The notes beneath the pieces are model-generated. The model did not search any database. It was not told the DNA's origin and saw nothing but the letters and a program-made list of their open reading frames with translations. Positions 1 to 64,000 of a DNA stretch of 64,000 nt are shown here, one piece after another (the stretch's first letter is position 1; the number at the start of each line of letters is the position of its first letter). The position numbers and the translations under genes are program-made. The stretch is from Botryllus schlosseri (taxonomy: Eukaryota): contig CM119372.1 in NCBI GenBank assembly GCA_051294905.1, positions 2,730,001-2,794,000 of the forward strand, given 5' to 3'.

Positions 1-400
1 GCTGGACGACGGATTTTTTATACGACCTGCCTGTTATGTTAAGTTAGTGTTCGATTCGCTATGTAATCGCAATATGACGATAGACTTTTAAATAGAGTTA
101 TATCCACTGACTTCGACATGACACGCGAAATGTATTCGAGATTTGAATTTGGACTTGGATTCGGACCTGGAATTAGAAAACGATTTGGATTTGAAGATAT
201 TAAATTCGCACTATGCTTTATCTCACGGCACGCCGAGCTTCGAATATCCGAGTTTTTTCTCTATAGTTTCTTCAGCGATTACCAGTGAACTCGGACCTCG
301 GAGAACCCGGCCTTACAAACTCGGCCCTCGGACCTCGGTGAGCCCAGCCCTCGATGAACTCGGCCCTCGGTGAATTCCGCACTCGGGAAATTTTGTATTC

Positions 401-1876
401 ACCGGCAACCCTAATATTCCACCTCCACCAACCCTAATATCCCACCTCCGGCAACACTAATATCCCACCTCCGGCAACCGTAATATCACACCTCCACCAA
501 CCCTAATATCCCACCTCCACTAACCCTAATATCCCATCTCATCATCATTGGTTTATTATTAGCAATTTTATCAGTTCAATACACCACAAAAAATGCGATA
601 CAATGAAAAGACAGGAAGATGTCGAAGCGACAAGGAGTAGTCTATGGAATCTGACACCCACCTTGGCCTAGGCGATGTAAAGAGGAGGCATGCACACTGA
701 ATGAAAGTAAAGAAGATAGTATAGAAAAAGAAAGCGACAAGAAATAGGGCGGCATGTCATGGGAAGCGAGATCGATAGGTCAGTCGTGGTCCGGTAATCT
801 TGAGGATGGACTGTATTTATTTAGTAGTAATTGCTTGTATTTCGACTTGAATGTGGACATGCTCGTCGACTTTCGGATGGCCGGCGGGATACTGTTCCAC
901 ACATCAGGTCCGGCATATTTGATAGAGCGATGATCTTTTCGGTCGATCATATGATATTTGGACGACATGGACGCCCGTGTGTTGTACTTGTGCGCTTTTG
1001 ATTCAGAGGTAAAGAAGTCATTGAAATATTCGGGGCAACGACCGCAGTGAAACTGATACATAAACTTGGCGATTTCTAGTTTCCGCATATCTTCTATGTT
1101 TAGGACGCCGAATCTCTTCAGCAGCGACTTATTGGATGGGCAGCCAGGCCCCTTTGGGTCCCTAGCTATGATTCGGAGTACTTTATGCTGTAGTTTCTGC
1201 AGTGGCTTGAGTGCAGTTTTACTGGCAGCCCCCCAACAGAGGATGCCATAATGTAACTTCGATTGGATTAAGGATTTAAATAGTATCAGAAGAACCCATG
1301 CTGGCATGAAGCGCCCAAGGCTGTAGAACAGGCCGCACTTCGGTGATAATTTAGTTTCTACGGACTGAATATGACTCTTCCAGGACATGTTCGAGTCCAG
1401 TAAAACTCCGAGATATTTGGCATTATCTGCGTTGGAAACGGGCTGACCAGCCATATTAACGGTTAGATTATTTTTTGAATTTACTGTCAGCAATTGCGAT
1501 TTCGAGGCGTTTATGCAAAGGTTGTTCTGGGCCGTCCACTCATGGACTTTGGGCATTTGGTTACCCGTCAGGGCATCCAGCTCTGCCGTCGAAGATGCGG
1601 AAGAGAGGAGGTGAGTATCATCAGCGAACAGTGTGGTGTTCAATGAGGAGGTTTCAAAAATGTCGTTGACATATAGGGTGAAAAGGACCGGTCCAAGTAC
1701 CTCCAGCAACCCTAATATCCCACCTCCGGCAACCCTAATATCCCACCTCCGCCAATCATAATATCCCACCTCCGGCAACCCTAATATCCCACCTCCGGCA
1801 ACCCTAATGTCCCCCCACCACCAAACCCCAATATCCCCCCTCCCCCAACCCTAATATCCCACCTCCGACAACCCTA
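401..1876 (+). repeat. 23-bp minisatellite (CAACCCTAATATCCCACCTCCRS)n, split by a LINE fragment; resumes at 18885-19060
   Basis: Tandem units at 401-540, ~1700-1876 and ~18885-19060. Each unit contains the telomere-like hexamer CCCTAA. Confidence 0.9.
541..1697 (-). mobile_element. 5'-truncated CR1/L2-group LINE (C-terminal RT, 3'UTR, (ATG)n tail)
   Basis: ORF 780-1778 has VLGPVLFTLYVND...LFADDT...KYLGVLLD and a CR1/L2-like C-terminus (HKYNTR...YAGPDVWNSIP). The 3'UTR ends AATAAACCAATGATGATG. The ORF's N-terminus is read-through from the minisatellite. Confidence 0.9.
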
Positions 1877-2079
1877 CCCAGCAAACACTCGATGTCCAGT
1901 TGACTTCCGGTGGAATTGCCGGCAGGACGTCCGGTAACTTACGGCCGTCACCTCCCTGGAGTGGGTTTGTCGACAACTAGAGACGTCCTGTCTGCCCCCT
2001 GAGTACGTCCGCAATGACGTGTTGTGGACATGAAACGACTCCTCATGGACGCGGCTGACCTAGCCTGGACGTCACGTGG

Positions 2080-2240
2080 TTCCCTATGGACGCGCCTGAC
2101 GTACTGTGGACGTGACGCCACTCCCTATGGACGCCAGTCCACGTACTGTGGACGTGACGCCACTCCCTATGGACGCCAGTCCACGTTCTGTGGACTTGAC
2201 GCCACTCCCTATGGACGCCAGTCCACGTACTGTGGACGTG
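2080..2240 (+). repeat. 42-bp subterminal tandem repeat (CCCTATGGACGCCAGTCCACGTACTGTGGACGTGACGCCACT)
   Basis: About 3.5 units; explains the repetitive ORFs 2024-2368 and 2106-2471. Confidence 0.9.
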
Positions 2241-3059
2241 TTATTCGCCCCTGTTCAAGTCCTCAAGATTACCATCTCGGGACTCCCTGTGAAATACTTC
2301 ATGATCTCCATGTTTACCTTCTCCACTTCGATACCTGCTCCAACTACATGGAATCCAACATCATATAAGCTCACAAACTGTTTATATTGGGTTACTGGAA
2401 AACGACAATTGCAAATTACAAGTAAAACAATAATTAAGGAACTCTTATTATTTAACAAAGTTGAGGATTAAGTGAAAATTCGATCACAAAATTACAAATA
2501 TATGAAATAAATGTGTCACATGAATTTTGGAAATATCAGCTAGTTCTAACTAACTAACATGACAAACATTCCAATTGAGGTGCATACGAGAAATTTGAAA
2601 GAAACGTGTCAGAGGAATTTGACAAAGGACAACTGCTAAGACAATTAAAAACAGACATAAGCAATCATAAGTAGAAACTACCATTGCAAGACGTAAAACG
2701 ATGCATCGGCTGCACCGCATCATGTTAAGAGCGCGAGCGCGTATTCGTCTTTGGCAATAAACTTTGGTTGCAACAACAGGTTTCTTCTCAGTCCTTGTTT
2801 TGCCTGAAGCACAGAAAACAATGTCAGCAAATCGTATGTAGATCCACTCTTCATAGCACATGAAATATGTATCAGAACTTCATTATATATTTCCACTTGC
2901 ATTAGTTGTAATATGTCTTGTAAATCGCTACTTCTATTTGTACTTGAGTGAAAATTTATGACGATACTATGACTACTGCGTCTACTTGAGTGTGGAGAGC
3001 TCCTGAACTAGCGATACGGAGTATGCAACCAGCCAATCAAATCAACTTGTGGAAACACC

Positions 3060-3565
3060 CAGGGCTGTAATTGTAATGAGTCGGGTTACGATTTTCTGAT
3101 GACTCAGTCATTTTCTCAAAATTCGGAAATGACTCGACTCGAGTCAATCTATGTAATGACTCGGACCAAGTCATATGAATCGAGACTCAGACGGCCAAGA
3201 CCGATATTACCTTGTAATTTCGAAAAATAGTAAAGTAACCACACTATTGGTATTTCATCTAATGGTAGCGGTACTTGAAAATGCGACCAGAAACCGTTAA
3301 AGGTGAAAAAAATCAGTAGCCTATATTATAAATGTGAACCGTTGATATCACCGAACAGAGTTATAAAACGTGGATTAAACGAGAATTCAACTGGAAACTG
3401 AGCAGTCAACGCAATGGCTTGAACTTGAGTCATAACACCATGACTCGGACTCGGCCCTATACTCGTTGACTTGGACTTGACTCGGTGGTGAATTGAAAAT
3501 GACTCGACTTGACTCGAGTCAAAACTATATAAGTGAGATTGACTTGTGACTTGGCTACAACCCTG
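3060..3565. mobile_element. hAT MITE (CAGGGTTGTA TIR, GACTC-rich)
   Basis: CAGGGCTGTA...TACAACCCTG; TSD GAAACACC/GAAACATC. Confidence 0.85.
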
Positions 3566-3782
3566 GAAACATCTAAAGTACATACTTGAGTACTTTTCAG
3601 AAATTATACTTTCACATCAATTAGTTTGGACAAGACTTGTAAATCACTGCTTGTACCAGAGTGGAAATACATGGCGTTACTACTACTTCTACACCATCGA
3701 TGACACAACAAATACTTCTAATTGAGTGCTGAAAACAACTACGTTTTTGACCATCTCTGTTCAGAAGCATGCACCTACGACT

Positions 3783-4290
3783 CAGGGTTGTAACCAAGTC
3801 ACAAGTCAATCTCAATTTTATAGTTTTGACTCGAGTCAATTTGAGTCATTTTCAATTCACCACCGAGTCAAGTCCGAGTCCAAGTCATTGTGTTGACGCT
3901 CAGTTTCCAGTTAAAGCCTTGTTAACCCACTTGTTATAACTGTGTTTGGTGATATTGAATGGTTCTCAATTCTCATTCAAAATATAGCCTACTAATTTTC
4001 CTCACTTTTAGCAGTTTCTGGTCGCATTTTCGAATACAAGTACCAATAGATGAATTCCCAATAGTGTGGTCACTTTACTATACTTCGAAATTGCAATGAA
4101 ATGTTGGTCTCGAGTCATATGACTTGGTTCGAGTCATGCGCAATGACTCGAGTCCGAGTCGAGTCAATATACAGATTGACTCGAGTAGAGTCAAATCATT
4201 TCCGAATTTTGCGAAAATGACTCAAGTCAAGTCAAGTCATCAGAAAATCGGGACACGAGTCGAGTCATGACTCGATTCATTACAACCCTG
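3783..4290. mobile_element. hAT MITE, same family as 3060-3565, opposite orientation
   Basis: CAGGGTTGTAA...TTACAACCCTG; exact 8-bp TSD CTACGACT. Confidence 0.9.
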
Positions 4291-4599
4291 CTACGACTAC
4301 ATACAATAAGCCTCGACATTTCGACTGTGTCCACTTTTTGAAACTACTCACCCCAGTAGCCTACTTTTTCGAACTTAACTTTCTACTTATACTTGAAAGG
4401 TAGTTTGATGTCTTGTAAATCGCTATTGATACTTAAGTACTAACTACGACTACTCCGAGTCTCCGACCATCTTTGTTTGGAAGCGACCACCTAGAATAAC
4501 TAGGGCTGGCCAGTGGTCACAATGATTCTAGTACTTGAATCTGAATTGAGTATTAATTCCAATGATTCGAGTCGAGTAAGTGAAAGTAAATTTCGTGTA

Positions 4600-4700
4600 C
4601 AAATATAGAATCGAAATTCTAATTCTCAGTAAAGTATTATATATTTTAGTATTCGAAACTATATAATACTTTACCGAGAATTCTAATTTCGATTCTATAT
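4600..4700. repeat. ~100-bp hairpin, probable MITE relic
   Basis: ATATAGAATCGAAATT...GTAAAGTATTATATA pairs with TATATAATACTTTAC...AATTTCGATTCTATAT. Confidence 0.7.
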
Positions 4701-5247
4701 ATCACACACTGTGCAATCCTTATATTAATGAAGATTTCAAGGCGTTCGATAAGCACGGTACCCCAAATTTACCAAGATATCAATTCATTAGGGGTTAGTA
4801 GGTGACAAGATAGTGTGGTTGTTCAACTGTGTGGCCTATTTTATCTCGATATTGAATTCATGCGGCCAGCGGCCTCGGAATTTGAAAGTGGCGCGCGACC
4901 CGTTTTGAGTTGGCGACCCCTGGCATAAGCGGTGTCTTACAAAAGGCCAGGAGTGTGCCGTGCTATAAGTTGACGGTTACGGAATCAAAAATAAGAAATA
5001 TCGGCGTGGTGTAAATGACCATTGTAGTCGACAAAAACCGTGATTACCACAAATGACATTAGGATTGTGTACATCGTAAGTGCCGATAATGCATGTCTTC
5101 TCGCTTCGACGAACTACGCGTAAGCTCCACTGTCGCCTTGTGAACCACTAATTATACTGGAGTAGATGTTAACAGCGTTGCTACTACTTCTACTCAAGTG
5201 CAAACAATGATTACTTTGATCACCCTACCAACTATTGAGTATGCAAC

Positions 5248-5498
5248 GGTCTGTGGACATACGGGCATGCGACACATGAGCATGCGAGTTAAATTACGGG
5301 TTAGGGTTGAATTTAAGCTTGGGTTAGGGTAGGGCGTGGGGTCGGGATATATAGCGATTAATTTCAGTGTTATGTTTCGGGTTAGGGTTAGTTTTGGGGT
5401 TATGAAGTCACATACTGAAGTGATGCATGCTAAACTGTTCCATGCTCATGCTCAACTGTCGTTTTCCATTGTGTCGCATGCTCATATGTCGGGCAATC
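5248..5498. mobile_element. Short foldback/MULE-like element (GCATGCGACAC family) with TTAGGG-like core
   Basis: Ends GGTCTGTGGACATACGGGCATGCGACAC and GTGTCGCATGCTCATATGTCGGGCAATC; exact 9-bp TSD GTATGCAAC. Confidence 0.85.
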
Positions 5499-5714
5499 GT
5501 ATGCAACACATCGACCAAATCTACTTTTTAAAAGTAATTAATAGAGCATATTTCAGAACTTCATTTTCGACTTCCATTTCAAATAGATTTGACACACCTT
5601 GTAGCTTGTCACATCTACGTGTGTATAAATTCATGACATTACTTCAACTTCAGTACAAAAGATGATTACTTTGACCACCTCTGGTTTCTATATAGTCTGT
5701 TCAACGTTTTTTAC

Positions 5715-5883
5715 CTTCGATTGCTTTCTGAGTTTTTCCCGAGCATGGCGCAGCACCGATTTTGTAGAGTAAAAGCAACGCTTGTTCTAGGTCACAGTAG
5801 TTCTTCCAAACGATCTCGGCCCCAGTCTAGAAGGCATTCTTCGTACAGCCTGCTTGACGTTGTTGCCATCAGACATTGTCGAT
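5715..5883 (-). pseudogene. Degraded exon resembling the DUF4806-type accessory protein of animal EnSpm elements
   Basis: Bounded by tttctAG and GTaaaa. Reads MSDGNNVKQAVRRMPSRLG, then after frameshifts EIVWKNY and NKRCFYST, recalling the GG.xVKxxVRRxxxRLG..xWxxY...KxxF pattern (recognised from memory). Confidence 0.4.
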
Positions 5884-6037
5884 CTAGAAAATTTAAATGA
5901 TTAGAATAGGTTTAGTGAAGGCATTTGTCAAGAACTGAAGCCAGGTATCCATAACATCCTGTTGAAAAAACAAAAACAATGGTGTACAAGTACTAGCTTG
6001 GCACATGAGTACTCGAATCTAAATCGAGTATTGATTC

Positions 6038-6414
6038 GATTACCAGTAAACTCAGCCCATTGAACCCAGCCTACGGTAAACTCGGCCTAAACCTAAGCCT
6101 CTCCAACCCTAATCTTGGGATGCACCTAATTCACGATGTGCGATCTGATCCTTGACGTTCTGCACTCTTCGTCAACATTATACAGCTCCGTACGTTCAAT
6201 CTAACATTTTATACATCCGACATACGATACCGCCCTCAGTGGGAATAACATTCATGCGACATATCCGCCACCACCAATTCGCCATTGCCTTCAATTATTA
6301 ATACGATTCACGACATTTATAATAATTTGTATTGACAAAGTCACCATGGGCCCAGTTCACCGAAGGCCGAGTTCGATAGGCCGAATTCGTCATGGGCCGA
6401 GTTCACTGGTCACC
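6038..6414. mobile_element. Small relative of the outer foldback-like element
   Basis: GATTACCAGTAAACTCAGCC...GGCCGAGTTCACTGGTCACC with internal CCCTAA motifs; flanks ATTGATTC/ACTAATTC. Confidence 0.65.
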
Positions 6415-9400
6415 ACTAATTCTATTGATTCGAGCCAACTAGATGACTTTTTCAAGTAGGCCTTCTGAAATTATACGCTCTTTGCCACCAAGAGTACAGT
6501 TATCAATAAAATTACATCTTTGATACCATTTTCCAATGTGGAAGTAGCATACAAAATACGTAGTACAAAGCTATTCACTTTAGTGGAAATGACATATCTG
6601 TGAAGTCATGATTAACCCACAGCATAGTCACAAAGTGCAATGAAATAGGTATCGGTCGAAAATATACCAAATTATCTGTAATTTAGTGTGATATAAAACT
6701 AGCATTGCATCATTGTATGTTCTTAGTAGAAACATAAAAGATACGTTTTCAACTTTCCATAATACTCATACTGTTATGACTGTTATCAGTATAACATCAT
6801 AATGAGTGATTATCGAATACTTGACACTTAACACCAGATTCAGAATCAATCACTCTTCACTCAGGTGCTCGATTTTGCCAAGCCCTACTAATCAGAACAG
6901 AAGTGATGCAGCCAACCTGAGATATTTATGGAAATCATGTATACCAGATTAGCGTCACTGTGAATTATGGCACACTTGGATTCAACGAAACATCAGGTCG
7001 TAGAGTTACAATATCAAAATATCATGCAGCAATTCTGAGCACCACTGGCGAAATCCTGATCGGGAACCACCGTCACAGAGTCTATTTGCGCATCATTTAT
7101 GACACTTTTTTCAGGCTAATAAATCGCTGATTAATGAACATGAACAGTCATAAATCATCACTCCAACTTACATGATTCATCTTCTTAATCCATGGACAAT
7201 GCACGACTGGGATGCGTTGCTCCGAAGTTGTAAAGTACTATATAACATTGCCTGTTCCATATTTAGACTCCTGCTAAAAATGAAGCGATGTTGTATACGC
7301 AGACCCATATATGCCCCTGCCTCATCCGCATTAAGAGTCCATTGATAATAAGGGTCAATAGTGTGCTTTCTTATTCATGACAACATGACTATCAGCAATC
7401 AGTCTTCCCTAGGGCCCATCTACTTTGTGAATGTCGCTGTAATGTAGGCAATGTTATTGCCGTGCAATATATTTTGTGAATGTCGGCATAATGTCTCCGT
7501 GCAATATACTTATTGGAAGGTAATGGGCGAAATATCAAGATCAATGTCAACTCAAGGTCCGAGAAGAAGTGAAAATTCAAATGGAATAAGTATCTACTTT
7601 CACCAATTTTGAACTTTCATAATACATGACAAGGAACGCGCAAGATATCCAATGAGCTATAAATGCGACTATAATTTTTGCGACTACTATTTCTTACCAG
7701 GGATTTCAAGATATCGTATAGATAAGCTATATGTAAATTATAAGTTATCGTTATATTGCAAGTTATAAGTAAGCATTTTAAGTATGTTGCACGGCGACAT
7801 TGCCGACATTGCGACAACCCGTCTGCCCCATGAACATGTTAAAATCCATGTAGTATATAATTGGTTTAGCATTAGGGTATCATTAAATTAGGCTGAGGTT
7901 AAAGTTGGGTTAACTATAATGATTGTTCCTAGAATACCCTAACATTAAACTAATAATAAAGCCATACATTTTGACATGTTCACCGAAAACCTCGACTAGT
8001 TTCAATGGTTATAATGTTGTTGTGGACACAAGGGTAACCCTAAAAGGAGGGAACGCGGAAACTGCGGAAAACGCGGAACTCGCGGAAATGGCCCCTAAAA
8101 CGCGGAAACTGCGGAAAAGGCGGGAAACCTCGATTCCTAAAGCGCTGAAACAAGAGGAAAACGCGGAACGCGGAAGAGTCGGTCATTGACCTTTATAGAT
8201 CACAAAGTAGGCACTAAAACGAGGAAACAGCGGAAAAGGCGGAACGCGAGTAGTAGTATAGATCGGTCGTGAGGTGCGTGGGGCTCTTATGGGCCCGCTG
8301 GTGACCTGCCGCGAGACTCGTGTTGGTGACCCCCCCCCTTTGGACCCCCCCCCCCTTCCGCTGGTGACCTGCCATGCGTTCTTATGGGATCTCTGGTGAC
8401 CCCACCCTTTCAGGTATAGGGCTCGCTCATGACCTGCCGTGAAAACTCGTGTTGGTGACTCCACCCTTTTCGAGTCCCTATCGCTGATGACCTGCCGTCT
8501 CGTCGGTGATACCACTCTTTCAGGTATACGTTGTGTCGATGACCTGCCTGATAACGTTATGGGTATAGGGATCTCTGGTGATGTACCATTGTTTCTTATG
8601 GTATCTCTGGTGACGGCACCCCTTCGGGTATAGGCTGTGGCGATGATGTGCCTGCATATTGTATTCATACGGAGTCTCTGGTGATTCGCCATGTGTTCTT
8701 ATGAATGCGGTCGTGAATCGTACTTTCTGGTATAGACAACTCTCGCACGGTGTTGAATAGGTATCAGGTATAGTAAATAGTCACGTGATTGATTCTTAGT
8801 TAATGTGTATATTACAAATTATTATATATGACCGATTCGAGTTAATCCTAACGTTTACGGTGAGTAACAGCAATATATCCTTATTCTTATGGGCGCGGCG
8901 GTGATTTGTACTCTCAGGTATAGTCTGCGGTGACGTATGCAGAGACGTAGTAGTTTGATCTCGACTGCTTCGTCATGCCGTCGTTGAACGTTACGATCAC
9001 TCAGTAGAGCTCACGTGGAGACAGCATAGCATACTCCAGGTAGCATGTAGCCTACATTTGATGTCTATGGTTGCCTTTCGCATGCACATTTTGATGCAGA
9101 CTGTCTTTAAGCAGTAAGTAACGTGTCTTGAATTGATGAAATTCGTAGACGAAATGGAATCTTAAGTGTGAACAAAGACATATTCGTGTATCTTGCATTG
9201 TGTATGCTGGAGCAAGACGTTGAGAGTCACTGTTTTGAGTACTACATCCAATATGATAGGCACGTAGCAAAGTGGTGATGAGTGGTGACAACAGGGCTTG
9301 ATCATGAAATTTGTTAAATAGGTACTTTTTCGATGTGCGAGGCTTCGGTCGTGAGACTCCAATAAAACTCAGATTTAGGTCGCGATCTGAAAAGCCACCA

Positions 9401-9441
9401 GCGGAATAGCCTATATTGTTTTGCACGAATTGTGAGACTAC

Positions 9442-11125
9442 CAGTGGCGTAGCAGCCACTTGGCGGTTCTGGCTCTGCGCCAGGGGCGGCAGGCTCCAAG
9501 GGGGCGGCAAAATGAGGCTAACACAGTATACACAGCCAGCTAAAAGCAGCGTAATGAGTAGTCCTATAGCTGGCGTCCCGTGAGCTAAAATTTAATCAAA
9601 CTGGTCTCAATCGAAAGCTAGTGTCACGCTAATTCCAAAAACACGAATTAATATGTTAACATGACAATGGAACCATTCCGAAATAGCCGTCAAGGCCGCT
9701 TGTTCCTAACCATAGTTGGTTGGTTAGTTAATGCAAAGCTACTTCATTCGACACCGTATTTATGCTCGTGTCTGGAACTTCATCTGACCATTGGCGTTTC
9801 AATTGCGAGCAGTGCGAGGAGCTTCTCAAAGCTCAAACTGATTAAGTCTTATTTATGTTCTACCATGAATGATGATCGGCTACCAGCTCTATCGATTCTG
9901 TCTGAAGCAGTGGTTCTCAACCTTTTTGTCTTCGCGAACCCCTTTTGAAACGCCGCAGATCCCCACGGACCCCCTCAAGTTTTCGTTCATAATTAGCTCA
10001 ATTATCGTGCAACCGTCACCTGTCTCGTGCAAACATTGATTGTAGGCTAGTAATAAACAGCCAGGAAATAAATTTTATTCAAAATAACATCACACTATAT
10101 GTCGAAACTGGGTAGACTTTTAATATTTCGAAACGAATTTTCCACCTGTATTTATTATCTTGAAAATCCTCGTCTTTGATTGGATATGAACGAGTGCCGA
10201 AAATCCATTTCCACAAAGATATATTGGTGGCAAATGTAATATCAACGCGTAACGCTTCTCGACGACAGCTTTTGGTGTGTGTTTGTAACAAACATATCAT
10301 GTCCACGCAGCTTATAGTCATTTCTATCTAACATCTCATCTTGAAGGTATTTAGTGGTTATATCACAGGAGAAAATGGATTTCATAGCGCGGTTTCAATT
10401 CCTTCATTGGGACAGATCAGGGAAAAAGTTCAGGAATTTCTATTTCAAACGACTGTTTACAAATTTGCTGAGACTGACAACTGCAAATCCAAATTGCTAT
10501 CTCCAACATTTAATTTTTCATAAACCTTAACAAAACATTTATAAACAGCAATATGTTTGCATCGGCATGCCATTGGTAAGTTGACAATAAAATGAGTTTG
10601 CACAGTCGGATATTTCATCTCAGACGACCATATTAATCACGTGAGTCCTGAAGTTTTAGTAATTATGAAGCGAAAACTGTCCCATGCTTTTCCCAATTAA
10701 AAACAATGTAAATTAGGTTACCAATGACTTTACAAATTTAGAGGCTTCGCGGACCCCCTGAAAATGCTTCGCGGACCCCCGGTTGAGAACCACTGGTCTA
10801 TAGAAAGAGACTACGTTCAAAATCTTGCATTTGTGGATATTATCGCTGATTATGCTTCGGCAAAGCCCGAAAAGTTAAGTTTTGGGGCGGCTATTGATTT
10901 TCTATTTGCACAAGACATTCGTTCGCTATTTCTTGTCTTTAATATTTTTGGCCTTATTAACGTTGTGACGGTGAGGCTGAGACGCGGCATATTATTTGTA
11001 TTTATTTTTATTGACAAGATTGATTGAACATGAATATATATGTCGAAATTAGCTGCGGTCTACTTAGAGGGGGGCGGCATTTTAAGCGAGAGCCAGGGGC
11101 GGCAGCACATGCTGCTACGCCAGTG
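9442..11125 (+). mobile_element. Non-autonomous hAT element with a C-terminal dimerisation-domain remnant
   Basis: TIR CAGTGGCGTAGCAGC / GCTGCTACGCCAGTG; TSD GAGACTAC. Peptide SIASSARSFSKLKLIKSYLCSTMNDDRLPALSILS continues as IERDYVQNL after the nested MITE. Confidence 0.88.
9908..10795. mobile_element. hAT-Charlie-type MITE nested in the hAT element
   Basis: CAGTGGTTCTCAACC...GGTTGAGAACCACTG; TSD GTCTGAAG/GTCTATAG. Relatives at 12373-~12680 (truncated) and 28628-30436. Confidence 0.88.
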
Positions 11126-12679
11126 GAGACTACCGGACTTATTTCAGTTAAATCTGTTAGGATTTGAGTATATTCGCTTCATCCCCAATCAGAACGCCAA
11201 GAAACACGATCCCATACATGATATTTCTTGTTTCAAATTATCGCGTTTACCATGTACGGCTAGCGATATCTTTCGTACTAGGCCTATTGCAGATGCGATT
11301 GTGTAGGCCAGCGATGATATCGTGCACACAGGGCCTATTGCAGATGTGATTATTCGAGCCAGCGGAACTAGGCTTGTTGAAGACGCGATAAATCAGGCGC
11401 GGCAATGAATGCCCTGATTTCACAATCATCTCAGCTGGCGATCGTTTCGCGTACGTTGTGCAGTGCAATCCGCACGGACATATCTCGCTAATTGGCAAAA
11501 ACGCCTTTCGTTAATTGGGCGACGGGCGTGCGCAACACTGATAATACGACTTATTGAATTGCAATCGAGTATTAGCGGCAGAATGGTAATTTGAAATTGA
11601 CGAGGTTTCGCGTTTAAGGAGGGGGTTTCGCGTTTCTAAAGGAGGGGTGTGAGTGCTGATGTTTTCGTAGCTGACCTCCAGAGACTAGTCGCTCTTATGG
11701 GTATGGACCCTGCTGCTTCTGAACCTATAGTAGCCTAAAGTGCGCTTTTGTGACAGGGCTGCCGATCGATATGGCATGGCAGCCAAATTCTCTTGCTGAA
11801 ATTAAGAAACTGAAAATTGGTTAATTGGTGATAAGAGCTAGAATGATTTATATCACCAGCCGTATTAATGCTTCGTTGTAGAAATGGCCATGTTTTATTA
11901 GATAAATAAATTTCAAATCTTTGTCCGGTGTCCAATACTCCTCGCAAAACAGCTACGTTCAAGCTGTGTTTCGCTAACTAAGCATAACCAGACATCAACA
12001 AGTAGGCTACATTGCTGTTTGACATAAGGCACAGCAGCGATTATTATCCTCCTTCCGCGATGTAGCGGTGTCTGGTGCGTATGTGATAGCTTGACAAATA
12101 GCTTGACAAATAGCATGGCGGGGGGTTCTTTCAATCATAGAGTATAATATTTATGATTACATCAAGTCTCTAATTACCACCTCTGTATAATTCGTTTCGC
12201 AATGAGGAGCAAAGCGAATGCTTGTAATATAAGAATGAGCAGTGGAGTTTAAAAATCTGACGTTTTTGCTACCAATGAACTAATATATTATCGCACTATG
12301 CCTTGTTGACGAATATTCAGTATATTATGTCATCGTCCATGTACAAGTGAAAATGAAATCGTTCTTCTACAACAGTGGTACTCAACGTTTTTGTCTTCGC
12401 GGACCCCTTTCGTACCGTGACGGACCCCGCGGACCCCCTCAAGTTTTATTTCAATTTTAACTCAATTATCGTGCAACCGATATCTGTCTTGTGCGAATAT
12501 CAATTCAAGGCTATTGATGAACAGCAACGAAATGACCGTTCTTGAAAACAATATCATACGATATGTAGAAAATAGCGACTTTAATTATTTTGAAGGGACT
12601 TATGCAGCTGTATTTCTTATTTCTTGAAATATGTGGCCGTGTCTTGAAAATTCACGTCTTCGATTTGATATGAACGATT

Positions 12680-14372
12680 GCCGCGATTGCGAATCGATGA
12701 ACAAAGTTTTGAAGACTGCAAGCGGATATAAAGAAATGACACTGGATGTCATTTTACTGTGGTTCCATCAGACTCAGACAACTTACCTGAATGATTTTCG
12801 CCGTGCTGAATGCGGACACGGGGAGTATATTCTCAAAGAAGAATTCATCCACATGAGAAAACCTCTCGGAGACCTTAAGTTTCCAAGACTAATATCGCTT
12901 GACGATATCAAACAGGACATCGACGCTAAACAAGATGTGACAAAATTTTTCATTGCTAGCGATAAAGCTAATCAAAGATTAACACAGCGAGCTATGGCGA
13001 GATGGTGCGTAAAAAATAGTATGGTTGGATTTACATCGATCACTGGTGCATTCACTGTTGCTTCGATGACACAACGTAAAATTCATTGCGTCCGATATTT
13101 CCCGAAGCCACCATCATGCACTTGCGCTAGCACTGCAATATGCTACCACATTCTTGCTGTAGCCATGGCTTTGAGAGATAACAATGTAAAAAAAAAAAAC
13201 CTTGCAATTCGAGTCATAGTTACTCAAAAACCGCAAAGCCGCTAAAGGAAGTCCGGGAGAAAACAACCACGTCGCGGAGATTTCGACTACGCTGTCAATA
13301 AACACTTTGATAATTCAACGCCCAAAAAGCAACAAAAGGTATCCGATGTTTCAAAATGGTTGGACGAACAACTATCCGATATAAATGATGAAATAACGCC
13401 TTTGGACTTAACAACCGATTCCATTCATGATAAGTCCGGAAATCTGCACATATCCACCAATTACCCGTGGCTTTCACCGTCACTATTGGATAAAAATCCT
13501 CAACATGTAACACGTTCGAATTTGAAGCCAGGGAAATGGCTGGATGACGATGCAAAGAACGAGCGATACAAGCCTTTTGCATCGACAAATCTGGCATCTT
13601 ATTTATCAAACTGTCCTTCTACAGATTAGCAGAAAACAATCGCGCCACAACGGACCTCTGCAAGTTCGCACACAGGGGGGAAGCGGCAAACAAAGATTTG
13701 TTCCTCGTTCTCGTGCATGTCAATGATCATTGGGTACTCGCTGCCGTCAACTTGAACAGTCGAACTGTTTTGCTGATGGACTCCCAAATATCCAAAAGTC
13801 GGAATTATGAGGATATATTCCGAAACATCTTTAAAATAATCGCCGCCAGCTTTATGGTTGCGAATGTGACTTGCAAACTCGAGAACTGGCAGTTTGCGCT
13901 GTGCATGGATGTTCAAAAACAAGTGAACACATTCGACTGCGGCATTCACTTCATTCCCAATGCATATTGCGTGGCGAATGATTTGCACTTGCCGCCGGAC
14001 CTTCCATCGGGAGTTTGCCGCGTCTGGGTAGACGACTTGGCAGTCAATTGGCCGCAGCCTCATCAGCGGCTAAAATTACCGAGTGAATTACCCAAAACAA
14101 TACACGATGCTGTTTCCGAACAATGGAAATTAATAGCAAAAAGTGGAGTACAATATTCAAATCTTGCCGACTCGTCTTCCGAAAAGGCCATACGAAACAA
14201 ATCGAAATGGGATAACTGTGACAGCAGCTTCTGCAGCGGTGGGAAAAGCGAAGACAAGCAAATACTTTGCGTCCAATGCCGCAAATGGTATCATGAATCC
14301 TGCCTCGCCAGTGATGGCAACAATTCCGAGGAGAAAATATATTTCATTTGTTATCAAAATGACTGCCGATAA
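12680..14372 (+). pseudogene. MULE transposase C-terminal remnant: SWIM zinc finger, Ulp1/C48 SUMO-protease-like domain, PHD finger
   Basis: ESMNKVLK...CTCASTAICYH (SWIM), RKSGRKQPR, WLDDDA, VNDHW..MDS..QVNTFDCG (C48 His/Asp/Cys plus Gln), and a C4HC3 PHD. Stop at 13243 and a frame break at ~13630-13700. No DDE core. Confidence 0.8.
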
Positions 14373-14779
14373 ATCCGCTAAATCATGCCCATTGTTGTCG
14401 TTCATTCATATGATCTTGATTAATCGGTTCATGACTGTAAATATGATTATCATTCCATTTCATTTCATTTACTTTACCATTGTTTCGCTATCACATTTGC
14501 ATGTATTATAATTACTGCATATCGTGTTGCACTCTCAAGAGAAGAGACAGTAGAGTGGTGGTAAGGCAGGGACAACATTCGTTAATATTGAGGTGTAAGC
14601 AAGCAAGTTCTGGAATCGCACAGGGAAATATTAAATATTACAGTTGTCATTACTGTATAGTTTTACAGATTCAACTCGATCTTTAGCCGCCCACGGAAAC
14701 CTAAAGAAAACTCTATTAGTTGAAAATTTCGGTATACTAAAAAACTACAATTTAGGCCAATATCTCTCAATTTACTATA

Positions 14780-17050
14780 CACTCTAAAATTGGGGTGTCC
14801 CGCATTTTCCGCCTTCTCCATACATTTTCGACGAGGCCAGCTAAGTTCATTGCCATTTATGAGGCATAATTCGCCTTACACTCAAAAATTTGTGTCCCGC
14901 ACTTTACGCGTTTTCTAGAAATTTTCCCCGACACCAGGTCGAGCGTCTCAGTGACCGAATTTTTCAACCTCAGATACTTCATAATTTCAATTTTTCATTA
15001 TTGTACGACCGACCTCCGCCGGATAATTTGAGTCTCCCGCAGTTTCCGCGTTTTCTAGATATTTTCAGGTTGAGCGTCTATAATGGTCAGTGATTGAATG
15101 TTTCACCTTCATATCTTTGATGAGTTCGATTTTTAACTATCACGGCAGTTCGCGGCCGTTTGTGAGGTTAAACCGGCGTTATACTCGAAAATGAGGGTGT
15201 CCCGCGCTTTCCGCGTTTTGCGTATTAACTCAACCATGCCATGTATAGTGTCTACAGGGGTCAGTTACCCAAGTTTCAACCATCAGATACCTCATAAGTT
15301 TAATTTATAACTATTACGACAGTTCTCGGACATTTGTGACGCCAAATTCGTCTTATACTCGAGATTTAGGGTGCTCCGCAGTTTCCGCGTTTTCTACAGG
15401 GTTGTAGGCTAATGACTCGAGTCATGACTCGACTCGAGTCACGATTTTCAGATGACTCGACTCGACTCATTTTCTCAAAATACGGAAATGACTCGACTCG
15501 ACTCGAGTCAATCTGTGTATTGACTCGACTTGTAGAATACTCGAGTCATTGCGCATGACTCGAAGCAAGTCATTGACTCGAGATTCAGACGACCAAGACC
15601 GACATTTCATTGTAAGTTCGAAGCCAACACACTATTGGGATTTGGTTGTTGGTACTGGGGCTTGAAAATGCGACCAGAAACTGCTAAAAGTGAGGAAAAT
15701 TGATATATTATAGATGCGAACCATTCAATATCACCAAACAGAGTTAAAAAAAAGTGGGTTTAGGAAGACTTTAACTGGAAACTGAGCAGTCAACACAATG
15801 ACTGGGACTCGGAGTCGAGTCATAATACCATGACTCGGACTCGATCCTCTGTTCGCTGACTTGGACTCGGACTTGACTCGGTGGGATTTGAAAATGACTC
15901 GACTTGACCCGAGTCAAAAATATAAAAGTGAGATTTAATTGTGACTCGGAGCCTTGTGACTTGGTTACAACCCTGGTTTTCTAGATACTTTCCACCAGGC
16001 CATGTTCATGTTCAGCGCTTACAAGGCTAAGTGACCCATTGTTTAACCATCAGATACCTCCTAAATTAAATTTCTACCCATTTACGACAGTTCTCGGCCC
16101 TTTGTGAGGCCAAACTTGTCTTAAACTCGAAATTTTGGATGTCCCGCGGTTTCCGCGTTTTCTCGATGTTTGCCACGAGGCCATGCTGGGCATGTATAAT
16201 GATCAGTGATTGAATGTTTCACCTTCATATTTGTGATGAGTTCGATTTTTAACTATCACGGCAGTTCGCGGCCGTTTGTGAGGTTAAATCTGCGTTATAC
16301 TCGAAAATTAGGGTGTCCCGCGCTTTCCGCGTTATGCAGATATTGTCAACCAGGCCATGTATAGTGTCTACAGGCGTCAGTTACCCAAGTTTCAACCATC
16401 AGATACCTCATAAGTTTAATTTATAACTATTACGAGAGTTCTCGGACATTTGTGACGCCAAATTCGTCTTATACTCGAGATTTAGGGTGCTCCGCAGTTT
16501 CCGCGTTTTCTATATACTTTCCACCAGGCCATGTTCATGTTCAGCGCTTACAAGGCTAAGTGACCCAATGTTTAACCATCAGATACCTCCTAAATGAAAT
16601 TTCTACCCATTTACGACAGTTCTCGGCCCTTTGTGAGGCCAAACCTGTCTTAAACTCGAAATTTAGGGTGTACCGCGGTTTCCGCGTTTTCTAGATGTTT
16701 GCCACGAGGCCGTGCTGGGCATGTATAATCGTTAATGACCGAATGTTTAGCCCTCAGATACGTCATAAGTTCGATTTTTAACTATCACGACAGTTCGTAG
16801 TCGTTTGTGAGGTTAAATCTGCCTTGTACTCCAAAATTATGGTGTCGCGCAGTTTCCGCGTTATCAAGATATGTTCCGCGAGGCCAGGTTTATAATCGCT
16901 AGTGAATGACTGTCTGACTCTCAGATACCTAATAATTTCAATTTTCAACTATTGCAACAGTTCTCTGCCATATATGAGTCCTACTTCGCCTCGCTCGAAA
17001 ATTGGTATCCCGCAGTTTCCTCGTTTTAGACTTCAGGGTCCCTTCTATAA
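14780..17050 (+). repeat. MULE subterminal satellite, ~175-bp monomers with a ~530-bp three-monomer higher-order repeat
   Basis: CTCGAAA.TTAGGGTGTCCCGC..TTTCCGCGTTTT recurs at ~173-182-bp spacing; block ~15085-15390 is nearly repeated at ~16200-16510. Confidence 0.8.
15397..15975. mobile_element. hAT MITE (CAGGGTTGTA family) inserted in the MULE satellite
   Basis: Exact TSD GTTTTCTA. Confidence 0.9.
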
Positions 17051-19210
17051 AATCTACAAATGTCAATGACCGACTGTCCCGCGTTCCGCCTTTTCCGCTG
17101 TTTCCTCGTTTTAGGGCCTACTTTGTGATCTATAAAGGTCAATGACCGATTGTTCCGCGTTCCGCGTTTTCCTCTTGTTTCAGCGCTTTAGGAATCGAGG
17201 TTTCCCGCTTTTTCCGCAGTTTCCGCGTTTTAGGGGCCATTTCCGCGAGTTCCGCGTTTTCCGCAGTTTCCGCGTTCCCTCCTTTTAGGGTTACCCTGGA
17301 CACAACACAAAATTACAACGAATACGATAATAAATATGCCAGTCAATAGGATGCAAATATTCATTACCATGGGTGCAACAATAGTTTTCAGCCACAAATT
17401 CAGCAATCTCACATTCCGTAAAGGAACATCCTATAATACACTTTCAAATTATGTAGCTATATAAACCAAGGCTATAATACATTCATCGATGCTGCATCTG
17501 GTTTGCTGCATGGATCTTGCAGTCTTTGGAAATTCTTTTCAAAGTTTCAATAGTATATACCGTACACATCAAACAGAAGTTGGATATTACAACAACATGA
17601 AACCCACTGTGCTGCAAATCGAACTTCAATGATTGCACATAATTAAATATTATCATGATCATGCTCATCGCTATATAGTATTTCAAGTACTGCATAGGTT
17701 TACGATTAACGGCGGGTCGATTAGTTTCGTTCGTACATGATAAACCGCGGCGCAGACGTGCCACTAGAATCATAGTGAAATTCATGACGGTTATCGCAGT
17801 TAATGATGACCAAGGCTGTTGCTGTTCAATAAATATAGCACTCAAATACCAAGCTTCCCCGCTCTCTGCCTTTCTAGTACTCATGACAGCGACAATATCA
17901 ATAATAATCAATAGCACGCACAATCCATCCACGCCGTTAAGTATCCTATTCTAAACTAAACCATTCCTGTGATAAACCCGTCACTCCGCCATTACTACAA
18001 AACCTGTTCTTTCAAATTCAAACTGAATCACGCGCGCGCAGGCTCGCCAGACAGAAGAACGCAGTCTTTATTGGTTTTATGGTTGAATGAATTTCAAGCA
18101 ACAGGCGTGCTCGGCTCGACAAGACACTCGAGACTCGACAGGTATCGGAATGCCTCATATCACTGAGCTATATGCATTATCGCTGGCCTCTTGCGCAGTA
18201 CGGCCTCAATTATCGATAATAGCCGGGCAGACTGAGTAGTTCCGTGATTGGAATAGTCATCACCATACCATTATAACGGATGTCAAGTTTTCATTTCGGA
18301 AGATTTCACATGCATTGGGTATACGGTATATTTGAAATAACATATATTTTGCCTTGATGTGGACATTTCGATCCAGTAATGTCACAATAAAATAGCTGTA
18401 TGTCTCTATATCGTACATTATATCTCTAACAATGTACGACCGCGATCATCGATAGCCGGGCTTCTGAAGTTCCGCGCGATAGAAAATCATCGCCATATCA
18501 TCAATCAACATTCTCGTATTCACTCCGATAGATTACAAATGGTGAAATGTATCATGACATTCATGAGTGTATTCAGAAAACTATTTTGCATTGATTGCAC
18601 AATGCACACTTGAATTCATAGAAAGTAGGGACATCCTGACGAACTCCTGTGTAGGTGGCATCCAGGCATCACACCATTATGACATCCACTGGAATGGTCA
18701 ATGGTGACTGGCACAGGAGCATTCTAAAATTCACTTCCTCTGGTAGTCACCTGGAGTTACATAAATTGACGTCCAATGTTGGGCATACTGAGCAAGTCCT
18801 CCGTAACTGAGGGTGGGAGGTGGGACGAGTGGGAACAATTGTGGACATACCAGTAACTCCATGGGATATCGGGTGTTTGCTGGGTAATAGCCCACCTCCG
18901 GCAACCCTAATATCCCACCTCCACCAACCCTGATATAGGCCTACCCACCTCCTCCAACCCTAATGCCACCCCAACCCTAATACCCTACCCCAACCCTAAT
19001 GTCCCACTCCCCGAACCCTAATGTCTCCCTTCCCCCCTACCCTACCCAACCTTAACACCCCACCTCAACCTACAGTTGCAATAACGAGCAGACCACGCGT
19101 GGTTGATATGTGAGCAATAACAATCGTTGGGATGTATTTTTCATCTGAACAAGTCACACACAATGTACAATGCGATAAGACCCAATGCGATGTCATGAAC
19201 AGATACGAGG

Positions 19211-22200
19211 GGTTGCCCGACATATGAGCATGCGACACAATGCAAAACGACAGTTGAGCATGCGACGCTACAGCATGAGGACCCATTAGCATGGTAGCAC
19301 ATGAGCATTAGGGACACGTGAGCATGGGGACACATGCGCATGGGGACATATGAGCATGTTGAAATATGAGCAAGGGGACACATGGGCATGGGAACAGTTT
19401 AGCGTGCGACACTTGAGCATGGTTACACATTAGCATGGGGACTAATGAACATGGTTACATATGGGCATGGTAACACGTGAGCATGGGGGCACATAACGAT
19501 TGGGACACTTCCGCATGTTAACACTTGCGCATGGTGACATATTAGCATGGTGACAAATGAGCACGCGGACACTTGCGCATGTGACACTTGAGCATCAGAC
19601 ACTTGAGCATGCGACACTTGGGCATGCGACACTTGGGCATGCGGCACTTGGGCATGCGGCACTTGGGCATGCGACACTTGGGCATGCGACACTTGGGCAT
19701 GCGACACTTGAGCATGCGACACTTGAGCATGCGACACTTGGAAATGCCACAATTGAACATGCCACAATTGAGCATGCGACACTTGAGCATATGCGACACT
19801 TGAGCGTGCCACATTTTAGCATGTGCCACATTTTAGCATGCGTCACTTGAGCATGTGACACTTGAGCAAGTTAGCTTGTGTTACTGATGGAATTTGTTGT
19901 CACGTGGTGCAAAAAAACACGCTGTTATAAGCACCACAACATGCTTTTATTAATAAATGAAATAACTCGATTTCACGGCTAGCTTCGACTGCGGTTAGTG
20001 AAACATGACATCAGTGGAAATTGCTGTCTGTATATTTCAATCCTGCACATCACAAGACTGTGCAGTGTGCATGTGCATACCCAAGCAGAATGAAGTTTGT
20101 TGTCGATGTGGGGACGCCACGATACTGGATATAGCGTTTGTTCTGAAAGTAGATTCTAAACCAGTGATTCCTAACCCGGCTAACCTTCTTGCGGCTCTGA
20201 TAGACCCCTGAATATGCCACTAAAATATTATAAACAGTTGCTGATGTTTGCCAAAGGCCTCTTCTGAAAACGGAGAAAGAGAATTTTTGCAGAATAGCGT
20301 CGAAACCATGGATTTATATCCGTCAGAAAATGATATATCCTTAGTTCTGATGGTCATAGACCTTTACAGATTGTCTCTGTGAAGAGTAACTTTCGACACA
20401 ATTTTGCTGGCATCAAAGTATCGGCTCATAGTCAAGTATAAATTGCAATATTACCAATATTACTCAGCGTATAATCCCAATCAAACTTGTGCATTAACTG
20501 CTGAAATGTATGAAGAGCTATTACATAACGTTATATATAGTATACTGTAGTGATCATGCATTTTTAGTATATTTCAGTGTATAGCACTCGCCAGTCTTAA
20601 TCTAGCAATGCTAAAACAACCGATATAGCATCTATAGAAGTCTATATGTGCATCGTACATGCCTTTGAATTAGCTGGACGGTGAGATCCAGAGGTAGGCT
20701 ATAGCTATACTGACTTGTTACCAGAAGTTGAAAACCTTTCACAAAGCGAGCTGAGCCAAGTGTCACATTTATCTTGCGTTGTTGAAATGTAAGTACATGT
20801 GGTATGGCCTTTTTGTGATTTGTATGATTGAGATCGCATCAATGTAGGGCACTATTCCGACGTTAGCGTTGAATATAGTATTAAGAAAAATTCCGGCCCG
20901 CCAAAAAGTTGTGCACTCGGAATTTGGCCCGTGACTAGCAAAAGGTTGCCGACCCCTGCTTTACTCGATAGATTAGACAGCTTGATGACTGCTTGCAGAT
21001 GTCTGCGGTTTTGTTAATTGCTCGCGATCTGGCAATCCGCGGGTCTGGGTGTGATGTTGGTTGCCTAATATTGCCTTCAATTACGTCAACACATTATATT
21101 AGAATTATACGCTGGATGTATAGACGAAATAACACCGCTCAATAACATGACTATTTGACATACTGTAGTAGCCAAAGCAAATATTTTCAAATAATGAAAC
21201 ACCAGACTTCATCCTGAAGTTTTCAGGCATAAGCACAAGCTATTTATTGGATTACTGATGATGGGTATTGGTACCGTGTTGTTGATATTTCCGCCATACA
21301 CAGGGACGGACGGTTTTATCAACTGTATTGCGATGATCTAACATTGCGTACATTCATAAATCGCCAGGTCATCTACCATCGTGTATTGCATTTGTCCGCA
21401 TCGCCGAAGATTCGGTTCTTGCTAGGATTGCAGTCGACGAGCATGTCCACATTCAAGTCGAAATACAAGCAATTACTACTAAATAAATACAGTCCATCCT
21501 CAAAATTACCGGACCACGACTGACCTATCGATCTCGCTTCCCATGACATGCCGCCCTATTTATTGTCGCTTTCTTTTTCTATACTATCTTCTTTACTTTC
21601 ATTCAGTGTGCATGCCTCCTCTTTACATCGCCTAGGCCAAGGTGGGTGTCAGATTCCATAGACTACTCCTTGTCGCTTCGACATCTTCCTGTCTTTTCAT
21701 TGTATCGCATTTTTTGTGGTGTATTGAACTGATAAAATTGCTAATAAACCAATGATGATGATGATGATGATGGAGGATCGCTATTGTAGACAACAGCTTG
21801 TGTGTGGTTTTTCAGAAACAGTCATCGTCCATTCGTTTGTACATATCCTGATGCTACGTTTTATATTAAGTGATAAAACAGAGCGTCGTGAGGAATTAAC
21901 CGATTTTGCGAATCCATCGGAAACCTTTCTGGTGAAAAATGTCCGCCGATTTGGCAATAGCCTACGCAACCAACGATGAAGCCATACGGCGCTAGAACAT
22001 GATTTCCTTCTTATAACGGTGCTATATATTACTGTTGAAATTGTGAATGCATGCACCAAACATGCTCACAGTGCAATTTCCGCAATATATTCAGGGTCAA
22101 ATCGTAAAAAAGGGAATGAGTAAGGCCTTGAGTCTGCCCACGGCTTGACTCGGAAAACGCTTGCTCAACGCCGTATTTCGAGATCGACTGGCATTTCGGC

Positions 22201-23449
22201 GTTTAGCATTTTGACACCACGAGACCCACGTTTCGGGCACCACGCGACTCCTTGTAGGTACTGACTGCGATAAAACCTTGAAATAAAATAACCGCCACAT
22301 GTTGACCAAAATGTTCAACATTGTTATGACCACTGTCCAGGCGCCGAAAAGACCAGCGCTCGCAGCTTGAACCTAACGTATAAATTGAGACCCACAAAAT
22401 AAAATAATAAGTGCCGTGTCGAATTGCGAATTTGGAATTGCTTTCGTCTCACGAAAGGATATATCCTTTTAGTTCGTCTGGTGTAAACGATTCCAATATA
22501 TGTGGAGCAATGACAACCTTTATCGCTTTACCCCGATCTTTGGAGCTTTTCAGACAAATCCATATAGTCACAGACCATGTACCCACCCACTCAATCAATT
22601 TGCCACTTTCCTCGCGCGGCAATCAAATTGGTTACGCGCTAATATATGGTCACATGCCCAAGTGTCACATGCCCAAATGTCGCATGCTCAAGTGTCGCAT
22701 GCCCAAGTGTCGCATGCCCAAGTGTCGCATGCCCAAGTGTCGCATGCTCAAGTGTCGCATGCCCAAGTGTAGCATGACCACATGCCCAAGTGTCGCATGC
22801 TCAAGTGTCGCATGCTCAAGTGTCGCATGCTCAAGTGTCGCATGCCCAAGTGTCGCCAAGTTTCGCATGCTCAAGTGTGGCATGCTCAGGTGTCGCATGC
22901 TCAAGTGTCTGCATATCCACGTGTCCCATGCCCAAATGTCGCATGCCCAAGTGTTGCATACTCAACTGTCGCATGCTCAACTGTCCCATGCTCAAGGGTC
23001 GCATGCTCAAGTGTCGCAGGCTCAAGTGTCTGCATATCCACGTGTCGCATGCTCAAGTGTCTGCATGTAGACGTGTCGCATGCGTACATGACCCCATGCT
23101 CATGTGCACCTTTGCTCTTATGTCCCCATGCCCATGTGTCCATATGCGCATGTGTGCCCATGCTCTTGTGTCCCCATGCTCATGTGTCGTCAAGGCTCAT
23201 GTATCGCATGCTCATATGTCACCATGATCAAGTGGTACTTATTAAATTGTCACCATGTTGATGTGTCCCTATGCTCACGTGTATCCATGCTCGTGTGTCC
23301 CTATACTTATGTGTCCCCATGCTAATATGTCCTCATGTTAATATGTCCCTGTGCTGATATGTCTACATGCCCCCGAGTCGCCATGACCAAAAGTCGCTAT
23401 GCTCAAGTGTCGCTTGCTATTGTGTCGCATGCTAATATGTCCACGGACC
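19211..23449. mobile_element. 4.2-kb foldback/MULE-like element with long arms of 15-bp repeats (GCATGCGACACTTGR)n
   Basis: Same termini as 5248-5498, reversed. Arms 19211-~19870 and ~22650-23449 are inverted. TSD GATACGAGG/GATTCGAGG. Confidence 0.8.
21508..21771 (+). mobile_element. 3'-end fragment of the same CR1/L2 LINE as 541-1697
   Basis: Near-identical reverse complement of ~541-797, ending in (ATG)7. Confidence 0.9.
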
Positions 23450-23962
23450 GATTCGAGGATGTCGAACGTCGCACGTCCGCCCCTCGCCAAGTCAATTCAA
23501 CACTGAGCCGACCACGCAATCGTGATCACGTGATCTGATCACTCCGTGACTGCGTGATCTACGCATGCCCTGACCTCCTTACAAGATTGACAAATCAGTT
23601 GATAATAACAATATTAGTTTAATAATTCATAATAATACTTGTTAATACTCTTAATTACAAAATTTCCCGAGGACGGAATTCACCGAGGGGCGGGTTCACC
23701 GAGGTCCGAGTTCACCGAGGTCCGAGTTTGCAAGGCCGAATTCTCCGAGGTCCGAGTTCACCGGCAACCTCTTGAGCCCTTCAGGTAGCCGCTGTCTTGT
23801 TGGGTGGCAAATAGTTGTTCCAGATTATTAGCCTAGGTCTCATATAGTGGTCATCCCCAAGTTTCGGAGCGAATGGCTTGACAGATATTCGATAGAATTT
23901 GGAAGTAAATTGATTCTGGGGTTGCTGCATTGGCCTAATGCACGGAGAGAGTGACTATAGGC

Positions 23963-26900
23963 ATGGCTTCTGACGATAGTGTGACTGGCTTTGATGACTG
24001 GCTCGAATTGAAGCTCGCTGAATTGGATGTGGATGCGGAAGTTTACGGTTCATATATTAAGGGTGTGTTGGAGGAAGAAAATTCTGATGATTTGAAGGAT
24101 GCACTTGAAGGCGTTCTGGCTGCATTGGTGGTGAGATTCAGTACTTTTTTTTTATCTCGATATCAGTCTATATATACGACATAGCATATAGTACTAGAGC
24201 ATCTGGCTTCTCAATTGTCTGAGGGTTAGAGCCCTGCCTGTGTCAAGCATGTAAAACTGGTACGCACAGCTTCAGTTCCGACATAATAGCATATGTAGAA
24301 TTTGTGATTTACTGATAACCTCGCGATTCTTTCGCATCGGAGGTTTGTCTGGGCTCCTCTTCCCCTGCCGACTGCCGGCGACAAAAAAAAAAGCCCAGAA
24401 AAAGACCCGACGAAAGAAAGCACTCACAAGGAATGGAAAAGAACTAGTAGAAAGGGCTTCAAAGAGATCAACATTGAAAAGAACTGTGACACCGGTCACT
24501 CTAGGCCGAGGTGGATGTTAGAGTAAAGGATCGCTGCTGATGCGTGTCGTTCTAGATCCTCCTATCTGTTCATGACATCGCATTGTGTCTTATCGCATTG
24601 GACATTGTGTGTGACTTGTTCAGATCAAAAATATAACCCAACCATGTTATGTTATGTTATGTTCTACACTGCTGTGTACCTACACTTGTAAGGGATTCGA
24701 ACCAGTAGGCTACCGTTAAGCCTAAGCTAGAGTGGAATTGGTAGCAACTTCGCACACAATTTTCTATTACATTTATTTATATTTTTAAATGTTTAATGGT
24801 GAAAATACCGACGATTAAAACTCTGAACACTCAACACTGTAGGTTAGAAATAGCCTACGGTTTTCTGCGCTGCGCAAATAATATACTGCTGTAACTTCCT
24901 TATTAAATAGACTTGATGACAGCTTACTTATGACACAAGCACAATCATCAGCAAATTAATAATTGTACCTATATTCCGAGCAACACAAATCAAGTGTTAG
25001 TGTCAGAATGAATGAAGAAGTCGTAGTAGCCCTATTAGCAAGTTGTAGCCTACTATAGTAGTAGCTTCCTAAAGCCAAAATTAGTCTCTGCATTGTATAA
25101 AAAAGACAAATGGCAGTGATGAGTCATCTGCAGAAGATATATATAGATAGATATACAATTTTCTTTCCAATTCCTCTAGTATAGGCATAGTGGCTGATGA
25201 TTACCTCTGACGAGGGTCAGCCAAAATGTCGGGGTTCATTTCGTTATAAATATATTGAAGTTCCACACGTCCAAGAAGCTTTTCAAGTAATTTACAATGG
25301 TTGCACTTGTGCATCGGAAAACAAAACACTAGCTTGTTTATACATTCCATTTGGTTTGCATTAATATGTTGGCAGAGTCACAAGTCTTAACAACTAGAAG
25401 TGGCATTTTCACAGATAGCATGATTCTAATTGCAATGTGCCGGTGGAGTATTATTTATTCGGCATTGGTTAGCCTATCGTATGTTTTTGAAGAATAAAGG
25501 GGTAGTGAGCAAAAAAGTTAGAGGAAGACCAGGTCTGGGCCTACTCGAATAATTTGCTTGTTGATATTCGATACAACATTCAATGATTCGGCCAAGCCAT
25601 TCCGATTATTTATTTGTCTGTGAAATTACTTAACTACTGCGAATATGTATATGTCTATTGGCTGTTCAAAATGTGCCAAACTGTAAATGCACTGATAATA
25701 AAAAATAAGTTGCAGCTTAAAGGTATGATACGACGTAGATACCTACTGCCCACATTGTTTGGAATAAGGTACGTATGGTATAAATATATATATATTTTTT
25801 GTATTACACAGGAAGATCCCGTTGATTTGTGTGAACAAGTATTGTCGAAATGGAAACCCTTCACAGAGCAAACGACAGAGGGAGGTACAGGAATATTTCT
25901 TGTTTAAAACCAACCTTCGTTACCCAAGACTTATTCTGCAAAATTATCATTCTACCCCTTGAGCTACTCATTTTGGACAGAGACACGATGCATAATGCGT
26001 ATCTTTTTAATGCAACTGAAATTGCTACTGCAGCGTAGCGTATTCTATGATTCCTTGTAACTATTGCCTATCACACATCTGACATGTCTAGTTCTATATA
26101 CTGGTGCTGCAGTGCTGTTCAACCATCTTTCTGTGAGGTGAACCGTATATCTCGTTCACCCTGTACTTAATAAAAAAATGGTGAGCAACTCCATGAAGAT
26201 CTGTGCACTGGTTGAAGAGCCGTGAACACTGCTATGTACTATATTTATCCATGCGAAATCAGCAAGTCAGTTTAACTCTTACGCTGCCAGTCTACAGCAC
26301 TTCTTGATCGGCTGATGAGCAATACACCACTTAATTTACTTCCTGATTTCTGACAGCGTTAATCGTAATTTTGTTAGCAAGTATTCATTGTAAATTTTGC
26401 AGTTCCATCCTGTCAGTGTTTTGTGTTCATATTATTTATTTCTAGGAGTGTCGCATTCGCCAGCTGGCTAATGGAATGCAATAGAAAGTTTACAATGTTC
26501 TGTACTGTGTTACTTGAGATTTCCGCGAGTGTGTAGGCCTGTCTCGTGTCATCGTATGTATTCAATTCATGTTATCTATGTGTGAATTTCAGCGGATTCG
26601 AAGAAAGACTCGATACAAGATATCATGGCGGCCCATTCCGCAAAACTACGAGTGGAGAAGCCGAACGTCGAGAAAACGCCGAACACTGATGCGGCTATGA
26701 AACGAGCTCTGCTCGATAAATACTCTGAGGTTTACGACGAGACGGAAGAAGATGGAGAAGTTCTTCAATGTGATAACAAAACTGTGAAATCTGTGGCTCC
26801 GGTCAAGTTAGGCTTGTTTCAAAATGTGAATATGAAGGCGGTTTCCGACACGGAGAAACAGAAGCGTGAGAAACAAAAGCAGGAACACCTCGACAAGAAG

Positions 26901-29900
26901 GAAAAGGATAAGGTGCGTCGGGGTGGGAGTGGGTAGCAACTAGGGCTGCGTGAATCGAGTATGTGAGCGATTTGATTTTATGCAACCACAGATGTTGTAA
27001 TGCCACCTCTACACCGGATAAAGATAATTATTTTCCGCTTGTATCTATTTCCTTGCACTTTGTTAAGATGCTGCTTGCACTTTGTTAAGATGCTGTGGGT
27101 TGGTCGCGACTTGGCAGATATGCCGTTTCCACTAACATGCGTAAATCAACACGGGGTTGTGCGAAAACAACTTTATTCCGGATTTCGGGGATTCATTGAT
27201 TAAATTGTTAGGTTGCCTAACAAAATGCTGCACACCAAATTTTGCTCGATTCCAACCGATAGATGTGAACGCATAGGAGTTTGAAAATTTTGAATTTATC
27301 ATGAAAATATATTTTTTTTTTATTACGAATTTTACTGTCAAACCCATGAAATTGTTGAGTTGTCTACAAAAACGATGTGAAACGAATATGACCTAATTTC
27401 AACCAGTAGAAGCGAAGTCATTTGAGGTTTTCATTCATAATTCTGGGACTGCCCACGAGCCCACCGTCCGGGCTTTTTTTCCGAACCCAAAATTTTCAGC
27501 TGCAATAACTTCGCTCTTACCAGTTGGAAGTGAGCAAAAACTGTTAAGCATCGTTCTTTTAGACAACTCTACAATTCCATGGGGTCGCCAGTGAAATTTG
27601 AAATTTGTTTTAATTTGTAAAGTCTTGTACGTTCTTGTACTCGGCAAACCCCCGGAATCCGGGAAAAAAAGTTATTTTCGAGCAATCCTACCCAACGGTT
27701 TAAATATCCGTATTAAAGTGCTGTCATTTCCGACATAATTTCAATCAACTCCTTGGCGATAATGGCGTGTCTTGATCGATTGTATAACAGGGTAGTCTTT
27801 CGTATGCTGCGAAACGACCAATCAAGGTTCCGAGGCTGCTGCAATGGTAAATGGTAGCCTATCAAAACTATAACACTGGCCAACAAAAAAAAAACTTCTT
27901 TTTGAGTGCCAAAGATATTTTAATGGTTTCTAGGTATGTTTGGGCTGCTGAGTTCGAAAATGACATCTGTTTCTCTGAATTGGCTCTACTTTTTGAGATA
28001 TCGATATTTTTTATTCATTTATTTATTATTTATTTTATTTAATCATTGTAAGTAGAAGACTTTGAATCACGCATATTCAGAATCTTATCGGTGATCTATC
28101 CCTCACTCTGAGGAAGTACCCAACTCATAGACAACTCATAGACATTTTACCGTACAAGAGAGAAAGAAATACTTCCGTATTTTAGCCAACTAGATGAACT
28201 TTTTACTGCAAAGACATCGAAGGGCTTTTACTGAAAATGGAGGTATATGATTGATTAGCGTGCTTTGACAGCGTACTAACTGAACTTTGAGCGTTACTGA
28301 ACGTAGTGTTTGGGCTTTGACGGCACCTGTTTTTGATTTACAATAATTTGTTGTTTACCGCTAATATCGCCTAATTTTTATAGTTTTTGCTTGATTTTCA
28401 CATGAAGCAGGTCTCCCTTGTAGATGGCTCTCTGCGTTGTTAACGATTGCGTCTTCAACGATATCGCTTCAGAAATAGAACATTATTGTATGCACACACT
28501 TTAAGAGACATATGTGAACTCATCGAAGTTGTTGTATAAATGTGAAATTTACCTATGCCAAAATTTGCGTAATTTGAGCACTTTTCCAGACAAAAATTTG
28601 GAATATCTCGAAGAATAGGGTCTATTCCAACGGTTCTCAGCCGGGGGTCCGCGAAGCAATTTCAGGGGGTCCGCGAGACCTCTCAATTTGCAAATTGACT
28701 GAAAACCTAATTTGCAAGTTTTTTTAAATTCGGGAGAGCTCCAAAACAGCGAAAACCTCATGACTCATATCCTCAAAATAATCGTCTGACATGAAATATC
28801 CTACTGTGCAGATTCATTTTAATTGCCTAATTGCCAATACCCTACTCCAGGGGTGACCAACCTGCGGCCGTAGAAGGAAATTTGAGCGGCCGTGGACATG
28901 TATTTCAATTAGTACGTGTTGGTAGCCGTCGCCTGAAAATTTAATTTACGAATTGACTACAGAATTTTTTAAGACATTTTATTCAACCTTGGAATTCTTT
29001 TTCGCGATGGGCGCGATTCAATGCAACTTCATTTTTTGATGTTAATGTAGTATCGCCCTTTGCAATCTGAGCGCCGCAGTACAGATGTGAACAGTAGAGG
29101 AAAACGATGCGCCTCATTTAGAAATACCAACTTTGAATCGTGTCTTCAGTCTTCACCACGAAAAAAGTTGTTTCTGGAGCGGTTGGGCGATTTCAGTATA
29201 TTTCCACTATACCGATAATCCTGATGGGAGGTCAAGAAATAACAGCATGCAAAAAAGGGACTAATAACAATCATCCCACCCGAAGATACATCATCATTTA
29301 TAACTTGCTCTGAATTTTCGAAAACAGGCCCTCCATCAACTCTATACCGGGGAATCTGATCACATGGGATGAAAAAGGATAAATATTTGATAGGAATATG
29401 CAAAACTACAAATAATAATGACGAAATTCATTTGCGAATCTGAAAAATTTTCGCGACCATCACGTTTCCGTGAAACGAGTCATATCATGACCGCTTACCA
29501 TTTCGGTGCGCACTGCGCATAGTAATCCTATGAATATTTAGATTAGTCTGAAGCTTACCGAAAATGGACATGTACAGTTTAAAATGGGTATTTGACGGCC
29601 AGTTTGTTCATTACGAGCTATGTGCCCTGAAATGCGGCCGTATGCTACATGCCTAATCGAAATGCGGCCGTGAATAGCAAAAAGGTTGGCCATTCCTATA
29701 CCGTACTGATACAAGCATATCGCTGTTTTGAGACGTTTTGTTGGGTTTGTTGAAAAATATAAATATGGAAATAGTAAGGTCAATCAGGGTGACTTCGTAA
29801 TGTTTGTGAAACCTTTTCGATTAGAAGTTGTCAGTCTCATCAAATTGGTGAACAGTCGTTTGAAATGAAAATTCCTGAAGTTTTTTCCCTATTTTTCCCG

Positions 29901-30968
29901 ATGAAGGAATTGAGACCTCACCACGAAATCCATTTCATCCTGTGGTATACATAACCACTATTCTAGAATAACTTCAAATTGCGATGCTAGATAAAAAATG
30001 ACTAGGCTGGACGTGATATGTTCATTGTTCATTCAAATGATCTTCATTTCGGTACCATAAATGTTGCGATCACACCAAAATTGTCGTCGGAAGCGTTTTG
30101 TGGGAAAGGGATTTTCGGCACTCGTTCATATCAAATTGAAATCGCGGATTTCCAAGAAACGAACGAACATCAAGTAGCCTACTTCAAGAAATACAGCAGC
30201 AAAATTAGCTTTGAAATATTGAAAGTCTACCTAATTTCTACATAAATAGTATGATGTTATTTTCAGGAAAAGTCATTTTGTTGCTGTTTATCACAATCAC
30301 AATCAGTTCATATATGCACAAGAGATCACGGCTGCACCATAATTGGGCTAAATTTGAACCAAACTTCCAGGGGGTCCGCGGGGGTCCGTGACGGTCAAAA
30401 AGGGGTCCGCGAAGCCAAAAAGGTTGAGAACCACTGGTCTATTCAGAAAAACTAATGTCATTTTCGGATTCAGCGACATCAGAATGCCCTAAAACCGTAG
30501 CATACAAAGATCCGTAGCATACAAAGAGAATTTTACCTATGTCACAATTTGCGTATTTTTAGCACTTTTCGAACCAAAAATATGGAATATTTAAAAAAAA
30601 TCGAGCCAATTCAGAAAAACTAATATCATTTTTGGATTCAGCGACCTAAAAATACCCTCCACTGTTGAATCTTTCTTGGCACCAAAATGTGTGTTGACCA
30701 GTGTAATTTTCGTTGATAAATTATTTCTAAATGGCAAAAGTGCATAAGTTTGATACTCGAAAAAATCAATCTCTCCCTACTCGATTTGGCCATTGTCATT
30801 AACACCTGATTCAGATCCCACTTCTCGAATCATTGTGCTCAGCAGTCCTAGTCCTAGTAAAAAACTCTCGTTTTTCAGATGGACAGAGAGAAGCAGAAAC
30901 TGAAAAAGGAAGAGAGGAAAGAGAAAGAGAAAAAGAGAACCCAGAAGAAGGAGAGATCCGGAAGGTAG
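23963..30968 (+). CDS. CCDC43: Coiled-coil domain-containing protein 43; exons 23963-24130, 25812-25884, 26593-26912, 30879-30968 (216 aa)
   Basis: All introns are GT-AG and in phase. FDDWLELKLAELDVDAEVYGSYIKGVL..DALEGVL / KRALLDKY / LFQNVN / ERKEKEKKRTQKKER match recalled CCDC43 motifs. AATAAA at ~31508. Confidence 0.92.
24330..24663 (+). mobile_element. Retroelement (LINE/SINE) 3' end with (ATGTT)n tail in CCDC43 intron 1
   Basis: CATTGTGTGTGACTTGTTCAGATC..ACCATGTTATGTTATGTTATGTT. Reverse-strand copies at ~19120-19205, ~32392-32455 and ~61650-61700. Confidence 0.65.
27874..30703 (+). mobile_element. CMC-Chapaev3-like non-autonomous element in CCDC43 intron 3, with nested hAT MITEs
   Basis: CACTGGCCAACA...TGTTGACCAGTG with TAA TSD. 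Transposase-like scrap FYRTREKEILPYFSQLDEL/YCKDIEGLLLKM at ~28145-28240. Confidence 0.75.
28628..30436. mobile_element. hAT-Charlie MITE containing another hAT MITE (~28848-29697)
   Basis: Exact TSD GTCTATTC; reverse-oriented relative of 9908-10795. Inner element CAGGGGTGACCAACC...GGTTGGCCATTCCT. Confidence 0.85.
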
Positions 30969-32489
30969 TCTTCGGAAAGTTTTTGGCGCCCCGCGACCAC
31001 GAGATCTTGTACATCTTGCCGCCTAGAAAATGTGCTTTTTTGGAAAGCAGTCCGTTGCCGCCATCTTGTTGCTTTGATCATCTTTAGAATGTCCTCATTT
31101 CTAGGAAATTTATCTCGACACTGAAATCGCAAATTCCAGTACTCGATCATTCTGCCCGGCCAAAACTACTACTATGGTATGCATGGCCTTGCGAATCGCT
31201 AAGTATAGGCCCTATCGGTTTTGTGTTCTTTCATACTCCTTAGGTGAATTGTATGATCAACTCTGGCTACCGTTGATTGGTGGTGGACGGTTTATGTACC
31301 TCAAACATTTGTATATATTCGTTGTTCATGCCATATCCGCCTATCGCAGGATTACGTGAAAGCTGATTTTTCAATTGCAGTCTCTTGAGCACGATAATTT
31401 TGTATAGTAATGAATGAATTTTAGGCCAATTGCTTACATCCAACTGTCCGACGTGTGTTGACGCTCATAGCATCACACGATATCTGAAATTTACAAATTT
31501 TTGTTCGAATAAATATGTTTTGATCTGACGTTGGTTTCGACGACTCCAGTCAACAGGCGTGTATGAACGCGACCAGGGATGGAAATAGTGTATCTGAGAG
31601 AATCAATTGCGAAATTTCGAGTCAAGCATTCGAGCACCACCCATTTCTAGGGCTGATTTTTTTCGAGTACTGAACTAATACGCTCACTATCAACCAGAGT
31701 TATACTTCCAAAACTGTTTTCCACAGTTGGAAGCTGTAAACCTGGATTAGTCGTATCGCGGTGTGCGATACAAAGCTACCTGCGCACGGTAGTGGAAATG
31801 GCATGTCTGCGAATGTGATCAACTCGCACCATGATCGCAGAGCGCAAATAAATTGGTGCGGTCGATGAATAGCATATAATCTCTAACATGATGTAAAACT
31901 GGCATTACTTCTTTGTAGTCTCATAAAAGTTACAGGATTGAACTGTTCTGTTCATATCATTCATACGTAGGGTTACCATAAGAGGATTTGTCCTTGTTTT
32001 TTCTATAAATTGAGTGTCCTCGGAGGACGCCTACATGTCCTCTTTTTGGGGAATTTGTCCTCTTATACTGCTTCGGTTTATTAGTTTATCAGTTCAATAC
32101 ACCACAAATCTGCGATACAATGAAAAGATAGGTGAGTGTCGAAAGGACTTTGGGTAGTCTTTGGAATCAGACACCCAACTGAGCTTAGGCCAGGGCTGGG
32201 CAACATACGGCCGTAGCAGGAAATTTGTGCGGCCGTGAGCACGTAATTCAATTAGTAGGTGTTGGCGGTCGTTGACTTGAAAATTGAAATCCTGAAATTT
32301 TCGTCGCGCCAGGCGAGGTTCAATGCGACTTCATTTTTCGATTTTAATATAGTAGCGCCCTTTGCAATCTGAGCCTCGGAGTACAGATGCGAACATAACA
32401 TGGTTGGGATATATTTTTGATCTGAACAAGTCACACACAATGTACAATGCGAACAGCGAAGGAAAATAGAAATACCTACTTGGAACCGT

Positions 32490-34423
32490 GTAGGGGAGAT
32501 GTGGTACCGATGAATCACTGGGACCGAAAATACTTGAACAATTCTCCATGATAATTCCATGATTACACTCCGTGAATTTGTCTGCAAGTACATGCTGGCA
32601 GAATCTTTCCTCACATGCTAAAAAATTCGACTTGCGTGAGTAATGGGGTCTGTGACGAATGATTTACGTTTTAGGGGGTGTACAGTAAATTTGGATCGAC
32701 ATTTGCATTTTTCTATATCACCTTTCAGACTAACAAACCCCCCATAATTTTTGATGTGAAGTATAGGGCTTGTATCAGTGTACATAATGGCACATATATT
32801 TTGAATCAATACCATCCTTGAGTGGACTATTTTCAAGTCAATTACAATATTTATGGGGTGGGGGACCAATGGTACCATAGCCAAATCAAGCAAAATAGAT
32901 GGACCAACTAATCACTTATCATCAAAAACTCGCCTACATATATATAGGCTGTAAATCATAGTTACCTGCGGTGTTTTATCGCTATTACGAGGTATTTGAA
33001 AGTCAAAATGTCGATTTGCGGGTAATATGTATCTGGCATTAATTTTGTAAGTTTGGGCGTAAATCAAAACATGATTTTATGCCAACATTTGAGTTGATAA
33101 AATCTATTTTATTTTTGAAAGTTGCGACGAAACATTCTTCATTGGCTTGCTGTAGCTTAGATTATAGTAGGGGAGATGTGGTACCGATGGATCAAAAATT
33201 GGAAAATGATCGCTGGCCCCAAAATGTTCCGCCGAAAACAGCAGATCTTCTGCTGGCTCAGCACTTTGATACAAGCTCTACCTATCGCGCACATATACAT
33301 GAATATCCGTCTTTTCAAAAAATATTTATGGACGTTCAAAATTTGTTGCTCGAACGTATCATCGGTCCCCACCCGGTGGGTCCAATGGCACACAACCCGG
33401 GGACCTATGAGACATATACTCTCAGAAACTCAGATGTGACAATTTTTCTTGCTCATTTTTATATATTCTAAGCTACAGCAAGCCAAAAAAGAATGTTTGG
33501 TCGCAACCGTCAAAAAATATAATAAATATTAACACAAATGTTGCCATAAAATCACGTTTCGATTTAGGCTCGAACTTATAAATTTGAGGGTATATACATA
33601 TTGCCCGAAAATCGACAGTATGACTTCCAAATACCTAGTTATAGCGATAAAACATAATATGCAATTATTACATTAAGAGTTTCTGTACGTAGGCCTGTTT
33701 CAGTTGTTTCATGACTAGTATGCTTGATTATTTCGCTTGATTTGGCTATTGTATCATCGGTCCCCACCCTACGAATTTTACACATGAATCGAAAAAAATT
33801 CCACTCAAGGAAGGTATTGAAAAAAATAATAGGTGCCATTATATAGCCTGATACAAGCTCTACACTTCACATTAAAAATGATTGCTTGTTTTTTCGTGTT
33901 GAAGATTACAAATAAAAATGTATATGTCAATCTAAATTTAGTTTACACCCCCCAAAACAGAAAACATTTGTCAAAGACCTCATAGTTCGTGCACGTCGAA
34001 ATTTTTTGTATGTGGGGAAAAATTTTGCCATTATGCAATTGTAGACAAGTTCACGGAGTTTAATCATGGAAGTATCATAGAGAATTTTAAAAGTATTTTC
34101 GGTCCCAGTGATCTATCGGTACCACATCTCCCCTACACAACAAAACAAGTTAACAATTTTGAGTTTTTGAGCGTATGTCTCATAGGTCCCATGGTCGTGT
34201 GCCTTTGGACCCACCGGGTGGGGACCGATGACACGTTCGAGCAACAACTTTTAAACGTTTATAACTATTTTTGGAAAAGGCGGATATTCATGTACATGTC
34301 TGCGATAGGTGGAGCTTGTATCGAAGTGTTGAGACAGCAAAAGATCTGCTATTCTCGGCTGAAGATTTGGGGGCCAGATATCATTTTGCAATTTTTGATC
34401 CATCGGTATCACATCTCCCCTAC
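32490..34423. mobile_element. ~965-bp TIR element (GTAGGGGAGATGTGGTACCGAT ends) with a second copy inserted inverted inside it (33167-34136)
   Basis: Four termini in the order A,B,A',B'. The outer halves (~677+287 bp) rejoin to match the reverse complement of the inner copy. Confidence 0.75.
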
Positions 34424-34794
34424 TCATCACGAAATATATTTGTTTCTGGGACGTTTGGGAGATTGAAGCGGTGCAATAAAAATTCAATAAAAAGGAGCAA
34501 GCATATCGCAAGCATACGAGTAGGTTACCGCAGGGATATCTAGTTTCCAGATATCCCTGGGTTACCGTTACAGGGTGTGATTTATGCTGCTCACAAGGTA
34601 AACTGCTAGTAAGAAAAATGTTGTATTTCCTTCCTATCAGGTACATGATTTTAGCTAGAGCAGGGGTTCTCAAAGTGTGGGCCATGGCCCACTGGTGCGC
34701 TACAAGAGCATTTGGGGTGGGCCACAGAGCTATTTGGAAAATTTCAGAAATAATGTAAGTTTAGTAATATTTGTTTTGTTAATCGCTTAAAAAT
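33234..34794 (+). repeat. Left copy of the 1,561-bp direct duplication flanking the LINE
   Basis: Matches 39996-41556 at a constant offset of 6762; identical ORF translations. Confidence 0.95.
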
Positions 34795-34926
34795 TATTAT
34801 TATTATTATAGATGGTAAAAAATGGAAGTGGCGCATATCACCGATAAAGGTCTGGTGCATCACGTGCAAGGTTAATCGTAAAGAATAGTCAATTCAGGAC
34901 AAATACAAATGAAAAGGTTGAGAAAA

Positions 34927-37900
34927 TCATAGCAATATGTTACAAGAATCCACAAATTCGATGACAGCCGTAAAAAGTAGCGGGTTAACTAAAAGGTTAT
35001 AAGTACTGAACGCAAGATGTAGTCCCTCACAATAGTGTTTTACCGTGCGTCTATGGTGAGCGTATTTACAACATGACAAAAGAAAATGTTCGACGGTGTC
35101 TGGTACGAAACAGAAATCACATAAAGGAGAGTCAATACACCCAATTTTAAACAGATGCACATTCAGCCGGCAATGACCGGAACGAAGGCGAAACAAAATA
35201 TTCTCATGCCGGCGCGATATTCCATCTGACGATATTCGGTCGAATATGGAAGTTTGAAAAACTCGATAGTGACATCCTTTTTCATTGTTTCTGTATTCCG
35301 TGTCCCATCGCGATCGGATGGACTTCCGAATCGCGCTTTTCGCATCTGAAAACTGAATCGTTGGTGACCAAAGAGGTGGAGGTTGAGAGGCTGCTGTCCG
35401 CGCTAATTCATCCGCAATTTCATTTCCGTAAATGCCGCTGTGACTGGGTATCCAGCTGATGGCTACGTCGATGCCTGCCCGTTTGATCTGTTCAAGATAA
35501 GGATACATTGCATTAAGGATATGACTAGGCATGTCTAGCGGCTCGCCAATGGTCTGTATTGCGCTGAGGCAATCACTAAGTATGACGAATTTGTCTGTGC
35601 TCAAGCCGTTCTCTATTATCCATGAAAGTGCATACATGATCGCATCCAATTCAACAGTAATTACCGACTTCAATGGTGAGCAAGTTTGCGAATATTTCAT
35701 TAGCTTCTGGGGTATGTAAACACCGTAACCAGTGGCAGTGGACGTTTTTGAGCCGTCTGTGTATACTTCAATATATTGGTCACAGACTTCGAACAGAAAG
35801 TCTTTGAAGATAGAATTTACTTTATGTGGGGTATCCAGTCTGGATATCACGCCACACAGTTGCGTGTGGACGTTTAGTGGGCTAACCGACCACGGCTCTC
35901 GAAAAGTAGGATAGCGCTGGCGAACACTGAATTCCGCCAAGATTGGCGACTTGGAAACTATATTGAACGTGACGAAATTCGGCTTAGTGAGACTGTATAT
36001 TTCTTCCCATGAATCCTCTAATAGTCCTAACGTCGGGTGGGATCCGGGTGGATGTCTAAGAAGATGACAACGGTATACGCAACAAAGATACTTATGCCTC
36101 AAATGGAGAGGAAACTCATTACAAGAGGCCTCAAGTACGCAAATAGGTGTACTGCGCATGGCGCCGCAGCAGAGACGTAAAGCCTGGTTCTGGACGACTT
36201 CGATTTTGTTGATGTGGCACTTAGGGGCAAAAAAATACGCTGGCATCCCATAATCTACGACGGATCGTATAACTGACCTGTATAGGCGGAGGAGAGATCT
36301 CCTGTTCGCACCCCAATTAGTGCTTGTCAATGCACGGAGTATGTTTAATCGTTGACAGCATTTCTTGACGATGTTTGTTATGTGATCCTTGTATGACAAG
36401 GTCTTGTCGAATGTAACCCCCAAGTATTTAAAACTGTTAACGAGCTCAATTCTGTGATTTTCGATCGTCAACGATATTTCTGGAATATTACGTTTCTTAC
36501 TAAAAACCAAGGCAACCGATTTGCTTTTTGAGAGAGTAAACCCCCATTGATCACACCATTTCTGGACTGTATCGAGAGAGGTCTGAAGGGATGATACAAG
36601 AGAGGGTATTGAGAGTCCACTTTCCCAGATTGCGGAATCGTCTGCGTAGAGGCCAATCTGGCTGGGTATCAAAGGTGGCAAGTCGTTGAGCATGACAGTG
36701 AAAAGCAAAGGACTAAGAACACTACCTTGTGGAATTCCGTTTTCTAGGTGGCCGGTGTCCGATAATGAGACCCCTACTCTAACCTGGAAGGTTCGGCCGT
36801 TGAGAAAGTTTGCTATCCACTTCAACATTCTACCTCTAATGCCAAGTTGCGAAAGCTTGTGTAATAATCCGCTACGCCACACCATGTCATACGCGCGCTC
36901 GAAATCCAAAAACACGGCCACTGTTGAACGCTGGTTATTTATCGCTTTGTAAGCTGTATCATGCATTCGCATGATGTGATCGAGGGTGCTACGTCCTTCC
37001 CGGAAACCAGATTGAGAATGATGGAGCAGACTTTGTGATTCTAGGAACCAACGCAATCTGCGGGCAATCATTACTTCGAACACTTTCGACAGATGGCTCG
37101 TAAGCGATATTGGACGGTAAGATGTTGGGTCAGACGTATCCTTTCCGGGCTTCAGTATCGGAATAACGATAGAGTGTTTCCAATCACGAGGAATCTGACC
37201 TTTTATCCAGGATTTATTGAACAGATTCAGTAGCCGCGACGTGGCAAAGCGAGACAAGTTCTTCAGCATGGCGTAACATATCGAATCCTCTCCCGGGCAC
37301 GAGTCCCTACGGCTATGCACCGCAGAACGTAGTTCGGCGAGGCTGAAAGGCATGTTGATTGCAAGTTCGTTACCACTTTCGAATCCTGGAATGATATCAT
37401 TGCTTCTCATGAACTCCAACTGATTAGATTGGAATGTTGAGGAGTAATTATGATTGCTAGAGACGTCGGAAAACACTGATGAGAAAATTTGTGCTTTAGA
37501 TCTGTCGTCATGGTAACTGTTGTCCCCGGAGTACATCGTCGGCATGGTTCGAAGTGACGTGGAACCGGACATGGCTGCAATTGTTTTCCAAATCCTAGAA
37601 GAGCTCGTTTTCTGATTTACCGAATCACAGAAAGCCTCCCAGCATTTTCGTTTAGCTGATAATATTACTTTGCGGCATTCTGATCGCATTTTCTTGAAAT
37701 TTATCACCTCTGTCATGGCAAACGTTCTCTTCATTTTTTGAAAGGCGGCTTTTTTGCGGCGTACTGCGCGGGCACAGTCTTCGTTCCACCATGGGACTGG
37801 TATCTTAGTAGAAGCGCGCGATCGAGGTATTGAAATTTTTGCTGCCATTTTCAGACAATTTGCAATCTCGCTGTTAAGTTGTTCCACATCACCTGAACTA

Positions 37901-38658
37901 AATTCACCTATCATGTTGTCCACCGATTTAGAGAATTCCAACCAGTTTGCTCGTTGCAGGCACCACTTTGTTGGTCTTGTTTCACTTCGGTTTTGACCTA
38001 TATTACAATAGGTGAGAACTACGAAGTGGTCGCTTCCTAAAAGGTGTGGTGAGACCGTAGTGCGGCATTTGTGGGCGATACTTGGTGAAGCAAGCGTCAT
38101 ATCGATGAGAGACCATCGATGCTCGGCGTTTACGGACATATTGATCCTGGTTGGTTGAGAGGTGTTTACTGCAACGATGTTGTTTCTGTCTATAGCTTCG
38201 TAAAGACGGCTACCACGCTGGTTGTTTGTATGACTCCAAGACCAATGGTGGGCGTTGAAATCTCCGCATACGACACTGCGAGATGGTAGGCAGTCGAGAA
38301 ATGACAAATCATTCGTTTCTAGTCGACAGTCGGGAGACACGTAGACGTTGAATATCGCCGTGGTCCCAACTTTTACACAAAGTAGTTCGAAACATTGCGA
38401 CGTTATAGATGGGTCCTCAGTTGAGCTTAGCGCTTCGGAGACGAATGTTGCGAGACCACCTTTATGGACGGTATTGTCCCTTCTAAATAGTTTGTATCCT
38501 TTTAATTTTGGCGTGTATTTAGCAATAAGATGGGTCTCCTGAAGTACTATAACGTCCGGTTTATGATCAAGGGATGTCAGGAAATTTTTGAACTCGTATA
38601 GCTTGCGGTAAATACCGCGGCAATTCCATTGTAGCACTGCGAGTTGTTTATGCGTCAT
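34927..38658 (-). CDS. LINE ORF2: APE endonuclease, reverse transcriptase, RNase H, C-terminal zinc finger (1243 aa, intact)
   Basis: QWNCRG, LQET, GDFNAH, SDH (APE); YRPISL, PQGSVLSP, YADD (RT); YTDGSK, ILSDC, WIPSHSGIYGNEIAD (RNase H); CDFC..DTVEHFLLSC. Confidence 0.95.
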   Translation of the reverse strand: MTHKQLAVLQWNCRGIYRKLYEFKNFLTSLDHKPDVIVLQETHLIAKYTPKLKGYKLFRRDNTVHKGGLATFVSEALSSTEDPSITSQCFELLCVKVGTTAIFNVYVSPDCRLETNDLSFLDCLPSRSVVCGDFNAHHWSWSHTNNQRGSRLYEAIDRNNIVAVNTSQPTRINMSVNAEHRWSLIDMTLASPSIAHKCRTTVSPHLLGSDHFVVLTYCNIGQNRSETRPTKWCLQRANWLEFSKSVDNMIGEFSSGDVEQLNSEIANCLKMAAKISIPRSRASTKIPVPWWNEDCARAVRRKKAAFQKMKRTFAMTEVINFKKMRSECRKVILSAKRKCWEAFCDSVNQKTSSSRIWKTIAAMSGSTSLRTMPTMYSGDNSYHDDRSKAQIFSSVFSDVSSNHNYSSTFQSNQLEFMRSNDIIPGFESGNELAINMPFSLAELRSAVHSRRDSCPGEDSICYAMLKNLSRFATSRLLNLFNKSWIKGQIPRDWKHSIVIPILKPGKDTSDPTSYRPISLTSHLSKVFEVMIARRLRWFLESQSLLHHSQSGFREGRSTLDHIMRMHDTAYKAINNQRSTVAVFLDFERAYDMVWRSGLLHKLSQLGIRGRMLKWIANFLNGRTFQVRVGVSLSDTGHLENGIPQGSVLSPLLFTVMLNDLPPLIPSQIGLYADDSAIWESGLSIPSLVSSLQTSLDTVQKWCDQWGFTLSKSKSVALVFSKKRNIPEISLTIENHRIELVNSFKYLGVTFDKTLSYKDHITNIVKKCCQRLNILRALTSTNWGANRRSLLRLYRSVIRSVVDYGMPAYFFAPKCHINKIEVVQNQALRLCCGAMRSTPICVLEASCNEFPLHLRHKYLCCVYRCHLLRHPPGSHPTLGLLEDSWEEIYSLTKPNFVTFNIVSKSPILAEFSVRQRYPTFREPWSVSPLNVHTQLCGVISRLDTPHKVNSIFKDFLFEVCDQYIEVYTDGSKTSTATGYGVYIPQKLMKYSQTCSPLKSVITVELDAIMYALSWIIENGLSTDKFVILSDCLSAIQTIGEPLDMPSHILNAMYPYLEQIKRAGIDVAISWIPSHSGIYGNEIADELARTAASQPPPLWSPTIQFSDAKSAIRKSIRSRWDTEYRNNEKGCHYRVFQTSIFDRISSDGISRRHENILFRLRSGHCRLNVHLFKIGCIDSPLCDFCFVPDTVEHFLLSCCKYAHHRRTVKHYCEGLHLAFSTYNLLVNPLLFTAVIEFVDSCNILL

Positions 38659-39995
38659 GGCTGCCAGTATCCTTTCCCTGCTGATATTGGTCCACCAAAT
38701 TTGACGAGCCCTGGAGCGCGGTAGGGGAGATCTCGTGGCCTAAATAGCTACTGGACACTTTGGCCACTATGTTGAATATATCGGTGTCTCCACACTTGGA
38801 TGCAGATATTGTTAGCTGAACAATTTGTGCAATCATTGCTAGCAGTTGTACGGTCTCGATTTTCGGTACTTCATTGTCATTGCTTCTAGGTACAGTGCTC
38901 ACGGGGTTCAATGACACCTGTGGAGATGGTGACATATTTCCACGTTGAAGATGTCTAAGATCGCCATCGTTTTGTGCTAGACGCGCTGCGGGGCCGCGAA
39001 CTTTCTTACTATTTGGGGTAGAGGCTGCTTTGTGTGCGTACGAGACTGCACTGTTATCACATTGAATATTTGGTGTTGCTGGCTGCGTGCGAATGAAAGT
39101 CCTAGCTTCGTCGTATGTAATGTTCGAGCGTTCTTTCACGACCTGAATCTTGGCCTCTTCTCTATACGTCGGACATCCTGCGTAAGCGGCGCTGTGCGAT
39201 TGATGGCAATTAAGGCATTTCTTATCATTGGGACAAGATTCGTATTTGTGGTCTCGACCACCGCATTTTGTGCAGCTGTGTTTACCTCTACATGCTTTCG
39301 CTGTATGTCCGTACCGATTGCAATTAAAGCACCTTGTTGGAGGCGGATTGTAAGTATGTGTTTTGAAGCGCAAATACCCGAAGGTAACATACGACGGAGT
39401 CTGCTCGGAATCGAAACCAAGTAGAACAGTCATGCTAGCCACAAGATCCTTATCAGACCTCCTTTTAAGTCGCTTCGTGAACGTGACCTGGAAAGAGTTC
39501 AACTCCTCTAACAATTCGGAATCCGATATGTCAAAGGGTACGCCCTTTATAACACATCGGGAAGCGCACGGTTTACGATAATCACGAATCGAAGCCTTGA
39601 TCGGTATGCTGGTTTGTGTGACGGTGTCCTTGATGTGGTCAGATTCTAATATTAGTTTAACCTGCCTTTGATTGTGGCATTTTATAGCAATGTCTCCGGA
39701 CGGTAAGGGTTTTATTTCGTCGTAACTGCCTATAAGGGAGTGCAGAGCCCTGTTTACCTGGGTGGGATGATAGCGGGTCATACGTCTATCCTGCCCGGAT
39801 ATTATAATCTGAAGATCGGTTCTACCTGCAGGAGTGGACTGTTGAGGTGTGATTACGGCAGCAGTCACCGATTCGGCTGCTGAATAAGATGCCGTGGTCT
39901 GGGTTGAAGTATTTTTATCATTACCATTACTGGCGCAAGGAGCCGTGGAATCTCTATTGTTAGCCGGTCGGAAGGTTCGATGTTCAGGAGGGGTG
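38648..39995 (-). CDS. LINE ORF1, gag-like nucleic-acid-binding protein with CCHC knuckles
   Basis: RCFNCNRYGHTAKAC, CTKCGGRDH, CLNCHQSH..AYAGCP. Overlaps ORF2 by 11 nt. First ATG is at 39781 and the frame is open to the junction. Confidence 0.9.
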
Positions 39996-41556
39996 GAAAA
40001 CAGCAGATCTTCTGCTGGCTCAGCACTTTGATACAAGCTCTACCTATCGCGCACATATACATGAATATCCGTCTTTTCAAAAAATATTTATGGACGTTCA
40101 AAATTTGTTGCTCGAACGTATCATCGGTCCCCACCCGGTGGGTCCAATGGCACACAACCCGGGGACCTATGAGACATATACTCTCAGAAACTCAGATGTG
40201 ACAATTTTTCTTGCTCATTTTTATATATTCTAAGCTACAGCAAGCCAAAAAAGAATGTTTGGTCGCAACCGTCAAAAAATATAATAAATATTAACACAAA
40301 TGTTGCCATAAAATCACGTTTCGATTTAGGCTCGAACTTATAAATTTGAGGGTATATACATATTGCCCGAAAATCGACAGTATGACTTCCAAATACCTAG
40401 TTATAGCGATAAAACATAATATGCAATTATTACATTAAGAGTTTCTGTACGTAGGCCTGTTTCAGTTGTTTCATGACTAGTATGCTTGATTATTTCGCTT
40501 GATTTGGCTATTGTATCATCGGTCCCCACCCTACGAATTTTACACATGAATCGAAAAAAATTCCACTCAAGGAAGGTATTGAAAAAAATAATAGGTGCCA
40601 TTATATAGCCTGATACAAGCTCTACACTTCACATTAAAAATGATTGCTTGTTTTTTCGTGTTGAAGATTACAAATAAAAATGTATATGTCAATCTAAATT
40701 TAGTTTACACCCCCCAAAACAGAAAACATTTGTCAAAGACCTCATAGTTCGTGCACGTCGAAATTTTTTGTATGTGGGGAAAAATTTTGCCATTATGCAA
40801 TTGTAGACAAGTTCACGGAGTTTAATCATGGAAGTATCATAGAGAATTTTAAAAGTATTTTCGGTCCCAGTGATCTATCGGTACCACATCTCCCCTACAC
40901 AACAAAACAAGTTAACAATTTTGAGTTTTTGAGCGTATGTCTCATAGGTCCCATGGTCGTGTGCCTTTGGACCCACCGGGTGGGGACCGATGACACGTTC
41001 GAGCAACAACTTTTAAACGTTTATAACTATTTTTGGAAAAGGCGGATATTCATGTACATGTCTGCGATAGGTGGAGCTTGTATCGAAGTGTTGAGACAGC
41101 AAAAGATCTGCTATTCTCGGCTGAAGATTTGGGGGCCAGATATCATTTTGCAATTTTTGATCCATCGGTATCACATCTCCCCTACTCATCACGAAATATA
41201 TTTGTTTCTGGGACGTTTGGGAGATTGAAGCGGTGCAATAAAAATTCAATAAAAAGGAGCAAGCATATCGCAAGCATACGAGTAGGTTACCGCAGGGATA
41301 TCTAGTTTCCAGATATCCCTGGGTTACCGTTACAGGGTGTGATTTATGCTGCTCACAAGGTAAACTGCTAGTAAGAAAAATGTTGTATTTCCTTCCTATC
41401 AGGTACATGATTTTAGCTAGAGCAGGGGTTCTCAAAGTGTGGGCCATGGCCCACTGGTGCGCTACAAGAGCATTTGGGGTGGGCCACAGAGCTATTTGGA
41501 AAATTTCAGAAATAATGTAAGTTTAGTAATATTTGTTTTGTTAATCGCTTAAAAAT
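39996..41556 (+). repeat. Right copy of the 1,561-bp direct duplication
   Basis: GAAAACAGCAGATC...ATCGCTTAAAAAT, matching 33234-34794. Confidence 0.95.
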
Positions 41557-43629
41557 AAATTCTTATTAGTTGATTATACGTAGGCTACATAAAGCTTTTC
41601 ATCCGACTCTGATGAGACGTAGTGGTAGCCTACATATGGAGTCAGCATTTCAAGTCGAAAATGGGAGGCAGAAACGGCGGCTTTTTCCACTGGCTATGAC
41701 TACCTATGGCTAACAGCAACTAATATAAATTGATTCTCTGCTTTCTTTCGCAAAACAATCGTCATATTTTCGTAATAGATGTTTGATTAGCGCGAGGCAC
41801 GGGGATAGTAGTAATTACCATGATTACAGACTTGCATTTGAATAGTATATTCATATTGAAATAAACCCAATTATTTTCGGCTGACACTTGTCAGGGGTAT
41901 AATCGTCAGCAACTATAGTAGAGAATTGGAAAGAACATTGTATATCAACAATCGTATCACAAAATATGACGTCACCAGCATTACATTACATTGCATTGCA
42001 TTACAACATTACACTTACATTTGCAAGTTACTGTACGCAAATTTTACCCCTTTAAGGGATATTAAGTATGAACCGCATGGGTATAATTTAGGGTCGACAC
42101 GGTGCGAGAGCTATCTGTCAGTATGTAATATTTGTTGAATTGATTGCAAAAAATCCTGCGATAATATTTATATATCCAAGGTCACTGTGTTGGGTAGTGT
42201 AGTTAATAAGCGAGACACGCAGAAAATATGGCTTGATCATGCGAATCAGCCGACCTTTGGCTAGAATTCACGATAAGATTTGTACGAATGTTTTTTTTTT
42301 CTGGAAAACATGGGCGAAGACCGTTGGGATGGATGTGCGACGAGTGAGCTCAGGCCCATATGAGACTCATTCATTTCGAGGCCAACCCCTTCTGCGTTTT
42401 GGCTGACATACTGCTGATAAAATGCGGTGCCGCTGATAAAATACGGTGCCCAAAACAGTAGCAGCGACAAAACCTTGGCAAAAATGACCGTCGCTGGATG
42501 GCCAAACATTTCTATATGTTGGCACGAAATGGTCCCGTTCTTGCAATCTGAGTAGACAGTAGCACAAATTCGACACGCAGAGAAATTTACTTCACCCTAA
42601 TTTGAAATCGCGTGAGTCAGACATATTTCATAGAGCTGTGTTTGGTAGAATTGTAGTGTGCGCGTTCTGTATGTAATACATGTCCGTAAAATCGTAGCAT
42701 AATACTGTAATACTAAAAATGAATACCTTTTCATGGGTGCTGCTCGCGTCGCGAGATACCACAGAAATTCAGATTTTGGTGGTAGTCTAAAATGCTGCTT
42801 AGAGGTTATTAAACTGTTATTAACTTTCAAGTTAAATTGAGCTAAAGAGACGAACAAACAGTATCTTGACTTTATTTGCTCTTCTCATATACTCGCGAGA
42901 CAGAAAATGGGAAATCGAAACCAAAACAGAACTCAAGGTTGGAACAACGTATTATAAGGTAGCGAGCTCTAATGTGTCTACTCTGCTTCATGATGTTGAA
43001 CCTTATTTTCCAAGACATCAAGCACAATCTTCAACACAAGCATGTGGATTTTTCACTGTTTCACCGTTTCATCCTGCGGGACCTTTGTGTCATTTCTCAA
43101 AAACGATTTCTACCAGAAAGCGTTTTTCACTCGGGGAAAATACGCTGTATTTTGGATATGCGTGCAGAACCATTCTTAAGACCTGGCCATTCAAGCACTA
43201 TTGTATGCGTTATTGTATAAAACCCAACAACTTGTTTGGCAGAGAAGCGTTTTAGTGAAATAGTTGAAATCAAAACGAGGGAAAAGAGTTGCCTTGTTAA
43301 TGAGACACTTCACGGCCTAAAACTATATAGTAGCCAATTTGTTGCACATCTGAACAGAATGTTCATATGTATCTTCATCTTCTTATTGTATATCAATTTT
43401 CTGTTGGCTTGTGCGAATGAAATTTATTTTCCATAAAAAGTGCGAATTAAGCTCAAAAAGGTTGAAAAGCACCGACGTATACTAATCGCGCAAAGTGATT
43501 GCTTTTCGCCTATACTTGGGGCCTTTTAATATGGGATAGGGCGCCATGCCATGCAGTGACGACGTATGATACGACGAGCTTCTTGTTCCGAGAGCATCGG
43601 CGCATCCCGAGGATTCGGCGGGATGTCAG

Positions 43630-44400
43630 AGACAGTTTTCGCCAATCTGTCCGCTTTTTCATTGCCGTGAATGCCCACGTGGCCAGGGATCCAGAGGAAT
43701 GACACGCTGACGTCGCGTTGTCCGAGTTGCTAAAGAGAGAAAAAAAATTCATAAACGAGCCTATGAATAGGATACAAGTTGGAATTACTTATGCAAACTA
43801 GGGCACTTGAACAGTCTGACAAAATGAGAAATTTGTTTGACGAGGAGCTGTTTCTGGAGATCCAGCTCAGAGCTTGGCCGATTGCTATTAGCTCCGCCGA
43901 ATGAACCATTGAACAGGCCTCCGTTACTGCCACATCAAGTGAAGGGACGCAAAAAGCCGCTCCACCCCCAACTGGATATTTAGACCCATTCGTATATATG
44001 AGCACGTGTTCATCGTAATGGTCGAAAACATGACTTAACCAAATCTGGTTGTAGGCACTGAAAACGTTCCGTGAAGACCTCTCTGCGAGGAAAGAGAAAT
44101 CCACACTTGGTTGATGCAGCAACCAAGGTGGAGACAAGAGTAACCGGTACCTGTCCTATCTGAAACGATTAAATAGCGATGATTTAGTATAAGTGTTGAA
44201 CGTTTGAAAGTCTGGATTCACGAAACTGTCAATATCCTGCCATGTTTCTTCAATAATTTTGCAAGTGAAAGAGTTGTTCGGATCCTGGTTCAACAGGTGA
44301 CAGTGGTAAGTCATAGAAATACCCAAATGTTCTTTGTTGCAGTCTATTATTCTAAGCGAAAGAAAGTCAAAATAGATTATTTGGTAAATACCGTCAGGAA
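43630..44400 (-). pseudogene. Degraded I-group LINE ORF2 fragment (RNase H region)
   Basis: IYTNGSK..HSAELIAI..FLILSDC, then frameshifted WIPGHVGIHGNEKADRLAK. Confidence 0.8.
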
Positions 44401-46697
44401 ATGGAATGAACAATAACTCAAACTTTTACATAACATGACTTTTCGATTCAAGCTCAAAATTACTCCATAATCCCATTAGTCGGCCAATAACCTCATTTGT
44501 TGGCATATATAGCGGATATTACATGAAACTGATGAAATTCAAAACGCTGTGAAGACAGACATCTACCACCGTTGGCATTGCAATAAAGAAAACTTGCTTG
44601 TATCACGATTAAAGTACACGAATATTTTAGGCATTCAATGCGACATAGAGCAATGATCGAATAATATCGTTTTTGCTGAGTCGTGTCACAAATTATGTCG
44701 CAAATTGGAATCCGGACATCTGAATTCTACGGTCTTGCCGGGAACAACACATTGGTGGCAATACGTTTCTGAATTAATTTAGACGCTATGGCATCGTCTA
44801 GCGAGAATGTGTGTGGTATTATTCTGAAGTTTGATCATTTCATTGTTGGTGAGCTATAGAGCTCAATGGTGACTACAGTGGCTATCAATAACCGGCATGA
44901 TTTGTTAATGAGTTTGTCGTTTGGTGGTAGTGCTGATTTTGTCAGTGATTCAAATTAATTTAGATTAAGAATTTAAGGAATGGATTATTGTATTGTTCAG
45001 CCCATAATTCCTATGATTCTAACTATTCATTTACAATCCAAGCGAGAGTAAACTTGGGTGGTTACGGACCAGGGCAATGCTTTTGAACCTCTGGGATACA
45101 TGCTTCTGCGGATGAAACAAAATTGCGGCGCGGATGACAAGTCTGTGCCGAAAGCGGCTTTTTAGTGGCACGCATAAAGTACATCAGTCCGCCTGAACCA
45201 GCGGCACGCGGGAAAAAATAACGCAAATTGACTTTTTGCTTTCTTTCGCTGAACAGTCATCATATTTTCGTAATAACAGATGCATTATCACGAGGCACGA
45301 ATATGGTAGTAAATTCCTTCATTACAAACTCACATTGGCAAGTTACTGTAACGCAAATTATTATCCCTTTTCAAAAGTATGGGTCGCAAAAAGGCAAAAT
45401 TTCGGTCGCCACGGTACCAAAGCGATCTGTTGTATGTAATATTTATTCAATATCTTGTAATTTCTTTTACAGCATCGTAGAGAAAAATGAACAAACTATA
45501 GTCAAACAATTTGAAGTTTGAAGTTTGATTTCTCTAATTAATGGACACGCGACCAACTTCTTGCATTTTCGAATTGACGTATAAAATTCTAGTGTAGCCT
45601 ATACGTGGTGGACCGGAAGGAAACTGGCCACGGACAGATGATTAGGAACCACTGCAGTCTAGTCAATAAGCGAGACTCACAGAAATTTGATTTGATCATG
45701 AAAATGCACCGCCCTTTGTATTACATTACATTTATGATTAAATTTGTCCGACTGGTTTATGCTGGACGACGCCGTCGATGACCGTTGGGATGCTTTAGTG
45801 TAGGGTTATTGAACGGGCGGGGACGGGCCTTAGATTTATTTCGAAGGCAAATCCTTTTGCATCGGTACACATGAAGACGTGAAGTTTTGGCCAACATACC
45901 GCTAGAAAGGTGCGGTGCCAAAACATCGGTGGCGACAAAACATAGCCCAAATCGACCGTCTCCGGTTGGCCAAAACTTTAGATATTGATATGCTCGGTCT
46001 TCGAAATGGTCGGCAGTCGGCACGGCATAGTCTCGTCCTTGCAATCGGAGTAGACAGAAGTATACAAATGCGACGCGCAGAGGAAAATAATTCACGCCAA
46101 TTTAAATTCGATGCGCGTGCTTTTTGTATTACAATTTTCGGTTGGTTTATGCAGGGGAAAGCACTGGACTATTGGAAACTGTTTCGTAAATCCGTAAATT
46201 GATAGCTCTCCTAGTACACCAAAGTCAGATTTAATCACAAAACACCGACAGTGGCGCTTATCGCCTGTTTAGGCCTTGTGCGCCACGACAATGCATTCGT
46301 AAAGTTCAGTCAGTTTCTTTGCTTTTGTATACTCTGGACGGCTTTCATGCTCGCGCACATCCACTCTTCCATTCGCGCTCACTTTCATGCGTCCTCTTGC
46401 CGGTCTCAGCTGCCGACTTCGGAGCTCGGCTCACTCTTCCTCTGGGCTTTTTCAAGGCGCTACGTTAACAGCGGGATCGGAAAGTCAGATTTATGAATAT
46501 ATGTTATCACGGCGTTCGCGGTCTACCAGGTGCGTTCAATCGAAAATCGTCACCAACGCTCTCCGCATATGTCCATTATAATGTCACATTGTGTTTTCTA
46601 ACCAATCAAACAGTTAGTCAAACGAATAGACCAATTATCCAGTGACAGTTACTGAGCGCAAGTTAGGAGCATATACATACATTCAAACTCATGTACG

Positions 46698-47133
46698 TTA
46701 GAGATGCACGGATCATGGTTTTTTGGGATCCGGATCCCATTCTGTTCGAAAAAATGGAATCCTGATCCAATCCGGATCATGTGTCCGTCTCGAATGTCAA
46801 AATCCGGATCCAAAAATATCCTGTACAATGTTGAGCATCTATCTTCCCCTGCCGTCGAAATCGTTTCAATTACACTTCGGCAATGCATTGAAGTTTTCTA
46901 TTAGGGATTTTTCGAAATAGTGGTGCAATGCCGAAGCCAGCTGAGTCCAAGTTCATAGAAAATATCGCAGTGAACAACGGACAGTCACTTTCATGAACTA
47001 CGAATTTAGAATTATGTCCTAATCCGGATCCGGCTTTTGGGCAAAAATGTGAATCCTGATCTTATCCTGTTCGAGAATAACTTGCCGGATCCCAGCCCGG
47101 TTACAATTGCAAATCCTGATCCTGTACATCCTA
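46698..47133. mobile_element. hAT-Ac-like MITE with GGATCC repeats
   Basis: TAGAGATGCACGGATC...GATCCTGTACATCCTA; TSD unclear. Confidence 0.6.
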
Positions 47134-48582
47134 ATTAAGCGCATATCGCATCAAACCGACGTGCTATGATTCGGAAATAATCGCCTTGCACGATTGGTTT
47201 TTCCGATTGTGTCTGTCCTAGAATTCGTACAGCTCTGTCCTAGAATTACCATATTAGAGCTGAGGGAGGTGTCTTGGAAAATGTAGGACCCGTAGATAAT
47301 ATTTAGACATATTCGCTCGTACCCGTTGGTATAATAAATTCGTTACATAATGTTATTTCGTGACCTCCTGTCAGCTATGTCAAAAGATATTGAAATCGCC
47401 ATAACGTACTAAACTAAAACACGGACCCGATTTCAAATTGGCATTTCTTCACTGGCAAATAACTTTTCTCTGCGGCATGGCATTTGTCTTGTAGGGTTCA
47501 GATTGCCAGGACAGGAACATTCGACGACAGCTATATAATTAGACGCCTATGGACAATTGAACATATATGCATAGCCTCTATATGGAAGTTTTCGGTCAGC
47601 ATAAGGACAGTCCTTTTCGGCCTTGGTTTTCCCGCTGCCGATCGTTCCGGCACACTTCTCGAAGTCGCTAGTTACTTGGCCTAAAAGTCCATATGTCTTA
47701 ATGTATCGTGGCGCAGTAATAGCCGACGCCGAAATGCTCATTTAAAAAAAATAGATCATGCGTTTTTTCTTGGAGGTAGGGTACCCAATAATCAAGACAT
47801 TTGGCCACATTAAATGTTTCAAGAAGTTAAATCAATTTTCGAAAAAATACTCTATAATTCATGTTAATTTATGAAATTATTTTGGTCTTCCTTCGAGCTC
47901 GGGCCCTCCCCAATTGGGAGGTTTGGGGTGTGGCAGTTACGGTCCTGGGTACAGCCAAATCGAGCCAAAATATAACGTTAAAAATATAATAAGTATTATG
48001 GCTCTGATACTACTTTCATGTAGTTTCTTCGATAAATGCATTAGGTCACTGCGTTACTTCGCTGCCTGAAATCCGAATTGATACGAACCGAACATGACTT
48101 TTGCTGTATTTTATAATAAATTCGAAATTTATTTCAATGCACACGTTTTCATCAATTCGGCAATTCTAATTGTAATCTGAATAGCTGGGGATGTCCAAGC
48201 TGTCCAACTCTCTGCGCTGTTGGTAGCGTCAGATCTCGCCATTATGACGTCATCATGATAACTGCGACGCCTGTCTCTTCAAAATTGTTGTTTTCTAATA
48301 TATATATATACGAAAGACATGTACTGTTTGTTTTCTGAAGTCGAACTCGGGTAATGCTTTCCGCGATATTGTCCGAGAAATGTACCACAGACACACAGTC
48401 CGTAGTTGTTGATATCATGGAATAAATGAATCAACAAATCTAGTAAAAGATGCCTAAAATGATTATTTTTTTACAAATAAGATAAAAATATATACACTGA
48501 GCGTCAAAAAATGTCCGTTGCGAGTGTCACAATCACACGATCCTGCAAATGAATCGTTGACGTAATCCAAAGAATTTCACAG

Positions 48583-51500
48583 TCATGGTTGTCTGGGGCC
48601 TTGTTGATTACCACCACTTTCGCTCTTTCTGCACGCGAGTGTACGTAGGAATCGCATGGATGCCTCTCCGATATTGCTGAATCATATGAGTAAAGTAATT
48701 GTGTATTTGCTGCCCGTAATCGAAGTATTCCATGAATCTATTGTAATCAATTTTCATAACTATAGCCTATGATACAGTCCTTTGACGGAGTACACAAGGG
48801 TTGTAACTAGAGCCCGACCGATTATCGGCTCGCCGATAATATCGAGTCGATATCACGCTTGGAGAGAAATATCGGTATCGGCCATTGAAGGTAAAAAAAT
48901 ATCGGCCATTTTCGTGACGTCACACATGGTGGCAGGGAGTCAGAGAAGTCGATAGAAGACGTGAGGACGGTAAATTATAAAAATAAATGGCCAAGCTGCA
49001 TATAGTGCATACTGCATACAGGGCAGTAGGCGTGCCTATCTGAAAAATATTATAGATAACTAACAACCGTTATGCCCCACTGACTTCGGGGGAATCCCCC
49101 TGCAGTAATCGATCACCAGCGACAGAGAGCAGCTGGATGGATAGTTGTCTGCAGAAGATTTCAATCAGTAAGAGAAATGAGAACTTCAATCATGCTGGAC
49201 TGACCCTCGTAATGACAGAGAAAAGCGTCGCGTCGAAACATATCTCGGTTCGGTACCAACAGAGCTAATTATTCCAGTAATGTATGAAGTCGTCTGACTG
49301 AGGCCTGCGGGGCCACCATGATAGGAAATATGCAAGCATGAGGGCAAGAAAATCAAGCAAACGTGGAGTAAAGCCAATATTTGATACCAAAATTTTTGAT
49401 GCCATGATGACATTGGCCAATTCTGACACAAGAGCGTAAAATGTTGATTGTTGAAATGCTGGTCATGGTCAAGGCCCAAGGGGCCGGATGGAGCAGTTGC
49501 AGACTTGGACAATTTGAGTTGTTTTGCACATTCTCTTCAGCTATTTGTTAATGATTTGCTGAAGGCTCCAGGTGCATTGCCAGAAGAATATCAATATTAA
49601 TATCAATATATGGTGAAACCATTGAAGGAAAGATCCCCTGCATGGGGGCGGTGGAACCGTAAGGAAGAAAGAGATCCAATTCTTGCTGTGCCACTAACTA
49701 TGGTACCAAGTGAAAGACTGCTCCATGTGTTTAGTACTATATACATCATCTATGGAAGACCACAGAAGTTCACTCCGAGAAATTGTGCTTCGTGAACTGT
49801 AATCTGCAATTGCTGGATTGGTGCTTTTGATATATTTTTATAGTTCCTGGAACATTTATTTCATGTTCAAGCATATCAATGGCTGTAAAGTTGTTGAAAG
49901 AAATACTCTGATGTGTTAAATATGGACCTTGAGGTAGATTCCATATCTTTTGAATATCGGCTGAATATATCGGTGTTATCGGTGGAGGTACTGGATATCG
50001 GTCTTATCGGTATCGGCTCAGAAATCCAATATCGGTCGGGCTCTAGTTGTAACCAAGTCACAAGATTCGTAGTCAAAAGTAAATTTGACTTGTATAGTTT
50101 TGACTCGACTCAAACCGAATCCTTTTCAATTCATCACCGAGTCAAGTTCGAGTCCAAGAGGGAGCAATAGGTCCACGAAACTGACTCGAGAGGATGGAAT
50201 TTTGAGAGACCCTGATGGCCTCTATAAATGTACACACCTTGAGCACAAGTTGTAGAAAACCGGATTCAGGGATTCGGAAATTCTCAGGCAAATCAGACGG
50301 GCCAAATCGATAAATCGAACGTTGTAACTCCGGAGAATGGCCAGAGCCACTAAAACTCTGAAAACTGAATCATATACATATTGTTGTCAAAGACACACAA
50401 CCACACCAGTACGAAATGAAATCGCCTACAACTGCAACACAAAACGCATTGTGAACCGATACCGGTAACCTTCAAAATTTAGCGAAAGCGTTATTTCACG
50501 TGATACTGGTCGTGCCGGATGCGTTTGTGACGCCATCATTGGTTATCCATGGTTAAAAATGAGTTTTTGTGAACAACACGCAATATAATTTTCGATACAT
50601 TCATTCCAGAGCAGTTAACTGGTAACGGTAATTGCGCATGTGTCTCCGTAAGTATGTAGACCAGTGGTTCCCAACGTGGGCGATATCGCCCTCCAGGGGG
50701 CGATTTGGCGGCCTAGGGGGGCGAAAATGACGGAGGGGCGACAGGGGGCGAAAATAGCGAAGGGGGCGATAGGGGGGCGATGACGCGTTAAAACGGCTAA
50801 ATTGGAGTCAAGACGGAGAAATGACCTTTTTTTTATTTTTAGTCAACCCACGGAAATTTAGTGGCAAAAATGTAAAATTCGACAACGAGCCGGAAAGTTG
50901 AAGAAGCGCGAAGATTTGCGACAAAATTATAAGCCTGCGTCTTAAGCCTTCAAAATTCCGGACATTTAGCCATATTTGAGAAATTCCTCCCGGACGCAGT
51001 TTTAAAAGTGAAATTCCGGACATGTCCGGAAAATTCCGGACGTATGGCAACCCTAGTCTATTATTTTTGTAGTGTTATGTTGATGATTGTAATGAATACG
51101 CATAAAGATTCTCTCTCTCTCTCTCTCCCCACCAGAAACCAGTGAATTCCCCACCTGTTGGGAACCACTGCTGTAGTGACATACGCAGTTGAATATATAG
51201 AGTAAATATGGCTCCTTCGACGGAAAGGGTTTTTGACCACTGTGATAAACAGTCCAAAAATATCTTTAACAGCGACTACATCGTCATGCAGCATTTTTTA
51301 CGGTCGGCGGTCATTATCATCAGAAAACCCATTCCGTACCAATAATCTGTATGTGCCTGCTATAACTGTTGAACCGACGACGATTTCGAGGGCTTCAGCC
51401 ACTCCAGAACGTATACGTCGATTATATTGTGTGCAAATCGTCCTTAGGCTCACACTACATCTTTTTTCGGCTGTATTTCCACAACTATCCTTTCATTATA

Positions 51501-54500
51501 CAACGTTTCGAAAAAAATAATTTTGAAAAGGCATTTGTTTAAAACACTGTTCAAAACATGTTTTAAACAAAGTGTTATTAAACACCGTTTGTTTTATATG
51601 CAACCAAGTTATGTATACGGTCGCTGTCTGGAGTTTAGTGGTCGTAATAAACCTCCATAACTGAGCAAAGGCCTCTGGTTTGCATGCATCATTAAGATGG
51701 CGAAGACGCCAGTCCTAGGTACTGGTAGCCTACGTCAACCCTAGACATATTGACTCTCCTGAACTAAGGACTTCAGTTCCGTGAGTAATAAATAGTTCAC
51801 CTGAATCCTAATTTATAAATCCACCTTACCTATCTCTGGTATATAGCCGAAGATGAATGAGCCCACAATGCAGGATATCTGTTTGAACGCCTTGTTCTCC
51901 TTAGTCAGATCAGCATCGGAATTTGAATTTCCTGCGAGGAAAGCATTTCCTGGTTAATATTTCCATTTTAGACATTGGATAAGGGCGTATATGATTAATG
52001 TTGTAGGGGGCAGTATCGACTTCCGGTACAACTGCGGACTTAAGTCCAAGAGAGGGTTTTCTCGGCTCCTCATCGCAACATTTAAGTGGCAACGATCGAA
52101 ACATGAAATCTAGTACATAAGTATTAAAGTTGCATCGGTATGGCTGCAGTGTAACTCACCGCAAAAGTCGGAAACCTATGCAAAACAAATATTGGATTGA
52201 AGTTGTAACAAATACCGGGAAGCAAATAGAAATTCACTTTGTTATCTTGGCCTTACTTTTCTTGGTACGTCTGTACACTATCAGCAGAAGAGTGTAGCAC
52301 GACAAGACGACGCTGAGCAATATCACGAGGAAAAACGTCACTGGGATGTAATACCTCGAGTACATCCTCGTATAATGGGACCTGTTAAAAATCTCGAAGT
52401 CTAAGTTGTGTATGGACCGGTACCTCCATAGAAACGACCGTGGAAAACGTGCAAACTTATATCACCGATGTTACTGATTCTGAATGCCGTGAGGAGATGT
52501 ACGCATACTGTAAAGTAAAGGCGTCAGTTTGTTTTATTGAGGCGGGGCTGAAGCTGCTCAGACGCCAACACGCCCAACGCCACCCTGCGGCTGAGTCTCT
52601 ACGTGTCGCTTGGCGTATGAACGGGTTTAAACGCAGGGTGGCGGCTGATGGCTACGACGTTTGGCCTCCAGCATTTTACAGCGCCTACCCTGTAAATTAG
52701 GGTTTCCATACGTCCTCTTTTGTGAGGATTTGTCCTCTTTTTTATTTCTATGAAAGTATCCTCGGAGGACTCCAAATGTCCTATGTGTTGAGAAATTGCC
52801 CTCTTTTTTGAAAATTTTGATTAAATATACTTGGAAATTGAACTGTGATATAGGAAATCAGCGCTCAAGCAACGGCCCGGCGGGTTTTTCGGGACTTGAG
52901 CCGGCCTTTTTTTGAGTCAATTAACCACAAACTGTGGAAAAATTTACCATTTTTTCCAGATTTCACTCCAGTATTGGAAATCTGGAAAGTTTGAAAAAGT
53001 GTTCTATTTTCAGATTCCCCAAATATGGTGACCCTGCCGTACATAAACATGGTGTTTGGCGTTTGGGATTTCGAGACGCCTCGTATGACGTAGCTACCGG
53101 ATATAGGCAGCGCTAGCCGTCTTGTAGCCACAGCTGATATACAGTAGTTACGGCATGGCCGGCATGTTTAAATTATACGCAGCCCGTGGTGGCTTGTTAG
53201 TTGATATATCCAGACGCCAAACGTCGCCATGTCCAAATTGGCATACACTCGTGGCGTCTTGATAGGTTGATACCCAGACGACAAAACAAAGCATATCATT
53301 GCAGCGGGCAAGTCGGAGGATGGATATGTTTCTAGTCTTCAAGCCGCTGGAATATTTGATCAAGTCAATAAGATCACGCAGTATGCTACATAGCATCTAG
53401 AGCAGTGGTTCTCAACCTGGGGGGCGTGAATGCATCTGAAGGGGGGCGCGAAGAAGCGGTCAATTGAAAAAAAATTCGCGCTCTGCGCAATTTACCTCCA
53501 ACTCACGCGTGTTTCTCTTTATTTAGACTGAATTTCATATTTTTGAATTTTCTCATCAGCAGTCATAACCTTCCACGCCATCAAACAATCTGTCGGGGAT
53601 GCTAGCATTTCGGTTGGATTTTGTGATATGACGATAAGGGGGGGGGGCGAAATTTTTCACTACCATAAAGTGGGGCGTGTCTAAAAAAAAGGTTGAGAAC
53701 CACTGATCTAGAGATTAGATTGTTTTCTGTTAGGGCAGGGGTCGCCAACTCATAACGGGTCGCGGGCCTCTTTTCAAATTTCGTATAGCGGCCGAGGGCC
53801 GCATGAATTCAATATTGATATAAAGTAGGCAACCACGTTTTAAAACTCTACGTCAGTACAACGCTGTGCTTCCTAACATGGCGATGGGTAAAGTGACCAC
53901 AAAAGAAATAATATTTTATCAAAGGAATATAAATACAACAAAAGACCATTGTCATCAATTTCATTTTATTTTGAACTCTGAGCCGTACACGATACCTGGA
54001 AACGCTTTTGGGGGCTAGCGAGATGCGTTACGAGCTGAAAGACCACCTCCACGCAAAGCTTGATCTTGTGGGGAAGCCCTAATAAAGCCAGTGGTTCTCA
54101 AACCATTTTAGACATGCCCCCCTATTATGATACTGAAAAATTTCGCGTACCCCTTATCGTCACATCAGAAAATGCATCCAAAATGCTAGCAATCCCAACG
54201 GATAGTTTGATGTCATGGAAGGCTATGAATGCTGATTAGAGAATTCTAGAATATGAATGCCGGATATACACTGAGAAATAACTATAAATATGAATTCCAG
54301 GTAAATCGCGCGAAGCCCGAAATATTTTTTTTCTTGACCTGTTTACGAAATTTCAAATCAAGTCGCGTGCCACGTGTTGGTGACCCCTGGTGTAGGGTTA
54401 CCATACGTCCTCTTTAAGAGGACTTGTCCTCTTTTTTCAATAAATTGAAAGTGTCCTCGGAAGACGCCTATATGTCCTCTTTTTTGATAATGCGACTCCG

Positions 54501-57500
54501 ACGCAACGAACATCATATTTTCGTAAGAAATTGTTATTTTTCATTTTTTTTTAGTCAACACAGTACTGTATAGGTCGAAAAAATTTGCAAAATATCTAAT
54601 TTTCCTGTCCGGTGCTAAATCTTTCAGAATTTTTAAAAAGCGCTTTCGTTTTAGGATCGCAAAATACGTTAACTGTGTTATAGTGATTCATTTCAGACCG
54701 ATAAAGTCGCAAGAGAAATCATTTACAGTTGTATTTAAATCGTCTTAATGTATGTCGTGGTTGTGCAACGGATTCAGTCTTGGTCATTATGACCTCATTC
54801 TACTATTACAAATTTTCGCAAAGCCATAAAATTGAAAAAGTTCTAACATAATGCACAACTTACTAGACATGCAATGGATTATATCGGTGCATAAACTGAA
54901 CTGTGCGTCAACAGAGTGCAAAAAGAACGAAACCATCAAAATGACAGTTTCACACAAAACGAAAACATTTTAATGAATGATTATTACGAGTCAGTGTTAC
55001 TTCTGCTGTTGCCATTGCCCATTTAGATAACAGTTCAGAATTACGACGCTTCACTTTGGACAGGGTCATCATATTGTGCGGTCGAATCGCAGCAGCGAGA
55101 TGCCCGATTGCTCAATTACGAATAGCCTATAAATATTGGAGATAGCTTCGGCATTCCAGAACGTCGGTATTTTGATATCGAACCCCAACCTCTCCCGTTT
55201 ACGCGACTGCACCAGACTTGTACAAACTAAACATTCAGTTACTTCACTGGTTCCCAACGTGGGCAATATCGCCCGCCAATGGACGATTTTGAGAAACAAG
55301 GGGGCAAAAATACCAAATAGGGCGACAATACCAAATGTGGCGACAGAGGGGCGATGGGGGGCGAAAATGATACGACGTACACTGAGATATATTTAAATAA
55401 CATGGCCAAAAAATGCACGTGAAGGCGGCATTTCGTGATCACGATGCAAAAAAGGTTAACTCAACGGAAAGTAGACGAGGAAACTGGTTTCCGATCAGAG
55501 TTGATGAGCTTCTTGGAGGTGCAGAACTTCAATATACAATTAAATAGTATATTCATATTAAAATGAACCCGAATATTTTCGGCTGACAATCGTCAGGGGT
55601 AATCGTCAGCAACTAGTAGAGAATTGGAAAGAACATTGTATATCAACAATCGTATCACAAAACATGACGTCACCAGCATGAAATTTCGAATGAGAGAACG
55701 TTCAATGCACTATTTTTAGGTGGTACACGAACTCCTTTTGTTGACAGAGTTTTGGTTGGTGTATTTTGATAAAAGTTGATTCCAAGGCACACAAATGGAA
55801 ATAAAAATAGTGCATTGAACGCTCTCTGATTCGAAATTTCATGCTGGTGACGTCATATTTTGTGATACGATTGTTGATATACAATGTTCTTTCCAATTCT
55901 CTACTAGTTGCTGACGATTACCCCTGACGAGTGTCAGCCGAAAATATTCGGGTTCATTTCAATATGAATATACTATTTAATTGTAGATTAGAGTTGAGTG
56001 GTTTGACTACACTGATCGGCCCTAATTGCCTGCAACCGTAATGATGGCCAAGAATCGTACGCATGAGTTGAGTAGGATATGTGTGCAATTGACCTCCGCG
56101 GAACCGTAAAGACTGGCCCATGGAACCCCTAGTGTGTGGCAGCCCACCCATTAGCAGAGATGAGCGGATTTGAAGTTTCTATGTTCTAATCCGATCCAAA
56201 TCCGAAGCTTCAATTCCTAATCCCTAATACAGTCCAGAAATTTTGTATATTTCAATCCTAATCTTAATCCTAATTCGATTCAAACTTAGAATTCCACTTA
56301 GAAAGCCTACATCTGATGCCTATAATTTTGTAAAAATGAATAAAACGCCTAATGAGGGTCAAAATACATGAAGTAACTTTGGTAGGACGATAAAGTCTGT
56401 CGCCATTCCCCTCAGGACATCAATATTCCGAAAATCGGTAAATCCAATCCTAATCCTAATCCATTCTTGAAAAAATCTTAAATCTTAATCCACCAAAATT
56501 TTCCAAATCCTAATCCTAATGCTCATCTTAGTCCATTAGAGGCGTATTTGTTCTAATTGTTTATTGTTACTGTGGTAGTGTTGTTATTGCTGAGGCCACC
56601 AAGTGTCTGGTTACGACTAGGTAGTGTGGACACTTGTGGTGTACAGATGACAACGCATATTGCATGAGCGTGTCTCTATTTCTGTACTACCATATAACAC
56701 CTATGTTTCAACAGTAGCCAGGGTTAATCGTCCGAAATTAGAGAATTGAAAATAACGTCGTGTATAATTGAATAGTATATTCATATTGAAATGAGCCCAA
56801 ATATTTCCGGGTAATCGTAAGCAACTATGAAGACAATTAGAAAGAACAAAGTATTTCAACAATCTAGTATCAGCCGAAAATACTCGGGTTCATTTCAAAA
56901 TGAATATACTATTCAGTTGTATAAAAGTTCTGTACCGCCAAAAATCTCTTCAATTTCGTATATCAAACCAAATTAGAATGACAGCTACAGAGTTTCTGTC
57001 ATATTATGTTAGAATTAGATTCACTGATTTCGCAAAAAAAATTGTAAATTCAATTTAATTTTCAGAATTAGAAAGAAATACCAAAATCAAGTTCAGTTCA
57101 TGCGCACGATATCTATAACTGCGTCTCAAAATCCCACACATCAAACGCCATGTTTCTCCTGTTTCTCCACACACAGAAATATTGGGATGAAGGTTATATC
57201 CACAAGATTTTTGTCTTGTGCAAGAGATTTCTGGTCATATACTAATCGTTTCAGATTTCAACAGACTTTATGTAAATCCGGTAGCTTGTGATACGATCTA
57301 ATGCTCGTCTGGCCACCGGATTTGGGCGTTTCGATATGCAGAAGAAGTGGTGGTACAAGTACAACGAAGAATCTGGCGTGATGTTGCTACCGTGTGTGGA
57401 GTCGGCTCTTACCACTTTCCAAATATTCTGCATACGCGGTGTGTATATTCAGGCGGTTCCCGAAAACTCATTGCGAACAGTGGATACCACCCACTCGTTG

Positions 57501-60500
57501 CAAAGGATTCGGTCCACAAAACGCTCACCAACACCTGACAAGAAATCAATACCACTTTTGAAACCATTGCAATATTCATCTCAAAACCCATTCACTTACC
57601 ACAGTACGCTTCTGATTGAGCTTTTTCAGTAGAAAGGGAAACTTGATAGCAACGAAACGAAACATTACTACAGCAAGGATATGATGTGCCGTTGCGATCG
57701 TAGTCCAGTGGTCTATTGCGACAGAGACCTTAAAAATCGACATAGCGACAATTATTTTTGCATCGGTGATTCTATAGAAGACCTTTAATTGGTTGCACTT
57801 GGAAACCTTTACTGCCGTTGATTACTACCGAATTTGGTCAAATACTACTGTTTATTAAAAACGACGACGCCAATAAAGAAGACCTGACTTTCCGATAAGC
57901 ACCAAAAGGAGATAACGTCTCTGTCCGAGAGTTAAGAAGAGATAAGATATGATATGATAACAGTGGCGGCTCGTGACAATATCGGGTGGTGGGGCAAGGG
58001 GTACATGCGATGTTAATAATCTAAATGACGTCACAATAGTGTACTCCGACGTGTAAATGTGACTTCGTGGTCGTCACACACAGTTTGTATGGTGTATAGA
58101 TATTAGGCATGGTTAACTAGGCTTACGCGTTTCAAATTTTCTTAATATATTCATGACAGAAATATATTAAAACCCGAAGCTTTTCCAGCTGACACTCTTC
58201 AAATTATTCGGAATAAAATATGAAGTACAGTAGTTCATACCTGCATATTTTAACGTTTGTATCAGTAGGCGTATTGCGCGCGGCGTGATTTCATAGTTGC
58301 AAGATGTTCAATGACGAATTCATTGAAATCTGGAATACCCATAATGACAGCGCTGAGAATTCTGAGCACATCTACTATAACTCATCGAGCCTATATCTTT
58401 ACACATCCCGATTCTAAGAGAAGTCGCGATGCGTTTTAATGTGCTGAAACCACGCTTGGATTCCTCGGATGAAATCGGAGTGGCCAATATGATATTTAAA
58501 AAAGCCAGTTACTGCAGCAAAGTTGATAGAAAGCGATTTTCAACTATAGGAATTTTGAAAGTTCACCACTGGTTACTACTTCGAAAAAAAGATGCATTGG
58601 AATATAAGCCAGTCAACTCTAACCGAGTAATGTCGACGATCGGGTAATATCGAGACACCGTTTGCAGTAGAGACCACATGATTCAGATCACGATACCCAA
58701 TTTTGTTCCAACTAGATAAACTGCCTCTGACACCAGCAGTGTAAAAGTGTATAACAAGGCGTCCTTATCCTCGCTTATACCTCAGCCCTTCATTTTTATC
58801 GAAATATGTTGGGAAAATGGTAAGAGTGCGCTTTCCTCCCGCGCACAATTAGATCAATGGACAATTTTTAGGCTGATAAGGACCGTGTCTCTTTACCTCT
58901 AATTATTGCTCTGAAGGAAACTGCATAAACGGCGTAAGGAGCAGAAATTCAACACGATTCATGTTCGCAATTGACCGCTGGCTAACAATCTGCAAACATA
59001 AGACTGTAACCTATATAGCCTAACCGCAAAGGTCAACGAGTTCAGACACAAACGCCATTGTTATCTCATAGATTGGACCTGCCATATTGAATCCAACACA
59101 TCATTTTAAATTTGAAGAAGTAATACGAAAGCAGCCTCGGAATTTCGGTCTCGGAACAACATAGGAGATTTTGGCCTTGAAACTGGAGACTGTGACATAG
59201 GCTAACACAAATGGCTTACTGTCTAGAAGCCTGCTGCTAACTCGGCATTGGAAAATATATTACCGAATAAATACGTGAATGAAAGCTGTAAACTTAATAC
59301 ACTGTTACATGGCATCATCGAGAAGTAGCCTCATGACCCTTTTCGGTATGGTACTGTCAAAATTAATACGAACAGCCTGTTCGGAACAGACCAACACCGA
59401 ATTTTGCGTAAAATTTACTGAGGAAAAGGCTGATGAAGTGATCAGATCAGCTGTTAGCCGTCATCGAAAACGAAATAGCTTTCGCGCATGACAGGGGGTT
59501 GTTAGCAAATGGCTTGAAGACCACAATTTCACGGCGAAATTGACATTGGAGAATATAAAATAAAAGTAAGTATTTGAATGCAAAACGAGAATGTTGATAA
59601 ACTGTTTCATGATATCATCGTCTCATCACCTATCTCAGTATGGAACACAGTTACCGTAACCGCCTTTTGCGTGAAATCCGATATGCGTTAGGTAGGCTTA
59701 GTGTCAGATCGGCGCACATCTCTACCATACTCGACCTCGATAACGAAATTACTGCCCTAACCATTGAGTGTCAACCTTGAGACTTGGCACAGCGTTCGAT
59801 ACTAAAATCAAGACATACCGTGCAAAAGCTCATGACGGATCTAGGTAAGGAGCATCATTAAAATCAATAGAGACCAATACCGGCTTTGCGTAAAATCTGT
59901 TAGCGATAAATGACGAGTCAGCTCTCCCTCGACTTAGGAAACGAAATTACCACTAACACAGTTCAGTGACAAACTTAAAACTTGGTACAGCGTTCGATAC
60001 TAACATTAAGACTTACCGTGCCAAATGTCATTACCGATCTCGGTATGGAACGTCATCAAAATCAATGGACACCAATACCGGCTTATGAGTAGAATCTGCT
60101 TGCGATACATGACGGATCAGCACACACTCAATTTCGGAAACGGAACTACTGCCCTAATCTTTAAGTACCAACCCTGAAACTTGGGGCAGTGTTAAATACC
60201 ACCATCACGACAGAACACACCAAGTTTCAAGAATTATCATGGTGTGAAACACCGTCAAAATGGACCTATACCAGCAAAGACCGACTCCACGCATATGACG
60301 GTAACCGAGTTCAGATATAGATACGATTGTTACATCACACCTTAGGGGCAACGAGGCTATGTTGCCCTACCTGCTCGGTAATTTTATGAATAGGAGAGAG
60401 TAAATCATTGTTTCTTTATTGTGCGTGGCTTTGAGAGAATAGACAGTGAAAGCTTGTTTTGAGCGCTACCGGGGCATGCCCCGACTAGCCATTCGCAAAG

Positions 60501-61508
60501 CGAAATCGCGGAGGAGAATTCGATTTTCGCAGAGACTTCGCTATATATGGGCAGTTGGGCATTTACAAGCGAAAGCACAATGCGATTTGCGTTGGGATGT
60601 CGGTATATATTGATTGCTGTGCGTCTATAAATGATAAATTATTGTTATTGAACCGAATTTTAGGTGGAGCATTGCCGCAGTTGCCCTATAGGACGAGCCG
60701 CCACTGTATGATAAGTACATTATGTAACACAACAAATTTTTTGTATATGTATGTATTGTACACACTACACAGTCACACGGTGACGAAAATTATTTACGAT
60801 TTATTTTTACTAATACAATCTCAATTTATTTCAGATTGCATCTTTCTCAAGCGCAATCTCATGTTCACCAGTTCACGTATGGTCCCTTGTCACTTACATT
60901 TGTACAAACTGATTAGTCTGCACTCCAGCGGATGGAGACTGACTCAGAAGGCCTCACGTTCCCTCGTCGTCTTCTGGTGCAAACTGCCAGTTTGTTATGT
61001 GTATTTTTCTTTGTTTATTGGTGTGACAAGTAAAAGCCTATCAATCTATCTAGATATGATCGCGGAACAGAACATTGATTCCCAAAGTTTAGCGGGGATA
61101 AGCTGCCCCTTGAATTGCACAACTTTCAAAAATCATATTTTCGTTGATATTTGTTCTATTAGATGCCATATTTCATGTATCCACAACTTTTGATGATTGG
61201 ATAAGCTTAAGTTTAACAAACCTGACAGAATTTCTGGCGACGGATAGACTAGTCCACGGACCTACGGGGCTCAGACTATAGATTACTAACCTACGTATAG
61301 GTTAGTAATCCATACTCAGGCACATAATTCCTTCTCAACTATATGCAGCGTCTGAATTTGCTGATGCGGTAACCTCACCTTACAGATCCATAGTGGCAGA
61401 TTGTAGTCTCGCGGTAGCCAGGTTGACTTGTAATACATCAAAGGACTGACCGAAGCTGACATGAAATCCGAGACACACAATCCCATCAGAATGACGTTGA
61501 AAGGCTTA
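48583..61508 (-). CDS. Rhodopsin-class 7TM GPCR, partial (TM2 to C-terminus); exons 61508-61379, 57728-57600, 57534-57413, 52381-52257, 51931-51830, 50364-50238, 48676-48583
   Basis: All introns are GT-AG and phase-compatible. TM2 KPFNVILMGLCVSDF, TM3 CKVSVAIDHW..FRFVAIKFP, TM4 VLWTESF, TM5 IPVTFFLVILL, TM6 KAFKQISCIVGSFIFGYIP, TM7 LRISESLNPVFYNLCS. TM1 exon not found in the window. Confidence 0.85.
48808..50045 (+). mobile_element. Internally deleted hAT element inserted into a CAGGGTTGTA MITE
   Basis: TAGAGCCCGACCGAT...ATCGGTCGGGCTCTA; exact TSD GTTGTAAC. Scraps CFAHSLQLFVND and PLTMVPSERL. Confidence 0.85.
50662..51170. mobile_element. hAT-Charlie-type MITE (composite)
   Basis: CAGTGGTTCCCAAC...GTTGGGAACCACTG; related left end at ~55245. 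Confidence 0.65.
53403..53705. mobile_element. hAT-Charlie MITE
   Basis: CAGTGGTTCTCAACC / GGTTGAGAACCACTG; exact TSD ATCTAGAG. Confidence 0.9.
53736..54389. mobile_element. hAT MITE with a nested Charlie fragment
   Basis: CAGGGGTCGCCAAC...GTTGGTGACCCCTG; related end at ~4860-4922. Confidence 0.65.
55537..55983. mobile_element. Palindromic MITE (~180-bp arms), TA-flanked
   Basis: Near-perfect inverted arms; partial copies at ~41837-41980, ~56763-56923 and ~25130-25270. Confidence 0.85.
57961..60706 (-). mobile_element. Degraded hAT transposon in a GPCR intron
   Basis: TIR CAGTGGCGGCTCGT / ACGAGCCGCCACTG; exact TSD TATGATAA. Minus-strand remnant ILATPISSEESKRGFSTLKRI. About three ~195-bp tandem units at ~59700-60280. 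Confidence 0.85.
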
Positions 61509-62283
61509 CTGAAATGTGAGCAATTCAAATTGCATACAACAGTCAATGCTTGGAAGGAGGAAGGGCAAATCGGGCCCTGCGTATTTAACGTAGCTGGAGA
61601 TAGAGCGGGGGATCTGTATGAAATGTCAGTGATCAATAATCGTCAGGTAATATTTCTTCCGATCAAGACACACACAATGTACAATGCGAAACACAAGACA
61701 CGGTAGAATGTAATGCACAGATAGTCTGGAGTCCACGGAGGATTAATCTGAAGTCCAAGTCAGCCTACTACCCGATGACCGCTGTCACAGTTTTGTCGAT
61801 AATAATCTTTTTTTTAGCGGTTCTTTTAAAGTAAAAAATTCATACGCTCTTTCCTTGCTCTTTCCATTGGATTTCTGTATGAGTACATTCTGCATCGGGT
61901 ATTTTTGTCTCCGTGACAACGTTTTATTCGATCGTTGTTTACGTCACATAGATTGTTTATAACTAGGGCGATTTTTTGCCCTAAAAACGGAAGATTTTGA
62001 ACTAAAAAATGACATTTTTTACATTTTTGACCTTGAAAAACATTATTTTGACAAAATATTGCCCTCATGTATGTACATTATAGGTGTTTTCGCACATAAT
62101 GTGTGAATTGTACCACGTATCTTCATTTCTGGTTGGATCTGTCTGTCCTTACGAAATATTTTGACCTGAAAAAACTTTTTGACTTAAAAACTGACAACTT
62201 TTTACATGAAAAAACTTTATTTTATCGAAATCTGGACCTATGAAGAATTTCAGTAGTTACATCACGCATTATGGTAGAAATAA

Positions 62284-62490
62284 TTACAATCGGTTGCAGT
62301 ACAACGAAAGATACTTTCCTACATTCTCAGGAAGAATGAGTCTGTCCTTGCTAAGTAGCTTGTCAAGAACCGAGAAAGGAAGTTCAATAGCAGCAGTTGT
62401 TGGCTGGTAGCACGAAAGTTGTACGTACACTACTGGTGACGCACCGTGTTGCTTCATTCTGAGATTGTCTACATCACAATTTTTCATCAT
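62284..62490 (-). pseudogene. hAT transposase C-terminal remnant
   Basis: CYQPTTAAIELPFSVLDKLLSKDR..PENVGKYL resembles the TS..VERSFS.L dimerisation motif. Confidence 0.55.
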
Positions 62491-62585
62491 GCGCTTCTTG
62501 GTATAAGAACCATGTAATGCTCATGCAGTGTTACGTCGAGCATAACACCATGTGAATTTATATTCATCTCATTTTTGACCTATTA

Positions 62586-62720
62586 CACTGGGCAACAATT
62601 TTGAACGAAAAATTTGTTGACTTTGATTTTGCACTTGATTTAGGCTAATTTTGGCGTGCTGATTCCAAAAATGCCATTGGTTTTCTTCCATCACGTCAAG
62701 TGTTTGCTCTACGGCATATG
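62586..62720 (+). mobile_element. Chapaev3-like terminal fragment
   Basis: TTA-CACTGGGCAACA..GCTGATTCCAAAAATG resembles the left end at 27874. Confidence 0.5.
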
Positions 62721-64000
62721 CCCAAAATATGCAAATTTTCACGAAGTTAGCCATATTACTTTTCGATACCATATAAAAATCCACACTTTTATTAAATAAT
62801 AAGTTATGTGGCCAAGGGCTCAATTGAATTAGCAAGAAAAAAGGTACTGGTATCGACCTAGGCCGATGCTTTCAACCATTTTTGGTTAGAAGATGCAATC
62901 ATCCGAGGATATTTCACACACATATTTGATGCAAACTGTAGGATATGGCAAGAAAAATAAATATTACATTTACTATCAGCTATAGGTCTAATGCCTCATT
63001 TAGCTTATCCAGTGTAAGTTGAAACTCCTATACGCTCTATAATGAGGATCAAGATGAAGATCTTGGGAATAGCAGACAAATGCTCAAGATTTCGAAATCG
63101 AAGATGATTCAGAAAGTAGAGTAGTTTATCAACACAGGTTATTGATCTGACTTAAGCTTTGGGACTAGAAATAGAAATCTTCGGAACTTTTAACATCCTT
63201 ACGAAGTGAGAAAAGATTACTTGGCAAGGTATAAAGAAAGTAACTCACTTTCGATCAGGAGAAACATCCTTTTCTTCGTAGGCCTACTTTCGATAGCTTT
63301 AAGTAATGCCGCGATACTGGCATTGGCGTGGTACTGTTACCATGGATTACTGGAGGAGTTGGGAATCCCGATTTACAACTCAAGTGAATGGCAGTTGCCT
63401 ATAGGTAGCTCAAAAAGAATCCTAAAGTGTGGCATTCTCCAAAATGCCAACGTCTTAGGAGCAGTAACAATTGCACACTCAGTTATAGTCATCGTGAATT
63501 ATATACAGAACCATTGAGAACAGTACAGAAACATTGAATTGATGCAATATCAAGAGCACGATCGGATCATATGTATCAGCTTTGAAATATTGTGCATTCT
63601 TAGTGGTCATGGTCAGACAACAAGGAAGCACATGTTACCCTGATACACATGTGTCACAGCCATATGTTTATGTCGGACAGCAGACATTACAAAAAGCTAA
63701 AATATCTAAATAATTTCCCGGAAAACCTTGACATAGTCAGAGGTGGGAAGGAGAAAATGTCCCCCAACATCTGAAGATCTTGGGAGTAAGGTACCTAAGT
63801 AGATTGGAGCTTAAATATGGTACCTGACTATTGCCCGAGTATCAAACTAGACAACCTATAGAATTAATGGTTATTAGCGTAAATTTGGACCCTGGAACTC
63901 GCACTTTATTTGTCCTGTAGAAGCAATATCAGATTAAATCAACCAATTGAAGCGGTGCAAATGATCATTTGAAGTCTATTGATTTACTTCCGACTATGCT

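Follow-up and report, generated by a model that had tools for sequence, protein, structure and literature searches.

The target-site duplications (TSDs) produced by LINEs are generally short. Those of human L1 usually measure 5-30 bp (PMC5223499) and those of the Drosophila I element have a somatic median of 12 bp (PMC8090852), in agreement with the premise, made in an initial annotation of the locus described here, that normal TSDs are short. Longer ones have been described for human L1: in HeLa cells, TSDs above 100 bp represent at most 10% of events, two TSDs of 1,520 and 1,612 bp were found among 17 inserts in XPD-complemented cells, and in NER-deficient cells they reach up to 6,765 bp (PMC5223499). 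All the inserts presented in the part of that study cited here are 5'-truncated, and endonuclease-independent as well as tailless L1 events occur (PMC5223499). Tandem duplications of 1-10 kb at L1 sites have been treated as large TSDs, for which break-induced replication was proposed (bioRxiv 10.1101/2024.12.14.628481), and an L1-bridged tandem duplication formed via the sister chromatid has also been described (PMC7058536). The Drosophila I factor, for its part, carries TAA repeats at its 3' end, cysteine-rich motifs, and APE, RT and RNase H domains (PMC4122939). In a literature search of partial coverage, with most subscription papers outside it, kilobase TSDs were found for human L1 only, in cell lines and tumours, and none was found for an I-group element or for a natural invertebrate allele.

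The window, that is the whole stretch of 64,000 nucleotides that was analysed, contains a LINE of 5,201 bp, on the minus strand, placed between two direct copies of a 1,561-bp sequence. It is likely that one recent aberrant event of target-primed reverse transcription (TPRT) made both the insertion and the duplication. The features on which the argument relies are the following:

32490-34424, no strand: self-nested, TA-flanked inverted-repeat element (outer parts 32490-33166 and 34139-34424, inner inverted copy 33167-34138); target DNA
33234-34794, no strand: copy 1 of the duplicated target (1,561 bp), flanking the LINE on its 3' side and matching copy 2 at 1561/1561 positions
34661-34794, plus strand: left end of a multi-copy hAT-like element, cut by the insertion and resuming at 41557, as seen from contigs crossing from 41556 to 41557
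34795-34809, minus strand: TAA-repeat tail of 15 nt; at the junction the repeat stays in register for 2 nt of target, where priming on the plus strand is inferred
34810-34926, minus strand: 3' UTR of the LINE, the 117 nt that separate the ORF2 stop from the tail
34927-38658, minus strand: ORF2, 1243 aa, uninterrupted (APE endonuclease 9-214, RT 503-750, RNase H 962-1090)
38648-39995, minus strand: ORF1 with three CCHC-type knuckles, 5'-truncated, overlapping the ORF2 start by 11 nt, without start codon or 5' UTR
39996-41556, no strand: copy 2 of the duplicated target (1,561 bp), on the 5' side of the LINE, identified by its identity to copy 1

The catalytic motifs of ORF2 are present, with YADD at residue 671 in the RT and a C-terminal CCHC motif at residue 1180, and its Pfam matches above the cut-off are PF03372/PF14529, PF00078 and PF00075. 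The knuckles of ORF1 (P0001) are located at residues 222, 241 and 260, and a Pfam search with this protein returned no match. The combination of APE, RT and RNase H in ORF2, a CCHC-containing ORF1 and 3' TAA repeats is that of the I group, or I superfamily, in which the clades I, Nimb, Loa, R1 and Tad1 are named. In the protein search the best match was 48% identical, and no clade-labelled reference was present among the 120 matches listed. The element therefore appears as an I-group-like LINE, an assignment made by domains, motifs and tail. From what is described of the Drosophila I factor, the two are alike in their size (about 5.4 kb), two ORFs bearing cysteine-rich motifs, domains for APE, RT and RNase H, and 3' TAA repeats; they differ in that the TSD here is of 1,561 bp instead of a median of 12 bp and that the 5' promoter region is absent from this copy.

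The LINE had been proposed to be intact. This stood for ORF2, which is uninterrupted and keeps its APE, RT and RNase H domains, but not for the 5' end, which is missing. Indeed, the ORF1 frame is open from 39994 and no Met is encountered for 71 codons, until 39781. When we compared it with nine homologues, 46-52% identical over the searched region, we observed that all nine have a Met start and a KRK/RKR motif within their first 60 residues, and that this basic motif is absent from the ORF1 of the present copy. In addition, run X5 has a contig that runs along the LINE up to about 39997, beyond which it has 76 further letters that differ from those of the window; its depth, 8.85, equals that of the LINE body, so that the family reaches at least 76 nt beyond the 5' end of this copy. 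Taken together, the lack of a Met, the starts present in the nine homologues and the longer X5 contig indicate that the copy is 5'-truncated: it is cut near the ORF1 start, and the 5' UTR and the first ORF1 codons have been lost. The hallmarks of a full-length element, a 5' UTR with an internal promoter and an ORF1 start codon, are both lacking, and the copy is predicted to have been dead on arrival.

We then compared the two flanks base by base. The segments 33234-34794 and 39996-41556 are identical at 1561/1561 positions with a constant offset of 6762, exactly as first annotated; the match ends at both borders, with no extension on either side. As also annotated, the (TAA)n tail follows directly after 34794, beginning at 34795, and the final unit of the minus-strand TAA repeat overlaps the target by 2 nt. 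Both new junctions touch the LINE, with neither an additional short TSD nor a deletion at either of them. The order of the parts (target, tail, element, same target) is the geometry of a TSD, and the locus has what a large TSD is expected to have: a direct duplication of the target that is contiguous with the LINE at tail and 5' end alike and is not accompanied by a second short TSD. It resembles the large-TSD inserts of human L1, as far as these are described in the sources cited, in being 5'-truncated, in having tail and 5' end at opposite breakpoints and in a target duplication of the 1-10 kb class, and its size matches L1 cases of 1,520-1,735 bp. In contrast to human L1, the element here is I-group-like, with RNase H and a TAA tail, and whereas the cases reported in those sources come from cultured cells and tumours, this insertion lies in an invertebrate genome assembly and is presumably heritable.

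Such a structure could also be an assembly artefact, in which a false second copy was created by joining an empty haplotype to one that bears the LINE, or through a chimeric read. Perfect identity of the copies is also expected from polishing or from reuse of the same reads, and haplotypes identical over part of the duplicated DNA do exist, a contig of run X1 showing 0 differences over 296 nt. When reads and contigs of four runs were compared on 34795-44000, neither LINE junction of this copy was spanned among the 15/344 joints, 24/2,155 loose ends and 24/41,494 pieces listed; the 5' junction in particular has no read support among them. Run X16 (Hi-C) comes from another organism and gave 46 partial reads, none of them on the LINE. 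Against an artefact, the join between 39995 and 39996 has an overlap of at most 2 nt and no gap, and the window contains 0 N. Long overlaps are what assemblers rely on for a join, and Ns normally mark the places where scaffolds were put together. The join also falls near the LINE 5' end, where a biological truncation would fall, and no other repeat of at least 100 bp at 99% identity or more was found elsewhere in the window. Moreover, another run differs from the window at 41353, in the unique part of the repeat; the two haplotypes are therefore not necessarily identical there. We consider the artefact unlikely, and the duplication, present in the sequence as claimed, is probably a real feature.

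The depth of the unique part of the repeat was also compared with that of a unique downstream site, giving 1.9-fold in X1 (20.8 versus 10.7) and 1.1-fold in X14. The X1 value fits a duplication and equally two haplotypes versus one, and was not counted as evidence.

The duplicated DNA was said to be target DNA that starts within the self-nested element with terminal inverted repeats and ends within a hAT-like element, and this was borne out. Its left end lies 68 bp inside the arm 33166-33432 of the self-nested inverted-repeat element, and this arm aligns without a break with its partner arm across 33233/33234, at 88%. The family of this element counts thousands of copies (3,800-6,600 times the single-copy depth in run X1, a rough value from summed contig depth). 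The right end of the duplicated DNA lies 134 bp inside another element, with its left end at 34661/41423, which we take to be hAT-like; a candidate right end of the latter at 43455-43475 is without a matching 8-bp TSD. Contigs of two other runs cross from 41556 to 41557 at multi-copy depth (12 and 14 contigs at row 41550, extending at best 32 and 30 letters from the contig end), and the join there is therefore that of the original target. Thus both outer joins of the duplication are original target sequence. A hammerhead-looking stretch near 41600 was dropped as a candidate after an Rfam scan of 30000-47000 gave 0 matches at E values up to 0.5.

A pseudo-LTR would belong to the element and move with it. 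This is not what we observed: in X1 the unique part of the repeat has a depth of 21 and the LINE body one of 100-154, and in X14 the two values are 49 and 430-560, so that the repeat has about one fifth to one tenth of the LINE depth and is not carried along with the element. What these depths exclude is only that the same 1,561-bp segment accompanies every LINE copy. With repeat borders located inside other multi-copy elements, a family 5' sequence that continues differently and this low depth, the pseudo-LTR was rejected and the duplicated DNA is best described as target.

The following sequence of steps would account for both junctions. An endonuclease would have nicked the plus strand after 34794, and the last 2 nt of the target would have paired with the UAA tail of the RNA. 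The reverse transcriptase would then have copied 5.2 kb and halted near the ORF1 start. Instead of a nearby second nick, the partner to which the cDNA end was joined would have been a DNA end 1,561 bp further on, with microhomology of 0-2 nt, so that the intervening 1,561 bp came to be copied twice. Between the start of copy 2 and the LINE, 0-2 nt of microhomology are possible; the X5 contig contains 9 extra (gap) letters between 39894 and its aligned end, and the 2-nt value is therefore tentative. The distant DNA end most likely arose during replication, by sister-chromatid bridging or break-induced synthesis, as in the models proposed for L1; this replication-coupled route is favoured, as it dispenses with the unwinding of 1.5 kb. 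The three repair routes are inseparable from one allele. A joining of the second strand at a distance, or a repair event, had been suggested initially as the cause, and this is likely. The precedents for this explanation were observed with human L1, in cell culture or tumours, and not with this clade in a germ line.

The further suggestion that a hairpin guided the start of the duplication was abandoned. Inverted arms cover 79% of the positions in the 2 kb to the left of the nick, and the predicted fold places 33234 in the paired middle part of a stem, neither in a loop nor at a stem end.

The order of events could also be reversed: a tandem duplication would have come first, and the LINE would then have hit its exact junction or patched the break independently of its endonuclease, as known from the endonuclease-independent and the tailless L1 events of PMC5223499. 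The tail, however, is present here and in register with the target, and neither a short TSD nor a deletion is found at either junction. Hitting the exact junction is improbable unless the two events were coupled, which amounts to the single TPRT event proposed above. We judge a prior duplication very improbable.

The age of the insertion bears on whether one event or two took place. From the 1561/1561 identity, the divergence between the repeats is below 0.19% (95% bound), whereas between the LINE copy and the majority of its family, as read in three other runs, the difference is 0.3-0.7% (7/2315, 14/3053 and 27/3939 letters of the listed pieces). Were all of the 0.3% acquired after insertion, zero differences between the repeats would be expected with P of about 1e-4. 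This contrast speaks for two steps, namely an ordinary insertion with a short TSD, followed in a heterozygote by a microhomology-mediated template switch that would have begun inside the LINE 5' end and landed on the empty homologue at a point 1.56 kb back; the 5' end and the short TSD would thereby have been lost and the target duplicated. By sequence logic this yields the exact structure, including the 5' truncation and the missing short TSD.

We classified the differences as synonymous or not in the LINE rows, 23 in number, that occur among the best-supported 40 of the 457 variant rows. Sixteen of the 23 are rows where every covering run has a majority letter other than that of the window; 11 of these 16 differences are synonymous and 5 non-synonymous, compared with a neutral synonymous expectation of 0.23-0.27 (P 1e-4 to 5e-4; dN/dS about 0.15, range 0.13-0.17). 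Being mostly synonymous, the differences were for the most part inherited from an active source lineage, in which selection had filtered them, rather than due to decay after insertion; they give no older date for the insertion, and insertion and duplication may thus be of the same age. Two successive steps would in addition require two rare events at one site, and 5' truncation is normal for TPRT, being found in all the inserts described in the cited part of PMC5223499. We regard the two-step origin as unlikely, about as much so as the artefact; a recent single event is consistent with the sequence comparisons. The family counts about 9-14 near-full-length copies per sample, a rough estimate from ratios of summed contig depth, and the data suggest that it is young, with an active source lineage.

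We also looked at relatives. An exact search with 21 nt of the LINE 3' UTR in metagenome contigs gave 0 matches. Related loci were compared in metagenome contigs (80 of 519) and in genome contigs (16); none of these 96 matches the window at the DNA level. Fifty-three of them reach the ORF2 end with flank and 20 have a simple-repeat tail, and no exact upstream match longer than 7 nt was found among the 96. A TAA tail with kilobases on both sides is available for two independent insertions only (L034, identical to L057, and L044), at 37-47% amino-acid identity, and neither a long duplication nor a short TSD was found in them. As not even a short TSD was found, these distant relatives say little about the present family. 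Most sister copies are expected to have short TSDs, and it is improbable, even more so than the artefact or the two-step origin, that long TSDs are frequent in this germ line, be it in this LINE family or across the host as a whole, the latter comparable to NER-deficient human cells.

The kind of outcome is already described for human L1, and the locus is therefore probably a rare accident, a large-TSD outcome of TPRT in an I-group-like LINE, and not a new mechanism. The LINE is predicted to be removable by recombination between the repeats. The duplicated DNA consists here of transposons only, and a functional effect is not expected. If real, the locus would be a natural, probably heritable, kilobase TSD from a non-L1 LINE, and LINEs could then seed small segmental duplications in invertebrates. 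Its importance would be much greater if sister copies behaved likewise: were long TSDs common, LINE insertion would routinely duplicate hundreds to thousands of host bases.

Besides the main LINE, we observed the following features in the window:

780-1850, minus strand: RT fragment, the 3' part of another LINE
12628-14372, plus strand: broken reading frames with a Ulp1 protease at their end
19218-19871 and 22638-23444: pair of long minisatellite arrays (15/16-bp unit) in opposite orientation
32490-34424: inverted-repeat element flanked by TA on both sides
41835-41987, 55537-55685 and 55835-55983: repeat family of ~150 bp
43559-44332, minus strand: degenerate RNase H region from another I-group-like LINE

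The protease at 12628-14372 was recognized by Pfam (Peptidase_C48, E 1.7e-14), together with a weak PHD finger match, and this stretch is probably a decayed DNA transposon. Nested within the inverted-repeat element, in inverted orientation, is another member of the same family (78-88% identity); in other runs this family reaches a depth of thousands of times single copy, as judged roughly from summed contig depth. By the same rough measure, the ~150-bp repeat has the highest depth within 34795-44000, with 277,843 in sequencing run X1 versus ~11 for single copy; an Rfam scan of 30000-47000 (E up to 0.5), which covers its first copy, found no match for it.

As for the other LINE remains, the same 23-bp minisatellite lies on either side of the fragment at 780-1850 (402-540 and 1699-1876), and the decayed RNase H region shares 33% amino acid identity with ORF2 of the main LINE. 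Animal-type LINE ORF2 sequences, 23-33% identical, were also observed on short contigs in bacterial genome bins (loci L081-L091); they are probably host contamination.

Within the species, runs X1 and X14 each contained one contig at single-copy depth that is ~7-9% diverged from the main LINE (37504-37850 and 37681-38004). Judging from this divergence, these contigs indicate that an older subfamily of the main LINE is present in B. schlosseri.
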